64,000 bases of DNA, taken from positions 16,950 through 80,949 of the forward strand of contig CAZJBV010000003.1 in the NCBI GenBank assembly GCA_964544585.1. The letters are read 5' to 3'. This document shows positions 1-64,000 of this stretch, piece after piece. The translations under genes were made by a program, and so were the position numbers. Source of the stretch: an uncultured Gammaproteobacteria bacterium (GTDB taxonomy: Bacteria > Patescibacteriota > Microgenomatia > 2-02-FULL-39-11). Position 1 is the first letter of the stretch. The number at the start of each line of letters is the position of its first letter. The notes under the pieces are model-generated. The model saw nothing but the letters and a program-made list of their open reading frames with translations. It did no database searches and was not told where the DNA came from.

Positions 1-2154
1 ACTACTTGGACTTTAGCTGCTGTTGGAGCTACCTCAAATACCAAGGTAGGACAAACAACAAATGAAATTGTAGTTACGAAAGATGTAATTGTTCGTCCGA
101 TAACCCCCAACATTTTGAGAACTGGTGATGAAATAGTACTATCAGCCATTGTTCAAAACTTTACAGAACAAGACCAATCATTTGATATAGATCTTAAATT
201 TGACTCAGGAGAGGTTGATCAAGCTCTACAATCAAATGTTGCACTAAAGTCAAACGAAATGCAGCAATTTTATTGGAAAGTCAAACCCACCAAGGAAAAC
301 GATAAATCCAAGTTAGTCTTCGGTACAAGGGCAAAAAATGATAATATATTGGGTGATGTTGTCACGCAAGTAATTCCCGTTCGGCCATTTGGTTTTGAGG
401 AAAGAAGAGCTGAAGCTGGAGAAGACGCAAAAACATTCCAAGTTAAGTTGGCTCCGGATAGTCATAAAGAAAAATCTACAGTAACCCTTTCCCTGTCTCC
501 GGCAATAATTGGCACCCTTCCAACAGCAATGAAGTATCTTATTGATTATCCCTATGGTTGTGTAGAACAAACAACAAGCCGATTTGTTCCAGCAGTAATT
601 GCAAAAGTAAATCAAGATTTATTTACAGAAGCCCTAAAAGATAAAGATATAAATGATGTTATTGATAAAGGCATTTCGAGACTATCAACCCTACAACAAG
701 GAGACGGTGGATGGGCATGGTGGTTCTCTGGAAATTCTGACCCATACATAACGGCTTACGTCATTGAGTACGTTATTCAGGCAAAACAGGCAGGAATTAA
801 AGTAGATGATGATTTTCTGAAGCGAGCACAAAGTTATCTTGAAAAAGAAAGATACTATGATTCTAAATCTCAACAAGAAGTAAATTACCAAAGAGAAGAT
901 TTAATAGCAAAGAACTATGGATTAATCTTACTGGGTGCTAAAAATAAAGTTAAGAAAGTAAATGACTTAAGTAATCTAAGTCCTGATCTACTAGCTCTGG
1001 CTGTAATGACAAACTATCTTAACGGCGACAAAAATTCTCAAAGTAATGGTTTAAACCAGCTAGTATCTATTGCGCAGACTCAAGGTGATGCAGTATTTTG
1101 GGAAGGTGGTAATAAAGTGAATTTTGGTTCTAAGGATGCCTCAACTGCTTTGGCAATTCGTGCAATAGCGCTTGCAGGAGGAGATAGGGATTTAGCAGTC
1201 AAAGCAACAAGATACCTTACTCGAGTTCGCCAATCAGATTACTGGTCAAACACCTATGCAACTGCGCAGGTGATTCGCGCTCTTGTTGATCTTTCGAGGA
1301 CTGGTAATGAGCTTACACCAAATTATACATATTCAGTTACGTTAGATGGCAAACAAATTGCCCAAGGATCAGTATCAAACTCTAAGCAAGTAATAAAAGA
1401 TATTGAGATACCAGCTGCAAATCTAAAATCTGGTGGCTCCAGTATTTCATTAACTAAAAATGGGACTGGACAAATTTATTCCACTCTCGTAATCAACGAA
1501 TTCCATACAGACAGAGATACTCCAGCAGTAAACAATGGGTTATCTGTTAGAAGAGAATACGTTAATGAAAAAGGTGAACAACATACGTTAGCGGTGGGCG
1601 ATACAGCTATAGTTAAGATAACTGTAAGTGGACTCAAAGCTAATGAAAATTACGGTGTTATAAATGATGAATTACCCTCAGGCCTCGTCCCGATAAATCA
1701 GGCATTTAAGAACGAGCAATATGGATACGATCCAAATACTTACTATTCCTCTTATGGTGTAACTGACAGAGAGATTACTGAAAATGGGATGGTGCTGTCG
1801 CTTTATCAAATCGCTTCTGGAGAGCGTACTTATACTTACAAAGCACGTGTTGTAAACGAAGGCACATTTATTGTGCCCCCCGCCACCGCTTCCCTTATGT
1901 ATGCACCAGAGATATACGGTAGATCAGATGTGCAAACAGTCAAGATTACCAAAGAATCAGAGATAATACCTACAAAAGCTCCAAAAGAAGCAGTAGAAAA
2001 ATATACCAAACAGATTATCGCTGCAATAATACTCATAGTTTTGACAGCGATTGGAGTAATCATAAGAATGAAAAAACGAAACAGGCCGCCTACTCCTATA
2101 GAACCAACTCAACCAAGCAATACTACACCTGGTAATGACCAACATGGACAATGA
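1..2154 (+). CDS. alpha-2-macroglobulin family thioester-containing protein (5' partial, C-terminal membrane anchor)
   Basis: The reading frame stays open back to base 1, so the ORF track start at 115 is an internal TTG. The thioester motif GCVEQ sits inside YPYGCVEQTTSRF. There is a C-terminal hydrophobic segment followed by a Pro/Thr-rich tail. Confidence 0.7.
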   Translation, partial: TTWTLAAVGATSNTKVGQTTNEIVVTKDVIVRPITPNILRTGDEIVLSAIVQNFTEQDQSFDIDLKFDSGEVDQALQSNVALKSNEMQQFYWKVKPTKENDKSKLVFGTRAKNDNILGDVVTQVIPVRPFGFEERRAEAGEDAKTFQVKLAPDSHKEKSTVTLSLSPAIIGTLPTAMKYLIDYPYGCVEQTTSRFVPAVIAKVNQDLFTEALKDKDINDVIDKGISRLSTLQQGDGGWAWWFSGNSDPYITAYVIEYVIQAKQAGIKVDDDFLKRAQSYLEKERYYDSKSQQEVNYQREDLIAKNYGLILLGAKNKVKKVNDLSNLSPDLLALAVMTNYLNGDKNSQSNGLNQLVSIAQTQGDAVFWEGGNKVNFGSKDASTALAIRAIALAGGDRDLAVKATRYLTRVRQSDYWSNTYATAQVIRALVDLSRTGNELTPNYTYSVTLDGKQIAQGSVSNSKQVIKDIEIPAANLKSGGSSISLTKNGTGQIYSTLVINEFHTDRDTPAVNNGLSVRREYVNEKGEQHTLAVGDTAIVKITVSGLKANENYGVINDELPSGLVPINQAFKNEQYGYDPNTYYSSYGVTDREITENGMVLSLYQIASGERTYTYKARVVNEGTFIVPPATASLMYAPEIYGRSDVQTVKITKESEIIPTKAPKEAVEKYTKQIIAAIILIVLTAIGVIIRMKKRNRPPTPIEPTQPSNTTPGNDQHGQ

Positions 2155-3071
2155 TTTACAAAAAACTGTTTCTGTTGTTATTTATTTTGTTCCTGGTAGG
2201 ATTTCTTTGGACAGTTACAATTAGGCATAATCCTCTCGTTAAAATTGGACAAAAAAATTCTCTAGACGTATCAATCACGGATAATAATCGGCTAGCTCAT
2301 CCATTAGTTTTTTTTGACAAAGATGCCTTTTATAGAGGAGTTGAAGAAGCCAAAACTAAAAATAAAATATTTATAGACCACGCATTTGGAGGTATTGTCC
2401 CTCACCATCTTTTTCCAGGTTTTATTATCACCGACTTCTTTAATCGACTATCGAAACAAAATCCTAATACGATTATTCTAATAGGCCCAAATCACTATGA
2501 ACGAGGTGATTATCACGCGCTCGCAAGTCTTTATAAGTGGGAAACACCTTTTGGGACTGTTGATCCAAACGAACAAGTTATTCAAGAGTTAGTTAAAAAC
2601 AAAATGGTACAAATAGATGAAAATGTTTTGCCTGAAGATCATGCTGTAGCTGGAATGATGCCTTTTATAAAATATTACCTTCCAAATACTAAGGTTGTCC
2701 CAATCCTTCTAAGTGGTTTTATGACTGAGATAGACACCCAGATACTTTCTAACGAACTGAAAAATTATGTTGACTCAGACTCAGTAATTATCGCAGCTGT
2801 AGACTTCTCTCATAATCTAACAAATCAACAAGCACAAGAAAAGGATAGGACAACTTTAGAATTAATGAGGAGCTTTAATTACAAACAATTATTAAGTCTT
2901 AACAACGAATATCTTGATAGTCCCTCATCCATTACAGTCTTTTTGAAGATAATGCAAGCATTGGGTACTACTAAGATGGAGATATTCTATCATACAAATT
3001 CCGGAGAATTACAAAAAAATGATTATATAGAAACTACAAGTTATTTTTCAATTGCTTACTATAAATTATGA
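2151..3071 (+). CDS. MEMO1-family protein (AmmeMemoRadiSam system protein B-like)
   Basis: Conserved His-rich motifs (HAFGGIVPHH, GPNHY, EDHAVAG) match the Memo/extradiol dioxygenase-B-like fold. An N-terminal TM segment is present. The start overlaps the upstream stop (ATGA). Confidence 0.5.
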   Translation: MIYKKLFLLLFILFLVGFLWTVTIRHNPLVKIGQKNSLDVSITDNNRLAHPLVFFDKDAFYRGVEEAKTKNKIFIDHAFGGIVPHHLFPGFIITDFFNRLSKQNPNTIILIGPNHYERGDYHALASLYKWETPFGTVDPNEQVIQELVKNKMVQIDENVLPEDHAVAGMMPFIKYYLPNTKVVPILLSGFMTEIDTQILSNELKNYVDSDSVIIAAVDFSHNLTNQQAQEKDRTTLELMRSFNYKQLLSLNNEYLDSPSSITVFLKIMQALGTTKMEIFYHTNSGELQKNDYIETTSYFSIAYYKL

Positions 3072-3272
3072 TAGCATCGGCTCTACCCTGAAGTCTTATT
3101 GCGCTTCCAATATTCTATACATCAAACACTTCCTGTCCGGAAACATTTAATCTCCTCATTTTTTCAACCATATTAGGTGGGATAAATGGCTCTGCCATCA
3201 AAGTAAAAAGATTATACACTTAAAGCTTTGTGAAAATACTTGACTCTATGTAAATAAAATTATATCATTTGT

Positions 3273-3602
3273 ATGTATATGCAAATGAAGAAATTAAAAG
3301 CTCTAAGGAAGGAACTCCAGGATAACACAAAAATAGAGACATGTGCCATAAGGTTTGGAACTACAGGCGATCTAACCCGCATGAAGATCTGCTACCTTCT
3401 CTGTCACTATCCACAGCTTTCAGTTTCCCAGATTGCCCAGATTATCGACGCCCCAATCTCTACAGTATCTCACAGCTTAAAAAAGCTGAAAACTATCGAG
3501 CTTGTTGAGAATCGTCGTCAAGCCAAAGCGGTATTCTACTCATTAACGAACAATAAGTTTGCCGCAGTTATTAAAGAACAATTACTTTCAGCATATGAAT
3601 AA
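3273..3602 (+). CDS. ArsR/SmtB-family metalloregulator (HTH)
   Basis: The winged HTH signature ISTVSHSLKKLKTIELVENRRQAKAVFYSL is present. The gene is located at the head of the metal-resistance-like cluster. Confidence 0.7.
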   Translation: MYMQMKKLKALRKELQDNTKIETCAIRFGTTGDLTRMKICYLLCHYPQLSVSQIAQIIDAPISTVSHSLKKLKTIELVENRRQAKAVFYSLTNNKFAAVIKEQLLSAYE

Positions 3603-4188
3603 GAAAATATTATTATTGGGGCTTATTATCATCATAGGTGGCTACCTATATTACTCAAGTAACAAACCAATCTTCAATTTCTCTCAACAACCCACAACCA
3701 ATTCACAAATAAATGTAAGTGAAGCTGTCGCCTCAAAATTTGATTATCTTTCCCAGAATGGCAACTCTTCTTGCTCTCTTTCGTTTAAAGACTCTATTCC
3801 AAATATGGCAGATGAGGAAAGACTGCTTGGCTCTTGTTGTAGCCCGATGAGCCTACATCGGTATAGTGAACAGGTTGAAGGTATCAAAAAATATTCACAT
3901 ATCCCCGAGATCCCCCCAGATCCATATGATATTGAGGTAGGACTAGCTAAGAAACTGCTGCCTTATTATGACCAAAATCTAACTTCCTCTGAACAAAAGG
4001 CTTATGACTTTGCCATGCAAAACTCGGATGAAAAAGGACCCTGCTGTTGTAAATGTTGGCGATGGTATGTGTATGGCGGACTTGGTAAATACCTCATAAA
4101 AAATTACAAGTTCACAGGCGAACAACTTACCGAAGTCTGGAATTTCTCCGATGGTTGCGGCGGAGATAGCGAGCATCACCATGCATAA
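3595..4188 (+). CDS. Cys-rich secreted protein, hypothetical metal-binding
   Basis: The ATG at 3595 is in frame and overlaps the arsR stop. It has an N-terminal signal-like segment MNKKILLLGLIIIIGG. Cys clusters include SCCSP, GPCCCKC and DGCGGDSEHHH. Confidence 0.4.
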   Translation: MNKKILLLGLIIIIGGYLYYSSNKPIFNFSQQPTTNSQINVSEAVASKFDYLSQNGNSSCSLSFKDSIPNMADEERLLGSCCSPMSLHRYSEQVEGIKKYSHIPEIPPDPYDIEVGLAKKLLPYYDQNLTSSEQKAYDFAMQNSDEKGPCCCKCWRWYVYGGLGKYLIKNYKFTGEQLTEVWNFSDGCGGDSEHHHA

Positions 4189-5641
4189 ACCAGTCCTTAC
4201 TGCCTTGTTTTACGGGTTAATAGGTTTAGTTGCCTCTTTGGCCTTATTCTTAGTCTTCTATTGGAGCTTAAGCCTTAATGCTAGTATTTACAATCTAGTC
4301 ACAAACTTCTCCACCGATTTACCTTTGTATTTTTGGCCGTATATCATCTTGACAGTCGGGACCATCATTCTTTTTGGTATCAACGTACCACTTTTTATTT
4401 ATCGCGTTCGAAAATACGGTTTTCCAAAATTTAGAATTCAAGGATCAACCGGCCTTGGAAGTGTAATTGGAGTTTTAGCCTCGGCTTGCCCAGTTTGCGG
4501 CTCAACTCTTCTTTCGGCAATTGGAATTGCTGGCGGACTTACAGCTTTTCCTCTTGGTGGGCTCGAGTTAAAAGCCCTATCATTTGGTCTTATGGCACTG
4601 CCTATTGTCTTAACCGGCAGGGAACTTTCAAGATTTGCTAAGGGTGGAAAAGCTTGCCCTGTACCTCGTGATGCTTCATTCAAGACCAAAGACAAACCAT
4701 GGCTTTTAGTTTTGGTTGTGGCAGTTGCACTTTTGGGATATTGGGGATTTAAAATGCTATCCCAAGACCCAATCTTTTTTGGATTCGTGAGTAAAACTAA
4801 CATTATCAATCCTAATGACAATCAGCTTTATGATGCCAGTCAAACCCCTGCCGAGAATAACCCTCTTTATGACGAGGTTGTGGCAAAAGTCTTACCAGAA
4901 AGAGGTTTTCAAAGCAAAATCGTATTGACTGATAGTATAGTCAAATTAGTAAAAAATGGGGTTATAGACAAGCAAAAATTTGAAAATATTTATAAAGAAA
5001 GGGGCGGTTTACCGCCCGAACTAAAAAATGTTTTAACCATTAAAACAGACAAAAGAATTCTTTTAACCAGAGAAAATGCCAACTATTATGTAAATCTCCT
5101 CTGGCCTCTTGGGTTATCCAACTATATGTCTACCAATAATAAAAGTCCCATCCTTGGAGACTCGCTTTTTAATTTTGCCTCAACTGGAGGTTGGAAATTA
5201 GGCAAAGAAGAAAATGGAGGTGCGTATTTTAATAAGCTTAAGATTGTTAAATTAACCAGAGAACAAGAAGCTTTGGTAACAAAGATTGCGCAAAATACCT
5301 ATCGACCTTGTTGTGATAATTCTACCTTCTTCCAAGACTGTAATCACGGATCAGCTCTTCTCGGCCTTTTAGAACTCGGAGCCTCTCAAGGACTCACCGA
5401 AGAAGAGCTTTACAGGGAAGCCCTAGCTTTTAATTCATTTTGGTTCCCTCATAATTATATTCAAACCGCACTTTATTTTAAGGTAGCAAAGAATACAAAT
5501 TGGGAAGATGTAAATCCTGCCGAAGTAATGGGGTATGACTATTCAGCTGTTAGTAATTGGGCAAAAAATGTTCAGGTGGAAATCGCTAAAATTCCCAATC
5601 TTCTTCCACAAACAAGAAGTGGCGTAGGTTGTGGGGTATAA
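4181..5641 (+). CDS. polytopic membrane protein with CPVCG motif and Cys-containing C-terminal domain (hypothetical)
   Basis: The internal Met at 4181 overlaps the upstream stop. Four to five N-terminal TM helices carry ACPVCGSTLL. The soluble C-terminal domain contains RPCCDNSTFFQDCNHG. Confidence 0.4.
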   Translation: MHKPVLTALFYGLIGLVASLALFLVFYWSLSLNASIYNLVTNFSTDLPLYFWPYIILTVGTIILFGINVPLFIYRVRKYGFPKFRIQGSTGLGSVIGVLASACPVCGSTLLSAIGIAGGLTAFPLGGLELKALSFGLMALPIVLTGRELSRFAKGGKACPVPRDASFKTKDKPWLLVLVVAVALLGYWGFKMLSQDPIFFGFVSKTNIINPNDNQLYDASQTPAENNPLYDEVVAKVLPERGFQSKIVLTDSIVKLVKNGVIDKQKFENIYKERGGLPPELKNVLTIKTDKRILLTRENANYYVNLLWPLGLSNYMSTNNKSPILGDSLFNFASTGGWKLGKEENGGAYFNKLKIVKLTREQEALVTKIAQNTYRPCCDNSTFFQDCNHGSALLGLLELGASQGLTEEELYREALAFNSFWFPHNYIQTALYFKVAKNTNWEDVNPAEVMGYDYSAVSNWAKNVQVEIAKIPNLLPQTRSGVGCGV

Positions 5642-5701
5642 ATACTAAGGGGGTGAGAAATTATGGAGCCATGTTGTCCTTGTGGAGCCTAAATAAAGAT
5701 A

Positions 5702-7108
5702 ATGAATGAGTACGATTTAGTCATTATTGGTGCTGGTGCAGGAGCATTTGCCGCTGCAATTAAGGCAGATGAATTAAGCGCTAAAACCCTGATGGTAAAT
5801 AAAGGTTTGCCTATTGGCGGAACATGCGTCAACGTCGGCTGTGTACCATCCAAAACCCTCCTTTGGGCCGGCGAAATCATGCACCAAGCCAAACATCACG
5901 GCATCCCCGGAATTGATATTGAAGTTAAAAACTTTGATTTTTCAAGAGTTGTCCAGCATGAACTTGATCTGGTTGAAAAATTACGGGTTGAAAAGTATGA
6001 AAAGGTGCTCAAAGCCTTAGAACATGTAACTCACTTGGAAGGACAAACACGCTTTGTTTCTTCAAACGAAATAGAAGTTGATGGTCAAAAATATCAAGGG
6101 AAGAAATTTATTATTGCCGCTGGATCCACCGCGATTATCCCACCAATTGAGAACATACGAGAAGTTGGGTACCTCACGCATATTGAAGCTTTAAAACTCA
6201 AACAGCAACCGAAAGAACTTATAGTTGTAGGAGCAGGCCCACTCGGACTTGAGTTTGCCCAAATGTATGCACGATTTGGCACAAAAGTAACTATTCTTCA
6301 TAGAGGTCCATCGATTTTCCATGGAGAAGAAGAATTGATTACTAGGCTAGCAGAAATTCTGACTAAAGAAGGTATCACTATTAAAACAAACGTCCAAGTT
6401 CAAAAAGCATATAAAGATGGGGATAAAAAGGTTTTAGTTTACAAAGAAACAGACTCATCCGCCGAAACTTTAGTAAAGGCGGATGAAATTTTGCTTGCTA
6501 CGGGTAAAACACCTAATACACAAGAGTTAGAACTAGATAAAGTAGATGTGGAAGTTGACAAAAGTCAAGCTATAAAGGTAAATCAGCAGTTCCAAACCTC
6601 GCAGGAACATATCTATGCAGTTGGAGACGTCACAAATGCTCCTTTGCGCCTTGAACCAACTGCAGGCAGAGAAGGAACATTAGCCGCTGAAAATGCCTTA
6701 AAGAATACGCAAAATAGCATTGATTACAATACTGTCCCTTGGACTATCTTCACTGATCCACAACTAGCAGGAGTAGGATTTACTGAAGAAGAGCAAATGA
6801 AGAAATTTGGTACTTGTATGTGCAAAACTGTATCTTTCAAAGACGTACCGAAAGCCTTGATAATAAACAGAACCGAAGGACTTATCAAAATGGCAATTCA
6901 TCCTGAAACTAAACAGATTATGGGAGTGCACATCTTGGCTCCAAATGCTGGTGAGCTAATAGCAGAGGCAATGATGCTTATTAGAAATAAAAACTCTATT
7001 GATGATGTGGTAAATTTACTCCCAATGTTTCCTACACTTTCAGAATCGATAAAAATTGCTGCACTATCATTTACCAAAGACATTTCAAAATTAAGTTGCT
7101 GTGTCTAA
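5702..7108 (+). CDS. merA: mercuric reductase core (pyridine nucleotide-disulfide oxidoreductase, no NmerA domain)
   Basis: A FAD-binding GAGAGA motif is present. The redox-active site GGTCVNVGCVPSK is identical to the MerA/DLDH class I active site. The protein ends in ...KLSCCV, a C-terminal Cys-Cys pair characteristic of MerA. Confidence 0.65.
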   Translation: MNEYDLVIIGAGAGAFAAAIKADELSAKTLMVNKGLPIGGTCVNVGCVPSKTLLWAGEIMHQAKHHGIPGIDIEVKNFDFSRVVQHELDLVEKLRVEKYEKVLKALEHVTHLEGQTRFVSSNEIEVDGQKYQGKKFIIAAGSTAIIPPIENIREVGYLTHIEALKLKQQPKELIVVGAGPLGLEFAQMYARFGTKVTILHRGPSIFHGEEELITRLAEILTKEGITIKTNVQVQKAYKDGDKKVLVYKETDSSAETLVKADEILLATGKTPNTQELELDKVDVEVDKSQAIKVNQQFQTSQEHIYAVGDVTNAPLRLEPTAGREGTLAAENALKNTQNSIDYNTVPWTIFTDPQLAGVGFTEEEQMKKFGTCMCKTVSFKDVPKALIINRTEGLIKMAIHPETKQIMGVHILAPNAGELIAEAMMLIRNKNSIDDVVNLLPMFPTLSESIKIAALSFTKDISKLSCCV

Positions 7109-7546
7109 TACCTTTACTTCTAAACTAAACCTCTGTTTCTTAGGTGGTAGGCAAAGTGTAGCAGTGCATCCCTGATATGAAAGCATTCCTTCGATAGGAC
7201 GTTTGCCCGACTTTGCATTTTTATCTACTTCGGTCGGCATCATAATCTTGATTTTGCCCTCATAAACTAGAAGCTCGACTTTCATTTTGTCATCTTGACG
7301 GAAGACATAAATTTAGGTAAACTTTCGTTTACCTTTAAAATCCTCTAATTTGATTTGGTAAGAGTTTTTTAGAGTATAATTCCTTTCTTCTTTTCCCAGA
7401 TAATATCAAAGATTTCCAAAAGAATCTTGCCGAAATAGCAGGTTACCTAGGAAATTAATATAAAAAGCCCCGCCTGCCGGCAGGCAGGACGCCGGCGTGT
7501 TAAAAATCCTCTACTTTACATACATATCAAATTTGATATAATAAAT

Positions 7547-7903
7547 ATGGAATTTAACATACTATTTTACCAAGACGAAAAGGGAGATAGTCCCATTGAG
7601 GAATTTCTGCTTGAATTAGGTAAAATAAATAGAATTTTGGTAGCTAAAACTCAACAAGGTATTGAAAAGTTAAAAAACAAGGCATACCATAGAGAACCTT
7701 TGTCAAAATATCTTGAACCTGGACTTTGGGAACTAAGAATCAAAGCAGGAAATGATATTTTGAGGATTATCTATACATTTGCAAAAGGACAAATAATAAT
7801 TTTGTTACATATTTTTATAAAAAAGAAACAAAAAACACCTATGACTGATTTTAAGATGGCAAGAAAAAGATTAAAAGAAATCAAACTAATGGAGGTAAAT
7901 TAA
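7547..7903 (+). CDS. higB: type II toxin, HigB/RelE-ParE superfamily (Gp49-like)
   Basis: Sequence GLWELRIKAGNDILRIIYTFAKGQIIILLHIFIKKKQKTP is typical of the phage Gp49-like HigB family. It sits toxin-first, 1 nt before an XRE antitoxin. Confidence 0.75.
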   Translation: MEFNILFYQDEKGDSPIEEFLLELGKINRILVAKTQQGIEKLKNKAYHREPLSKYLEPGLWELRIKAGNDILRIIYTFAKGQIIILLHIFIKKKQKTPMTDFKMARKRLKEIKLMEVN

Positions 7904-7904
7904 C

Positions 7905-8225
7905 ATGAAAAGACGAAAAGATGATTTAGATAGATTAAAAGAGAAATTATTAAAACAAGATCCTTCTCTTAAAGAAGAATTTGAGAAAGCCGATCGAGCG
8001 TGGGATATTGCATTTCAAATTTACGACTTGAGGCAAAAAGCAGGACTAACCCAGACACAATTAGCTAAACTGGTAGGCACCAGGCAATCAAACATTGCCC
8101 GCATAGAATCAGCAGATTATACCGGGTATACTTTTAAAACGCTTGAAAAAGTAGCAAAAGCGCTACAGGCAAAATTACAAATCAAAATAGTCCCTGAGAC
8201 TAAGAACAGAATGGCTCAAATATAA
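7905..8225 (+). CDS. higA: HigA-like antitoxin, XRE-family HTH
   Basis: The HTH reads LTQTQLAKLVGTRQSNIARIE. The gene lies immediately downstream of the HigB-like gene. Confidence 0.7.
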   Translation: MKRRKDDLDRLKEKLLKQDPSLKEEFEKADRAWDIAFQIYDLRQKAGLTQTQLAKLVGTRQSNIARIESADYTGYTFKTLEKVAKALQAKLQIKIVPETKNRMAQI

Positions 8226-8232
8226 TTGACTC

Positions 8233-9216
8233 CTACATCACCATTACCGCTGAACCATTAATGTTGCCAATTCTGACATCAGATAAAGCCTGATTAATTT
8301 CACTAAATTTATAAAGATTTATATTAAGTTTTAAAGGAATTTTCTGGGCTAATTTTAAAAATTCCTCACCGTCTTTCCTAGTTAGATTTGCAATCGTTGT
8401 CAGCGTCTTTTCACTCCATAAAAGTTTATAATGAAACGTAGGAATATCACTCATATGTATTCCCGCGCACACAACTACACCTCCGGGTTCTAAAACTTTT
8501 AATGCTTGCGGAATCAACGCCCCAACAGGCGCAAAAATAATAACACCCTCAAGAGGGTGAGGAGGCATTTCCCCAGAACTCCCCACCCATACCGCTCCTA
8601 ATTTTCTTGCTAGTTCCTGTCCCTCGTCATCTCCGGGTCGTGTAAATACATACACCTTTTTTCCTTGAGCTTTGGCAATTTGTATCAGTATATGCGCACT
8701 CGATCCAAAACCATAAAATCCAATTCTCTCAAAATTCTCGACCATCCGATATGCTCTAAAACCTACCAACCCCGCGCACAATAATGGCGCAGCCTCCATA
8801 TCATCATACCGCTCAGGTATTTTAAAACAATAATTTTCATTAGCAACACAATATTGGGAAAATCCACCATTTACATCTTTTCCCGTAAATTTTGCTCGTT
8901 TACATAAATTCTCTTTTCCTTTTTGGCAAAATCGGCATCTACCACAAGTCCACGAAAGCCAACCCACTCCCACTCTCTCACCCAACGAAAATCGCGTCAC
9001 ACTTTTTCCAAGTTTTTCTACCTTGCCGACAATCTGATGTCCTGGCACAATTGGATAAGAAATGTCAGCCAACTCCTCATCCACAATATGCACATCAGTC
9101 CGGCAAACCCCACAAGCATTTATTTTAATAAGAACCTCCGAAATCCCGGGCTCCGGAATTGGCAAATCAACCATTTGTAGAGGTTGACCTTTATTAAAAA
9201 GTTGCATCGCTTTCAT
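8233..9216 (-). CDS. zinc-dependent alcohol dehydrogenase (MDR family)
   Basis: The catalytic Zn motif GVCRTDVH and the structural Zn cluster CGRCRFCQKGKENLC are both present. Confidence 0.8.
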   Translation of the reverse strand: MKAMQLFNKGQPLQMVDLPIPEPGISEVLIKINACGVCRTDVHIVDEELADISYPIVPGHQIVGKVEKLGKSVTRFSLGERVGVGWLSWTCGRCRFCQKGKENLCKRAKFTGKDVNGGFSQYCVANENYCFKIPERYDDMEAAPLLCAGLVGFRAYRMVENFERIGFYGFGSSAHILIQIAKAQGKKVYVFTRPGDDEGQELARKLGAVWVGSSGEMPPHPLEGVIIFAPVGALIPQALKVLEPGGVVVCAGIHMSDIPTFHYKLLWSEKTLTTIANLTRKDGEEFLKLAQKIPLKLNINLYKFSEINQALSDVRIGNINGSAVMVM

Positions 9217-9249
9217 AAGAAATTAGTTAACATATTATATAATCATCAC

Positions 9250-9834
9250 ATGACTCTCACTCCTTCAACGATGTTACCCTTGGGTACTCTGGTACCTTAT
9301 TTTAGATTGACCGACGTAGTCACTGGCAAAATAATATCACTTGATGACATCAAAGGGAAACAAGCGCTTCTTGTCATGTTTATTTGCCGACACTGTCCTT
9401 ATGTCAAGCACGTCGCGAAAGAAATAGCAAGAATAGGTAGAGACTACATTGACAAAAATATTAGCATTGTTGCCATAAGTTCCAATGATGCAGACTCTTA
9501 TCCGGAAGATAATCCAGAAAGTTTAAAGGAAATGGCAAAAGAGCTAGATTTAGTATTTCCCCTTCTTTATGATCCCACTCAAGAGGTAGCCAAAGCTTTC
9601 ACTGCCGCCTGCACTCCTGATTTCTTTATTTTTGATAAAGATGAAAAACTGGTTTATCGCGGCCAACTTGATGGGAGTCGCCCTGGCAATAATATTCCGG
9701 TTACTGGCAAAGATCTTCGAGGGGCTATAGATGATGTTTTCAACCATAAGTCAGTAACAAGTGAACAAAAGCCAAGCACAGGTTGCAATATCAAATGGAA
9801 ACTCGGCAACGAGCCTACTTATTTCAAGACATAG
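9250..9834 (+). CDS. thioredoxin-fold protein (redoxin/TlpA-like)
   Basis: The internal Met at 9250 avoids overlap with the convergent ADH. Trx-like topology is indicated by a CRHCPY motif. Confidence 0.45.
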   Translation: MTLTPSTMLPLGTLVPYFRLTDVVTGKIISLDDIKGKQALLVMFICRHCPYVKHVAKEIARIGRDYIDKNISIVAISSNDADSYPEDNPESLKEMAKELDLVFPLLYDPTQEVAKAFTAACTPDFFIFDKDEKLVYRGQLDGSRPGNNIPVTGKDLRGAIDDVFNHKSVTSEQKPSTGCNIKWKLGNEPTYFKT

Positions 9835-9878
9835 CCTCTAATAGTGTAAGCTGGATAAGAATCTTGTAAAATAGATTC

Positions 9879-10469
9879 GTGAAAATTGGACAAACATTGT
9901 ACATTACAGACAGAACCAAATGGCGCTCCTGGCTTTCTCAAAATTATAATAAAAAACCTGAGATATGGCTCATCTTTTATAGAAAAGATTCAGGCAGACC
10001 CCGTCTTTCCTACGACGGGGCCGTTTTAGAAGCTCTTTGCTTTGGCTGGATTGATAGTTTAGTCAAAAAAATTGACCATGAAAGTTTTGCCCAAAGATTT
10101 TCTCCTCGCAAGAAAACAAGTAGTCTATCCCAAATGAATCTGGAGCGTGTCAGAGAACTTATAAAACAGGGAAAGATGACAAAGGTAGGTCTTGACGCCA
10201 TATCACATGTCTACGATCCGAAAAAAGATAATAGCAAAAATTTCACCATCCCTCCTGATATTTTAAAGGCAATAAAAGAAAATAAAGCCGCCTGGAAAAA
10301 TTTTCAAAACTTCCCTCCGGAGTATCAGCGTATAAGGATTGCCTACATTCAAAGTAGAAAAAGACATGGCATTTCTATATACAAAAAAGCACTATCATAC
10401 TTTATTAAAATGACTGCCCAAAATAAACACATAGGTGCGGTAGCCGAAAGGAAAAATGAAAAGCACTAA
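9879..10469 (+). CDS. YdeI/OmpD-associated family protein
   Basis: Conserved pattern WRSWLSQNY...EIWLIFYRK...ALCFGWIDS is present. The gene is adjacent to a DUF1905 partner, which is the usual pairing. Confidence 0.6.
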   Translation: MKIGQTLYITDRTKWRSWLSQNYNKKPEIWLIFYRKDSGRPRLSYDGAVLEALCFGWIDSLVKKIDHESFAQRFSPRKKTSSLSQMNLERVRELIKQGKMTKVGLDAISHVYDPKKDNSKNFTIPPDILKAIKENKAAWKNFQNFPPEYQRIRIAYIQSRKRHGISIYKKALSYFIKMTAQNKHIGAVAERKNEKH

Positions 10470-10755
10470 ATATAAAGTTAGCGCCAAAGTCTGGCTTTAC
10501 CAGGATGATAGTCCCTGGCACTTTATAACTATCGAAAAAGAAGACGCTGAAGAAATAAAAAAAGAATACATCTGGCCGCGCCGGGGCTTCGGCGCCATAC
10601 CGGTAAATGTAAAAGTTGGCAATACATCCTGGAAAACTTCAATTTTTCCGGAGAAAAAAGGCACATATTTGCTGCCCTTAAAAAAAGAAGTCCGGGCAAA
10701 GGAAAATATAAAGATAGGGGATACAATAAAAGTATATATTGAAGTAATAATTTAA
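10456..10755 (+). CDS. DUF1905 domain protein
   Basis: Sequence FGAIPVNVKVGNTSWKTSIFP...KIGDTIKVYIE matches the DUF1905 fold. It overlaps the ydeI-like stop. Confidence 0.6.
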   Translation: MKSTKYKVSAKVWLYQDDSPWHFITIEKEDAEEIKKEYIWPRRGFGAIPVNVKVGNTSWKTSIFPEKKGTYLLPLKKEVRAKENIKIGDTIKVYIEVII

Positions 10756-10973
10756 ATACCCCCATGCCTAAATATGTAGCACTTCTTCGCGGAATTGATC
10801 CTAGAAATCCAAATATGAGAAACAACAAACTAAAAAGTGTTTTTTGAAATTTTAGGGTTTATAAACTTAAAAACAGTTATCTCAAGAGGCAATGGCCTCT
10901 TTGAAAGTCAATTTACAAATGTCAAAAATTTTTAAGAAACGATTGAATAAGCATTGCGGCTATTTCTTAAATC

Positions 10974-11675
10974 TTATTTAATTGTAAAATTAGTGATTGT
11001 TGGTAAGTTATCTATAGTAGTAGGTTGATTTGCTAGAATTAAAGGTTCATTACCATTCCATTCAATCTTCACCTCAAAATGCCCGGTCTGGCCATTTTGC
11101 TGGAAATATTTTAAAATGAGGAGCATCTTGCCAGCCCTAAGATCTCTTATATTTTTCAGACCCTCAAGATTAGGTGCTGCTAAAACAACAGGCTCTAGTT
11201 TTCTAAATTTTATCTCAAATAAATCTAAGAGTACAGTTTGATGTGGGAAAATATTTCTCGGTTTAGAATCGCGATGGGTCCATCTCAAAGGCGAAGGAAT
11301 AAAGTTTTTTCTAAAATTAGCACCATTATCATAAACTTCTTGAATGTATATCTCAACATTCTTAGCAATATAATTACTGTCATTTAACAATTCCAAACGA
11401 TAAATCCACTGAGCTGGAAGACTTCGATCTTCAGGTTCTTGATATACTCTCATATCCTCTGTTGGTTTTTCGACTGGTACAAGCCTGGATTTATGAAAAT
11501 ATCGATCGTAATTTTCTTTTATTATTAAAGTCAAAAGAGCAACCATAGCGCCTGTCGCAATAGGAATAAACTCTCCAATTACTTGAAATGCAGATATGGG
11601 CTGATCTAATGCCTCCAACGGCCTCAAGTTGTCCGCAATCTTCTGAAGCAATGCTGATGTTGTTGCATCAATCAT
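10974..11675 (-). CDS. hypothetical protein with one N-terminal TM segment
   Basis: Long ORF on the minus strand with no recognisable motif. Confidence 0.4.
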   Translation of the reverse strand: MIDATTSALLQKIADNLRPLEALDQPISAFQVIGEFIPIATGAMVALLTLIIKENYDRYFHKSRLVPVEKPTEDMRVYQEPEDRSLPAQWIYRLELLNDSNYIAKNVEIYIQEVYDNGANFRKNFIPSPLRWTHRDSKPRNIFPHQTVLLDLFEIKFRKLEPVVLAAPNLEGLKNIRDLRAGKMLLILKYFQQNGQTGHFEVKIEWNGNEPLILANQPTTIDNLPTITNFTIK

Positions 11676-11876
11676 TAAGAATCTATACTATCATATTTGA
11701 GGCTTACAAGTGAGCAAAATCGGAAATTTATTATTAACTATTTTAGAAATTAAGCTTCTAATGAAACAGCCAGAGAAACTATTTTTGAGTAAAACGGAGT
11801 TCGACTTTAAGATTTAAAGCATCTGCCAATTCATACTTGACAATACGGTATGCTATTGTATATACTGTAGACTACC

Positions 11877-12161
11877 ATGAATACCGCCGTAATTAGCACC
11901 AAAATTGAGCCTCAAATAAAAAGACAGGCCCAAAAAACAGCCAAAGAACTTGGCATCCCTTTATCTGTTGTCATTAAAGCTTTTTTGAAACACTTTATCA
12001 GGACAAAGTCTATAGAATTCAGCGCCAGAAATGAAGAACCAAGTGAATATCTTAAATCTGTAATAAGACAAGCAGAAGAAAATCTAAAGCAAGGTAAACA
12101 TTCCCCTATATTCAAAACAGGCAAAGAAGCAGTTACTTGGCTTGAAAAACAGGGCATATGA
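11877..12161 (+). CDS. dinJ: RelB/DinJ-family antitoxin
   Basis: The ribbon-helix-helix-like N-terminus reads IEPQIKRQAQKTAKELGIPLSVVIKAFL. It overlaps the downstream toxin gene by 4 nt. Confidence 0.7.
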   Translation: MNTAVISTKIEPQIKRQAQKTAKELGIPLSVVIKAFLKHFIRTKSIEFSARNEEPSEYLKSVIRQAEENLKQGKHSPIFKTGKEAVTWLEKQGI

Positions 12162-12433
12162 ACGTTGTCTATGACCCCGAATTTGTCAAAAAGCTTAAAA
12201 AGGTAAATGTAAAAATTAAAAAAAGTGCCAAAGAACGCATACTTCTTTTCTCCAAAGATCCCACTAATCCCCAACTAAACAATCATCCACTTAAAAGAGA
12301 ATGGGAAGGATATCGCAGCATTGATATTACAGCGGACTATCGGGCCATCTTTAAAGAGACACAAATAGTAGATGAGATTGTGGCATATTTTGTTGCCTTT
12401 GGAACTCATAAAGAACTTTATCAGAAACCATAA
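12158..12433 (+). CDS. yafQ: YafQ/RelE-family mRNA interferase toxin
   Basis: The 91-aa product contains PTNPQLNNHPLKREWEGYRSIDITADYRAIF and ends in FGTHKELY. Confidence 0.7.
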   Translation: MNVVYDPEFVKKLKKVNVKIKKSAKERILLFSKDPTNPQLNNHPLKREWEGYRSIDITADYRAIFKETQIVDEIVAYFVAFGTHKELYQKP

Positions 12434-12502
12434 ATAAAATTATGAAAATTCTTCTGACATCTCGCGGTATTACAAATGACGCTATAAAAAAGCAGTTGTA
12501 AT

Positions 12503-13042
12503 ATGAAACCGAGAATTATTTATATCCATGGCAATCAAACGACGCACTGGTCTTTCGGTTGGTCGCCTTGGCTTAAAAAAGAACTCGATAAGAAGGGCTA
12601 CAAAACATTTTTTGAAACTTTTCCTGATTCGATTATTGCCAGGGCAAAATATTGGCTCCCCTTTTTAAAATTACATGTAAAGGCAGGAGCTAATGACGTA
12701 ATTGTCGGCTGGTCATCTGGAGCCGTCGCCGCTCTTCGCTACGCCGAAACAAATAAAATCCGCGGATCTATACTCATTGCGCCAAGCCATACAGACTTGA
12801 ATGATGAGTTAGAGAGACAAAGCGGTTATTTTAAAAAGCCCTGGAATTGGCAGAAAATAAAAGCAAACCAAAGTCACATTGCTCTAGTTTATAGCGAAAA
12901 TGATCCTTATATTCCGCAAAAACAATTTCAGTTTATAGCTGAAAAGCTAAAACCCACGATTATTAAAGTTCCAAAGGCGAAACATTTTATAGAGAGAAAT
13001 ACTTTTCCCGAAGTCTTAGAATATATTTTACAAACATATTAA
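12503..13042 (+). CDS. alpha/beta hydrolase, YdeN/RBBP9-like serine hydrolase
   Basis: The N-terminus IIYIHGN and the nucleophile elbow GWSSGA are present. Length is about 180 aa. Confidence 0.6.
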   Translation: MKPRIIYIHGNQTTHWSFGWSPWLKKELDKKGYKTFFETFPDSIIARAKYWLPFLKLHVKAGANDVIVGWSSGAVAALRYAETNKIRGSILIAPSHTDLNDELERQSGYFKKPWNWQKIKANQSHIALVYSENDPYIPQKQFQFIAEKLKPTIIKVPKAKHFIERNTFPEVLEYILQTY

Positions 13043-13112
13043 TCTTATTCAAAAAATATCTGTTATAATGAGGCGATAAAAATATTACTAAATTAATTAA
13101 AAAGGAGATCTT

Positions 13113-13502
13113 ATGAAAATGAATCCGGTCGTTCACTTTGAAATGCCGGCAGCGGATAAGAAACGTGTCAAGAAGTTTTATGAAAATGTTTTTGGCTGGG
13201 AAATGAAGCAGCTTGGATCAGAAATGGGTGATTATATTTTGGCTACCACCACACCAGTTGATAAAAACGGAATGGCAAAAAACCCAGGTGCCATAAATGG
13301 AGGTTTTTTTCCAAGAGGTGACTACGGGAAAGTATCCCATCTCGTCGTCTCTGTTCCTGATGTCAAAAAACATATCGAAATAGTCAAAAAGGTAGGTGGA
13401 AAAATTTTGGGTGAAATTATGGATATCCCAGGGGTTGGAAAATTTGTCATGATTAAAGATACGGAGCAAAACCGCGTCGGCATGCTCGAGCCTACCCGAT
13501 AA
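13113..13502 (+). CDS. VOC/glyoxalase family protein
   Basis: The HFEMPAAD N-terminus and paired beta-alpha-beta-beta-beta modules are present. An SD-like AAAGGAGA lies upstream. Confidence 0.65.
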   Translation: MKMNPVVHFEMPAADKKRVKKFYENVFGWEMKQLGSEMGDYILATTTPVDKNGMAKNPGAINGGFFPRGDYGKVSHLVVSVPDVKKHIEIVKKVGGKILGEIMDIPGVGKFVMIKDTEQNRVGMLEPTR

Positions 13503-13820
13503 ACCTCACATAAATCTTACACTCTCCTTACATAATTAAGTCTCGATTAAGTCGCGATACATTTTGGAATCCTGAAGGAGAATTCTTTATGCCCAGCGAC
13601 GTACACAGACTCCGATACTTTCGAGCCAGATATTCCATGAGGACGTATCATGTCCTCATGAAAACACTCCAAACCGCACTCGTTACCCAATCCTGTTGAA
13701 AAAGGTATACGTTCCTTTATCATAGTTATTCAAATTACTACTATCCCCAAAAGGCGTAAAATTTAATGAAATTTTTTGTAAGCAAGTCTTTCTTGGAGCA
13801 ATTTTTGTTATAATTCAGAT

Positions 13821-14225
13821 ATGAATAATATAACCAATGATGCTTTAATCAAAAAAGCTTCTTCGGTCATTAACTCCAAAAAGATTCATGATTATACTGT
13901 TGGGGATGTTGGGTGTGCTTTGGTTACAGAACAAGGAAATGTCTATATTGGCGTAAGTATTGATGCACGGTCCGGGATGGGGTTTTGCGCCGAAGCCAGT
14001 GCAATTGCCGCTATGGTTACAGCTGGCGAAACTAAGATTAAAAAAATTGTATCTACCTGGAAAGATGGAGAAGAGACTTATATTATATCTCCTTGTGGTA
14101 GATGTAGAGAGTTTATCAGTTTCTTTGACAAAGATAACCTTAATACAGAAGTAATTCTAAGTAATAGTAAGTCAGTTAAATTATCTGATTTACTCCCCCA
14201 TCACCAGGAAGACAATAAAATATAA
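13821..14225 (+). CDS. cytidine/blasticidin-S deaminase family protein
   Basis: Zinc ligands C/H-AE (FCAEASAI) and PCGRCRE are present. Confidence 0.7.
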   Translation: MNNITNDALIKKASSVINSKKIHDYTVGDVGCALVTEQGNVYIGVSIDARSGMGFCAEASAIAAMVTAGETKIKKIVSTWKDGEETYIISPCGRCREFISFFDKDNLNTEVILSNSKSVKLSDLLPHHQEDNKI

Positions 14226-14232
14226 ACGCTTT

Positions 14233-14748
14233 ATGAAAATAAATGAAAAAATTCTTCTCCTCCTTGAAGAACTCTACGAAGATCTAGAATTTTGGTATCC
14301 CAAAATACGGCTTGAAGAGGAAGGAATAAAAGTAGTCGTCGCCGCCCCCGAAAAAAGGGTTTACCACGGAAAAAAAGGAATGCCGGCAGAACCCGATACA
14401 ACACTAGATAGTCTAACCGAAAAAGAGTTTACCGGTATAATTATCCCCGGCGGTTTTGCACCTGATAAACTTCGCCGCTATCCAAAAGTATTAGAACTAG
14501 TAAAATCTTTTGATAAAAAGAAAAAACTCATCGCCTTTATATGTCATGCAGGATGGGTACCAATATCTGCCAAAATCTTAAAAGGAAGAAAAGCAACCAG
14601 TGTTTCTGCAATCAAAGACGATATGGAAAACGCAGGAGTCATATGGAAAGATTCTCCAGTTGTCGTGGACAAAAACTTAGTCTCTTCTCGCACACCTAAA
14701 GACCTTGGCAATTTCTGCAAAGCAATTATTAAGTTTTTACAAAAATAA
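14233..14748 (+). CDS. DJ-1/PfpI family protein
   Basis: Sequence IIPGGFAPD...FICHAGW places the nucleophile Cys in the expected context. Confidence 0.7.
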   Translation: MKINEKILLLLEELYEDLEFWYPKIRLEEEGIKVVVAAPEKRVYHGKKGMPAEPDTTLDSLTEKEFTGIIIPGGFAPDKLRRYPKVLELVKSFDKKKKLIAFICHAGWVPISAKILKGRKATSVSAIKDDMENAGVIWKDSPVVVDKNLVSSRTPKDLGNFCKAIIKFLQK

Positions 14749-14974
14749 TTACTTCATCGCCGTTACCGGTTTTATATCAACCACACTTCTTATCATGCCA
14801 CTTGCAAAAAAATCCTGTATATCACCAAAATCACGAACTTCTAAAACAAAGTAGAGTACATGTGCTAGAGTACAAGCGTACATGTTTATTAGTTTGATCT
14901 TTTTGCTTTTTGTGTCCCACAAAGGTTTAGGTTTTGTATCATTGATGTAGTATAATAATTTGAACTAAATTCAC

Positions 14975-15922
14975 ATGAAAGCAGCCCAAATTAATTCATA
15001 TGGCGGCATCGATGTTTTGGAGATTAACGAAAATGCCCCAAAACCATCCCCAACTGAAAATCAAGTATTAGTTGAAATTTATACTACTTCGATCAATCCC
15101 ATAGATTATAAAATCCGTAAAGGTTACCTTAAACAATTTGCTCCACTTAATTTCCCTACAACCTTAGGCGGCGATTTTGCAGGTAGAGTAGTAGAAGTCG
15201 GAGAAGGAGTCACTAATTATAAAGTAGGCGACGAAGTGTACGGTACAACAATTGTCTTAAGTGGCGGCTCCGGCGCATTTGCCGAAATGGGAGTTGCAAA
15301 TACTAAAAATATAGCATTAAAGCCAAAATCGGCAAGTTATATAGAGGCGGCAGCCTTACCTCTTGCAGGAAGTAGTGCCCTCCAGGGGGTAGAAGGACAT
15401 ATAAAACTAAAAAAAGGACAAAGAATTTTAATCCACGGTGGAGCAGGAGGAATTGGCCACCTTGCCATCCAAATTGCCAAGGAAAAAGGCGCCTATGTAG
15501 CTACCACAGTCAGCGGTGATGATAAAGAATTTGTCAAAAATTTAGGTGCCGATCAGGCGATAGATTATAAAAATGAAAATTTTGCCGAAGTTTTAAAGAA
15601 ATTCGATGCTGTTTTTGATACCGTCGGAGGAGAAACTGATAATAAATCTTTTATTGTCCTAAAAACAGGTGGTATTTTGGTTTCTATGTTAGGCAGTCCT
15701 GATGAGACACTTGCCCAAAAATATTCTGTCACAGCCATCGGCCAAAATACGCATACCAACAAAGATCATCTAAATCGCCTTAGAGAACTTGTAGATAGTA
15801 ACACTTTCAAAGTACACGTTGATAAAGTATTTCCTCTTGACCAAATAAAAGAAGCATTTAAATATCAAGAAGAAGGTCATCCCCGCGGCAAAGTAGTCAT
15901 AAATATAAAAGATCAAATCTAA
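14975..15922 (+). CDS. NAD(P)H quinone oxidoreductase-like MDR family oxidoreductase
   Basis: It shows a GroES-like N-domain and a Rossmann motif HGGAGGIGH. Confidence 0.7.
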   Translation: MKAAQINSYGGIDVLEINENAPKPSPTENQVLVEIYTTSINPIDYKIRKGYLKQFAPLNFPTTLGGDFAGRVVEVGEGVTNYKVGDEVYGTTIVLSGGSGAFAEMGVANTKNIALKPKSASYIEAAALPLAGSSALQGVEGHIKLKKGQRILIHGGAGGIGHLAIQIAKEKGAYVATTVSGDDKEFVKNLGADQAIDYKNENFAEVLKKFDAVFDTVGGETDNKSFIVLKTGGILVSMLGSPDETLAQKYSVTAIGQNTHTNKDHLNRLRELVDSNTFKVHVDKVFPLDQIKEAFKYQEEGHPRGKVVINIKDQI

Positions 15923-16011
15923 CCCATTTTACCCGTTGACAAGCTATTTTTTATCATATATTCTTTCTAAGTCGTTAACAAATCTTCAAATAAAAGGGGG
16001 TGATTTAATTT

Positions 16012-16224
16012 ATGATGAATGTATCTGGTGCAATGGATCATCTTAAAACACATCTAAAATATCCAGCCACTAAAGCCGATCTAGTCGCAGCCTGCAACAA
16101 TCTTTCCGATTTTTCCGAAGAGGATAAAAAGGAGTTTATGGAAAAGCTCCCGGAAGGAACATACAATTCAGCCGACGATGTCATTAAAGCATTAGGCTGG
16201 CAACAAACACCACCTCAAGCTTAA
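16012..16224 (+). CDS. DUF2795 family small protein
   Basis: Sequence HLKTHLKYPATKADLVAACNN...LPEGTYNSADDVIKAL matches DUF2795. An SD-like AAAGGGGGTGA lies upstream. Confidence 0.55.
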   Translation: MMNVSGAMDHLKTHLKYPATKADLVAACNNLSDFSEEDKKEFMEKLPEGTYNSADDVIKALGWQQTPPQA

Positions 16225-16228
16225 TTGA

Positions 16229-17737
16229 CTAGCGAAAATGTAGCGTATCAATCAGATTTGGATCAGATGGTAGAGATAATTCCCTTATGTTTAAGTCGTA
16301 CCTTTCTATTCTATAAGGGTAGGAAAGATGAGTCACAGAATTAGGTTTCCGATCTATTTTTACCTGGGTTTTTTTCCACCATCTATAATCATGTGCCGAC
16401 GCAACAAATAGATACGTTACTGGCTTTTTTGTATTGGAATTCCCCTGATTTCTATAAAATTTTTCCGCATAATTTATTGCATATCTTCCCCTATACCCCA
16501 ACATATCATCTTCAAAAATATAATAACCAAAATCTTGACCACTTTCTTCATACATATTTTTTGCCCCATTTAAAAATAATACCCATGAGTAATGATCTTT
16601 TCCGCTGAATTCCTTTTGCACTCGAAAAAAAGTCTGGATTTGACCTTTCATCACCAATCCGAAACAAAGGACAAAAACGACAAAAAACATCCACTTATTT
16701 ATATATCTATAAAGTGAGGAAAATATTATCACCATTACAGGCGCAAACGCCCAGTGATACCAAATCCAAATTTGCCCCGTATAAAAATATGTGATTACCC
16801 AATATCCAATGTATAAATAAAGAAAAAGTAAATAAAAGTTTTTTTTGGAATTTTTCCTTTGACTAAATATTTTTTTATATCCAAATATAAAAAGCAAAAT
16901 CACAAAAATAGAAATTATTATCTCCCGTCCGGAAATTTGTCCAATACTATCCTTAAAAATAAGAGATACTCGGGAAAAAAATGTTTGCACCGATAAAAAA
17001 TTGAAAGTTTCCGCTTGACGTGAAGTTATATATGTTAAAAAAGATTGTGTTTGTAAAAACTGATGCCGAAGTTCAAAAAGAATAAATGTAGACAAAGGAA
17101 TAAAAAGAATAGGAAGAGCCATAAAATGCTTTAATAATTTTTTCCTCATCAAAAAGTACAATAGAAATCCAACTTGCAAAATAAGAATTGGTATACCAAA
17201 AGCCATTTGAAATTGAATAATTAACCCCACTAATAAGAACGACAAAATAAGATATCTGACTTTTAAAGTATTTATATACAAATTAAAAATATAAAAATAA
17301 AAAGGAAAAATAACTACAGCCCCAAATGTGTTATTAAAATTATGAAGTGGAGAAGCAAAAATAGACGAGTATAGAAGAGTACTTAAAAAAGCGGTCAATT
17401 TATCAAATAATTTCTTCGCCACATACCATAAAACCACAACCGATAAAGAAAAAAGCATTCCCCAAAAAACTCCAATCACAGCAGGATTTCCACCTCCTAA
17501 AATATAAACCGGTACATTTATATATAACCATAGGGGTCCATGGAATATACCTGATATCCCCAAAGTTCTTGGGCCAATAAGAGTAAACGGTTCTCTTTCA
17601 ATAATTTCCTCCAGAAGTAAAAAATCCCGAGCACTATCTTGGTTATAAAAAATATCTCCATTTATAGGAAGCCAAAAGGTAACAAATATGTTGAATATTA
17701 TTAAAAGAGAAAAGAGGAAATATAAAGCCCGTTTCAT
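16229..17737 (-). CDS. polytopic membrane protein, GT-C-type glycosyltransferase-like (PMT/ArnT-like)
   Basis: About 12 predicted TM helices are present. The call is from overall architecture only. Confidence 0.35.
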   Translation of the reverse strand: MKRALYFLFSLLIIFNIFVTFWLPINGDIFYNQDSARDFLLLEEIIEREPFTLIGPRTLGISGIFHGPLWLYINVPVYILGGGNPAVIGVFWGMLFSLSVVVLWYVAKKLFDKLTAFLSTLLYSSIFASPLHNFNNTFGAVVIFPFYFYIFNLYINTLKVRYLILSFLLVGLIIQFQMAFGIPILILQVGFLLYFLMRKKLLKHFMALPILFIPLSTFILFELRHQFLQTQSFLTYITSRQAETFNFLSVQTFFSRVSLIFKDSIGQISGREIIISIFVILLFIFGYKKIFSQRKNSKKNFYLLFLYLYIGYWVITYFYTGQIWIWYHWAFAPVMVIIFSSLYRYINKWMFFVVFVLCFGLVMKGQIQTFFRVQKEFSGKDHYSWVLFLNGAKNMYEESGQDFGYYIFEDDMLGYRGRYAINYAEKFYRNQGNSNTKKPVTYLFVASAHDYRWWKKTQVKIDRKPNSVTHLSYPYRIERYDLNIRELSLPSDPNLIDTLHFR

Positions 17738-18273
17738 TCTTTTAAATCTTTCCCAAAAAGTTCTCTTAGTTTCTCAAGTTTTGGATTTATGACAAATATA
17801 CAATAAGGACTCATTTTATTTTTCTCATAAAAATTTTTATGATATTCATCCGCTTCATAAAAAGATTTGAAAGGTACGATCTCTGTCACAATAGGATCTT
17901 TAAATATTCCGGCTTTTTCGAGCTCCCTTTTATATTTTTCCGCATTTTCTTTTTGCTTATCATTATGATAAAAAATAATGGACCTATACTGACTGCCGAC
18001 ATCAGCTCCCTGGCGATTTAAAGTCGTCGGATCATGTGTTTTGAAAAACACTTCCACAAGTTTTACATAAGGAATAATGGAGGGATCAAATTCTATTTGA
18101 ATGGACTCTGCATGCCCCGTAGATCCGGAATGAACCTGGTCAGTAGTCGGACTTTCTACATCTCCGCCACTATATCCAGGTTTGACAGAAATAACTCCTT
18201 TGAGTCTTTTAAATATCGCCTCCGTACACCAAAAACATCCTCCACCAAATGTAGCAATTTCTTTATCATTCAT
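17734..18273 (-). CDS. msrA: peptide methionine sulfoxide reductase MsrA
   Basis: The active site GGGCFWC, plus GHAE and the conserved YHQ/KNF-like C-terminus, are present. Confidence 0.9.
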   Translation of the reverse strand: MNDKEIATFGGGCFWCTEAIFKRLKGVISVKPGYSGGDVESPTTDQVHSGSTGHAESIQIEFDPSIIPYVKLVEVFFKTHDPTTLNRQGADVGSQYRSIIFYHNDKQKENAEKYKRELEKAGIFKDPIVTEIVPFKSFYEADEYHKNFYEKNKMSPYCIFVINPKLEKLRELFGKDLKE

Positions 18274-18315
18274 ATTAAAAAGTTAAATGCGTTGATTTCC
18301 ATTATAATACTATAT

Positions 18316-19266
18316 ATGAGCATATATAAAATAATTCTCATAATCATTGTAATTACATTTGTTTCATTTTTAGTTTTTAACAAATGGCAAAAAAACGATA
18401 CCTCCTCTTCTAAATTTCCAGAATTTAAAACAGACCTAAGTAAAACTTCAATTGATATCTCCAAACTAATAAGTGGAGGACCAGGCAAAGATGGAATCCC
18501 TGCTATCACCAATCCCAAATTTGTTTCCATAGGAGAAGAAGATGTAAACTCAAATAGTCTAGGAATCCTTTTATCTTTAAATGAAGAGGAAAGATTCTAT
18601 CCATATTATGTTTTAACTTGGCACGAAGTTGTCAATGACAAAATTGGTAATAAAAATTTTGCCGTCACCTTTTGTCCTCTTTGCGGTTCAGCAATTGTGT
18701 TTAATAGAGAGGTTGAGGGAAGAATATTGGAATTCAAAGTCAGTGGTTTACTGTTAGAATCTAATTTGGTCATGTACGATACTCAAACAGAATCTTTCTG
18801 GTCCCAGGTGAGAGGGGAAGCAATAGTTGGTGAATATACAGGCAAAAAACTCGAGATTTTACCATTACAAGTAATTAGTTTTGCAGAAGCTTCTAAAAAA
18901 TATCCCAATGCCAAAATCCTCAGTAAAGACACAGGATATGCTAGAGACTATTCTATTGACCCCTATAGTGGTTACGGAGACACAGAAGAAACTTATTTTC
19001 CTATCTCCATCAAAGATAAAAGATTTAAGACAAAAGAAATTATGTATGTCATTCCCTACGGTGAAAAATCAATAGCTTTTCCCCAAATTAAGTTGAAAAA
19101 TAATGACACAAAGAAATTTACACTTGATGGTAAAACTTTTACCATCCAAAGAAAGGGAGAAGAAATCATAGTTTTAGAAAACAACAAACAATTACCTGGC
19201 TATTTTGAAATGTGGTTTTCTTGGGCCACAAATCACCAGCATAACGGAATAGTTTGGGAATTATAA
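18316..19266 (+). CDS. DUF3179 domain protein
   Basis: The start was moved to the ATG at 18316, beyond the convergent msrA. Sequence FCPLCGSAIVFNR...VSGLLLESNLVMYDTQTESFWSQ matches DUF3179. Confidence 0.6.
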   Translation: MSIYKIILIIIVITFVSFLVFNKWQKNDTSSSKFPEFKTDLSKTSIDISKLISGGPGKDGIPAITNPKFVSIGEEDVNSNSLGILLSLNEEERFYPYYVLTWHEVVNDKIGNKNFAVTFCPLCGSAIVFNREVEGRILEFKVSGLLLESNLVMYDTQTESFWSQVRGEAIVGEYTGKKLEILPLQVISFAEASKKYPNAKILSKDTGYARDYSIDPYSGYGDTEETYFPISIKDKRFKTKEIMYVIPYGEKSIAFPQIKLKNNDTKKFTLDGKTFTIQRKGEEIIVLENNKQLPGYFEMWFSWATNHQHNGIVWEL

Positions 19267-20216
19267 TGTTCTTAATTCAAACTATTATTTATCTTTTGTC
19301 CTTTATCGCGATCTGGCTAGGTGCCGGACTCATTGTCCGCTCAGCCGATAGGTTCTCCCATAAACTTCGTCTTTCCTCGTTTGCAGTTTCATTTTTTATA
19401 TTAGGCATGCTTACCTCAACCCCTGAATTTGCCGTAGGCATAACTTCTGTTGCAGAAGGAAATCCAGAAGTTTTTGTCGGAAATCTCATCGGCGGTATTC
19501 CCGTAATTTTTCTCTTTATCATCCCCATTTTGGCAATTTTTGGCAACGGGGTGAAATTGACTCACCAGCTTAGTAAAAAAAATCTTCTCCTTACCCTAGG
19601 AGTAATTCTTGCCCCCTCTCTTGCCGTAGGTGATGAAAACGTCACCCTGGTAGAAGGCATCATTTTAATTCTTCTCTATATCATACTTTTTTACGTCATC
19701 GAAAGGGAAAAAGGGGTATTTGATACAAATCATTCCAATATACTCAACATTCATTCCTACTCTTATAAAGATATTCTCAAAGTCCTTTTAGGTGTAGCCA
19801 TTGTTTTTGTATCAAGCCAGTTTATTGTAGACAAAACTCTACTCTTTGCTGATATATTAAGAATATCTCCCTTTTATATAAGTTTGATTATCCTCTCTCT
19901 CGGAACAAATCTTCCGGAATTAAGTCTAGCCGTACGTTCAGTCATCTCAGGAAAAAAAGACGTTGCCTTTGGTGATTATTTGGGGTCTGCCGCAGCCAAT
20001 ACCTTTCTCTTCGGATTATTTACAGTGATGAGTGTCGGCGAAACATTTGCCGTCCAAAGTTTCTTCAAGACATTTATTATCCTTTTAGCAGGATTATCTC
20101 TCTTTTATTTCTTTTCCAGATCCAAAAATGACATTTCTCGAAAGGAAGGAATAATACTCCTTAGCGTTTATATAATCTTTGTCATTTTTGAAGTCTTTTT
20201 TGCCACTAACCTATAG
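19254..20216 (+). CDS. Ca2+/Na+ antiporter (CaCA family, YrbG-like)
   Basis: Two alpha-repeat signatures, GNLIGG and GTNLPELSLAV, are present with about 10 TM helices. Confidence 0.7.
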   Translation: MGIIMFLIQTIIYLLSFIAIWLGAGLIVRSADRFSHKLRLSSFAVSFFILGMLTSTPEFAVGITSVAEGNPEVFVGNLIGGIPVIFLFIIPILAIFGNGVKLTHQLSKKNLLLTLGVILAPSLAVGDENVTLVEGIILILLYIILFYVIEREKGVFDTNHSNILNIHSYSYKDILKVLLGVAIVFVSSQFIVDKTLLFADILRISPFYISLIILSLGTNLPELSLAVRSVISGKKDVAFGDYLGSAAANTFLFGLFTVMSVGETFAVQSFFKTFIILLAGLSLFYFFSRSKNDISRKEGIILLSVYIIFVIFEVFFATNL

Positions 20217-20221
20217 TACTA

Positions 20222-20250
20222 TTGACAAGCAGGGAAGAGTGTAGTATATT
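20222..20250 (+). promoter_or_regulatory. sigma70-like promoter TTGACA-N17-TATATT
   Basis: A consensus -35 TTGACA (20222-20227) lies 17 nt from TATATT (20245-20250). It sits directly downstream of the antiporter stop. Confidence 0.5.
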
Positions 20251-20259
20251 ATTTATAAT

Positions 20260-20594
20260 TAAATATACAAAGCGTTTAAGCGGAGTCACGATCCGCGAGC
20301 TGATGGCAAAAATGCCATACGGAAGCTGAACCGTAAAAATCCAACAGACGATGTCGCGGAATCAAAGCGCTTGCACTGAGCGCAGCGAAGTGGAGTCGCC
20401 ATAAAGAGCTAAAAGCATGCAAATGTTTTTAGAATAAAGGATGGGACCGCGAGAGGTCCTTTTTTGTTGCCTCTCGTTCCTTACTCACGATTTTTCGTGG
20501 GTAGGAAACGGGAGGTTTTATTTTACGGTGGAACGTAAAATTGCAAAGCAATTAACGTTCCTACCACGTTAATTTGCGAAGCAAATTTTTACGT
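20260..20594 (+). ncRNA. structured GC-rich leader or ncRNA with four consecutive hairpins (three followed by U-runs)
   Basis: The region is locally GC-rich against an AT-rich genome. Hairpins: GGACC-GCGAGA-GGTCC+T6 (20443-20466); a 20-bp G.U-containing stem at 20470-20515 followed by T4AT4; a stem at 20527-20567; AATTTGC-GAA-GCAAATT+T5 at 20571-20590. No His-rich leader peptide is present. Confidence 0.35.
20443..20466 (+). terminator. intrinsic terminator-like hairpin plus U-tract
   Basis: GGACC GCGAGA GGTCC is followed by TTTTTT. Confidence 0.5.
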
Positions 20595-20670
20595 GGTGGT
20601 ATTAGCTCAACGGTAGAGCACTAGTTTGTGGAACTAGATGTTGCCGGTTCGAATCCGGTATACCACCCCA
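20595..20670 (+). tRNA. tRNA-His (anticodon GUG) with encoded G-1 and 3' CCA
   Basis: The cloverleaf was folded by hand. Acceptor GTGGTAT/ATACCAC is perfect. G-1 (20595) pairs C73 (20667). D stem is GCTC/GAGC. The anticodon loop TTGTGGA gives GTG. T-loop is TTCGAAT. CCA occupies 20668-20670. Confidence 0.9.
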
Positions 20671-21536
20671 TGAATAACAGAAGTCTAAAATTAGCAGTCC
20701 AAAAAGAAGGGCGTCTGACAGAAGAGACGCTGCAGTTTTTGTGGAAATCAGGTCTTGAGTTTGATAGTTTTAGGCAAAGACTTTTTTCTTCGTGCAGAAA
20801 TTTTCCCCTAGAAATCCTCTACGTCCGAGACGATGACATCACCGACTACGTTTCCCAAGGTACAGTGGACCTGGGAATAGTGGGACAAAATATATTAAAT
20901 GAAGAAAGACCCAAAGTAAAAAAACTGCTTAACCTAAGATATGGATTTTGCTCTCTTATCATTGCCGTTCCAAAGGAATCAGAAATAAAAGAGATAAAAG
21001 GATTAAAAGGAAAAAAAATCGCCACCTCATACCCCGTATCAACTAAGAAATTCCTTAGGCAAAATAATATCGAAGCTCAAATAGTGTCTATTTCAGGATC
21101 AGTAGAAATTACCCCCGCATTAGGTATAGCCCAAGCAATAGTTGACCTGACTTCAACAGGTAGCACTCTTGCCCTAAACGATCTAAAAATACTGACAAAG
21201 ATTTATGATTCCGAAGCTATTTTGATCGCAAATAAGGCATCCCTCATCAACAAGAAAAAGAATCTGTTAGAAAAATTGATAACCCGTTTTAAAGGTGTTC
21301 TTTCAGCCAAAAACTACAAATATGTCATGATGAATGCCCCAAAAGATATACTTCCAAAACTAAAAAAAATTACTCCTGGATTAAAATCTCCGACAGTTTC
21401 ACCTCTTACCAAAGAAGGATGGGTGCAAGTAAAAACCGTCATCAAAGAAGATATATTTTGGGAAACAATAGAGCGCCTTAAAAAAACCGGTGCCTCTGGA
21501 ATAATTGTTCTTCCCATAGAAAAAATGATCATCTAA
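20670..21536 (+). CDS. hisG: ATP phosphoribosyltransferase (long form)
   Basis: The N-terminus MNNRSLKLAVQKEGRL aligns with the canonical HisG N-terminus. The ATG A is the terminal A of the tRNA-His CCA. A C-terminal regulatory domain is present. Confidence 0.85.
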   Translation: MNNRSLKLAVQKEGRLTEETLQFLWKSGLEFDSFRQRLFSSCRNFPLEILYVRDDDITDYVSQGTVDLGIVGQNILNEERPKVKKLLNLRYGFCSLIIAVPKESEIKEIKGLKGKKIATSYPVSTKKFLRQNNIEAQIVSISGSVEITPALGIAQAIVDLTSTGSTLALNDLKILTKIYDSEAILIANKASLINKKKNLLEKLITRFKGVLSAKNYKYVMMNAPKDILPKLKKITPGLKSPTVSPLTKEGWVQVKTVIKEDIFWETIERLKKTGASGIIVLPIEKMII

Positions 21537-21543
21537 AAACTAT

Positions 21544-22839
21544 ATGAAAGTCATAAATCTAAAAGACTTATCAATTAAAGATAGAAACAGAATCATTAAT
21601 CGCTCATTCGGCCTGAATGCGACGCTCTTCCCCATGGTAAAAAAAACAATGGAAAAGATAAAAGTCAATGGAGATAAGGCAATTTATGAAAAATATCAAA
21701 ATAGATATGGTAAAGATCAATACAAAAACATAAGAGTAAAAAAAGATGAAATAAAAAAAGCATATGAAAATATATCCAAAGATACTTTGAAAGCTTTAAA
21801 ACAGATGATAAAAAACATTAAAGTAGTTCACAAAGCGCAGTTGCCTTCAAAGAAAGATACAATTGTCTACCCTGAAAAAGGGATAAAAGTAGAAAGAAAT
21901 TGGCGTTCTATTGAAAAAGTAGGTCTATATATTCCTGGCGGAAAAGCAATCTATCCCTCCTCAGTCTTGATGTCAGCTATTCCCGCAATTATTTCCGGCT
22001 GCAAAGAAATCATCATCTGTACTCCACCCGGAGATGAAGGAAAAATTCCATCCGCGACATTAGTTGCTGCAGATTTAGTTGGGGTAAAGAAAATATTTAA
22101 AGTCGGCGGGGCTGAAGCAATTGCTGCCATGGTCTTTGGAACAAGAGAAATACCAAAAGTATACAAAATATTCGGAGCCGGAAACGCCATTGTCACAGCC
22201 GCTAAAATGATCGCCATGGAAACTATCGCCATCGACATGCCCGCAGGACCATCGGAAATATTTATCATTGCAGACAATACTGCAAATCCCAAATTTATCG
22301 CCGCAGATCTTCTTGCCGATGGAGAACACGGGCCAGATTCTGCTTGTGTACTTCTTACAACATCAAACATTATTGCCCAAAAAGCAGTTTCGGAAATTGA
22401 AAAACAGCTAAAAAATCTATCAACACGAGAAAGAGTAAGAGAATCTTTGAAACAATACGGTCTCATTGCAGTAGTTAACTCTCTCGACGAAGCTATAAAC
22501 TTTACCAATGAATATGCGCCAGAACATCTAGAGATCATGACTAAAAACGCAAGGGAAATTGTAAATAAAATCCAAAACGCAGGATCGGTATTCATTGGGA
22601 ATTGGACTACTAAATCTGCCGGAGATTATGCCACAGGCGCCAATCACATCCTTCCTACAGGAGGCACTGCCAAAATGTATCCACCTTTAGGAGTCGACAG
22701 TTTCGGTAAGTGGATGCAGGTACAGGAATGTACAAAAGAAGGCCTGCGTACCATACGAAAAACTATTGAAACAATGGGAGACGTAGAACAATTACCAGCA
22801 CACAAAAACGCAACATCAATAAGATTTAATAATAATTAA
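21544..22839 (+). CDS. hisD: histidinol dehydrogenase
   Basis: Length 431 aa with the conserved HisD core (GPSEIF, DLLADGEHGPDS). Confidence 0.85.
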   Translation: MKVINLKDLSIKDRNRIINRSFGLNATLFPMVKKTMEKIKVNGDKAIYEKYQNRYGKDQYKNIRVKKDEIKKAYENISKDTLKALKQMIKNIKVVHKAQLPSKKDTIVYPEKGIKVERNWRSIEKVGLYIPGGKAIYPSSVLMSAIPAIISGCKEIIICTPPGDEGKIPSATLVAADLVGVKKIFKVGGAEAIAAMVFGTREIPKVYKIFGAGNAIVTAAKMIAMETIAIDMPAGPSEIFIIADNTANPKFIAADLLADGEHGPDSACVLLTTSNIIAQKAVSEIEKQLKNLSTRERVRESLKQYGLIAVVNSLDEAINFTNEYAPEHLEIMTKNAREIVNKIQNAGSVFIGNWTTKSAGDYATGANHILPTGGTAKMYPPLGVDSFGKWMQVQECTKEGLRTIRKTIETMGDVEQLPAHKNATSIRFNNN

Positions 22840-23910
22840 ATGAAAAATATTCAAAACTATTTCTCGCGAGTTGCCCAAAAAATTGAGCCTTATCAATGGG
22901 AAGAGGTGCTATCGGCAAAATCCCTGCGTTTTGATACCAACACTCCTCCCTTGCCACCAGCAAGTCTTAACCGCTTTTTAAAATCTATGGCAAAAAATTG
23001 CCCGATCAACGAATATACCGATCCTGCATACACAAAGCTTCGAGAATTAATAGCAAAATACGAAAAAGTAGAAAGCGATATGGTGACAGTCATAAATAGC
23101 GGAGATGAAGCAATAGATGTCTTGGCAAAAACATTTTTAAACCAAGGCGATATGTTTATCATTACTCCGCCAACGTATGAAATGTTTACAATCCAATGTA
23201 GTATAAACCGCGGTATTCCTCTGGAGGTACCATTGAAAAAAGAAACATTTGCTGTAGATGCAGAAAAAATAATTACAGAAAGTAAAAAACCAACAGTAAA
23301 ACTTATATTTCTCGTAAATCCCAACAATCCTAGCGCAACAATCACTCCTTTAAATACAATCGAAAAAATTGTCAAAGAGGCAAACTCAATTGTTGTCGTT
23401 GACGAAGTTTACAGAGAATTCTATGGAAAAACCGCAGTTCCCCTTTTAAAAAGATACGAAAATTTAGTAATCCTAAGAAGTTTTTCCAAATTTGCCGCAA
23501 TTGCAGGCGCCCGAGTCGGATACCTTTTAGCAAACAGTACTCTCTCGCAAAAATTTGACGCCATCCGATTTCCCATGGGTGTAAGTTTCCTTTCATACAA
23601 ACTGGCAGAATATATTTTAGAAAATGACCAAGTCTGGATGAAAAAGCAAATACAAATGGTAAAAAGAGAAAGAACGAAACTTAGTACCGACTTGCAAAAG
23701 TTAGGCTTTAAAGTCATCCCTTCAAAAGCCAATTTCGTTCTCGTCAATATGGGCAAAAAAGCAAAACAAATTTCGCAAAAGTTAAAACAAAGAAATATCA
23801 TTATTAGAGATAGAAGTAATAAGCCATATTTAAAAGGATTCGTCCGTATAACCGTACGAAGCCCAGAAGAAAATAAAAGACTCATAACAACTTTAAAGGA
23901 GATATTATGA
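22840..23910 (+). CDS. hisC: histidinol-phosphate aminotransferase
   Basis: Class II aminotransferase with NPNNPSAT and the PLP-Lys motif SFSKFAAIAG. Confidence 0.85.
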   Translation: MKNIQNYFSRVAQKIEPYQWEEVLSAKSLRFDTNTPPLPPASLNRFLKSMAKNCPINEYTDPAYTKLRELIAKYEKVESDMVTVINSGDEAIDVLAKTFLNQGDMFIITPPTYEMFTIQCSINRGIPLEVPLKKETFAVDAEKIITESKKPTVKLIFLVNPNNPSATITPLNTIEKIVKEANSIVVVDEVYREFYGKTAVPLLKRYENLVILRSFSKFAAIAGARVGYLLANSTLSQKFDAIRFPMGVSFLSYKLAEYILENDQVWMKKQIQMVKRERTKLSTDLQKLGFKVIPSKANFVLVNMGKKAKQISQKLKQRNIIIRDRSNKPYLKGFVRITVRSPEENKRLITTLKEIL

Positions 23911-24740
23911 AAAAAATATTCTTGTTTGATTATCATGTCCAAGCTCTAGCCCACGAAAGAGGAAGTAAGTTAAGAATAGAAGAAACAATAGAATCTGCCA
24001 TCGAAAAAGGATTATCTGCAATCTGTCTTACAGATCACTTTCCCCTGCCGTCAGATTTTACTGATCTGACAAAAGATGTCAGAGTCAAATATCCAGGGTA
24101 CGTCGATAAAGTTATCAGCGCTAAAGAAAAATATAAGAATGATATCGAAGTTTTATTAGGCGCAGAGTTTGACTGGCTTTCCAGTTATGAGGAATGGATA
24201 GAAAACGCAGAGAAGCAATATCCATTCGATTATGTAATCGGTTCAGTACATTTTTTAGATAATATTCCTATCGATTATACAAAAGAATATTTTGTCAAGG
24301 CGATAAAAACATATGGTGGTATCAAAAGTCTAATCACAAAATATTATGAGAATGTTCGCAAAGTTTCTATCTCGAACTTATTTGATAGTATCGGCCACTT
24401 AGACAGAATTAAAGTATTCAACGACGGAAATTTCTTTTCCGAAAAAGTGGATTGGTACCGAATGGAAGTTTTAAAAACTTTAGATGTCATCGCAAAATAT
24501 ACAAAAACTATCGAAGTAAACACTGCGGGACTTAATAGGGTATGCCAATCAACATATCCAAGTCTTTGGATTTTAAAAGAGGCAAAGAAAAGAGGGATAA
24601 ATCTGACCCTCGGCTCGGATGCGCACTTTCCCCAAAAAGTCGGCAGAAATTTAGATATTGCGGTAAGTTTAGCCAAACAAGCAGGATTCACGTCTTTAGT
24701 AAGATTCAAAAATAGAACAAAAATCGAGGTAAAAATATGA
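23907..24740 (+). CDS. hisK: histidinol-phosphatase, PHP family
   Basis: PHP metal-binding motifs TDHFP, GSVHF and GSDAHFP are present. It sits between hisC and hisB. Confidence 0.75.
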   Translation: MKKIFLFDYHVQALAHERGSKLRIEETIESAIEKGLSAICLTDHFPLPSDFTDLTKDVRVKYPGYVDKVISAKEKYKNDIEVLLGAEFDWLSSYEEWIENAEKQYPFDYVIGSVHFLDNIPIDYTKEYFVKAIKTYGGIKSLITKYYENVRKVSISNLFDSIGHLDRIKVFNDGNFFSEKVDWYRMEVLKTLDVIAKYTKTIEVNTAGLNRVCQSTYPSLWILKEAKKRGINLTLGSDAHFPQKVGRNLDIAVSLAKQAGFTSLVRFKNRTKIEVKI

Positions 24741-25327
24741 AAAGAACAGCAAAAGTGGAAAGAAAAACAAAAGAAACAGACATAAAAATAAAACTAAATA
24801 TCGATGGCGAAGGAAATTATTCCATAGATACTCCTATTGGATTTTTAAACCACATGCTCGAGCTTTTTGTCAAACACGGTTTATTTGATCTCGAGATAGT
24901 TACAAAAGGAGATATCAAAGTCGACGAACACCACACCGTCGAAGATATCGGCATTATCTTGGGAAAAGTATTTGCAAAAGCCCTAAATGACAAAAAGGGT
25001 ATTAATCGTTATGGATTTTTTATCCTTCCCATGGATGAATCGCTCATCACAGCTGCATGTGATTTATCTGGAAGAATTTATTTTCGTTTAGATTGCGAAT
25101 TTAAAAGAGAAAAAGTAGGAGATCTTCCTACAGAACTTGTCTATGATTTTTGGGACGCTTTTGCCAAAAATGCAAATATCAGTTTGCAAATAAAGGAAGA
25201 ATTCGGCCGAAACGATCACCACAAAATCGAAGGAATTTTCAAGTCCGTCGCCCGAGCTCTTCACATAGCCTGTGATTTTGATGAAAGAATAAAGGGTCAA
25301 ATTCCCTCAACGAAAGGAGTCCTATGA
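24737..25327 (+). CDS. hisB: imidazoleglycerol-phosphate dehydratase
   Basis: Motifs IDTPIGFLNHML and VDEHHTVEDIGI are present. Confidence 0.9.
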   Translation: MKRTAKVERKTKETDIKIKLNIDGEGNYSIDTPIGFLNHMLELFVKHGLFDLEIVTKGDIKVDEHHTVEDIGIILGKVFAKALNDKKGINRYGFFILPMDESLITAACDLSGRIYFRLDCEFKREKVGDLPTELVYDFWDAFAKNANISLQIKEEFGRNDHHKIEGIFKSVARALHIACDFDERIKGQIPSTKGVL

Positions 25328-25947
25328 TTGGAATTTTGGATTACAAAATCGGAAATGTTGGGAGCGTTGCAAATGCCTTAACAAAGCTAAATATTCCCTT
25401 TGTTTTAACAAGCGATAAAACTGTTCTAGAAAAAACTACCGCTCTCATCCTTCCTGGCGTCGGATCAGCAAACCAAGGAATGGAAAATCTTATAAAGCTG
25501 GAATTAAAGAATTTTCTCATAGACCAAATAAAGTCAGGAAAGCCATTTTTGGGAATTTGTCTTGGCATGCAACTTCTATTTGATAATAGCGAGGAAGGAA
25601 ATACAAAATGCCTCGGGGTTCTTAGAGGCAAAGTAAAAAAATTTAGAAAAGAGGAAAAAATCCCACAAATCGGCTGGAATAAAGTAGAACCAATGGATAA
25701 ATATTTTTATTTCGTCAATAGTTATTATTGCGAACCAGAAGACAAATCAATCATCGCTGGTAAGACAAAATATGGCGAAGAATTTGCCAGCATCATTAAA
25801 TATAAAAATATTTTTGCCACCCAGTTTCACCCTGAAAAAAGCGGAAAAGATGGCTTTCAACTATTAAAAGATTGGACAAGACACCTCCGAGGTGACCCAA
25901 AGGGACTCCTCGGATGGTGGAGGAATCAGGAAAAAGTAATATGTTAA
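25324..25947 (+). CDS. hisH: imidazole glycerol phosphate synthase, glutamine amidotransferase subunit
   Basis: The class I GATase Cys sits in GICLGMQLL, followed by the His-Glu pair FHPEKS. Confidence 0.85.
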
Positions 25948-26699
25948 CAAAACGAATTATTCCTTGCCTTGATATGACTCAAGGAAAAGTAGTTAAGGGC
26001 ATACAATTTGTCTCATTTCGCGATGCCGGCGACCCAGTAAAACTTGCAAAAATATATGACCAACAGGATGCAGACGAGCTTGTGTTTTTAGACATAACGG
26101 CAACAGTAGAAAACCGACCCATACTTCTTGATGTCGTGAGACGCACAGCAAAGGAAGTCACAATTCCTTTCTCGGTTGGCGGAGGAATAAGAACAGTCGA
26201 AGATATGCGCATGATTCTTCGCGCTGGTGCTGATAAAGTTTCGGTCAATACTGGAGCACTCAAAAATCCAAAACTTATTTCTGATTGCGCCAAAGAATTT
26301 GGCAGCCAGTGTGTTGTTCTTTCCATGGATGTAAAAAAAATAAGTGCTAGCCGCTGGAATGTATTTATAAATGGAGGAAGAACCGATACTGGGATGGATG
26401 CAGTTTCCTGGGCAAAAAGTGCAACTCGCTTAGGTGCCGGAGAAATACTTCTTACGTCAATTGATAGCGATGGCACCAAAAATGGATTCGACGTCGAATT
26501 GACAAAACGTGTATCAAACGCCGTGACCGTTCCAGTCATTGCCTCCGGAGGAGCAGGAAAACTTGAAGATTTTTATTCCGTGCTAACAAAAGGGAAAGCA
26601 GATGCGGCTCTTGCCGCATCTCTTTTTCACTTTAAAGAGTTAACCATCCAAAAAGTAAAAGATTATTTAAAAGTTAAAAACATTTCAATTAGAAATTAA
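25941..26699 (+). CDS. hisF: imidazole glycerol phosphate synthase cyclase subunit
   Basis: The N-terminus [11 protein letters not shown] is the HisF type. GGGIR and IASGGAG are present. The ATG at 25941 overlaps the hisH stop. Confidence 0.85.
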
Positions 26700-26700
26700 T

Positions 26701-26991
26701 ATGAAATTAATTCCAACAATCATTCAAGAGGAAAAATCAGGAGAAGTGCTTATGCTTGGATATATGAATGATAAGTCTTTGAAGCTTACAAAAGGCACAG
26801 GTTATGTATATTTTTGGAGCAGAAAAAGAAAAAAACTCTGGAAAAAAGGAGAATCATCTGGAAATACGTTAAAAGTAAAAAGTCTATCAAGCGACTGTGA
26901 TAATGACACTTTACTTATAAAAGTAGACTCACAGGACAAAAATATTTGTCACAAAGGGACACGATCATGTTTTAATTATGAAATTAAATAA
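26701..26991 (+). CDS. hisI: phosphoribosyl-AMP cyclohydrolase
   Basis: Sequence GYMNDKSL...YFWSRKRKKLWKKGESSGN plus a Cys/His zinc site is present. Confidence 0.85.
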   Translation: MKLIPTIIQEEKSGEVLMLGYMNDKSLKLTKGTGYVYFWSRKRKKLWKKGESSGNTLKVKSLSSDCDNDTLLIKVDSQDKNICHKGTRSCFNYEIK

Positions 26992-27259
26992 ACTATATTC
27001 AATCATCGAGAAGCGCAAAAAAGGGTTGCCAAAAAACTCATATACTGCAAACATTTTTCGAGCTGGAAAAGACAAAATCATCCAAAAAGTAGGCGAGGAG
27101 GCAGTAGAGGTCATTATTGCTGCCAAAAATAGTGATAAAAAGGCACTGATTTCCGAACTCGCCGATTTGCAATATCATCTATTAGTCTTACTATCCCAAT
27201 GTAGTATCACTCCAGAAGATATAGAAGAGGAATTAGAGAAAAGAATGAAAAAACTATGA
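26978..27259 (+). CDS. hisE: phosphoribosyl-ATP pyrophosphatase
   Basis: The MazG-like motif EEAVEVIIAAKN...ELADLQYHLLVLL is present. Confidence 0.8.
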   Translation: MKLNKLYSIIEKRKKGLPKNSYTANIFRAGKDKIIQKVGEEAVEVIIAAKNSDKKALISELADLQYHLLVLLSQCSITPEDIEEELEKRMKKL

Positions 27260-27437
27260 AATTTTGGCCCTCAAGAAAAAAAGAATGAGCAAGTTTACCC
27301 AGTAAGCCTTGGTTTAATTACTATTTGACACAATCAGACACTTAATAAAGCTAACTTGACAACCTACCGACCTGTACACCACAATTATACATAGCAGTAT
27401 TGAAATTCAAAAGAAAGTTAACTATAATTCTCTCCCT

Positions 27438-27638
27438 ATGCCAATCAATTGGACAAAAATATATAATTCATATAAAGGTCAATGGGTCGCCCTGAAAGAA
27501 GACGAAAAGACTATTATTACTTCCGGCAAGACAGTTAAGGAAGTAATGGTAAAATCCAAAAAAAAGGGCTTTAACTTGCCGATATTATTTCATGTACCTG
27601 CAAAATCTACAGCTTACATCGGCTTATTTCAAGAATGA
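27438..27638 (+). CDS. DUF5678-like small protein (partner of retropepsin-like protease)
   Basis: The 66-aa product contains YKGQWVALKEDEKTIITSGKTVKEVMVKSKKKGF...FHVP. It overlaps the downstream protease gene (ATGA). Confidence 0.5.
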   Translation: MPINWTKIYNSYKGQWVALKEDEKTIITSGKTVKEVMVKSKKKGFNLPILFHVPAKSTAYIGLFQE

Positions 27639-28075
27639 AGTTTGCTTATAAGAAAATACCTATCTTTCCCCATTCATCTTATCTAGGTATTTCTGTTCTA
27701 AGACCAATTATTCCTGCAATAATATCTTACGGAGGTAATTCTCTAAAGTATGATGTCCTTATAGATTCTGGTGCTGATTTCTGTATTTTGCCAGCAGAGA
27801 TAGGTGAATATTTAGGGATCGATATTAAAAGTAGAACGAAGCAAGAATTTGGTGGTATACAAGAACAAGGTAAGACTCGCGCCGTGGCTTATATGCATGA
27901 AGTAATTTTAAACATCGGAGGATATGACTATAAAACAACGGTTGGTTTTTCTTATGATATTGCTAAAATGGGGTACGGTATCTTGGGCCAAAAAGGATTT
28001 TTTAACCTTTTTAAGATACAATTTGATTATCGCAAGGGAGAAGTTGAATTAAAAGAAAAGCCTGAAGTTAATTAA
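27635..28075 (+). CDS. retropepsin-like aspartic peptidase
   Basis: The D-S-G-A catalytic motif appears as VLIDSGADFCILP. Length is about 146 aa. Confidence 0.7.
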   Translation: MKFAYKKIPIFPHSSYLGISVLRPIIPAIISYGGNSLKYDVLIDSGADFCILPAEIGEYLGIDIKSRTKQEFGGIQEQGKTRAVAYMHEVILNIGGYDYKTTVGFSYDIAKMGYGILGQKGFFNLFKIQFDYRKGEVELKEKPEVN

Positions 28076-28196
28076 ATCAATTTTGGCAAAACTTGACAAA
28101 TAACAAAAAACTTTAGTATATATAATCTGTGGCACGGTTTTTTTCGTAAGGGATATTAAATTTCGAGGAGTGATCCCATCCTCAAAATTAAAAAAT

Positions 28197-28226
28197 AAAC
28201 GACCTATTATGCTGGTCGTTTTTTAG
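28197..28226 (+). terminator. hairpin plus U-tract immediately upstream of the FTR1 gene (terminator or attenuator)
   Basis: AAACGACC-tattatgct-GGTCGTTT is followed by TTTAG. It lies 11 nt before the ATG at 28237. An alternative pairing GAGGA...TCCTC is possible upstream. Confidence 0.4.
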
Positions 28227-28236
28227 TCTCAGAAAA

Positions 28237-29070
28237 ATGATACCTTCATTTCTTATCACTTTTAGAGAAGTCATCGAAGCATCCCTTATCGTGGCCACAA
28301 TTTTAGGTATACTCGTTAAACTCAATCAAAAAAAGAGTATCAAAACAGTTTGGATAGCAGCAGGCGCAGCAACATTTATAAGCATAACTCTTCTTGGCTT
28401 AGGAAGTCTCTTTGGATTGAAAGTGCAGGAGCTGTATTCAGGAAAAACAGAAGAATTCATAGAAGGTATTTTGATGGTCACATCAGCGGTATTTATCACT
28501 TGGGCAGTCTTTTTCCTTCATAAATACTTTGCCCAGTACAAAACTAGGCTCCTTCAAAAAATAAAAGCAACAGTCGAAAAAGAGGAACAAAAAGGACTAT
28601 TTCTACTTGTATTTACCGCAGTATTCCGGGAAGGATTTGAAATAGTTCTTTTCCTTTCCACAGTCTACTTCTCTTCTAACCCTCAGAGTATATTTACAGG
28701 ATTTGCGCTCGGAACAATCGGCGGACTACTCATTTCCTTGGGATTATTTACCGCAACTCTACGGCTTCCAGTTTTCTATGCATTTCGAGTTACAAGCATA
28801 CTTCTTATCCTTTTTGCCGCAGGCCTTCTTGCTCGCGGAATTCATGAATTCGCAGAAGTAGGAATTATTCCAGAAATTGGAAAAATGACATTCGCCTTTA
28901 TTCCTGCTAAAGCCACGTTTACAGGCGACATGCTAAAAGCAATCTTTGGCATTACCCAAAAAATGGATCTTATACAATTATCCCTCTATTCTGCCTATGT
29001 TGCCCTCATGTCCTGGTGGGTATTTTTTCGAAATGCCAACCCTAATGTGCCTCGGAAAGAAGAGAAATAG
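28237..29070 (+). CDS. FTR1/EfeU-family high-affinity iron permease
   Basis: Two RExxE motifs are present in TM helices: REVIEAS and REGFEIV. Confidence 0.75.
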   Translation: MIPSFLITFREVIEASLIVATILGILVKLNQKKSIKTVWIAAGAATFISITLLGLGSLFGLKVQELYSGKTEEFIEGILMVTSAVFITWAVFFLHKYFAQYKTRLLQKIKATVEKEEQKGLFLLVFTAVFREGFEIVLFLSTVYFSSNPQSIFTGFALGTIGGLLISLGLFTATLRLPVFYAFRVTSILLILFAAGLLARGIHEFAEVGIIPEIGKMTFAFIPAKATFTGDMLKAIFGITQKMDLIQLSLYSAYVALMSWWVFFRNANPNVPRKEEK

Positions 29071-29797
29071 TCACATATAAAACAACAATCCCCAGAATAA
29101 ATGGAACAGTCTGAAACCATCCTCTATTTTTTCTAAATTCTCGATGAAGTTCGGGAATAAGATCGGAGCAGGCAATATAAATAAACATTCCTCCCGTAAA
29201 AGATAAAAAGTATGGCACTAATCCTTCGATATTTTCCAAAAAGAAGTATCCCAAAATTGCCCCTACCATCGCAGTCAAGGCCGAAAGGAAATTAAAAAAT
29301 AATGCCCTTGTCCTTTTCATTCCTCCATGAAGAAGAATACTCAAATCCGCTATTTCTTGGGGTATTTCATGTGCAGCAATTGCGAGAGTCGCAGTGATTC
29401 CTACGCCCGGGTTTGTCAAGAAGGCAGCTGCAATAGCAATACCATCAATAAAGTTGTGGAAAGCATCACCTAAAAGAATGAGTACAGACGATGGCCTGGC
29501 GCCATGAAGATCATGATGATGATGAAACCATAAAACGTACCGCTCTAAAAAGAAGAAAAATATAACACCCAAAAATGCCGGAAGTAACACGTTCTCATGT
29601 ACACCAAGTTCTTCAAATCCTTCAAGTGCTTCCGGAAGTAAATCCAAAAAGGCAGCAGTGATCATCACCCCCGCCGCAAAACTAACAAGATATGTCAAGA
29701 AGCGCTCATTAAGAATTCGTTTCTGAAAAAGAAATACTCCGCCCGAAAAAGATATTATACTTACAATAAAACTCGCTAATACAATGTATATAAACAT
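29042..29797 (-). CDS. ZIP family divalent metal transporter
   Basis: A His-rich loop HHHHDLHG and the signature motif HEIPQEIADLSILL are present. Confidence 0.8.
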   Translation of the reverse strand: MFIYIVLASFIVSIISFSGGVFLFQKRILNERFLTYLVSFAAGVMITAAFLDLLPEALEGFEELGVHENVLLPAFLGVIFFFFLERYVLWFHHHHDLHGARPSSVLILLGDAFHNFIDGIAIAAAFLTNPGVGITATLAIAAHEIPQEIADLSILLHGGMKRTRALFFNFLSALTAMVGAILGYFFLENIEGLVPYFLSFTGGMFIYIACSDLIPELHREFRKNRGWFQTVPFILGIVVLYVTISLLSEAH

Positions 29798-29821
29798 ATA
29801 TTATTGCCAATTCTTACATAT

Positions 29822-30622
29822 TTATTCCCATTTGAAAAGGTACATCCAAAAAGCAATAGCCAAGACAATCCTATAAACTCCGAAAGGAATAAAAGTATGA
29901 TGAGCAATATACCTTAAAAAATATTTCATCGTTAAATAGGCTGTCATAAATGAACCAAAAAATCCGATAGCCAAAAGAGTAAATTCATTCATACTAAAAT
30001 AAAACCCACTTTTAAATAAATCATAACCAGTTGCCGCCATCATAGTCGGTACCGCCAAAAGAAAGGAGAATAAAACGGCCTCTTTTCGTGAAAGTCCGAT
30101 AAAAATTCCTCCGAATATGGTTGCCGCAGCTCTGGAAACGCCAGGAACGACCGAAAAAGATTGGACAACTCCAATCAGAAATGATTGTTGCGCGGAAAGA
30201 GTTGAAAGATTTATTCTTACTTTGTGAGAGGCTAGATATTTATACTCAATAAAAATAAGAAGGACACCCCCTAAAAAAAGCATAAGCGTAGTCAAAAAAC
30301 TATTTCCAATTAAAAACCCTTTAATTACCGGATAAAATAAAAATCCCACCACCAACGTAGGCAAAAAAGCAATAAAAAGAGTACGCCATATATTCTTTTG
30401 AGTAAAAAGAGTCTTCCAATAAAGTGAAAAAACTGCCAAAATCGCTCCAAGTTGGATAAAAATTTCAAAAGATTTGACAAAAGGAGTTTGAGGAATATTT
30501 AAAAGATTTGAAGCTAAAACCAAATGTCCCGTCGAAGAAATAGGCAAAAATTCTGTAACACCTTCAACAATAGAAAGTATAATAGCTTGTATAATATTCA
30601 CAATTCTTTGAAAGTATAACAT
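29822..30622 (-). CDS. uppP: undecaprenyl-diphosphate phosphatase
   Basis: The BacA motif VEGVTEFLPISSTGHL is present, along with TM helices. Confidence 0.85.
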   Translation of the reverse strand: MLYFQRIVNIIQAIILSIVEGVTEFLPISSTGHLVLASNLLNIPQTPFVKSFEIFIQLGAILAVFSLYWKTLFTQKNIWRTLFIAFLPTLVVGFLFYPVIKGFLIGNSFLTTLMLFLGGVLLIFIEYKYLASHKVRINLSTLSAQQSFLIGVVQSFSVVPGVSRAAATIFGGIFIGLSRKEAVLFSFLLAVPTMMAATGYDLFKSGFYFSMNEFTLLAIGFFGSFMTAYLTMKYFLRYIAHHTFIPFGVYRIVLAIAFWMYLFKWE

Positions 30623-30672
30623 GAAATATATATGCGTTTGCTAAAAATATTTGTATTTGATAGGATAGATTC

Positions 30673-30897
30673 ATGAAAAGACCAGTGAACTTCACAGCAA
30701 TTTCAAAAAAATACGGCCCAGGATACATTGCCAGAATTGAGGGGAAAACAAAAGTTTTAGCAGCTGGAAAAAAAGTGGATATTCTTATGAAAAAAATAAA
30801 AAACATAAAAGAATTTAAAGAAAATAAAGTAGTCATTAGTTGGGTACCCAAGTATGGCCAAAAATACGCTTTTAGAATATCCGTTCGAATTCATTAA
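30673..30897 (+). CDS. small protein, second DUF5678-like partner
   Basis: The 74-aa product is K-rich and ends ...VVISWVP, analogous to the 27438 protein. It overlaps the downstream protease gene. Confidence 0.4.
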   Translation: MKRPVNFTAISKKYGPGYIARIEGKTKVLAAGKKVDILMKKIKNIKEFKENKVVISWVPKYGQKYAFRISVRIH

Positions 30898-31270
30898 AGT
30901 TGATAAGTTAGGAATACTATTTTATCCTGTTGTTAGCATTGAATTGCTAACCATCTATGGTTTCAAGAAATTTGATTTTTTAGTAGACACAGGTGCAGAT
31001 GTAACCACCATTCCATCATCCGTAGCTTCACTTTTACATGTCAATCTTAACAAGTTACCCAAAAGCATCACGGTAGGTATAGGAGGAGTAGAAGTAGCTG
31101 TAAAAGAAACTTTCTTACCGATTCGCATAGATAAATTTAACCTTAAAATACGAGTAAATATTACCGAAGGCGGATCAGCATTCCTTTTAGGTAAAAAAGA
31201 TGTTTTTGAAAATATGTTTAGCTTAAGATTAGATTCAGTGAAAAAATTGACGATTCTGGAAAAGAATTAA
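30854..31270 (+). CDS. retropepsin-like aspartic peptidase (second copy)
   Basis: The catalytic motif appears as FLVDTGADVTTIP. Confidence 0.65.
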   Translation: MAKNTLLEYPFEFIKVDKLGILFYPVVSIELLTIYGFKKFDFLVDTGADVTTIPSSVASLLHVNLNKLPKSITVGIGGVEVAVKETFLPIRIDKFNLKIRVNITEGGSAFLLGKKDVFENMFSLRLDSVKKLTILEKN

Positions 31271-31274
31271 AATA

Positions 31275-32033
31275 ATGAAAATTATTTCTTTAAATATATG
31301 GGGCGGTATATTAAGAACCTCTCTTTGTAAATTTCTTAAAAAATATTCACCACAAGTTGATTTTTTCTGTCTTCAAGAAGTTTATTCCTCACCTATCCCC
31401 GAGACTAACCAGAAAGGAATGCATTTTGATATTTACACACAAATAGAAAAAATTCTTCCCAACCATCTAGGTTATTTTTCTCCTTCTTATCAAGTTGATA
31501 CCATCGGTAAGTCGGATCTAAAAATTTTAACGGGATTAGCAATTTTTGTAAAAAAATCTATTCCTATTAAAGAACATGACGAAATCTTTATTTATAGAAA
31601 CAAATCTTTTAAACCAATCAATAATTTTCAAACTGCACCAAGAAATCTACAATTTGTAACTTTTGTTAATAAAAACATTGATTATATTCTTTGCCATTTC
31701 CATGGCATTTGGCATCCAAAAACTAAAGTTGACACAACGGAAAGAATAGAGCAAGCAAATATTATCAAGCAATTTCTGAATCGTTATAAAGACAGAGTAA
31801 TTTTATGTGGTGATTTTAATTTACTTCCTGATACTAAGAGTATTTCAATTTTAGAAAAGGGTATGAGAAATTTAATCAAAGAATATAACATCAAAACAAC
31901 ACGTAATCAGCATTATAAACGAGAAGAAAAATTTACGGATTATATTATTTTATCTCCAGAAATTCCTATCCGGTCATTCCAAGTTATTCAAGATACAGTG
32001 TCAGATCATTTACCTTTACTGCTCGAAATATAA
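31275..32033 (+). CDS. endonuclease/exonuclease/phosphatase (EEP) family protein
   Basis: Motifs FCLQEV, LCGDFN and SDHLPLLLEI are present. Confidence 0.75.
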   Translation: MKIISLNIWGGILRTSLCKFLKKYSPQVDFFCLQEVYSSPIPETNQKGMHFDIYTQIEKILPNHLGYFSPSYQVDTIGKSDLKILTGLAIFVKKSIPIKEHDEIFIYRNKSFKPINNFQTAPRNLQFVTFVNKNIDYILCHFHGIWHPKTKVDTTERIEQANIIKQFLNRYKDRVILCGDFNLLPDTKSISILEKGMRNLIKEYNIKTTRNQHYKREEKFTDYIILSPEIPIRSFQVIQDTVSDHLPLLLEI

Positions 32034-32046
32034 AATAACAATAAGC

Positions 32047-32628
32047 CTAGTGATATTTTCTTGTTATGGAAACGACAATCCCGAAAATAGACAAATGCTC
32101 CTGTGGATAAAGGACAGGGTATTTTTTATTGGCAGGAACTAAACGTATCTTTCCATTTTCTTTAAAAAAATATTTGAGAGTCCACGCTTCATCAATAAAG
32201 GCTGCCACAACATCTCCATTCTTTGGATCATGGTTTTCTTCGATCACCACCATATCTCCATCATAAATACCCGCGTCAATCATAGAATCACCATTTACTT
32301 TCAGAATATAAGAGTGTTCTGGTCTATTTATAAGGTAAGAATCAAACGATAGAGTTTGATAAAGTTGTTCTTCCGAAGGTGTCGGATATCCTGCCTGTAT
32401 CGCGCCTAAAAAGGGAAGAGGATGAAAAAGATTTTTTGGTACAAGCTTACCCGATGAATCTTTCTCCAATATATTAAGTTCAATCAGTTTCTTGGCAATA
32501 TCAAAACTTGCCTTTTTAGAAGCAAATCCCAAAAGTTCTGCCATTTCTTTGTAAGAGGGAAGTCTGCGGTGACTCCGAAAAAAAAGACGCAATTTCTTTG
32601 TGGCAGTTTCGAGATTCATAAAAACCAC
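32047..32628 (-). CDS. lexA: LexA repressor (S24 peptidase)
   Basis: It has an N-terminal wHTH, an Ala-Gly cleavage site (IQAG), and the catalytic Ser and Lys in GDSM...K. Confidence 0.85.
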   Translation of the reverse strand: MVFMNLETATKKLRLFFRSHRRLPSYKEMAELLGFASKKASFDIAKKLIELNILEKDSSGKLVPKNLFHPLPFLGAIQAGYPTPSEEQLYQTLSFDSYLINRPEHSYILKVNGDSMIDAGIYDGDMVVIEENHDPKNGDVVAAFIDEAWTLKYFFKENGKIRLVPANKKYPVLYPQEHLSIFGIVVSITRKYH

Positions 32629-32666
32629 TCTCTAATCGTAGCCCTATCCATATCTCTATCATAGTA

Positions 32667-32680
32667 AACGATCGTTCACT
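32667..32680. promoter_or_regulatory. SOS-box-like palindrome upstream of lexA (GAAC-N4-GTT[T/C] type)
   Basis: AAACGATCGTTCAC lies about 40 nt upstream of the lexA start. AACGATCGTT is a perfect 10-bp palindrome resembling the Gram-positive Cheo box GAAC-N4-GTTC. Confidence 0.45.
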
Positions 32681-32702
32681 TGTCAAGAGGGCAATCTGCA
32701 AA

Positions 32703-34484
32703 TCAAGGGGTAGCCGATAAAAGGCTTCTAATATCAGATCCATTTGTAGTAAAAGTTCGCTTTTCCATAAGCTTATTGGCAAGATACAACCAACTCAAAG
32801 CGTTATGAACTGTATCTACATCCCTGCGGTAATGCTTTTTTGCTTGTCGGCAAAAAGATCTATACAATTTTTTATCAGCAAAAAGGCGCCATAGACTCCG
32901 TACGACACCGTCAATATTTCCCACCGGCTCAACCAAAAACCCATCCAACCCGGAAACGAGTTGAAGCTGAATACCGCCAGTTTTATAAGCAATTACTGGT
33001 TTGCCCTTCATTAAAGCTTCAGTCACTTTCACTTCAAAACCATCCTGATGCGACAGCTGTAAAACAGCATAACTTTCACGCACAAGCGTATTTAGAATTT
33101 GGTCTATATGGGGTAGAAGTGCAATTTTAATATCGTGAGTCAAGTCCGAAAATCTAGCAGACCTAATAGTTTCCAAAGTCAAATGAAAAAGAGGATCTCC
33201 ATCAGGATCATCTATAGATCCATTTCCAGCAATCACCAGCTGGGGACGAATCTGCGAGTGAGAATGTCTTAACATTCTATAACTTTCCAACACATCCGGA
33301 ATACCCTTTGCCGGATCAAAACGGGCAATTTGCACTAAATATGGTCGTGACCTATCAATGGGAGTCTGTCCTGTTTCCAGAAGGTATTTATCAAAAAGCT
33401 TTAAATAGTAGTTTCTTTGGCTTGGCAAAAGAGGTTTATTCAGCCCGTCAAATACATCACTTGTTGCTGGCATAAACACAACTTTTTCAAATGATACATG
33501 AGGAGGCACAAACGAGACAACCGGATGACTTACAAAAAGATCGGCATCTTTTATAGACTGCCACAGAAACTCCCACGTCGCGGCCGAGGGAGAATTGCGA
33601 TCAAACATATGCTCCGTATCCATGTGGATATGAGAGCGATATATACAAAAAGCATTTGGATTTATTTTTTTGATATAAGGTATAAGACCAGCCGGTTGTG
33701 GATCATCTATCACAATCACATCGGACTTTGCAAAAGCCGATTGAAATAAAATGGCATTTTCCTGTATCCAAGCCTTGTAAACTTCAATATCGGAATGTGT
33801 TAGAGATGCTTTTGATTCATGCTGCAAGACATTATGAAATTTCTCTTTGGTAATCTCGAATGCTTCCTTTCGAGGTTCCAACACATACCAATGACTGTCA
33901 ACTCCCAGAAGAGAAAAAAGCCTCAAGAGGGCATGGCGCATAATCGCCACCCCCCCACCGCGAGGTGTGGCGCTTATAAAAGAGATCCTTTTACCGGAGA
34001 ACTTCTTGGATAGTGCTTTTAGCTTCTGAAATGATTCAGGATCTGAATATCTCGCATACTCGTCGAGATCAACGAGGGGTTGAGGAATTACTTCGTTTTG
34101 GGCCGTCAATCTAACTTTAAAAATATTCCCCTCAAAGTGATGCGAAGTAAAAGAGGCAAGTTGGGTCGGAGAAAAATGAAGCTGATGGCCTAAAATAGGA
34201 ACGATATCGAATCTCTTCCAAAGTTTCGAGAAAAGATCATTATAGTTTAGATGGTCGGCCAAAGTTGCGGCCACATATTTAACATTTCTTTTTTCTCCAT
34301 GCTTATTGATAAACCGTAAAATAGAAGATGATAATTTGGAATAAACGGCAACAGGCTGATGTATATACACATTCTCTCCACCAACCTCTGCAATTGTAAA
34401 AGTTTTATTTTTAATAAGAATCCCTAAGTATGCAGGAAGGGGAATACCTAAATGTTCTATCGCAATTTGACTTGTCTTGGGCAT
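32703..34484 (-). CDS. glycosyltransferase family 4 (trehalose-synthase-like GT-B) with about 170-aa N-terminal extension
   Basis: The Gly-rich motif TPRGGGVAIM starts the GT4 core. The C-terminal E-x7-E-like region is GFEVKVTEALMKGKPVI. Confidence 0.55.
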   Translation of the reverse strand: MPKTSQIAIEHLGIPLPAYLGILIKNKTFTIAEVGGENVYIHQPVAVYSKLSSSILRFINKHGEKRNVKYVAATLADHLNYNDLFSKLWKRFDIVPILGHQLHFSPTQLASFTSHHFEGNIFKVRLTAQNEVIPQPLVDLDEYARYSDPESFQKLKALSKKFSGKRISFISATPRGGGVAIMRHALLRLFSLLGVDSHWYVLEPRKEAFEITKEKFHNVLQHESKASLTHSDIEVYKAWIQENAILFQSAFAKSDVIVIDDPQPAGLIPYIKKINPNAFCIYRSHIHMDTEHMFDRNSPSAATWEFLWQSIKDADLFVSHPVVSFVPPHVSFEKVVFMPATSDVFDGLNKPLLPSQRNYYLKLFDKYLLETGQTPIDRSRPYLVQIARFDPAKGIPDVLESYRMLRHSHSQIRPQLVIAGNGSIDDPDGDPLFHLTLETIRSARFSDLTHDIKIALLPHIDQILNTLVRESYAVLQLSHQDGFEVKVTEALMKGKPVIAYKTGGIQLQLVSGLDGFLVEPVGNIDGVVRSLWRLFADKKLYRSFCRQAKKHYRRDVDTVHNALSWLYLANKLMEKRTFTTNGSDIRSLLSATP

Positions 34485-34517
34485 CTGTTAGTTTATAATA
34501 AGGGGAATATATAAAAT

Positions 34518-34994
34518 TTGTCAAAGAGGCAAATGGCAAAAAAAGTATTAATTATTTATGCAACAAACTCTGGGGGCACCCAAATTTCCAGTAATATCAT
34601 CGAAACTATATTCAAACAAAAAGGTCAAGACGTAATATTAAAGAAAGTAAGTAATATTAATCCTGAAGAATTTTCTTCCTTCGATCTAATAATTTTTGGT
34701 TCTCCCAGTTGGGACTATCAGGGAAAAGAAGGCCAATTACACCAAGATTATCTGCCATTTTTAGAAAAGGCAAAAGGCAAAACTTTTCCCGATAAAAAAT
34801 TTGCCGTCTTTGGATTAGGAGATTCATCTTATACCTATTTCTGCGGCTCGGCAACTCATCTAGAAAATCTTGTCAAAAATCTAAATGGCCAAAAAATCGG
34901 AGACACACTACGTATCGACGGCTTCTATTTTAACCAAGATGAAAACTCCAAAAAAGTAGAAGAATGGGCTACCAATCTGGCAAACCAACTATGA
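34518..34994 (+). CDS. flavodoxin
   Basis: The FMN-binding loop is ATNSGGT. A conserved W/Y stacking loop GSPSWDY is also present. Confidence 0.75.
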   Translation: MSKRQMAKKVLIIYATNSGGTQISSNIIETIFKQKGQDVILKKVSNINPEEFSSFDLIIFGSPSWDYQGKEGQLHQDYLPFLEKAKGKTFPDKKFAVFGLGDSSYTYFCGSATHLENLVKNLNGQKIGDTLRIDGFYFNQDENSKKVEEWATNLANQL

Positions 34995-36019
34995 AGACTA
35001 CTCCCTTTTATGACCCTCTTAAGACTTACGAAGAAAATTATCAAGACGGACCATTTGGTGCATTTACCGAAAAAAGAGTTGCCCGACCGCCTTTTATTCC
35101 TTTTGGCATTCCCGCAGGCCCACTCTTAAATGGAAAATTTATAAATAGCGCCCTCAACCATGGTTTTGATATACCTATCCACAAAACAGTCCGCACCAGA
35201 AAATATAAGTGCCACCCTTGGCCAAATGTTTTGGCTGTTCACATAAAGGGAGACCTGACAATAGAAAAAGCATCAAATCAGCTCGTCGCTGACACCAATT
35301 ATTCTTGGCCTTTATCAATCACCAATTCATTCGGCAATCCCTCACGAGATCCCGATATTTGGCAAAAAGACATAAAAAAAAGTGTCAAACACGCAAAAAA
35401 AGGCCAAATGGTCTGGGGCAGTTTTGAAGGAACTCACTGGGACGGATCATCCGCCAAGGATTATATAAATGATTGGGTATTAGGCGCAAAACTTTTGAAA
35501 GAGGCAAACGCCCAGGCCGTCGAGGCAAATTTCTCCTGTCCAAACGAAGGGACGGCCAACCTTCTCTGTTTTGACGTTGCAAAAGTTCAAATTATTTGTA
35601 ATGCGATTAAAAACGAAATTGGCAATACGTCACTATATATAAAGACCGCTTATTATCAAGATCAAAAACTTTTAGAAAAATTGGTCGAGAATGTCGGAAA
35701 AATAGTCGACGGCTTTTCTTCCATAAACACCATCCAGGCAGAAGTCGTCGGCAGAAATGGAAAACAGGCATTGCCGGGCGAGGGAAGAAAAAGAAGCGGA
35801 ATTTGTGGGGAATCAATTAGATGGGCTGGCCTAAATATGGTTGCCCGCTTAAAAAAACTAAGAGAAAAACTCGGATTTTCTTACAAAATAGTAGGTGTAG
35901 GAGGCGTCATGACGGCAAGAGATTATTTTGAATATAGAAAAAATGGAGCAGATATCGTCATGAGCGCCACCGGCGCCATGTGGAATCCACTCCTAGCTCA
36001 AGATATAAAAAAAAGGTAA
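34991..36019 (+). CDS. dihydroorotate dehydrogenase-family TIM-barrel flavoprotein (PyrD-like)
   Basis: It has the NFSCPN motif and the C-terminal FMN-binding GVGGV...SATG. The ATG at 34991 overlaps the flavodoxin stop. Confidence 0.6.
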   Translation: MKTTPFYDPLKTYEENYQDGPFGAFTEKRVARPPFIPFGIPAGPLLNGKFINSALNHGFDIPIHKTVRTRKYKCHPWPNVLAVHIKGDLTIEKASNQLVADTNYSWPLSITNSFGNPSRDPDIWQKDIKKSVKHAKKGQMVWGSFEGTHWDGSSAKDYINDWVLGAKLLKEANAQAVEANFSCPNEGTANLLCFDVAKVQIICNAIKNEIGNTSLYIKTAYYQDQKLLEKLVENVGKIVDGFSSINTIQAEVVGRNGKQALPGEGRKRSGICGESIRWAGLNMVARLKKLREKLGFSYKIVGVGGVMTARDYFEYRKNGADIVMSATGAMWNPLLAQDIKKR

Positions 36020-36021
36020 TT

Positions 36022-36675
36022 ATGGAAGAGGAAATAAAAGAAAAAATTGTCGAATTTTCTCAAAAATACCCCCCCGAGCAACTAACAAAAGGACAAATCA
36101 TAGTCCGGGCAGGTGATATGCCAAAAGGAATTCACTTTTTAGAAAAAGGTTTTATCCGCCAATATGTCCTAAGCAATGATGGCGAGGAAATGACTCTAAA
36201 TATCTTCCGTCCTGTGGCCTTTTTTCCTATTCCCTATGCACTCGATATCTACACACCCAATTATTTTTTTGAAGCCATGGAAGAGTCGCAAGTTCGAATT
36301 GCACCTAAAGAAGATACTCTATTATTTTTAAAAAATAATCCCGATGTGTTATTAGATTTACTGAAACGAGTATTTGTCGGCCTTGAAGGAATACTAGTCC
36401 GGATGGAACACCTCATGTCCGGAGAAGCACACCACAAACTCATTGCAATTCTTATTCTTTCGGCAAAGCGCTTTGGTCAAGAATCTCCAAATGGAATTGC
36501 AATCGATGTAAAACTGACACACAAAGATCTCGCCAGTCAAGCCGGATTAAGTCGCGAAACAGTAAGTAGAGAAATGGCCCGCCTTAAAGGAAAAGGCATA
36601 GTCGACTATACCTCCTCTTCCATTTTGATAAAAAATCTCGAAGATCTGGAAAGAATAATCCGAAAATCGCTGTGA
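36022..36675 (+). CDS. Crp/Fnr family transcriptional regulator
   Basis: It has a cNMP-binding-like N-domain and a C-terminal HTH, THKDLASQAGLSRETVSREMARLK. Confidence 0.7.
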   Translation: MEEEIKEKIVEFSQKYPPEQLTKGQIIVRAGDMPKGIHFLEKGFIRQYVLSNDGEEMTLNIFRPVAFFPIPYALDIYTPNYFFEAMEESQVRIAPKEDTLLFLKNNPDVLLDLLKRVFVGLEGILVRMEHLMSGEAHHKLIAILILSAKRFGQESPNGIAIDVKLTHKDLASQAGLSRETVSREMARLKGKGIVDYTSSSILIKNLEDLERIIRKSL

Positions 36676-36721
36676 CAACTATCACAGCATGCAAATAAAG
36701 ACAAACTATATGCTGATATAA

Positions 36722-37375
36722 ATGCAAAAAGAAAATTTAAATCGCTGGTTCAAAAGTATTGTCATTTCCCTCATCATATTCTTTTTATTTTCAATCTACC
36801 TCTTACTTCGTCGTGGCTATTTCAATCTTTATATCGCCAATAAAGTTTTTGGTTCTAGTGCCGTAATAATCGCCGGACTCACACTTCTCATTGGACCTGT
36901 TAGTAAAAAAATTCAAAACCTAGCAAAATTTATGACTATCCGCCGTCACCTAGGTCTAATTGCTCTCCTTTTTGCGATTATTCATACACTTGTCTCATTT
37001 TTTTTCTTACCGGAAAAATTTCCCCTTTCTTGGTATGGAAAAGAAATAGTCCCAGTTTTTTTTGGATTATTAGCTTTAGGCCTTTGGCTCTATCTAGCTT
37101 ACCTATCCGAAAATGAGAGAATACTAAAAATGGGCTCCGATCTATGGAAAAAACATCTAAGTTTAGGTGGAAAAATAGCTTTTCTTTTTGTCTTTTTCCA
37201 TTTGGTCGTAATGAAGTACCCAGGGTGGTTAAGATGGTTTCAAGGACAAACAAAGCAAACTCCAGAACTTTTAAATCCCGAGTATCCACCCGCAAGTCTC
37301 TTTGTATTTATTGCTATGTTAGGAATAATAGTTTATCGTATTCTTAACGATTATTTTTTACCTCAAAAAAAATAA
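36722..37375 (+). CDS. ferric-reductase-like / MsrQ-like heme-binding membrane protein
   Basis: Six TM helices are predicted. IRRHLGLIALLFAIIHTL and a second conserved His (FFHLVV) are present. Confidence 0.45.
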   Translation: MQKENLNRWFKSIVISLIIFFLFSIYLLLRRGYFNLYIANKVFGSSAVIIAGLTLLIGPVSKKIQNLAKFMTIRRHLGLIALLFAIIHTLVSFFFLPEKFPLSWYGKEIVPVFFGLLALGLWLYLAYLSENERILKMGSDLWKKHLSLGGKIAFLFVFFHLVVMKYPGWLRWFQGQTKQTPELLNPEYPPASLFVFIAMLGIIVYRILNDYFLPQKK

Positions 37376-38137
37376 ATGTTTAATCTTACAGGAAAGGTAG
37401 CCCTCGTTACTGGTGCCTCAAGTGGAATTGGTTACTCGGCAAGCATGGCTCTCGCCAGGGAAGGCGCAAAAGTAGCTGCCGCAGCTCGACGAATCGACCG
37501 CCTGGAAGAACTTGTTTCCAAAATAAAATCTCAAGGAAAAGAAGCTATCGCAGTCAAAATGGACGTCACCAAAAAAGACGAAATTGTTGCTGGAGTTGCT
37601 AAAGCCATTGAGACATTCGGCAGATTAGATATATTGGTAAACAACGCCGGAGTTGCAGATTTTACCCCCTTTTTAGAAATGACCGAAGAACAATGGGATA
37701 AAGTAATCGATACAAATCTAAAAGGATATTTTTTAGTTGCCCAGTCAGCAGCAAAGGAAATGGCCAAAAATAAATGGGGTAGAATTATTAATATTTCCTC
37801 TATCGCCATGGGCGGACAAGGTATCGGTTTTCCGGCAATAGCCCACTATTGCGCCTCAAAAGGTGGAGTAGTCGCATTCACAGAGGCCCTGGCCGACGAA
37901 CTTGCCCCAATGGGAATCTTAGTAAACTGTATTGCTCCGGGTCTTATTGAAACAGAAATGACCCAAAGTATAAAAAGTAATCCCGAGGGATACAATGCAA
38001 TTTTGGCCAAAAATCCCTTAAAACGCGCCGGAAGACCCGAGGAAATCGCAGCAGGAATAGTCTTTTTATCTTCAAATGAAGCTAGCTATACAACCGGCGC
38101 CACCCTCGTCATCGACGGCGGCTGGTTATCTCAATAA
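37376..38137 (+). CDS. SDR family oxidoreductase (FabG-like)
   Basis: Motifs TGASSGIG, NNAG, and the catalytic YxxxK in YCASK are present. Confidence 0.8.
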   Translation: MFNLTGKVALVTGASSGIGYSASMALAREGAKVAAAARRIDRLEELVSKIKSQGKEAIAVKMDVTKKDEIVAGVAKAIETFGRLDILVNNAGVADFTPFLEMTEEQWDKVIDTNLKGYFLVAQSAAKEMAKNKWGRIINISSIAMGGQGIGFPAIAHYCASKGGVVAFTEALADELAPMGILVNCIAPGLIETEMTQSIKSNPEGYNAILAKNPLKRAGRPEEIAAGIVFLSSNEASYTTGATLVIDGGWLSQ

Positions 38138-38425
38138 TTTCTCCGACCAAAAAAAACTGCAACCTTCTTTTCCAACCATAGCACTGTGTTTCACATTTCC
38201 AGTAATAATGAGTTTATCTCCCTTTTGACAAACAAAACTTTCATCACCTACCTTTACATTCATACTTCCCTCTAAAAAGGCTAGAAGCTTGGTTTCCGGA
38301 TGGGTATGAGGAGTATACACAAATCCCGGATTATCAGAAAATTTCATCGGAGTAAAACCCTCATCACGTATTTTGTCTTCTATCTCTTCCTCAGTTAGCC
38401 CAGAATAAAAATCCTTGTAATACAT
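38126..38425 (-). CDS. cupin domain protein
   Basis: Small beta-barrel motifs HTHPETKLLAFLEG...H are present. Confidence 0.55.
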   Translation of the reverse strand: MYYKDFYSGLTEEEIEDKIRDEGFTPMKFSDNPGFVYTPHTHPETKLLAFLEGSMNVKVGDESFVCQKGDKLIITGNVKHSAMVGKEGCSFFWSEKLLR

Positions 38426-38506
38426 AAATTAAGTATATCATTCAAATTCAAATGTAAAGTCTACTTGACATTTGATGTGATGGTGATTACACTAATTTAT
38501 GTATGT

Positions 38507-38707
38507 ATGGAAGAAAAAGTCAAAAATAACGTCCAAATGCTTCGTACTAATTACAACATCACTCAAGAAAAGTTAGCCCAAATACTTAGCGTCTCCAGAC
38601 AAACAATTATTGCTATCGAAAAAGGAAACTATACACCATCAGTTTTGCTGGCATTAAAGATTGCGGACTATTTTAAACTTCCATTGGAAAAAGTTTTTTA
38701 TTTATGA
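38507..38707 (+). CDS. XRE-family HTH transcriptional regulator
   Basis: The internal Met at 38507 gives a product containing ITQEKLAQILSVSRQTIIAIEKG. Confidence 0.65.
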   Translation: MEEKVKNNVQMLRTNYNITQEKLAQILSVSRQTIIAIEKGNYTPSVLLALKIADYFKLPLEKVFYL

Positions 38708-39066
38708 AAGATTTTATAAAAGAGTTTGGCGTAGCATTAGTTTTGTTAATACTTTCAATGCTCCTTTTAAATCCGGGCAATACCTGGATGCCGGGGGAAA
38801 CATCAATGATGATACTGGCAGGTCTCGTCATCACTTTTGTATTCTTTGCGAGTTTCATATACAAAGAAAAAGTATCAGATGAAAGAGAAGCGTATCATCG
38901 ATTTCTTGCCTCTCGCTATGCCTATTTACTAGGCACTTCAGTCCTCGTCCTAGGCGTTACCATACAGACTTTTCAGCATACACTTGACCCTTGGCTCGTT
39001 TTAACCCTAATTACTATGATTCTTGGAAAAATAGCCGGCCAAATTTATGGAAAGATTAAACATTAA
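38704..39066 (+). CDS. small membrane protein (DUF2178-like partner of XRE regulator)
   Basis: Three to four TM segments are predicted. It overlaps the regulator stop. Confidence 0.4.
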   Translation: MKDFIKEFGVALVLLILSMLLLNPGNTWMPGETSMMILAGLVITFVFFASFIYKEKVSDEREAYHRFLASRYAYLLGTSVLVLGVTIQTFQHTLDPWLVLTLITMILGKIAGQIYGKIKH

Positions 39067-39093
39067 TCCGCCAACTGGCGGAAAGGAGAGTCT

Positions 39094-39609
39094 ATGAATA
39101 AAAATTTTGTTTTTGGCGCAATTACTGTCTTAGTCTTATTAGGAGGATCAGTATGGTTTTTTGTCTCAAATAAACCAGCCGAAGAAAAGATGATGGAGAA
39201 AACTGATACTACCCTAGACACAAACATGAAGGCAGAAGGATATCAAGGAAATGTAATAGCCGGCAAAACATCTCCCTATCTCGAGTTTAATAAAAATGAT
39301 TATGATAAAGCTATCAACGAAGGAAAGTTTATAGTCCTCAATTTCTATGCCAACTGGTGTCCCATTTGTCGGCCAGAACAAAAAGAATGGCAAAGCGCAT
39401 TTAACGAGATTACGGATCTAAATGTGATAGGTTTTCGAGTAAATTATAACGATTCAGACACCGACGAAGATGAAAAAAAATTAGCTAAAGAATTTGACAT
39501 CACCTATCAGCACACAAAAGTCATTCTCAAAAATGGAAAAGAAATCTTCAAGGTGACTGAGCAATGGGATAAAGATCAAATTCTCTCTCAAGTAGACAAA
39601 TATAAATAA
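39094..39609 (+). CDS. thioredoxin-like protein (WCPIC active site), N-terminal signal anchor
   Basis: Active-site context is FYANWCPICR. A TM or signal segment is present. Confidence 0.65.
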   Translation: MNKNFVFGAITVLVLLGGSVWFFVSNKPAEEKMMEKTDTTLDTNMKAEGYQGNVIAGKTSPYLEFNKNDYDKAINEGKFIVLNFYANWCPICRPEQKEWQSAFNEITDLNVIGFRVNYNDSDTDEDEKKLAKEFDITYQHTKVILKNGKEIFKVTEQWDKDQILSQVDKYK

Positions 39610-39611
39610 AT

Positions 39612-41405
39612 ATGATCATTTTGCTCATTTTTGCCTTCCTGTCAGGGTTAGTTACAATTCTTGCTCCCTGCATTTGGCCGCTTTTACCAATAATTCTTTC
39701 TTCATCTGCAACCGGAGGAAGGGAAAAATCATTTGGCATTACCCTCGGTATCATGATCAGCTTTGCCATTTTTACTCTGACCATTTCCTATTTGGTTTCG
39801 CTTTTTAATATCGATCCAGATTTTCTTCGCCTTTTTGCCGTCATCGTCATCGGTTTTTTAGGACTCTCATTAGTAATTCCCCGACTTTCGGGAGTTTTAG
39901 AAGTCTGGGTCAGTAAAATTAGTAGCAAAATTAATCCAACCTCGTCCCAACCAAGAAGCGGTTTCTGGGGAGGACTTATTACCGGAGTTTCTCTTGGCAT
40001 TGTCTGGACTCCCTGCGCCGGACCTATTCTCGCAACTATCGCCACTTTATCAGCCACCCAGGCCGTAAACCTTTCCCTTGTTTTAGTAACTATTGTCTAC
40101 GTCACAGGAATTGGAATTCCACTCTTTTTCTTCTCCTACGGAGGTTCACTCCTTATTACAAAATCAAGAATACTTTCTCCCTATCTTGGTCGCATCCAGC
40201 AAATATTTGGCATCATCATGATTGCCACCGCCCTCGCCATTTTTACCAACTACGACAAAGTCCTTCAGGCAAAACTCCTAGATAGCGTCCCGGCCTATGC
40301 AGATTTTCTGGTGAAACTCGAAAGTAATCAAGAAGTTAAAAAACAACTCGACGTTTTAAAAGGCAAAAAGGAAACAGACGATATGACCGGAAAAGCCTTA
40401 AATCCAATTTCCGAAATGGGGCAAAATTTGTTACCCAAATATGGTCAGGCTCCAGAATTTGTTGGAATTGTTAAATGGTTAAATTTACCAGAAGGAAACC
40501 TGCCTGCCGGCAGGCAGGAAGAATCATTGACTATGTCACAACTCAAAGGCAAAGTAGTTCTTATCGATTTCTGGACTTATACCTGCATAAATTGTATTAG
40601 AACCCTTCCATATGTCACTTCCTGGTACGAAAAATATAAAGACGATGGTCTAATCGTCGTCGGCGTCCATACACCCGAATTTGAATTTGAGAAGAAGACA
40701 GAAAATGTAGAAAACGCTATTAGACAATATAAAATCACTTACCCAGTAGCCCAAGATAACGATTATAAAACTTGGGATGCTTATTCCAATAGGTATTGGC
40801 CGGCCAAATATTTAATCGATAAAGATGGAATTCTCCGCTACTACCACTTCGGCGAAGGAAAATATGAAGAAACAGAAGAAGCAATTAGAACCTTATTAAA
40901 AGATTTAGGGAAAGATATAGAAAAACCAATGCTTGACTTAACAGACGAAACGCCCAAAACGCGAAACACTCCCGAATCATATTTAGGCTCAAAAAGAATG
41001 GAATTCTATTATCCGGGAAGATTTCTTAACAATGGAAAACACAATCTAACACTCCCGGAAAACTTACCCGAAAACACATTTAGTTTCGGTGGAGATTGGA
41101 CCATCAAAGACGAGTACGCTTATGCGGGAAAAAATGCAGTCCTTGAGTTAAACTTCAATGCCAATAAAGTATTTTTAGTAATTCGTCCATCAGAATCACA
41201 AAAAAATTCAACCATGAAAGTTTTATTCGATGGAAAAGTTGTCGATAAAAATAATGCCGGAGTCGATGTCAAAGTTGGAATCGTAACTATAGATTCCGAT
41301 CGGTTATACAATTTAGTTGATTTAAAAGGAAGCCCAAGTCGTCACATTTTACGCCTCGAATTTCAAACAGAAGGAATATCCATCTATGCTTTTACCTTTG
41401 GCTAA
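39612..41405 (+). CDS. CcdA/DsbD-like thiol-disulfide transporter fused to TlpA/ResA-like thioredoxin domain plus extra C-terminal domain
   Basis: CcdA Cys residues sit in LAPCIWPL and WTPCAGP across 6-8 TM helices. These are followed by the redoxin motif FWTYTCINCIRTLP and an uncharacterised domain of about 170 aa. Confidence 0.7.
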   Translation: MIILLIFAFLSGLVTILAPCIWPLLPIILSSSATGGREKSFGITLGIMISFAIFTLTISYLVSLFNIDPDFLRLFAVIVIGFLGLSLVIPRLSGVLEVWVSKISSKINPTSSQPRSGFWGGLITGVSLGIVWTPCAGPILATIATLSATQAVNLSLVLVTIVYVTGIGIPLFFFSYGGSLLITKSRILSPYLGRIQQIFGIIMIATALAIFTNYDKVLQAKLLDSVPAYADFLVKLESNQEVKKQLDVLKGKKETDDMTGKALNPISEMGQNLLPKYGQAPEFVGIVKWLNLPEGNLPAGRQEESLTMSQLKGKVVLIDFWTYTCINCIRTLPYVTSWYEKYKDDGLIVVGVHTPEFEFEKKTENVENAIRQYKITYPVAQDNDYKTWDAYSNRYWPAKYLIDKDGILRYYHFGEGKYEETEEAIRTLLKDLGKDIEKPMLDLTDETPKTRNTPESYLGSKRMEFYYPGRFLNNGKHNLTLPENLPENTFSFGGDWTIKDEYAYAGKNAVLELNFNANKVFLVIRPSESQKNSTMKVLFDGKVVDKNNAGVDVKVGIVTIDSDRLYNLVDLKGSPSRHILRLEFQTEGISIYAFTFG

Positions 41406-41410
41406 ATAAT

Positions 41411-41656
41411 TTAGTGGGCAATATTTTTTACTTTTTTAATCCTCTTAATTGTTTTAGCCCGTTCTATAGATTTATGTTGTAAAGCAATTAACTTATCTTT
41501 TCTCACCTGCAATTCCACATCCACAATCTTTTGACACTCACGATCTGGACAGACAGTCTCTGTATGAGTAATAAAAGAAATACCAGTATTCTCATTCCAA
41601 CTTTTAACCACAATCCGCATTTTCCCGCAACGAATGCATGGGGTAATATAAGACAC
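41411..41656 (-). CDS. small zinc-ribbon protein (CxxC...CxxxxC), hypothetical
   Basis: CIRCGK and CPDREC are present. It overlaps the upstream RRM gene stop by 1 nt. Confidence 0.4.
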   Translation of the reverse strand: MSYITPCIRCGKMRIVVKSWNENTGISFITHTETVCPDRECQKIVDVELQVRKDKLIALQHKSIERAKTIKRIKKVKNIAH

Positions 41657-41997
41657 TAAAATCTCCTCCCTCCACCGCCACCTCGTCTGTCTCCACCACC
41701 AAATCTTCCTCCACCTCCTGGACCTCCTCCTCTCCCACCGGTATAAGTCGGTTTCGGCAGCGCCTCTTTCACTACGATAGTCCGACCCTCAAGATTGTAT
41801 CCATTAAGTGCTGCAATTGCTTTTTGCGCTTCTTCCTCTGTACCCATCTCGACAAAACCAAAACCTCTACTTTGTCCTGTATATTTATCTTTGATAACTG
41901 CCACAGATACTATTTGTCCGTGTTGAGAAAAAAGTTGCCCCAATGCGTCTTCTGTCACAGAATAGGGAAGACTTCCTACAAAAAGATTCTTTGCCAT
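41656..41997 (-). CDS. RRM-domain RNA-binding protein with Gly/Arg-rich tail
   Basis: RNP2 is LFVGSL and RNP1 is RGFGFVEM. The C-terminus is GGRGGGPGGGGRFGGGDRRGGGGGRRF. Confidence 0.8.
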   Translation of the reverse strand: MAKNLFVGSLPYSVTEDALGQLFSQHGQIVSVAVIKDKYTGQSRGFGFVEMGTEEEAQKAIAALNGYNLEGRTIVVKEALPKPTYTGGRGGGPGGGGRFGGGDRRGGGGGRRF

Positions 41998-42358
41998 TTA
42001 ATAACTCCTTCTAGAAACACTTGACGAATATATAAGTCTAGTGTTTCTTGAACCCGCCTAAGATCGCTCTTCGAGCCGCGCTACGAATAGTAGGTAAGGC
42101 GAGAAGTAAGATCAGGCGGATAAAAACATTTAATAAAAATTAAATAAATAAAACTGCCTAAATGAGAAATTATTTGAAGAAGTTGAAAAGATATTCAAAG
42201 AAAATTTAGGAAATCTTTACTTACTAAAAACGAAAATCAAATTTAAACAGATTTACATATTCAAAATCTGTAAAACATATTATACCACATCCAACTCCCA
42301 AAGACAATGCAGTGATACTGCACGATTAATACGGTCCAAAAGGTTTATAATATAGATA

Positions 42359-43282
42359 ATGAAAAAACATAAAATTGTATTTTTGGATAAGCTGGCCATA
42401 CCTGAAAATCTTTTAAAAAAACTTGAAGATCGGGCTACTGTAATTCTCCCCAAACAATCATGGCCAAATGAAGAAGAAGTTATAAAATCAGCAAAAGATG
42501 CCACCATCCTCGTCAGCAAATGGGTCCATATTGGAGAAAAGATTTTGAGAAATGCTCCAAATCTTTCCTATGTCGTCATGGCTATGACTGGCTATCAAGA
42601 TTGGGTGGATATCAAAAAAGCGAGAGTTTACAACATAAAAGTCTCCAATGTGCCTGATTTTTCCACCGAGGCAGTGGCCGAACACGCAATTTTATTAATA
42701 CTTTCTGTCCTTCGCAGATTAAACTCTGCCCAAAGTACGCTAAAAAGGGGAGAGTTCGACCCTAAATTCTTCAAAGGAGTAGAACTTAAGGGAAAAACCC
42801 TGGGTATCATCGGTTTTGGCCATATCGGAAAAAGGATTGCAGAAATCGCCAAGGGTTTTGGCATGAAAATTGTCTACATCACTTCAAAGTCTTCGAGAAA
42901 TGACATGGAAAATTTATTAAAGAAATCCCAAATTCTTTCCATAAGTGTTCCCCTGACTCCCAAAACCCACCATCTAATTTCCGAAAAAGAACTATCCCTT
43001 CTTCCCAAAGGTGCGATAGTCATAAATACCGCCAGAGGCAAAGTCATCGATGAAAAAGCACTGATAAAATATTTAAAAAGCGGACATCTAGCTGGAGCTG
43101 GACTCGATGTTTTTGATAAAGAGCCGCCCGATAAATATAATCCCTTATTTTCATTACCAAACGTCGTCGTCACCCCTCATATTGCCTGGAATACAAAAGA
43201 ATCCCAGGAAAGACTAGCAGAAGGAATAGTCAAAAACATAGAATCATATCTCAAAGGCAATCCCATAAACATCGTTACCTGA
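42359..43282 (+). CDS. D-isomer-specific 2-hydroxyacid dehydrogenase
   Basis: The NAD motif GIIGFGHIGKRIA and the catalytic R/E/H pattern (TARG, HIAW) are present. Confidence 0.75.
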   Translation: MKKHKIVFLDKLAIPENLLKKLEDRATVILPKQSWPNEEEVIKSAKDATILVSKWVHIGEKILRNAPNLSYVVMAMTGYQDWVDIKKARVYNIKVSNVPDFSTEAVAEHAILLILSVLRRLNSAQSTLKRGEFDPKFFKGVELKGKTLGIIGFGHIGKRIAEIAKGFGMKIVYITSKSSRNDMENLLKKSQILSISVPLTPKTHHLISEKELSLLPKGAIVINTARGKVIDEKALIKYLKSGHLAGAGLDVFDKEPPDKYNPLFSLPNVVVTPHIAWNTKESQERLAEGIVKNIESYLKGNPINIVT

Positions 43283-43420
43283 AAATTAGTATATGTCTAA
43301 ATTCACCCTATTGGGGGACTGCTTGTACTGAGCTTGCCGAAGTAAAAGAAATTAGAATTTTATTTATCTAGTAATATTATCTTATTAGAGTAATAATAGT
43401 ATTAACTCGGATTAAGTAGT

Positions 43421-44386
43421 TTGCTTTGTATGTCAGACTTATTTTCAGAACAAAAACTAGCGGATGTCAATTTCCAAGCAAAAGTAAAAAATAGTTTGAC
43501 GACAAGATTACATTTAGGAAGAGCCTTAAACGATCAAGACAAAGCAAATTTTTTAGATGAAGCAGTAGGTGAAGCCAGAAGAACAATCATAGATCCTCCA
43601 CAACGCAAAATGGAAACATCCGATGCAGAATTCTTTAATGCGGTATTAAAAGAGACAAGGGATAAACTTGGAGAAATCGGCATAGATAGTCCTGATCAGT
43701 TACTACCAAGTCCCGACCAAATCATCGTATGGGATAAAAATATTGAGGATGGAACAGATACCCATGGAGATGTGAGTGCTTATGGAGGATATGTCAACTT
43801 AAAGATAGTAAAAGATTTACCAGTGAACTCTCCGGATGCGAAAAGAGTTCTGATCCATGAGCTTTCGCACTATATAACCCAGAGTACAGTTGTGAAAGAC
43901 GCTTATGGTGATATTAAAGTGAACCGAAGAGGATTTAATAGAATAGAGAACGACCATAAAAAATATGGAGTGATTGAAGAGTCAACAGCAGAATTATTTA
44001 CACTATTTTGCACCGACGGTATAAATCCAACGTCATATTCAAAACAAGTACCTTTTATGATGGCTTTAATAAATAAGTATGCGGGGGATAGACAAATGAG
44101 CGAATTAGAATTTTTCAAGAAATTATTCAAGGCAAAAGTATTTCAAGACGAAAGAGAGCTTTTACAACTTCTTGATCCTAAAATAGTAAAACAAATAAAT
44201 AATATAAGAGTGAAAGAAGCCGGATGGGGTATATCTGATCCTTCGCAATTAACACAAATCGCACAGGAAAATGGGTTTGGAGAAAAATATCTATCTCTTC
44301 AAAATGCAATAGATACTGGAGAAGTTATACATTTCCCTGGTCTTAATGGTGGAATAAAAAAAGGACCTGTCCAAAGTGATAAATGA
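43421..44386 (+). CDS. hypothetical protein with HExxH zinc-metallopeptidase-like motif
   Basis: LIHELSHYIT is followed about 40 aa later by EESTAE. Confidence 0.35.
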   Translation: MLCMSDLFSEQKLADVNFQAKVKNSLTTRLHLGRALNDQDKANFLDEAVGEARRTIIDPPQRKMETSDAEFFNAVLKETRDKLGEIGIDSPDQLLPSPDQIIVWDKNIEDGTDTHGDVSAYGGYVNLKIVKDLPVNSPDAKRVLIHELSHYITQSTVVKDAYGDIKVNRRGFNRIENDHKKYGVIEESTAELFTLFCTDGINPTSYSKQVPFMMALINKYAGDRQMSELEFFKKLFKAKVFQDERELLQLLDPKIVKQINNIRVKEAGWGISDPSQLTQIAQENGFGEKYLSLQNAIDTGEVIHFPGLNGGIKKGPVQSDK

Positions 44387-44431
44387 GTCTCTTGAAGTAA
44401 AAAATAGCGCCTTGTGAAGGTCTATATAGAC

Positions 44432-44463
44432 CTATGTTGCGGGCACTGAAACAAATCAGAACC
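44432..44463. repeat. 32-nt motif copy 1 (TATGTTGCGGGCACTGAAACAAATCAGAACCT)
   Basis: It matches 44830-44861 at 30/32 positions. Each copy is preceded by a perfect hairpin. Confidence 0.7.
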
Positions 44464-44509
44464 TTTTTTGGATACTCTCACGCTAATTTATGAGGTATGA
44501 AGAAATGGT

Positions 44510-44725
44510 TTATCGAGAAAAAACAAAAAGAATTATACTTATAAGAATAGTGATTACGCCAATTGCAAAGAATTTTTTACCCTCTTTTACAGCGGCTTCT
44601 CCTGTGATTAATTTATTGCGATTTAACGGTAGAAATTTAACTCGTTTTTCTTGTATCGTTTTGTAGCCAGCAAAAACAAGATATAAACCACAAATCAATA
44701 TCGCAATAGGAAGGAGGTTGTTCAT
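44510..44725 (-). CDS. small two-TM membrane protein
   Basis: The 71-aa product is hydrophobic at both ends. It is bracketed by two copies of a 32-nt direct repeat. Confidence 0.35.
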   Translation of the reverse strand: MNNLLPIAILICGLYLVFAGYKTIQEKRVKFLPLNRNKLITGEAAVKEGKKFFAIGVITILISIILFVFSR

Positions 44726-44802
44726 ATTAAAAGTATTATATCAGATAGTGAATTTAATTAAGGACGAAAAATAACAGAATTAAGTTTCTCAAAATAAAAA
44801 AA

Positions 44803-44830
44803 CAGAGCCTTAGAAGGCTCTGTTTATCGT
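44803..44830 (-). terminator. bidirectional hairpin; strong intrinsic terminator on the minus strand
   Basis: On the plus strand the hairpin CAGAGCC-TTAGAA-GGCTCTG is followed by TTTAT. On the minus strand its complement is followed by TTTTTTTATTTT. Confidence 0.5.
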
Positions 44831-44861
44831 ATGTTGCGGGGACTGAAAGAAATCAGAACCT
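44830..44861. repeat. 32-nt motif copy 2 (TATGTTGCGGGGACTGAAAGAAATCAGAACCT)
   Basis: Direct repeat of 44432-44463. It contains an internal CTGA-N6-TCAG mini-hairpin. Confidence 0.7.
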
Positions 44862-44879
44862 GTTAGCTTGAGTTCCAAG

Positions 44880-45175
44880 GAAAAAATTAGTATAATATAA
44901 AGAGTAAAATTATACCGCGGGGTAGTGTACAGCCGCACAGGAGGCTCAATTTTTGGGCTCCCCGATGAAAATCGGGGTTAACTTAGCTATATCGGTAGAT
45001 TCCTAATACGGGAGAATACCGAGGCAACCTTTTTTAAAGGAAGTCCGTAGAGACTATACGCTAAGTTACAAGCAGTTCCCATGCTTGTAAAAGATATAGT
45101 CCGACACTCCAAGTAATTGGAGAGTACAGATCGCATAATCTCCTAGACCAGGTGCGACTCCTGGCTCCGCAACAA
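44880..45175. ncRNA. candidate structured RNA region (identity and strand unknown)
   Basis: No ORF longer than 13 aa is present. Hairpins include CCCCGAU-GAAA-AUCGGGG and UUACAAGCAG-UUCCC-AUGCUUGUAA. GTTGCGGGG (44832) can pair with CTCCGCAAC (45161). Confidence 0.3.
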
Positions 45176-45199
45176 AGTTCCTTAGAAGAGAGGCTAATT

Positions 45200-45427
45200 A
45201 TGACTAAAAATCTGTCTTATCTTATCGATTTAACTTATGATAAAGACTACAAAGGCTATGTTGCAGATGTAGTAAATCTTTATGGCTGTATGAGTCAGGG
45301 AAAAACTAAGAAAGAGGCATTAGCAAATGCAAAAAATGCAATTAAAGCTTATATGGAAGCAATTGAAAAGAAGAAATCACTTGAACAAGAAGTAGTAAAT
45401 GTCCCCATTCAATTTGCCTCTGCATAA
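45200..45427 (+). CDS. HicB-like (UPF0150) antitoxin-family protein, apparently orphan
   Basis: The internal ATG at 45200 gives a product containing YKGYVADVVNLYGCMSQGKTKKEALANAKNAIKAYMEAIEKK. No hicA-sized ORF is adjacent. Confidence 0.55.
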   Translation: MTKNLSYLIDLTYDKDYKGYVADVVNLYGCMSQGKTKKEALANAKNAIKAYMEAIEKKKSLEQEVVNVPIQFASA

Positions 45428-45490
45428 CTTCTTCGAAAGTAATTACATCATTGTTATCCTTTGATTTATCTATGCTATGCTTAAAATCGT

Positions 45491-46309
45491 ATGAATTATC
45501 GAAAGATTGATAATTGGCGAGAATATAAAGAACTTTCTGGTTTAAAAGATTTGCCAGATGCTCCAAAAGAAATCTACTATTTAGGAAATTGGAATCCAAA
45601 AATTTTTACAAACTGTGTCGCCATCGTCGGTAGTCGCAGAATGACAGAATATGGCCGGCGCGTAATTGAAAAAATAGTTCCCCAATTGGTTTTTGAGAAA
45701 AAGACAATTATCTCCGGATTTATGTATGGAGTGGATCAATATGCTCATCAAGTTTGTATAGAAAATAATGGCAAAACAATTGCCGTACTGGGATGGGGAA
45801 TTAATATTAAGCTTGAGGGAAATGATCGAAAACTCGCCGAAAAAATTATTAACTCCGGTGGACTCCTTCTATCTGAATGGGAAGATCAAAAAGGTAATCT
45901 TTGGACATTTCCCAAAAGAAATAGAATCATTGCCGCCCTTAGTCATGAAGTAATTATTATCGAAGCCGCGGTAAAAAGCGGCTCCCTCATTACCGCCAAT
46001 CTTGCCGGCAAACTAAAACGCACCCTTTGGGCAGTTCCCGGACCAATAACCAGTCCTACCTCTTTTGGCACAAATTCCCTTATTGCCCAAAATCAGGCCA
46101 TGATGTGGCTTGGGGGAAACCCGTCCAAACCAGCTCTTTCAAAAGATCCCCTATTAAATATGCTTCAAAGTGAGTCACTGACAACAAATGAAATTGCCAG
46201 AAAACTAAACCAATCTGTCGTCCAAACAGGCGCCCAACTATCGCTCCTTACCCTGTCCGGCCAAATAGTTGAAAAAGGAGGGAAGTATTATTTAAATTAT
46301 GTTGACTAA
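45491..46309 (+). CDS. dprA: DNA-processing protein DprA (Smf)
   Basis: The Rossmann-like DprA core contains IVGSRRMTEYG and SGSLITA. Confidence 0.8.
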   Translation: MNYRKIDNWREYKELSGLKDLPDAPKEIYYLGNWNPKIFTNCVAIVGSRRMTEYGRRVIEKIVPQLVFEKKTIISGFMYGVDQYAHQVCIENNGKTIAVLGWGINIKLEGNDRKLAEKIINSGGLLLSEWEDQKGNLWTFPKRNRIIAALSHEVIIIEAAVKSGSLITANLAGKLKRTLWAVPGPITSPTSFGTNSLIAQNQAMMWLGGNPSKPALSKDPLLNMLQSESLTTNEIARKLNQSVVQTGAQLSLLTLSGQIVEKGGKYYLNYVD

Positions 46310-47840
46310 AGTAAGTTCCGTTGCCAATATTGGACTTGAGACAATACCCATAGATGTTGAAGTTGATGTAGCCCAGGCCGGATTTCCTGGGTTTACCATC
46401 GTAGGACTTGCAAGTAAAGCAGTCGAGGAAGCCAGAGAGCGGGTAAAAACCGCCATCATCAATTCCGGTTTTGATTTTCCTCCCAAAAAAATAACCGTTA
46501 ATCTTGCCCCTGCTGATATCCCTAAAGATGGAGCAGCCTACGATCTGCCTATTGCCATAGGCATACTCCTCTCCAGCGGTCAGCTAACAATGGATGATTC
46601 AATTAATTTGGGAAAATCACTATTCTACGGCGAACTTTCACTGGACGGCACATTAAGACCTACTCGCGGAATTCTTCTTCTTGCCCTTTTTGCCAAAGAA
46701 AAATCATTTTCCACCATCTTCGTTCCAGAGATTTCGGCAGGTGAAGCCAGAGTCGTACCAGGTATAAATATAATGCCCTTAAAAACTTTGACCCAATTGG
46801 TAAACCACTTATCTGGAAAAACCACAGTTATTTCATTGGAGCATACCTCAATCAAAGATTCAATCGATGAAGTTTTGGCAGAATTTGATCTAAAAGATAT
46901 TGCCGGACAAGAACAAGCAAAAAGAGCTCTCATTATTGCTGCTGCCGGAGGGCACAATGTCCTCATGTGGGGACCGCCCGGAACAGGAAAAACCATGCTC
47001 GCCCGCTCACTCCCAGGTATACTTCCGCCGTTAACTCCAGAAGAGGCTCTCGAGGTGACCCGAATTTATTCTATCGCCGGACTTCTTTCCTCTGGAGAAT
47101 CTCTCATGAAAAAGCGTCCTTTTCGATCGCCACACCATGGTGTCTCTGCCGCAGGACTAATCGGAGGAGGAAGTAATCCCCTTCCTGGTGAAGTAAGTCT
47201 CTCCCACTTAGGCGTTTTATTCCTCGACGAAATGCCCGAATTTCAAAGGGGAGTTCTTGAAAGTCTCAGGCAACCCATGGAAGATGGTTTTATAGAAATT
47301 GTCCGAGTGTCAGGACACGTTCGCTATCCGGCAAGTTTTACATTAATCTCAGCAGTCAATCCCTGTCCCTGCGGCTATTTAGGTCATCCCAAAAAAGAAT
47401 GTAAATGTACTGAAAAACAAATTGCCAAATACAATCACAGGATCTCCGGACCTATTCTCGATAGGATAGATTTATATGTTTTAGTTTCCGTCATTGAAGC
47501 CGAAAAACTCTCCATCAATAGACCGAAAAGTAAAGATAACATCACCTCAAAACAAGCAAAAGACCTAGTATTAAAAACACGAAGAATCCAATACAAACGT
47601 TTTATGGGAATTTCAATATATACCAATTCTCAAATGAGAAATAAGGAAGTTAAAGAGTATTGTGAATTAACCCCTGAAGCAGAAAATCTTCTTAAATTGG
47701 CCTCAGATAAATATAATTTTTCCGCCAGAAGCTACTATCGCCTTATTAAAGTCTCCCGGACAATAGCAGACCTCGAAGGATCTAAAAAAATCTTTCCAAT
47801 CCACATGGCCGAAGCTCTTCAATACAAACAGCATATATGA
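46299..47840 (+). CDS. comM: YifB/ComM family Mg-chelatase-like AAA+ ATPase
   Basis: It has a Lon-like N-domain, a Walker A GPPGTGKT, and a Cys4 zinc motif CPCGYLGHPKKECKC. Confidence 0.8.
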   Translation: MLTKVSSVANIGLETIPIDVEVDVAQAGFPGFTIVGLASKAVEEARERVKTAIINSGFDFPPKKITVNLAPADIPKDGAAYDLPIAIGILLSSGQLTMDDSINLGKSLFYGELSLDGTLRPTRGILLLALFAKEKSFSTIFVPEISAGEARVVPGINIMPLKTLTQLVNHLSGKTTVISLEHTSIKDSIDEVLAEFDLKDIAGQEQAKRALIIAAAGGHNVLMWGPPGTGKTMLARSLPGILPPLTPEEALEVTRIYSIAGLLSSGESLMKKRPFRSPHHGVSAAGLIGGGSNPLPGEVSLSHLGVLFLDEMPEFQRGVLESLRQPMEDGFIEIVRVSGHVRYPASFTLISAVNPCPCGYLGHPKKECKCTEKQIAKYNHRISGPILDRIDLYVLVSVIEAEKLSINRPKSKDNITSKQAKDLVLKTRRIQYKRFMGISIYTNSQMRNKEVKEYCELTPEAENLLKLASDKYNFSARSYYRLIKVSRTIADLEGSKKIFPIHMAEALQYKQHI

Positions 47841-48190
47841 AAAAGTTCAATAGACAAACAGGACTTCTTGCAGAAAAATTTGCTGCCGACGCATTAAAGG
47901 AAAAAGGATATCAAATTCTTGCTCAAAATTTTTCCAATAGATACGGAGAAATAGATATCATCGCTAAAGATAAAAATGTTTTAGTCTTTGTCGAAGTCAA
48001 AGCAAAAATTGGTACCGACTTCGGCATTCCAGAAGAAATGATAAACCCCAGCAAATTACAGCGCATCCGCAATATGGGCTTGATCTATATGAAAGATAAA
48101 TCTCTTCCTTGTAGGATTGACGTTGTTGCGGTAATTCTCAGTGAGTCAAATACACTCATTCGCCTGACTCATTATGAAAATGTCTACTAA
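47837..48190 (+). CDS. yraN: YraN-family (UPF0102) endonuclease
   Basis: PD-(D/E)xK-like motifs EIDII and VEVKAK are present. It follows comM, as in many genomes. Confidence 0.7.
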   Translation: MKKFNRQTGLLAEKFAADALKEKGYQILAQNFSNRYGEIDIIAKDKNVLVFVEVKAKIGTDFGIPEEMINPSKLQRIRNMGLIYMKDKSLPCRIDVVAVILSESNTLIRLTHYENVY

Positions 48191-49496
48191 AATAATTATT
48201 CTCCTTATACTAATCCAATCCTTTCTTCTTTATTCCACTAAAACCATCCTCTTTCCCGAAATGTATTTTTTACCCTGGCTCGTTTCAAAAGGCTTAATCC
48301 CTTATAGAGACTTTTTCGATCATCATGGATTTCTTACTTATTATCTGCTTGGCCCTTTTGCTTCCACAGGAAATTTTGAAGCACTCAAATTAGTTTATAT
48401 AACAGTTCTTGCCATTAATTTAACTTTATTCCTTCTCATTCTCAAAAAGACTGCCTCAAAATGGGGACTTATCACTGGAGGAATTCTTTATGTCTTAATC
48501 AATTTTTACGTCGGAGAAAATATTTTATGGTACGAATCTTTTATCACAACATTATTTCTTCTGGGTTATTATTTTATTCTGAATAATCATAAAATTTATC
48601 TCTATCTCACTGGAGCAAGTATTGCCCTGGCTACACTCATAAAACCCACAGCGGGAATAACAATTCTTCCTCTTCTCTTTAATAAAATGAAAAAAGAAAT
48701 ATTCTTTGGCTGGATAATTATTTTAATTGGCGCATTTCTATTTCTCTTAAATAGTAATAGTTTTAGTCAATTTGTAATAGGCGTCATAAATTACAATACT
48801 TTTTTATCCTCATATTTCCATCCTTCATTTCTAATCCCCTGGAAATTCTATTTTCTTTCGGCCGGAATAATTATTGGAAGTATCGCAATTTTATACAAAG
48901 AAAAAAAGCATAAATATATTTATCTATCATTAATTTTTCTCACAGGCGCAGTATTCTCCTTAAAAACTGGCTTAGGTGGAGACAAACTAATTCTTCCAGC
49001 AACATTTTTTACAATTCTCATCGGACAGGCTGTTTCAGATAAAAAAAATGCTCTCAGCAAAATTTTTATTGTTATAGTATTTTTCTACATATCGATTCTT
49101 ACTATAAAGAGCATAGGAAAATATGATGAATTTAAAAATACCCGCATTCCCTGGCAAGAAGAGCTTCCCATAAAACAAACCGAAAAAGAAATAGTAGAAA
49201 AAATAAAACCAGGAGAAAATTTATACGTTTTCAGCAATCACGCAGAATTGTATATGAAACTAAATACTCTCCCCAAAACTTATTTCCCGCTTTTTTTCCC
49301 CGGTTTTAAACACTATTTTCCAGATCTGGAAAAAAAAATAATAGAGGAGCTGAAACAAAATAAGATTAAATATATAATAATCCCAAAGCAGTCAGACAAA
49401 GAGCAGCTCCAGATGAAAAAAGTTCTTCAGTTTGTAGAAAAGGAGTATAGAATAGAAACAGAAACTGATACCTATAAACTCTTGAAAAGAATATAA
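48174..49496 (+). CDS. polytopic membrane protein, putative GT-C glycosyltransferase
   Basis: At least 10 TM helices are predicted. The call is from architecture only. Confidence 0.3.
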   Translation: MKMSTKIIILLILIQSFLLYSTKTILFPEMYFLPWLVSKGLIPYRDFFDHHGFLTYYLLGPFASTGNFEALKLVYITVLAINLTLFLLILKKTASKWGLITGGILYVLINFYVGENILWYESFITTLFLLGYYFILNNHKIYLYLTGASIALATLIKPTAGITILPLLFNKMKKEIFFGWIIILIGAFLFLLNSNSFSQFVIGVINYNTFLSSYFHPSFLIPWKFYFLSAGIIIGSIAILYKEKKHKYIYLSLIFLTGAVFSLKTGLGGDKLILPATFFTILIGQAVSDKKNALSKIFIVIVFFYISILTIKSIGKYDEFKNTRIPWQEELPIKQTEKEIVEKIKPGENLYVFSNHAELYMKLNTLPKTYFPLFFPGFKHYFPDLEKKIIEELKQNKIKYIIIPKQSDKEQLQMKKVLQFVEKEYRIETETDTYKLLKRI

Positions 49497-49505
49497 TGAA
49501 TTAGT

Positions 49506-50444
49506 ATGAAAGCCGTCGTTTTTAAGGGATCGGGTGGCACGGAAGTAATTTCGATTGTCCAAAGACCAAAACCCATTCCTAAAAAAGATGAAGTGCTCGT
49601 AAACGTCCATGCAGCAGGGCTAAACCGGGCAGAAATCCTTCAAAGAAAAGGACTCTATAAAGCACCGAGTGACGCACCAGCAGATATCCCCGGCTTGGAA
49701 TTTGCAGGGGAAATAGAGGAGACAGGAGAAAAAGTAATGGGCATAACAGGTGGAGGAAGCCAGGCAGAATACCTATCTGTATCCAAAGATTTATTGATTC
49801 CGATTCCCGCTAATTTAGATTTTGTAACTGCAGCTGCAATCCCGGAAGCGTATATTACAGCCAGCGATGCCATTTACACTCAACTTCAAATTAAGTCCAA
49901 AGATTCAGTCCTCATCCACGCCATTGGAAGCTCTGTCGGAATTGCACTTCTGCAAATATTAAAAACAATAGGTTGCCAAGTAATTGGAACATCTCGAACC
50001 CAAGAGAAATTGGACAAAGCAAAAAAATTAGGATTAGATTTAGGAATTAATTCACAAAATCAAGACTTTCAAAAAGAAATAAAGTCAGTTGATGCAATTA
50101 TTGATTTTGTCGGTGGACCATTTTTAGATAAAAATATTGCTGTTATAAAAGAGGGAAGAAAAATTCTTATTTTAGGATTGATCGGTGGAGTAGAAGCAAA
50201 AATAAATTTAAACCATCTCTTACCCCGAAGGATAAAAATCCTCACAGCCAATATGCGTACAAGACCATTATCTGAAAAAATTGCGGCGACCAATGTATTT
50301 AAAAATAAAATCCTCCCGTTCATAGCCAGTGAAAAAATTAAACCGGTAATCGATCGGGTATTTAAATTAGAAGAATTACCCAAAGCCCATCAGTACATGG
50401 AAGAAAATAAAAACTTTGGCAAAATAATCATTAAGATTCAATAA
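49506..50444 (+). CDS. MDR-family NAD(P)H:quinone oxidoreductase-like protein
   Basis: It has a GroES-like N-domain and is a second Qor-like paralog in the window. Confidence 0.65.
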   Translation: MKAVVFKGSGGTEVISIVQRPKPIPKKDEVLVNVHAAGLNRAEILQRKGLYKAPSDAPADIPGLEFAGEIEETGEKVMGITGGGSQAEYLSVSKDLLIPIPANLDFVTAAAIPEAYITASDAIYTQLQIKSKDSVLIHAIGSSVGIALLQILKTIGCQVIGTSRTQEKLDKAKKLGLDLGINSQNQDFQKEIKSVDAIIDFVGGPFLDKNIAVIKEGRKILILGLIGGVEAKINLNHLLPRRIKILTANMRTRPLSEKIAATNVFKNKILPFIASEKIKPVIDRVFKLEELPKAHQYMEENKNFGKIIIKIQ

Positions 50445-50545
50445 AAATTCCTTTTTTTAAAGAAAATTTCTCCTGATTGAAAAAGCTAAGGTTTTATAGT
50501 AAATATTTGTTGTGACGTATATCACTTCGAAAGGGGGTGAAATAC

Positions 50546-51079
50546 ATGGAGCAAAATAAATGGATGTGGCTAGGAGGTGCACTACTTGCTGGTTTAGTAA
50601 TTGGTTATATAGCTAGAGGTGTAACAACATTGAGTCCGACGACACAAAATCCAGAACCTACTCCCATGACCCAGGCAGAAAACTTACCTCACTCGGGTTT
50701 TACTCTGCATATCGATGCCGAGAAACACTTTCCAGCCGATGAGAAAAAGATAGCTCATCACTGGTGTAAACAAGTAAAAGGCGGTATGTTTGAGTGTCAG
50801 CTGTATGACTCAGACGATAAAGATGCAAGACTCGTAGGAGTCGAAACAGTGGTAGACACCAAAACTTGGCAAGCCTTTGACGCGGACGAACAGGGATTAT
50901 GGCATTATCATAAAGAAGAAATTCCCAAGATTAACGCCAAACTTCCTGATCTATCAGAAGAGGAAGCAGCCAAAGTAGTTCAAATGTTAAATGAGACCTA
51001 CGGCAAGGTTTATCTACTTTGGGATCCAGCTCAATCTGATCTTCCCATCGGCCAGCCAAGTATTACTATTTTAGAGTAA
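50546..51079 (+). CDS. secreted or membrane-anchored hypothetical protein (possibly DUF1264/OBAP-like)
   Basis: The ATG at 50546 has an SD-like AAGGGGGTGA 8 nt upstream; the ORF track start is a GTG. Motifs HHWCKQ and HYHKEE are present. Confidence 0.3.
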   Translation: MEQNKWMWLGGALLAGLVIGYIARGVTTLSPTTQNPEPTPMTQAENLPHSGFTLHIDAEKHFPADEKKIAHHWCKQVKGGMFECQLYDSDDKDARLVGVETVVDTKTWQAFDADEQGLWHYHKEEIPKINAKLPDLSEEEAAKVVQMLNETYGKVYLLWDPAQSDLPIGQPSITILE

Positions 51080-51101
51080 AAGAAGACGGGGATTGCTATC
51101 G

Positions 51102-51500
51102 TCAGATAAATTCATAAGATAGTTGTCTTCGATATGCAATAGTACCTAGTGGAATAACTTCTGTTGATGAATCCACTTGAAAAGTTTGTTCGTCAATAAG
51201 CACGCCTCTATGATTATCTTTAATTAACTCTAAATTAAGCTCACCTTGAGCAAAGTCCAACCAATAAATATAAAAGGAATAAATATTAAACAGTACTATA
51301 GTTCTATTCACCGAGTCAAACTGAATTTTCTGTCTTTCATCGGGAGTAAATTTTGCAAGTTGAGTAGGTACAAAACGATATAATTTACGTTCTTTAACCA
51401 TCGCACGCAATTTATTACTGCCTGCAACCATAAAAGTTAAAGCTCTCTTTTCATGGTTTGGCCTAGAAATCCCCCATAGAGTTTCATCCAGTGGACTCAT
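51102..51500 (-). CDS. hypothetical protein (start uncertain)
   Basis: The ORF track extends to 51605 but that stretch overlaps the tRNA-Tyr gene. An internal Met near 51500 is more plausible. Confidence 0.3.
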   Translation of the reverse strand: MSPLDETLWGISRPNHEKRALTFMVAGSNKLRAMVKERKLYRFVPTQLAKFTPDERQKIQFDSVNRTIVLFNIYSFYIYWLDFAQGELNLELIKDNHRGVLIDEQTFQVDSSTEVIPLGTIAYRRQLSYEFI

Positions 51501-51563
51501 TGAGGAAGTATTATAGTGCAGCGGAGGTCGTAGACAAAATAATATTCCAACAATCCTCTTCAG

Positions 51564-51646
51564 TGCCGGGACCAGGATTCGAACCTGGGAAGGCGTGAGC
51601 CACATGATTTACAGTCATGCCCTGTTGGCCGCTTAGGTATCCCGGC
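51564..51646 (-). tRNA. tRNA-Tyr (anticodon GUA), type II long variable arm, CCA not encoded
   Basis: The cloverleaf was folded by hand from the reverse complement. Acceptor GCCGGGA/TCCCGGC is perfect. The anticodon stem CATGA/TCATG closes loop CTGTAAA. The variable arm is 14 nt (GGC-tcac-GCC). T-arm is CCAGG-TTCGAAT-CCTGG. The discriminator is A. Confidence 0.9.
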
Positions 51647-51647
51647 T

Positions 51648-51856
51648 TGGAGCCATTATATCAAATAGCTCGCACCTATTTTATCAAAAATTTTTGAAAC
51701 TTGATACTTTATTAAACTGTAGCAAGAAAAAGGGGTTTAAGGGGAAAATGAATTGCTACAGTTTCGCCAATCATTAAGCCTCGCTTCGCTCGGCTTTCTT
51801 TTTGCTTAGCCCTCCTTTCGGTCGGGTCTTCGCCTTCTCTCTTTGGGAAATTTTCG
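51648..51856. repeat. 209-bp inverted repeat, left copy (IR-L)
   Basis: It is 100% identical to the reverse complement of 62772-62980 by base-by-base comparison. It begins 2 nt from the tRNA-Tyr 5' end. It contains an internal 12-bp inverted repeat AAACTGTAGCAA...TTGCTACAGTTT. Confidence 0.9.
51655..51663 (-). promoter_or_regulatory. extended -10 promoter (TGATATAAT) for tRNA-Tyr inside IR-L
   Basis: TGnTATAAT ends 9 nt upstream of tRNA-Tyr +1. Confidence 0.5.
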
Positions 51857-52490
51857 TTATAAGGAAGGGGAAATTATTTTATAGAGTATTAGGTTTTTCT
51901 GATTCCGTCACAGCCCACCCACCCAATTTTTAGATGTAGGCGACTTCCCCCGCTTTGGGCGAGAGAGCTCCCTATGGGGAGCTTCGCTGGAAGTCATCTT
52001 GTTTTATCATCTCTTTACAGTCTCTTACTCGCTTCGGGAAGAATCGTTATCCATCCATACAGTCTTCGTCCCTCCGCTCACCTTGAGTTTGATTTAGTAT
52101 CGCCTGCCGTCGCGGGGGATATCCGCTTCCCCCTTTCGCTCATCCCGACTTTTCATCGGGATTCGCTATGTTCCCCCTTCCTGTGCTGGCTGGTCATCCC
52201 GCCATTGACATCGGCGGGATTCCGCCAGCACTAGGTGGGGGAGCCCCCGCCGCCTGATTTCTATCCCTTCCAGTGTCCGGTCGGCTCGTATCCCGCCTTT
52301 AGTCGGGATACTTCGCGCCTAGTTCGGACCGCTCACCCCGCGTTATCTTTATATAATGTATATCTCGCGGGGTTCGCCTTTGTCGGGAGCACTCTTACTT
52401 TATCTATTTGCCTTGATAGTCTTTCTGTCGTGCTCCCTCCTTTTAGGAAGCTACTATCCGATGGGGGCGGGGTCGGCGGATGTCGCCAAC
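51857..52490. ncRNA. GC-rich, hairpin-rich non-coding region (candidate large structured RNA)
   Basis: Local GC content is far above the genome background. Overlapping low-complexity ORFs fall on both strands with no protein-like sequence. There are several perfect 7-8-bp hairpins (AGCTCCC-TATG-GGGAGCT, ATCCCGCC-N9-GGCGGGAT, GTATCCCG-N8-CGGGATAC). Pyrimidine tracts and a TATAAT occur near 52352. Confidence 0.3.
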
Positions 52491-52850
52491 TTGGCCAATT
52501 ACTTTTTCCACTTGGCCATTTTCCACCATTTTGGCCAAGTTTCTTTTTCTGTTGGCCAATTAACTTGGCCAATTGGTGCATGGGCTTGTCCTGAGGCAAG
52601 TCGGAGGATATACTGGATTTATGAGTGACGATATTGGCCAATCAACAGATACATCTTCGGCTCCTCCGGTTTCCGATGTTCCATTGGCCAATACGCCAGA
52701 TTCCACTTGGCCAATTTCCACCAAAATGGCCAATGACCAACTACAAGAAGCATCACCATCTGGCCAATCAGCTAAAACTCCATTGGCCAATAACGATTCT
52801 GCATCGTCTCCGGACTTGGCCAATCAGGATGCAACCAGTTCTGGCCAAGT
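52491..52850. repeat. array of the palindrome TTGGCCAA(T), at least 13 copies, frequently about 21-bp spaced
   Basis: Exact or near-exact copies start at 52491, 52512, 52531, 52552, 52565, 52634, 52685, 52706, 52726, 52760, 52783, 52816 and 52840. Outliers are near 53100 and 53146. Copies occur in all three frames of the overlapping CDS, translated as LAN, WPI or GQS. Confidence 0.85.
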
Positions 52851-53685
52851 TACGACTTCACTAGACGCTTCTTCATCTCCCAATTTACCTAATCAGTCAT
52901 TACCGGCCGATTCCACTTCTTCCATATCTCCCCAACCTGCCTCGCCGGTAGACGGGTCACCCTCATCACTCCAATCTCCCACAGATAATTTACCCTCGCC
53001 TATTTCTGTTCCTTCACCATCAGTTGAACCATCCCAAATGCAATCCAGACCGTCAGATAGTCCTTCTCAAGATACTACAACTTCTACTCCTCCCGACTTG
53101 GCCACTATCAAGCCGGTGTCTCCACAAAGCCCCCAAAACACCTCATTGGCCAATGACAATTCTCAAAAAACAGAAGAAATTAAGCCCACATCTCCTCCCA
53201 AAAGTTCTTTTGGCGATATCCTAGCTAAAGAAAATCCGCCATCTTCATCTAATCCTTCTCCTCCTTCTACTTCTTCTAATCCTCCTAAACCGTCATCTTT
53301 CGGAAATATCCTACGAGGATACAGTTCTTCATCCCAATTAGACCAATCTTTGCATGATGAACCCAAAATTAATATAGAACCCGTCGTCCCACCAAAGCCA
53401 TCTCCGGCTGTTACTCCCCAGATCCCCCAACCACCCCAATTTCCCTTATCTCCCAATACAAGTGGCCTCCGCCAAAAAGCCAATCAAAAGCGACTCGACA
53501 AAAAACAAAAGAATCTCGACAGAATTATGCTCCTTATTAAAGAAACGGGAACTATCACAAACACAGATGTTCAAAGACTTTGTAGAGTTTCTCAAAGTAC
53601 GGCCACCAACTATCTTACTGAGCTGGAAAAGAAAGGTATGCTCAAACAAAAGGGTATTCGCGGTGGAGCAAAATATACTTTATGA
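52621..53685 (+). CDS. S/P/T-rich low-complexity protein with C-terminal winged-helix DNA-binding domain
   Basis: The Met at 52621 has a GGAGG SD 13 nt upstream. About 300 aa of disordered Ser/Pro-rich sequence carries a duplicated PxSSFG(D/N)IL motif. The C-terminus MLLIKETGTITNTDVQRLCRVSQSTATNYLTELEKKGMLKQKG is wHTH-like. Confidence 0.5.
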   Translation: MSDDIGQSTDTSSAPPVSDVPLANTPDSTWPISTKMANDQLQEASPSGQSAKTPLANNDSASSPDLANQDATSSGQVTTSLDASSSPNLPNQSLPADSTSSISPQPASPVDGSPSSLQSPTDNLPSPISVPSPSVEPSQMQSRPSDSPSQDTTTSTPPDLATIKPVSPQSPQNTSLANDNSQKTEEIKPTSPPKSSFGDILAKENPPSSSNPSPPSTSSNPPKPSSFGNILRGYSSSSQLDQSLHDEPKINIEPVVPPKPSPAVTPQIPQPPQFPLSPNTSGLRQKANQKRLDKKQKNLDRIMLLIKETGTITNTDVQRLCRVSQSTATNYLTELEKKGMLKQKGIRGGAKYTL

Positions 53686-54242
53686 AATCTAAACCCAGTG
53701 CACAAAACAAAAAGTCAGGGAAAAACAAATATGTCCTTGTTCCTCTTGCGCTTCTTTTATCTCTTTCCTCCTTTTTCGCAGGAACAAAGTATGAGAGCGA
53801 GATTAAAGATGCGATTGAAAACCAACCGGTTATAAATCAACAGCAGATCATAGAGTTTCCCACGGAAGCCAAAATTAAAAGAGTTATAGATGGAGATACT
53901 CTCGAGTTACAAAATGGACAAATCGTGCGACTTGTCGGAGTTAATACACCGGATCATGGACAACCATATGATGAAGAATCCACAGAGTTTACCAAAAAAC
54001 TCGTTGAAGAGAAAAAAGTAAATATTGAATATGATGAGTATAAATCAGACAGATTCGGAAGAATTCTTGCATACGTAGTAATAAACAACAAAAACCTCTC
54101 CATTGAATTAGCCAAACGAGGATTAGCCAAAGTTACTATCTACGAAAAAAGAAAACCACTTATTTATCAAGAGCAATTATTAAATGCCGAAAAAGAAGCA
54201 AAATTAAAAAAATTAGGTATTTGGAAAGCAGGTGATAAATAA
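53682..54242 (+). CDS. staphylococcal (micrococcal) nuclease homologue, secreted or anchored
   Basis: It has an N-terminal signal/TM segment. SNase motifs DGDT, RLVGVNTPD and DRFGRILAYV are present. Confidence 0.75.
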   Translation: MKSKPSAQNKKSGKNKYVLVPLALLLSLSSFFAGTKYESEIKDAIENQPVINQQQIIEFPTEAKIKRVIDGDTLELQNGQIVRLVGVNTPDHGQPYDEESTEFTKKLVEEKKVNIEYDEYKSDRFGRILAYVVINNKNLSIELAKRGLAKVTIYEKRKPLIYQEQLLNAEKEAKLKKLGIWKAGDK

Positions 54243-54523
54243 TGGATTTTCAAATAGCAGCTTTACAATTTTTATCAGGTGGCATGGGAGGATTAGTCAG
54301 AGCAGTTGTTGGTATCACTAAAGCCAAAGAATTCGATCCCGAAAAATTCAAATTTCAGTGGAAATATTTCGCAATCACTATTATTGTGTCTATAATCACC
54401 GGTCAAATGGCTGGACTTATTGCAAATGCCGACTGGCGTATGTCCTTATTAGCTGGCTACGCAGGGAGTGATTTTTTGGAGAGCCTATACAAATTAAGAT
54501 TTGCACAATTTTTTAAGTCATGA
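54242..54523 (+). CDS. small hypothetical membrane protein
   Basis: The 93-aa product has two hydrophobic segments. It is translationally coupled to both neighbours. Confidence 0.35.
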   Translation: MDFQIAALQFLSGGMGGLVRAVVGITKAKEFDPEKFKFQWKYFAITIIVSIITGQMAGLIANADWRMSLLAGYAGSDFLESLYKLRFAQFFKS

Positions 54524-54577
54524 AGATATAGACTTAGAAATTTAAAATAAATATATTATTTTATCTTTAGATTTATA

Positions 54578-55939
54578 ATGGCTATTAAAATTAGTAAGAG
54601 CCCACAATTAATTTTTTCTGCACGAGCTTTAATTTTTATTGCAGTTTCCTTCTTGTTTTATCTACTTATAAATTATTTTTATCTTAAGTATACCGCGATA
54701 AATGAAATCCAAGATTACTTAAAGAATGCCAATAATAGGATAGTCTCTGACTTAGCTTATAAAAATGATAAGTGGGACACGACAGCGTATATAAATGATA
54801 GTCAAACAATTCAGGATAATCCTTTATATATATTAACAATAGATGGATTTGTTATCGACAGAATTAAACCAATAAATGGCTTTCTTGATACGTCCGATTT
54901 TATGTTTGGTTCTTCTTTTACAACTCCCAAAACTGTTTCAATCTTAGAAAGTGAAACATGGAGGTTGTATTCAAAAAAAATAATTAGAGAAAATAATATA
55001 TTTGGTACTATACTAGTGGGAGATTTCCAACCGGAAACCACAGAATTAAAAAATATAGATGATGAACTAATTAAGACAGCAGATATGATATTATCTCAGA
55101 TTAAGATCAGTAATAGTGAAATTGATATCTCAGAACTGGATTTAAAAAGAATTAATGTCAGACATTACGTAGAAATAATTGATAGATTTAATCGCTCAAT
55201 AGAAAGCGTTGGTAGTGGAATACCAGCTTATATTGATAGAAGTTATGTTGCAAATGAATTAAACGAAAATTATAAGACAGTTTATGATACGAAGAGTAAA
55301 GAGCCTTTCCTAGTATACTCAAAACCTATTTTCGATATGTCAAATGATCCAATTGGTATAGTTATAAGTGGCTATTCGCTAAAACAAATCTTCATGAATC
55401 TTAGAAACCAGCTTATCTTTTTAACCATAAGTGGTTTGTCAGTAATTATATTTATATTCATATTTCTGATTCTTATATTTCAAAGAAATTTAGCATTTTT
55501 AATCAAGAATCCAAGAGCTGCGCTATTTGGCTTTTCTGGGAAACACGATGAGGCAAATTCAAAAATGGTCCTTGAGGTGGACCAAAATATAGACGGTACA
55601 GTCGTAATAAACTTCCAGGGTAAATTATATAAAATTAGTAAGCCGGAATTTGATAGTGAATCAGATCAACTAATTGAAAGATTAATGGATTTGGTTCAAC
55701 CAGATACTAAAGAGATTGAATATGATGGTTTAAAAGATGAGCAATTAAAATTAAGTACCCCTCTGAGCAGACTTGTAACAAGGCTTGGATTTGTTGGATT
55801 AAAAAGAGACTTATTTTTTCCTCGTACATCTAAACAGAGAGTTTATTTTCGAAGATATCTGACACACAATGACTTAGTAGTTATGAATATAACTACTGAG
55901 CAAATTCTTACTGATCTATTTGTATCTTCGCAAACTTAG
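54578..55939 (+). CDS. two-TM membrane protein with large extracytoplasmic domain and about 140-aa cytoplasmic tail (sensor-like, no recognisable output domain)
   Basis: TM1 spans about aa 17-37 and TM2 about aa 285-310. No catalytic motif was recognised. Confidence 0.35.
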   Translation: MAIKISKSPQLIFSARALIFIAVSFLFYLLINYFYLKYTAINEIQDYLKNANNRIVSDLAYKNDKWDTTAYINDSQTIQDNPLYILTIDGFVIDRIKPINGFLDTSDFMFGSSFTTPKTVSILESETWRLYSKKIIRENNIFGTILVGDFQPETTELKNIDDELIKTADMILSQIKISNSEIDISELDLKRINVRHYVEIIDRFNRSIESVGSGIPAYIDRSYVANELNENYKTVYDTKSKEPFLVYSKPIFDMSNDPIGIVISGYSLKQIFMNLRNQLIFLTISGLSVIIFIFIFLILIFQRNLAFLIKNPRAALFGFSGKHDEANSKMVLEVDQNIDGTVVINFQGKLYKISKPEFDSESDQLIERLMDLVQPDTKEIEYDGLKDEQLKLSTPLSRLVTRLGFVGLKRDLFFPRTSKQRVYFRRYLTHNDLVVMNITTEQILTDLFVSSQT

Positions 55940-56154
55940 CAAACTAAAACTAGGTCTACACAGGTCGGCATAAGTCTTTTTATATCTCACAAGCCTCATT
56001 TAATTACATATCTTTTAAGATGAGATTATCAGCAAAACAAATTATAAATTTATGAATTATTAACTGAAAAAAATGTTTCATCCTTATATATCGGCAATAA
56101 TCTTTATTTTAATTTGGCTACTAATTATAGTGTTATTATTTAAGACTTTATAAT

Positions 56155-56919
56155 ATGTTAAAAATTTCTGGAAAAAATTTAGCAGAATTAGCTTTACCAA
56201 ATACTTGTTCTACTTGCTTTAGAATTAAGGTAAATTTGGACGCACAAATGAGTATCGAGCGTAAGAAAATTCCCTATCAAATGCCTATGCCAGGAATTTT
56301 CGCTAATTTAGATTCGCATATAAAACAAGTTGTAAAACATTATTTTGAAATGCATGGTAGAGTGCCTTCATGGTTTCCAAATATTGGAAGCCAAATAGTT
56401 AGCATTGAATCTCCACCAGGCTGGCAAAAATTCAACGCTTTTATTTCTGAATATAACATCTTTTTGACTGGCGCTCTTGATGTCGTTTTTAAATTAAATG
56501 ATGGTTCATTTGCGTTTGGTGATTATAAAACAGCAAGATTCTCTGAAATGCACGATAGTTTAATACCCTTATACAAAGCTCAATTACATAATTATCTAGA
56601 AATTGCAAAAAGAAAAGGAATTTTTACTCCTGTTTCTAAGTTATTTTTAATTTATGCAGAACCCCTGGACTATAAACCTTACGATGGAATATATCAACTC
56701 ACAGATTTCGAGAAGCTTTTTAAATTGCATTTCAGAGTCATACCAAAACTATTAGAAATCGATACTTATTTGACAGAAAACTTATTAAAGAAGGCTCGCT
56801 CAATTATGAGTAAGCATAATCCTGAAGCATTACCTAATTGTCCAAATTGCGCTTTGAGGACGAGGCTATATAATGAAGAATGTTTGCTAAGATCATCTAA
56901 TAAAGAACAAATAGTATGA
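56155..56919 (+). CDS. putative PD-(D/E)xK-fold nuclease with CxxC...CxxC
   Basis: The core reads GALDVVF...FAFGDYK (D...D-x-K). It has an N-terminal CSTC and a C-terminal CPNC. Confidence 0.4.
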   Translation: MLKISGKNLAELALPNTCSTCFRIKVNLDAQMSIERKKIPYQMPMPGIFANLDSHIKQVVKHYFEMHGRVPSWFPNIGSQIVSIESPPGWQKFNAFISEYNIFLTGALDVVFKLNDGSFAFGDYKTARFSEMHDSLIPLYKAQLHNYLEIAKRKGIFTPVSKLFLIYAEPLDYKPYDGIYQLTDFEKLFKLHFRVIPKLLEIDTYLTENLLKKARSIMSKHNPEALPNCPNCALRTRLYNEECLLRSSNKEQIV

Positions 56920-59900
56920 ATAACTCTATATTAAATTTTATAAGATATTGCCTTAGTTACGTAAAATTAACCAGAAACCGAACTATACTAGATCAGCAGA
57001 AATACTCTGTTGATCTTCCGATGGATTATTTTGGGTTACTTGGTTTATTAAACGGAGATACGGATGAAAAGAATGGTGAGTTAATAAACCTAAAAACTTT
57101 CTATTCCTACGATCCCAAAAATGTTCCAGATGATGAGTTAAGTATTTATGAGAAAGAAAAAGAATTAGCAAACAAGATCGAGGAAATTTATAACAAATAT
57201 CGTAACGACCAATATACAAAGCAAGTAATTTTAAGTTTTGGATATTTCGAAATTGAAATTCCTATCGAAGAGAATGGCGACGTTGTTACACAAGCGGAAC
57301 AAGAGTCAGACGAAAAGCTAACTAAAACCAAAGTTGATCGCTATCCGCTTTTTTCATTACCGGTGAGAATAGAGAAAGAAATTCGCCAAATTGGAGTTGG
57401 AGAATATCTAGTTTACTTCGTTGATCCTGAAGTTCAAGTAAATATCGGAATACTAGAACCATTACTAGGGGAAGATCTATATTTTCAACTTTTGGAAGAA
57501 ATTGGGAAATACGAAATTGAAGGAAGACTAACATTACCAATATTAGATTTAGAAATATTTAAAGAGATTTGGCACAAAATAAAGGCACAATTGCGCTTAA
57601 AAAATGCCAAATTTAATGAACAATCTTTTTCATTAGAAGAAGTAAAAATAGCCCTTGGCCCCAAAGCAAATTACTTCCTCGCAGAGGATCTAGCTAAATT
57701 GAGTCAATTAACAGAGGAAGAGCTTTCTAAAACTGCCCTTACATGTTGGACAGAAGATGAAGGATTAAATGTTGAAAGTGATATTCCACAAGAAAAAGAT
57801 TTATATTTTCCCTTTTTATATGATAAATATCAGCTCTCCTCTCTATCAATACTTGGAAACGTCGCCTCAATTGTTCAGGGACCACCTGGAACAGGAAAAT
57901 CGGAAACGATTTCAAATATACTTTGCCACCTAGCTGCCACTGGAAAAAAAGTTTTATTCGTTAGTCAAAAAGCACAGGCTCTTAAGGTTGTTAAAGATAA
58001 ACTAAAAAAGCTAGAAATAAGGTATTTATTTGGATATTTGCCTAACCCAAATTCTGCTCAAATCGGAGAAGAGGATGAAGCTGACGGTATTGCGCCTCAA
58101 CTGAGCGCTATTGGTTCACATATAGAAAAGATGAGTTTTACACAATATTCAAGTTCTAAATTCGCTCGCTATGTAGATAAAAGTGAAGTAGCTAGCTTGA
58201 TTCATTCTGCTGTTGAAGAAAAAACTGTTAAACGAACTTCATTGAATAGCGTAATTAATGCTCAGAGAAAATATTATCAACTAAACCAAGAACTTTTAAA
58301 TCTTAAAGAATATGACATTGACATTACTGATTTTAGTTATTTCACTCAAACATTCTCATCATTTGAGTGGCAGGAAATCAAGAAAGCAAAAGCGGAAATA
58401 GAAAATCTTAGTGAAATAATAAAAAAATATGAACTAAGTAATGAAAAAAAGGAATATGATAGTCTTTTTCCTTCACTCAATAGAAACCTTGGAGAAATCG
58501 CTGACCAGATTGGAACTATCAGAGATGATGTTGATAAAACAGGTTTTGACCGTCATTCAAAATTTTTGAGAAAAATAAATAACATGAGCCGCGATTTCCG
58601 TCTTAGTAATATTCGTGGAAAGCTCCCACGAGAGATTATCGATCATGTAGATAATATTTTACAAGCTGATAAATCAAGAAGCGAGCAAATAAAATTACTC
58701 GATAATCTCTATAATCATTGTTCCTATTTCAAAAACATTCGGATGCTTAATGGATTTGAAGAAGCCTTAAATCAAAGATTAAATATATGTGGTGTTTCAG
58801 ATAAAGAATTTAAAATTATAGATGAAAAAATTAACAAATCTGCTTCTGCATCTTTAGACGATATCAAAGCTAAAATCCTACGAGTTCAGGAAATAAAATA
58901 TGAACTAGAAATGCTCAAAAAGACTGAAAGCCCAAATAAGATATCTTTAGCAGTGAAGCGTTTCGAACAAAACAGAGTAAAACGTGTGGGGCAATATATT
59001 CAAAATATTATTAATCAAGGAATACTTGAAAAATGGAGGTCAGGTGTAACAATTAAGCAAATTGTAAGAAAACTAGCTAGTGCTTTTGGAAAATCAAAAA
59101 AGGCATTCAAGACCTTTGATAATCTACGTAAAGACATAAACAATTTTAATGCAATTCTTGATTTGATTCCTATTTGGATCATGGAACTCGATGATGCAAG
59201 TCGCATTATTCCACTTGAGGTTGGCATTTTCGATTATGTAATTTTAGATGAAGCATCGCAATGTAATGTAGCATATACCTTGCCAGTCATGTACAGGGCG
59301 AAGAAAATATTATTTGTGGGAGATAGTGAACAAATGCGAGATAGTACTATAATGTTTAAGTCTAATAGGGTTTTTGATGAACTTGCTCGCAGATATCAAA
59401 TTCCTGAGGAAAGACAAATAAAAGCGACTGGAACTTCAGTGCAATCTGTCTTGGATATTGGTTATAAACGAGGTTTCATGGATCGTCCACTTAGATATCA
59501 TTATCGGTCGCCTGCAGAATTAATTGGCTTTAGTAATAAATACTTCTACAAACCAAAAGGTAAAGAATTAATACCAGTTAATAACAATTACCTATCTTAT
59601 AAAGATACGAACCGTATAATGTTTGTACATGAGGTTAAATCTAATTGGAAGGAAGAATTCTCTGATAACATAAACGTTGCAGAGGCAAACAGAATACTTA
59701 AGCTTTTTAAAGAATTGCGAAGTGATATTCGTTATCGAGATAAATCTATTGGTATTTTAACTTTCTTTAATGCACAAGCTGCTTTTATCCGAGATCTTTT
59801 TGAAAAAGAAGGTTATAAAGAAGAAGAGGATAATTACAAAATTAGCATTATTGAAGGTATACAAGGAGACGAAAAAGATATTGTTTTTTACTCATTTGTT

Positions 59901-60479
59901 ATTAGATCCATTGAACAGAAAAATAAGTACGTACCTCTAACTGGTGAAGGAGGAGATCTCCGATCAGATATAAATAAGGGTCGAGTGAATGTTGCTTTTT
60001 CGCGAGCAAAACTACAAGTGCATTGTTTTGTTAGTCTTCCACCTAATGAAATGCCAGAAAGAATTTGGCTAAAGAAATACCTTGAGTATATACATGACAA
60101 TGGTGCAGTTGAATTTTATTCAGATGATCTTAAAACTTTTGATTCCTATTTTGAAGAAGAATTTTATGCGTTATTGCGAAAAAACTTAAAGCGTGGTCAT
60201 AAGATCCAAAATCAGGTAAGAAGTTGTGGATTTAAAATTGATTTTGTTGTTAGCAATTTAAATTCTGGAAAACGTTTAGCGATCGAGTGCGACGGTCCAT
60301 GCCATTTTAAAGATGAATTAGATGAGTCATATGGCATCTATGTGGGAAGCGATGAAGAAAGACAAGCTGTACTAGAAGCTGCTGGATGGAAGTTTTGCCG
60401 GATCAAATATTCAGATTGGATTGACGAAAAATTTGATCGCAATATTGTTACTCAATCAATAATGAATTTACTAAAATAA
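56916..60479 (+). CDS. Upf1-like SF1B helicase with N-terminal unknown region and C-terminal DUF559 (Vsr/restriction-endonuclease-like) domain
   Basis: Walker A is GPPGTGKS, motif II is VILDEASQ, motif V is GIQGDEKDIVFYS, and motif VI is GRVNVAFSRAK. The C-terminal domain reads KRLAIECDGPCHF...AAGWKFCRIKYSDW. Total length is 1187 aa. Confidence 0.75.
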   Translation: MNNSILNFIRYCLSYVKLTRNRTILDQQKYSVDLPMDYFGLLGLLNGDTDEKNGELINLKTFYSYDPKNVPDDELSIYEKEKELANKIEEIYNKYRNDQYTKQVILSFGYFEIEIPIEENGDVVTQAEQESDEKLTKTKVDRYPLFSLPVRIEKEIRQIGVGEYLVYFVDPEVQVNIGILEPLLGEDLYFQLLEEIGKYEIEGRLTLPILDLEIFKEIWHKIKAQLRLKNAKFNEQSFSLEEVKIALGPKANYFLAEDLAKLSQLTEEELSKTALTCWTEDEGLNVESDIPQEKDLYFPFLYDKYQLSSLSILGNVASIVQGPPGTGKSETISNILCHLAATGKKVLFVSQKAQALKVVKDKLKKLEIRYLFGYLPNPNSAQIGEEDEADGIAPQLSAIGSHIEKMSFTQYSSSKFARYVDKSEVASLIHSAVEEKTVKRTSLNSVINAQRKYYQLNQELLNLKEYDIDITDFSYFTQTFSSFEWQEIKKAKAEIENLSEIIKKYELSNEKKEYDSLFPSLNRNLGEIADQIGTIRDDVDKTGFDRHSKFLRKINNMSRDFRLSNIRGKLPREIIDHVDNILQADKSRSEQIKLLDNLYNHCSYFKNIRMLNGFEEALNQRLNICGVSDKEFKIIDEKINKSASASLDDIKAKILRVQEIKYELEMLKKTESPNKISLAVKRFEQNRVKRVGQYIQNIINQGILEKWRSGVTIKQIVRKLASAFGKSKKAFKTFDNLRKDINNFNAILDLIPIWIMELDDASRIIPLEVGIFDYVILDEASQCNVAYTLPVMYRAKKILFVGDSEQMRDSTIMFKSNRVFDELARRYQIPEERQIKATGTSVQSVLDIGYKRGFMDRPLRYHYRSPAELIGFSNKYFYKPKGKELIPVNNNYLSYKDTNRIMFVHEVKSNWKEEFSDNINVAEANRILKLFKELRSDIRYRDKSIGILTFFNAQAAFIRDLFEKEGYKEEEDNYKISIIEGIQGDEKDIVFYSFVIRSIEQKNKYVPLTGEGGDLRSDINKGRVNVAFSRAKLQVHCFVSLPPNEMPERIWLKKYLEYIHDNGAVEFYSDDLKTFDSYFEEEFYALLRKNLKRGHKIQNQVRSCGFKIDFVVSNLNSGKRLAIECDGPCHFKDELDESYGIYVGSDEERQAVLEAAGWKFCRIKYSDWIDEKFDRNIVTQSIMNLLK

Positions 60480-60565
60480 TTATATTCAATTTATGTTTGA
60501 ATTTAAAAAGGTAAACAAAAGTAAAGTGGAAGAAAATTTGATATAGAACTAAATGGAGTAAATTA

Positions 60566-61399
60566 ATGAAAGATAAATATTCAGCAATTTGGGTCTCACA
60601 CTCATCAATAAGTGATTATCTCAAGTGTCCCCGAGCTTATTATCTCAAAAACGTATATAAGGATCCCAAAAATAATCACAAAATAAATATCATGTCTCCT
60701 TCATTAGCTTTAGGCCAAACAGTACATAAAGTCATTGAGTCTATATCTACTCTTCCGGTAGAAAGAAGATTTGAAAAGTCCCTTCTCGATCTTTACGAGA
60801 TATATTGGCAAAAGATATCGGGCGAAAAAGGAGGATTTAGTCATAAAGATGAGGAAGAAAACATCAAACAACAAGGAAAGGAAATGATACAGAGAGTAAT
60901 TAATAATCCGGGTCCTTTAAAAAGAAAAGCTATAAAAATTAGAGAGGACTTACCTTATTTTTGGTTATCAGAAGTTGACAATATTATTCTTTGCGGGAAG
61001 ATAGATTGGTTGGAATATATAGTCGAAAGCGATAGTGTGAAAATTATAGATTTTAAAACTGGTAAGTATGATGAAGACCCAAATTCACTTCAATTGCCTA
61101 TTTATCATTTATTGGTCAAAAATAGCCAGTCAAAAAACATTGTAGGTGTAGCTTACTGGTACTTGGATAGAGATAATGAACCCATAGATGCTTCTTTACC
61201 ATCCTATCAAGAAGCAAGTCAGAGAGTATTGGAAATTGCTAAACACATTGTGTTGGCGCGAAAATTAGAACGGTTTGTATGTGGAAGAAGAGACGGATGT
61301 ATGTTTTGCCATCCATTTGAGACAATTCTTGTGGGAAAAGCTAAATTTGTTGGTGAAGATGATTTTCGTCATGATTTATACGTTATTTCACATAGATGA
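60566..61399 (+). CDS. Cas4/RecB-like PD-(D/E)xK nuclease with four-Cys cluster
   Basis: An N-terminal Cys sits in YLKCPRAYYL. The nuclease core is GKIDWL...IIDFKTGK with a QLPIYHLL QxxxY motif. The C-terminus carries CGRRDGCMFC (C-x5-C-x2-C). Confidence 0.6.
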   Translation: MKDKYSAIWVSHSSISDYLKCPRAYYLKNVYKDPKNNHKINIMSPSLALGQTVHKVIESISTLPVERRFEKSLLDLYEIYWQKISGEKGGFSHKDEEENIKQQGKEMIQRVINNPGPLKRKAIKIREDLPYFWLSEVDNIILCGKIDWLEYIVESDSVKIIDFKTGKYDEDPNSLQLPIYHLLVKNSQSKNIVGVAYWYLDRDNEPIDASLPSYQEASQRVLEIAKHIVLARKLERFVCGRRDGCMFCHPFETILVGKAKFVGEDDFRHDLYVISHR

Positions 61400-61662
61400 T
61401 TATCAAAATAGTATTAAAAATTGATATAGTGTCTTTTCTTGAAAATAGAGTGGCTTTATTTGGTGTTTGGTACTTATCTTTCCGTAAACAGAAGCATAAG
61501 GCGAAAGATATTTTGGATAAGATTGCTATTTTCACTCTCCATTTTCTTGGTATCTTTTCACTTTTTTATCTTAAATCAATAGCCTTTATTTTATGTCTTA
61601 TCTATCGTTTATCTTCTGGGATTACTAAAGATAAGTTAGATCACTGGCTGAATAAAAAATGA
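61396..61662 (+). CDS. small hypothetical membrane protein
   Basis: The 88-aa product is hydrophobic. It overlaps both neighbouring genes (ATGA junctions). Confidence 0.35.
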   Translation: MIIKIVLKIDIVSFLENRVALFGVWYLSFRKQKHKAKDILDKIAIFTLHFLGIFSLFYLKSIAFILCLIYRLSSGITKDKLDHWLNKK

Positions 61663-62756
61663 ATCTTAAGAAAATATTTAATTTTAAATTTAATTTTTTA
61701 GTATTAGTTGTTATTTCTTTTTACTTTTTCTCAATCCAAATGAATTTCATAAATAAAAGACTTGATAAAATAGAAAATAAATTAGGCGGTACCAAAAAAA
61801 TTACCTGCAATGAAAAGGATACTATAGAAAGAGTCCGGCAGTCGGTGGTAAGGATAATTGGCGGGGAATCAGAAGGATCAGGCTTTGCCATCAAAGAAAA
61901 CGGATTAATACTGACTAATTTTCATGTCATCCAGTTTGAACCGAGCCCAAAAGTGGTTTTGCCGGATAATACTTTTCAAACTGCGGAAATTATCATGGCG
62001 GATAAGAATTCCGACCTTGCAATAATAAAAATAAAAAGAGATTTACCCGTTATATCCTGGGGTGAGCCATCAGAACTTGATCCTGCTGAGGAACTTCTGG
62101 CTATAGGGTTTCCTCTGGGCGGCATACTTAAAGGTGAAGCATCCGTCAATAAAGGATCATTATCAGGCAGAAGAAGATCAAAAGATGTGGGAGTTGAGTA
62201 TTTACAGACAGATACTACGCTTACTCAAGGAGTAAGCGGAGGGCCGATGACCAATATCTGCGGTGAGGTTGTAGCTATCAATACAGCCGGATTATCCGGA
62301 TTGGGTTTGGGAATATCAGCCGATTCCATCAAACAGAAATGGCTCGAGATGGCCACCGCCAAAGACTCGCTTAAGGATGTACATAAAATTACTTTTGAAC
62401 CTGATAAAAGTCCGCTGGAAGCAGTACGTGCCTTTTATAATTATCTTAAAGCAAGAAAGCTGGAAAAAGCTTTTGAACTTTTATCCGATAATTTCAAGAA
62501 GGGCTACAGTTTTGATAACTGGAAAAAAGGATATGAACCTCTTTTGGATACTACAGTTATCAAAATAGACGATGACAAAGAGAATGAAAACAGGGTAAAT
62601 ATTAAACTTTCCACAAAAGATATGGTAAGTGATGAAATAGTTTATAAATATTTTGAAGGTTACTGGGATGTGAAAAGTGCGGATGGAAAATGGCTGTTAT
62701 GGGATCCGGAAATTAAAGAAGTTATAAAACCGGATTTCTTTTGGTTTTACGAATAA
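61659..62756 (+). CDS. trypsin-like (S1 family) serine protease with N-terminal signal anchor and about 150-aa C-terminal extension
   Basis: The catalytic triad context is TNFHV (His), DLAII (Asp) and GVSGGP (Ser). The stop lies 15 bp before IR-R. Confidence 0.65.
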   Translation: MNLKKIFNFKFNFLVLVVISFYFFSIQMNFINKRLDKIENKLGGTKKITCNEKDTIERVRQSVVRIIGGESEGSGFAIKENGLILTNFHVIQFEPSPKVVLPDNTFQTAEIIMADKNSDLAIIKIKRDLPVISWGEPSELDPAEELLAIGFPLGGILKGEASVNKGSLSGRRRSKDVGVEYLQTDTTLTQGVSGGPMTNICGEVVAINTAGLSGLGLGISADSIKQKWLEMATAKDSLKDVHKITFEPDKSPLEAVRAFYNYLKARKLEKAFELLSDNFKKGYSFDNWKKGYEPLLDTTVIKIDDDKENENRVNIKLSTKDMVSDEIVYKYFEGYWDVKSADGKWLLWDPEIKEVIKPDFFWFYE

Positions 62757-62771
62757 GAGTCATAAAAATTT

Positions 62772-62980
62772 CGAAAATTTCCCAAAGAGAGAAGGCGAAG
62801 ACCCGACCGAAAGGAGGGCTAAGCAAAAAGAAAGCCGAGCGAAGCGAGGCTTAATGATTGGCGAAACTGTAGCAATTCATTTTCCCCTTAAACCCCTTTT
62901 TCTTGCTACAGTTTAATAAAGTATCAAGTTTCAAAAATTTTTGATAAAATAGGTGCGAGCTATTTGATATAATGGCTCCA
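62772..62980. repeat. 209-bp inverted repeat, right copy (IR-R)
   Basis: Its reverse complement equals 51648-51856 exactly. Confidence 0.9.
62965..62973 (+). promoter_or_regulatory. extended -10 promoter (TGATATAAT) inside IR-R, reading outward
   Basis: This is the mirror copy of the tRNA-Tyr promoter. Confidence 0.45.
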
Positions 62981-63046
62981 TCTCCCGACTTGTCGGGGCC
63001 GCCCGAAGGGCGGCCCAGGGAGGAAGCGCGTTCCCACCTGCTTTTG
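62981..63046 (+). ncRNA. candidate small GC-rich RNA made of three consecutive hairpins
   Basis: The hairpins are CCCGA-CUUG-UCGGG, GGCCGCCC-GAA-GGGCGGCC and CAGGGA-N10-UCCCaCCUG, followed by CTTTTG. It starts where the tRNA starts in the mirror copy. Confidence 0.3.
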
Positions 63047-63293
63047 TATCTTTTAAGAAAATTAGCGTAAAGATTCAATGATACTCGAAAAATTCTACTA
63101 AAACATAGAGTTTTTCGTTATTAACTCTCCCTTGCGATGTTTTATTCCTCCGATTATCACCGGAGGAAACTTTGCCTTTACACTGAAAAATGCATCAGCA
63201 TTTTTTACGTGCAAAAAAATAAAAAGAATTTTTGCTCCGGTTTGATTTATTTAATCATATTGTAAAATCTTTCATCTCATATATATTTATGAT

Positions 63294-63361
63294 GCACACA
63301 AAATATTCCTGTTGAGATTTTTAGTGGCCGTCCTGGTACAGATCTCAACAGATTTGTGTGC
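63294..63361. promoter_or_regulatory. imperfect 68-bp palindrome upstream of the serine recombinase gene (candidate recombination site or operator)
   Basis: GCACACAAA..CTGTTGAGAT - 22-nt centre - GATCTCAACAG ATTTGTGTGC. It ends 25 bp before the recombinase ATG. A NotI-like GCGGCCGC lies just downstream. Confidence 0.4.
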
Positions 63362-63385
63362 AACCGGGGCGGCCGCTTGAAATTT

Positions 63386-64000
63386 ATGAATATATCACCT
63401 GTCAATCATTCAATAATTAAATCTCATAGAAATTATTTGAAGCTAGGGTTACCTATTCAGCAAAAATTCTTTTTATATGCGCGCAAGTCAACAGATGTAG
63501 AAGATAAGCAGATACAATCAATAGAAGCACAATTAGTCGAACTTCGTGAATTTGCAAAACGGGAGGGTTTTCAAATTGTAGAGGAGCTCATTGAAAAACA
63601 ATCAGCCAAGATACCGGGTCGGCCAGTTTTCAATTCGATGATAGAGCGAATTGAAAAGGGTGAAGCCTCCGGTATCTTGGCCTGGCATCCGGATAGACTT
63701 GCGCGAAATTCTATTGACGGAGGAAAAATTATATATCTTATCGATACGGGTAAAATCAAATTCTTAAAATTTCCACAATTTTGGTTTGAGTCTACCCCGC
63801 AAGGTAAATTTATGCTTTCAATTTCGTTTGGGCAAAGTAAATACTTTGTGGATTCCCTCTCAGAAAATACCAAGCGTGGTCTTCGCCAAAAAGTGAGAAA
63901 GGGAGAATTTCCCAGTCTTGCACCCGTAGGATATCTCAATGACACGAGAACCAAAACGATTGTACTTGATCGAAAAAAAGCTTCTGTTATTAAAAAGCTC
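63386..64000 (+). CDS. large serine recombinase (3' partial, runs off window)
   Basis: I translated it by hand; it is missing from the ORF track because no stop falls in the window. The product begins MNISPVNH. It carries YARKSTDVEDKQIQSIEAQ (catalytic Ser context) and AWHPDRLARN. The recombinase-domain GY is in APVGYLND. Confidence 0.7.
   Translation, partial: MNISPVNHSIIKSHRNYLKLGLPIQQKFFLYARKSTDVEDKQIQSIEAQLVELREFAKREGFQIVEELIEKQSAKIPGRPVFNSMIERIEKGEASGILAWHPDRLARNSIDGGKIIYLIDTGKIKFLKFPQFWFESTPQGKFMLSISFGQSKYFVDSLSENTKRGLRQKVRKGEFPSLAPVGYLNDTRTKTIVLDRKKASVIKKL

Follow-up and report, generated by a model that had tools for sequence, protein, structure and literature searches.

The systems closest to the locus analyzed here are the large serine recombinases (LSRs) that act as integrases, the islands that occupy tRNA genes, and the invertible DNA segments. 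LSRs recombine attP with attB at a 2-bp crossover, which gives attL and attR and leaves no long direct repeats, and a coiled coil inserted in their zinc-ribbon domain controls directionality. To our knowledge, canonical serine integrases retain no attP inside the integrated element and do not pair attP with either attL or attR for recombination. Islands at tRNA genes typically have direct repeats that arise by duplication of tens of bases from the tRNA 3' end. Enzymes of the Hin/Gin type are invertases of about 190 aa that use 26-bp sites and a Fis enhancer, and shufflons use a tyrosine recombinase. The attP of the LI integrase is about 50 bp long, built of two 25-bp half-sites, and the position of its ZD motif is shifted by 5 bp between attP and attB (PMC3783163). 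Among the tycheposons, 910 of 937 elements carry tyrosine recombinases (10.1101/2020.12.28.424599).

Here, we consider the right-hand part of a 64,000-nucleotide stretch of DNA (the window). The model that we regard as likely to explain the whole is an integrative island of about 13.3 kb with an LSR integrase, CTCCA recombination sites, and a leader RNA that would switch between two helices, P1 and P2. This model is built on direct observations of the enzyme family, the repeats, the junction cores, the tRNA adjacency, RNA covariation, and the near-equal energies of the two RNA conformers.

An ATG at position 63386 opens an ORF on the + strand, of which 205 codons precede the window edge at 64000. 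A sequence-only reading had called this ORF a large serine recombinase, and it is one: Pfam Resolvase (PF00239) matches residues 29 to 174 of the window ORF (E 1e-22); the YARKSTD, SIEAQ, DRLARN, and VGY motifs are all found; and the N-terminal catalytic domain is of the serine-nucleophile resolvase type (PF00239; YARKST, DRLARN). That reading had also called for the rest of the gene and the DNA downstream, and both came from a near-identical public record, L095, which is 100% identical to window positions 62990-64000 and differs from the window by two deletions within the arms of the 209-bp repeat. An exact DNA search for the continuation of the window gave no match in metagenome_contigs or viral_contigs; L095 was reached through the PD-(D/E)XK gene, and a route through the protease gave only short Logan contigs breaking at the 209-bp repeat. 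The full-length LSR in L095 is 536 aa (ORF 12743-14353) and adds to Resolvase the Recombinase (PF07508, E 4e-14) and Zn_ribbon_recom (PF13408, E 3e-10) domains, both read from L095 outside the window itself; all three domains also occur in the LSRs of relatives, which are 510 to 550 aa long. Past the Zn ribbon comes a conserved heptad-like stretch, KLQFLLDSYLDQ..KKSEEQ (sequence alone). The stop falls at about window-equivalent 64996, 996 nt beyond the window, within an antisense tRNA-Thr (L095 14286-14359), past which L095 carries a methyltransferase, a GT20 glycosyltransferase, and a SurA-like gene, i.e., ordinary chromosomal genes.

What kind of serine recombinase is this? The nearest NCBIfam models fall far under their cutoffs (CcrB, 111 bits versus 900; XisF, 92 versus 375). 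IS607-type serine transposases are proteins of about 190 aa whose DNA-binding domain precedes the catalytic domain; this type was rejected given the N-terminal catalytic domain and a score of 27 to 31 bits for model NF033518, whose cutoff is 110. A small serine invertase of the Hin/Gin/Cin type, with about 180 to 200 aa, a C-terminal helix-turn-helix, and 26-bp hix-type sites, was rejected given 536 aa with Recombinase and Zn-ribbon domains and repeats of 88 and 209 nt. The family is almost missing from viruses, with 1 match only among 2.9 M viral contigs, and this near-absence suggests that the LSR is not a phage integrase.

Two inverted repeats, which we call P and X, organize the locus. P is the perfect 209-bp repeat with its right arm at 62772-62980 (+ strand) and its left arm, P', at 51648-51856 (- strand). 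These repeats had been noticed earlier as the bounds of a cassette served by the recombinase; they are real, and the recombinase is functionally tied to what they bound. Within P lie a hairpin whose loop is conserved (62864-62914), a T-loop-like GGTGCGAGC (62952-62960), and, by consensus match, an extended -10 element, TGATATAAT (62965-62973), aimed at the core; the putative promoter of P' faces out into tRNA-Tyr. P is present in 15 or more loci with enough flank. Between its arms lies the cargo, S (51857-62771), in which domain searches find genes for a wHTH protein, an SNase, two unknown proteins, a trypsin-like protease, an SF1 helicase with REase_MTES_1575 (PDC-S37/Hhe-like), and a Cas4-like PD-(D/E)XK nuclease. 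The cargo between the P arms is wholly different among 16 loci. A conserved left module of SNase plus wHTH (SNase occurs in L001-L003) was rejected, as tblastn and all-against-all BLAST show unrelated cargo. The cargo of one locus, L064, includes a LeuRS gene, which is unusual for an island.

X repeats the 3' end of the LSR gene in inverted orientation. Its left arm (62974-63061, + strand) starts with the core and is identical over all 88 nt to the reverse complement of L095 14205-14292; the reverse complement of X encodes ..ALPPWAALRAAPTSREME, the C terminus of the LSR. An equivalent X repeat of 114 to 220 nt is found in about 70 of 82 loci. The start of this region had been taken for a separate hairpin RNA. 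The hairpins at 62981-63050 do exist, with a fold energy that is unremarkable on its own (z -1.8), but they are not an RNA gene; they matter because the region matches 88 nt of the LSR 3' end perfectly, in the inverse direction, as the left arm of the inverted repeat flanking the gene. A terminator scan marks a terminator-like hairpin plus U run within X at 63018-63045, by consensus match only.

P, X, and the tRNA genes meet at three junctions with a CTCCA core, which corresponds to C72-U73-C74-C75-A76 of tRNA-Thr (the last acceptor base, the discriminator, and CCA). J1 joins P to tRNA-Tyr(GTA) (51563-51646, - strand, Rfam tRNA match), which begins 1 nt past the reverse-complement core at 51648-51652. 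J2 joins P to X, and its core (62976-62980, + strand) ends P and starts X at both copies. J3 joins tRNA-Thr to X. J1 and J2 are identical through ..TATAATGGCTCCA and then diverge to tRNA-Tyr or X, and J3 has GGCTCCA plus X in common with J2. The flanks swap partners at the three junctions as they would at attL, attR, and attP, with a shared core of only 3 to 7 nt. A core of 3 to 6 nt is common to the three junctions in 15 further loci, where the J1 flank frequently proves to be the next tRNA (L041, L044, L080) or else a terminator hairpin (L012, L023, L027, L035), which is what would natively come after a tRNA. The distance from the T-loop-like motif to CCA is 24 nt in P (mode, 23 loci) versus 20 nt in real tRNAs (mode, 28 loci), a 4-bp difference that appears to parallel the ZD-motif shift of the LI integrase. 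The three CTCCA junctions are the likely recombination sites, and the core is the proposed region of crossover. An exact search for the empty site (tRNA-Thr directly followed by tRNA-Tyr) gave no match, and no circular form was found, so mobility is read from comparative anatomy only.

The three junctions indicate that the island spans 51648 to about 64933 and that the LSR is part of it rather than of some element farther right; by the placement of P and X, the X repeats bracket the recombinase gene and the P repeats bracket the cargo. We posit that the ORF would be the integrase of this ~13.3-kb island and that the island would have inserted between tRNA-Thr(TGT), on the minus strand just beyond the window, and tRNA-Tyr(GTA), which would follow tRNA-Thr in the empty site. 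In this model, J3 would behave as attL and J1 as attR, and J2 would be a full attP-like copy that the island retains internally and inverted. Such an internal inverted P|X copy lies outside the simple integrase model, since canonical serine integrases are not known to keep one or to pair attP with attL or attR. We speculate that the terminator-like hairpins of X would stop transcription arriving from tRNA-Thr or P, that the outward promoter of P would re-supply transcription to the part of the tRNA operon cut off by the insertion (here, tRNA-Tyr), and that the interrupted operon would in this way be repaired by a terminator (X) and a promoter (P) of the island's own. These promoter and terminator activities, like the movement of the island, are proposed from sequence features. 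Against the model, some loci have non-tRNA flanks (L060, L064, L075), and one (L087) has P|X on both sides of the recombinase gene. Two further schemes, one in which the recombinase module and the cargo excise as separate circles and one in which the duplications are products of conservative inversions, were rejected by reasoning only, as they fail on site orientation or copy number.

Could the recombinase instead be mainly an invertase, using the X repeats to flip its own gene and the P repeats to flip the cargo, rather than moving an island? Both segments are indeed surrounded by long inverted repeats, mostly 97 to 100% identical, with cores outward, and J2 is inverted relative to J1 and J3. 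The tRNA is upstream of the gene, not downstream, in 7 of 82 contigs; about 16 of 120 C-terminal fragments run into antisense P and not antisense tRNA; and L087 and L088 are identical DNA with the cargo opposite ways round. However, orientation across repeats longer than the assembler k-mer may be the assembler's choice. Each of the 7 "inverted" contigs breaks off within the second repeat, and L087 and L088 both end in the far repeat, for which reason their opposite cargo orientation was rejected as proof of inversion. The ends of the L021 contig, 125-nt inverted copies of each other, were judged an assembly artifact. Inversion can account neither for 26 different tRNAs with unrelated cargo nor for a J1 flank that resembles the native region downstream of a tRNA, and the LI integrase disfavors any pairing but attP x attB (PMC3783163). 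We therefore regard an enzyme that is mainly an invertase as unlikely; invertase activity is compatible with the island model as an added activity.

Upstream of the gene, the sequence-only reading had noticed a long imperfect inverted repeat, and this palindrome is real. It lies at 63293/5-63362, 23 nt upstream of the ATG, and together with a 3' tail it makes up a structured 5' leader RNA of the LSR mRNA (63293-63385, + strand, covariance model match). The + strand of 63290-63385 folds with -40.1 kcal/mol versus -22.3 +/- 3.2 for shuffles (z -5.5; 0 of 200 as good), and a covariance model from relatives matches window 63279-63387 with 79.5 bits (E 5.6e-18). The 68-bp palindrome forms helix P1 (63293-63362, + strand), assigned on covariation and strand asymmetry, with an outer stem (63293-63302/63353-63362), a 6x1 internal loop (63303-63308), an inner stem (63309-63318/63342-63351), and a 22-nt center (63319-63340). 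A loop segment, P2a (AGUGGCCGUCCUGG, 63323-63336, + strand), pairs with P2b (CCGGGGCGGCCGCU, 63364-63377, + strand), which lies 1 nt past P1 and 8 nt before the AUG; this second helix, P2, shows compensatory changes, and in the window its conformer reaches to 2 nt before the AUG. About 44 of 84 related loci each contain a single match to the covariance model (40 strong, 4 weak; 9 of the strong matches fall outside the seed alignment), and this match invariably sits immediately 5' of the LSR ATG; there is none elsewhere, whether in the 1.02 Mb of related DNA or in the 64-kb window. Loci that do not have the leader, about half, still keep the repeats and the tRNA junctions, and their ATG stands about 10 nt after a TATAAT box.

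Several observations bear on whether the palindrome acts as RNA. Over both helices, the fraction of paired cells is 97.9%, and 16 of the 23 pairs have compensatory changes. These comprise 6 of 9 pairs in the P1 outer stem (98% of cells paired) and 10 of 14 pairs in P2, where two positions keep U-G (in 29/31 and 23/31 sequences). The observed covariation score, 0.462, was reached by 0 of 500 shuffles (0.179), and slid pairing gives at most 0.096. The + strand P1 hairpin is more stable than its - strand counterpart in 28 of 31 loci (p 2.6e-6), with 43 G-U pairs; P1 in the window itself has none. The conserved U-G pairs of P2 are valid only on the + strand, as RNA. The loop and tail sequences are nearly invariant and the variable parts pair with each other in P1; together with compensatory changes in both helices across divergent lineages, this near-invariance points to selection on RNA. 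A compact H-type pseudoknot of P1 plus P2 was rejected, since 1 nt would have to cross a ~20-bp helix. Because that geometry fails, we treat P1 and P2 as alternative folds, judged mutually exclusive on geometric reasoning rather than a 3D model, and their near-equal energies support this: forced P1 and forced P2 folds across the family have -34.7 and -35.7 kcal/mol, and P1 is the lower-energy conformer in 16 of 31 sequences. Rfam 15 (4227 families) holds no match to the leader; in the window, two tRNAs are the only features to pass the gathering threshold, and nothing beyond the tRNAs has E <= 1 in 51000-64000. The leader is a new, well-supported RNA motif with two competing helices.

How might such a leader work? 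A promoter-like TTGTAA-16-TATATT (63260-63287, + strand, consensus match only) would place the transcription start at the foot of P1, and TTTTTGCTATAAT stands at the equivalent position in relatives; promoter-like sites in the scan are no commoner than in shuffled sequence. In our model, the leader would be transcribed from this promoter of the recombinase's own, with the palindrome as its helix P1, and a two-state switch would set the recombinase dose, P2 blocking initiation or terminating and P1 permitting expression. We infer that such a switch on recombinase synthesis is the most likely role of the leader.

An alternative is that the palindromic module is a MITE-like selfish insertion in the 5' UTR of an ancestral recombinase gene, with no regulatory role. 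Terminal inverted repeats are present, the module occurs in only about half of the loci, and the short spacing of TATAAT box and ATG where it is missing would fit an uninserted state. Yet no other copy exists in the 1.02 Mb of related DNA or the 64-kb window, and both helices are kept by compensatory changes around a nearly invariant loop and tail. A selfish insertion is, in our view, quite improbable.

Alternatively, is the palindrome a DNA site of the recombinase (att or operator), whose arms covary via a dimer reading both half-sites? Such a site was proposed when the palindrome and the inverted repeats were first paired with the enzyme. In its favor, the inverted repeat, long and imperfect, stands 23 nt upstream of the gene, its outer arms keep semi-conserved TGYRNNCAA/TTGNNYRCA, its P1 in the window has no G-U pair, and it overlaps the predicted transcription start, so that a bound protein could repress transcription. 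Against this, P1 tolerates 43 G-U pairs across loci and is stabler on the + strand in 28 of 31; a loop-tail pairing with conserved U-G pairs is meaningless in duplex DNA; the outermost arms lie about 70 bp apart, beyond the ~50 bp of the LI integrase attP (PMC3783163); and about half of the loci have the same repeats and tRNA junctions with no module. Flanks and repeats swap partners 300 nt away, at the CCA core, and the gene-proximal palindrome is therefore not the recombined site. In total, covariation, sense-only G-U pairs, and exclusive near-isoenergetic helices fit a bistable regulatory leader and not an att site, and we hold a DNA site to be very unlikely. Of the pairing first proposed, the link to the cassette via the 209-bp repeats survives; the palindrome as the enzyme's site does not, as it behaves as sense-strand RNA, does not occur in roughly half of the loci, and sits 300 nt inward of the junction. 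Finally, a recombinase of some unrelated element to the right, the case that the sequence-only reading had named as its own refutation and that the window alone could not exclude since the gene runs off its edge, is contradicted by the end of the L095 gene in tRNA-Thr 996 nt past the window with chromosomal genes next, by a P arm upstream of the gene that is the perfect partner of the arm across the cassette, and by the same P-LSR linkage in 15 or more loci, and we dismiss it.

The layout is not confined to this genome. CPR bacteria have tiny genomes and few recognized mobile elements. At least 584 loci were found in genome_contigs, and the island layout is common to hundreds of them, mostly labeled CPR bacteria; the recombinase is 70 to 85% identical among MAGs labeled as different CPR candidate phyla. 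A minus-strand tRNA adjoins the LSR 3' end in 55 of 82 loci, with 26 isoacceptors represented, and the integrase appears to discriminate mainly by the discriminator base. We propose that it would read universal tRNA features (the T arm, the acceptor end, and CCA) and could thereby insert behind almost any tRNA gene, and that keeping two inverted copies of the attachment region would let the recombinase and cargo segments flip, as in the 2-micron plasmid. The literature on CPR/Patescibacteria serine recombinases and tRNA yielded no description of such an element. Generic tRNA targeting, operon repair, flipping segments, and a bistable leader, taken together, may tentatively define an undescribed CPR-wide island family, although we would not yet bet on the full combination. 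If it is true, a recombinase family with unrelated cargo would be a major route of gene flow in a large part of the bacterial tree, and the cargo in the window is a nuclease/helicase set of the defense type. Among serine integrases, generic use of tRNA 3' ends as landing sites is unusual; the enzyme may serve as a multi-site or readily retargeted integration tool, and the leader offers a testable case of recombinase control at the RNA level.

How does this island compare with known systems? Serine integrases (A118/LI, phiC31, Bxb1, SPbeta SprA, CcrAB, XisF) have the same domain order of Resolvase, Recombinase, and Zn ribbon. As here, their gene sits at the very end of the element, overlapping the att site, and the shared motif lies farther from the crossover on the element half-site than on the host half-site. 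Unlike them, this system targets the 3' ends of many tRNA genes and not one specific site, keeps an inverted attP-like copy, brackets the gene with a long inverted repeat of which the gene's own 3' end forms part, has a dedicated structured leader RNA, and is almost missing from viral contigs. Tycheposons and tRNA islands likewise insert at tRNA genes in small streamlined genomes, with variable, often defense-type cargo and a recombinase gene beside the tRNA (10.1101/2020.12.28.424599). Here, in contrast, the recombinase is a serine recombinase, the shared core is only 3 to 7 nt, and the long repeats are inverted; a tyrosine-integrase tRNA island or tycheposon was rejected on these grounds, the shared core being put at 5 to 7 nt. 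Hin/Gin segments and shufflons resemble this locus in having the recombinase gene within inverted sites and neighboring segments between inverted repeats, whereas here a 536-aa LSR and repeats of 88 to 209 bp occupy different tRNA loci in different genomes. An excised circle would carry two inverted recombination regions that split the recombinase and cargo segments, much as in the yeast 2-micron plasmid (FLP/FRT), but FLP is a tyrosine recombinase and the circle here is hypothetical. IS110 bridge RNAs accompany a DEDD/RuvC-like recombinase and have unpaired loops complementary to target and donor DNA; a guide of this kind was rejected here, where the enzyme is a resolvase-family LSR, the variable segments self-pair, and the unpaired parts are conserved. 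The leader is closest to known bistable leaders (attenuators and riboswitch expression platforms), with which it shares two helices that exclude each other, differ little in energy, and lie immediately 5' of the start codon, one of them preceding a U-rich tract and reaching the initiation region; it differs from them in being tied to a recombinase gene and in matching none of the 4227 Rfam families.

The region is part of a widespread, apparently undescribed island family of CPR bacteria that carries a new leader RNA motif. Its recombinase gene, which starts at ATG 63386 on the + strand and reaches the window end after 205 codons, encodes a large serine recombinase (LSR), as the sequence-only reading had proposed: the ORF matches the Pfam Resolvase catalytic domain (E 1e-22), and the best of its 2,891 database homologues, at 70-85% identity and labelled mostly Patescibacteria/CPR, also bear Recombinase (PF07508) and Zn-ribbon (PF13408) domains. 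With one genome per species scanned, at least 584 loci came to light, in which full-length ORFs have 510-550 aa and all three domains. The nearest NCBIfam models, CcrB and XisF, score far under their cutoffs, and PDB matches are distant and limited to the catalytic domain. Given that 2.9 million viral contigs held only 1 relative, the LSR is atypical as a phage integrase. Among the 80 best loci of the scan, about 15 have non-CPR record titles (Gammaproteobacteria, Bdellovibrionales, Phycisphaerae, Syntrophaceae, Bacteroidetes, Verrucomicrobiota), probably through mis-binning or mislabelling.

Through the window proteins we found a near-identical NCBI record, GCA_016186845.1 / JACPKX010000017.1 (L091, L095), with 100% identity to the window across the cargo and across 62990-64000. 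There the LSR is complete (536 aa, L095 12743-14353; Resolvase, Recombinase and Zn-ribbon domains), and its stop lies inside a minus-strand tRNA-Thr(TGT) at 14286-14359, past which come a methyltransferase, a GT20 glycosyltransferase and a SurA-like gene. Because the ORF ends in this tRNA and chromosomal genes lie beyond, there is no support for assigning the recombinase to a different element on the right. The record's gene list omits the recombinase (L095 12191-14554) although the ORF is intact, from which the lack of an identical protein database entry would follow. The palindrome GCCTGCCGGCAGGCAGG recurs at window 7466-7489 and 40496-40519 and just past tRNA-Thr at L095 ~14437-14460, and has the look of a dispersed element of the REP-like or terminator kind. 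The LSR coding region itself holds a perfect 13-nt inverted repeat, 63605-63617 / 63669-63681 (GCCAAGATACCGG / CCGGTATCTTGGC).

Hairpins previously taken for a separate RNA are present at 62981-63050, with unremarkable fold energy (z -1.8), but they belong to an inverted copy of the recombinase 3' end: window 62974-63061 repeats L095 14205-14292 perfectly over 88 nt, and its reverse complement encodes ..ALPPWAALRAAPTSREME, the exact C-terminus of the L095 LSR. This repeat, X, flanks the recombinase gene in ~70 of 82 related loci, with a length of 114-220 nt and within-locus identity of mostly 97-100%; it has GC hairpins with U runs after them and, seen from the tRNA side, stands where a tRNA terminator would. 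Both arms start with the last acceptor base, discriminator and CCA of the neighbouring tRNA (CACCA, CTCCA, TACCA etc.), the right arm having the genuine tRNA outside it and the left arm a conserved region, P (tttttgataaaataGGTTCGAGC..TGTATAAT..). The ORF traverses X and this core and then the antisense tRNA, and hence acquires a recurrent tail, ..G-I/F-E-P.., which is the T loop read antisense. Beyond the right X arm of locus L003 (~11480-11570) the flank ends in tRNA-like ..GGGTTCAATTCCCGCTGTCGGCTCCCA, where ARAGORN called neither tRNA nor tmRNA.

In the window, P is a perfect 209-nt inverted repeat (51648-51856 / 62772-62980) that encloses 10.9 kb, its left arm adjoining the 5' end of tRNA-Tyr. 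It is the P repeat of the relatives, where a second, inverted copy of P with 93-100% identity lies 2-11 kb upstream in 15+ loci. Each arm contains a hairpin (62864-62914 and 51714-51764) with a covarying stem and conserved loop; the stem is AAACTGTAGCAA/TTGCTACAGTTT in the window and GGCGGCAA/TTGCCGCC in L001/L002, and the loop is TTCATTTTCCCCTTAAACCCCTTTTTC. In the NCBI record, 61 nt are missing from the left arm (window 51789-51849) and 76 nt from the right (62914-62989, which include the J2 promoter, the core and the first 9 nt of X), so that repeats of only 74 and 72 nt are left. Logan contig L086 agrees with the window; the discrepancy stems either from misassembly or from a genuine variant that has lost the internal site.

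Three junctions share a 3-6-nt core from the tRNA 3' end. J1 joins P, core and the flank D (..TATAATGG CTCCA A-tRNA-Tyr in the window population), J2 joins P, core and X (..TATAATGG CTCCA TCTCCCGAC..), and J3 joins tRNA, core and X (..TTCGATTCTCCGGGAAGG CTCCA TCTCCCGAC..). An extended -10 in P (TGATATAAT, 62965-62973), ~3 nt before the core, faces tRNA-Tyr at J1 and X with the recombinase gene at J2. As D, the next tRNA is present in L041, L044, L080 and the window, and a terminator hairpin, the native sequence after a tRNA gene, in L012, L023, L027 and L035. J1 and J3 are in direct orientation and J2 is inverted; based on these sequences, we read J1 as attR, J3 as attL and J2 as an inverted attP-like copy, which would place the island at window 51648 to ~64933, inserted between tRNA-Thr and tRNA-Tyr. 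A minus-strand tRNA stands at the recombinase gene 3' end in 55 of the 82 loci (26 isoacceptors); in 7 it lies upstream instead, all seven contigs stopping in the second X arm, and in 20 it is on neither side, mostly since the contig ends there. Our search found no empty site or circular form. Database homologues are mostly fragments on 1-2-kb contigs that typically break in P, X or the gene 3' end; thus, short-read assemblies of these loci are systematically interrupted at the repeats. One Saccharibacteria contig (JAPUDQ010000038.1; L060, L064) has two convergent recombinase copies ~20 kb apart, neither adjoining a tRNA, and the cargo of one holds LeuRS and a class II aminoacyl-tRNA synthetase.

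A simple integrase model does not account for the internal, inverted attP-like J2 or for the X and P repeats that result. About 16 of 120 recombinase 3' fragments continue not into a tRNA but into antisense P (..YLYNSARTYFIKNS, then stop), and in L087 P and X together flank the gene on both sides, with arms only 80% identical, so that this is no assembly ambiguity; tRNA- and P-ending arrangements therefore both exist in nature. Cargo appears inverted between L087 and L088, perhaps through an assembler's choice.

Different loci carry unrelated cargo between their P arms. The window carries a wHTH protein, an SNase, two unknown proteins, an SF1 helicase with a REase_MTES_1575 domain (PADLOC PDC-S37 6.6e-72, Hhe 1.8e-36), a Cas4-like PD-(D/E)XK nuclease and a trypsin-like protease; other loci carry LemA/DUF2207/RDD, glycoside hydrolases and PPDK-like proteins, and one LeuRS. 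The stretch 51857-52620, which separates the left P arm from the wHTH gene, has ~51% GC (37% around it), many short hairpins and no Rfam match at E <= 1; it could be a structured RNA or origin-like region.

Ending 23 nt 5' of the ATG, a palindrome (63293/5-63362) has outer and inner stems of 10 bp each, separated by a 6x1 internal loop, around a 22-nt centre. It had been proposed as the enzyme's recombination site; partners instead change at the tRNA 3'-end core, and covariation and strand bias identify the palindrome, on comparative grounds, as an RNA structure in the recombinase leader. The + strand of 63290-63385 folds far more strongly than shuffles (z -5.5). Relatives have here, in this order, a TTTTTGCTATAAT promoter, long stem, loop and tail, the stem arms varying by locus while the loop CUUUUUUAAUGGCCGUCUCGGNCAAU and tail CCGGGGCGGCCAUUUAAGUUUU are nearly invariant. 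Among 31 sequences, pairing is kept in 97.9% of cells and compensatory changes occur at 16 of 23 pairs; covariation scores 0.462 versus 0.179 shuffled (0/500 as high) and <=0.096 with slid pairing. Support extends to 6 of 9 pairs in P1, the palindrome helix, and 10 of 14 in P2, an alternative helix of the P1 loop with the 3' tail (P2b). P2 U-G pairs, which only the sense strand permits, are kept in 29/31 and 23/31 sequences, and for P1 the + strand gives the more stable fold in 28 of 31 loci (-28.3 kcal/mol against -24.0 for the - strand; p 2.6e-6; 43 G-U pairs). A covariance model gave 40 strong matches (9 from outside the seed alignment) and 4 weak ones, one per locus and always directly 5' of the recombinase ATG, with no match elsewhere in 1.02 Mb; no Rfam family matches the leader. 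In loci without the module, the ATG lies ~10 nt past the TATAAT box.

How might such a leader work? A compact P1 + P2 pseudoknot is implausible on geometric grounds, since P2b begins 1 nt after the ~20-bp P1. Forced P1 and P2 folds are near-equal across the family (-34.7 vs -35.7 kcal/mol; P1 lower in 16/31). In the window, the P2 conformer (-40.8) pairs to 2 nt before the AUG, with a U-rich tract after, and the P1 conformer (-32.0) leaves the region before the AUG free. The best reading of these modelled folds is a two-state leader that would limit recombinase synthesis, via either initiation occlusion or attenuation.

In the literature we found analogues only, such as tycheposons, and no description of this island family. 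In P, the T-loop-like GGTTCGAGC is 24 nt away from CCA, compared with 20 nt for the T loop of real tRNAs (modal values). For LI integrase, the zinc-ribbon motif is 5 bp nearer the centre in attB than in attP (PMC3783163); the parallel is suggestive of half-site mimicry, though not proof. If the island excises, the circle would resemble the 2-micron plasmid in having two attachment regions in inverted orientation, and it could flip or integrate in either direction.
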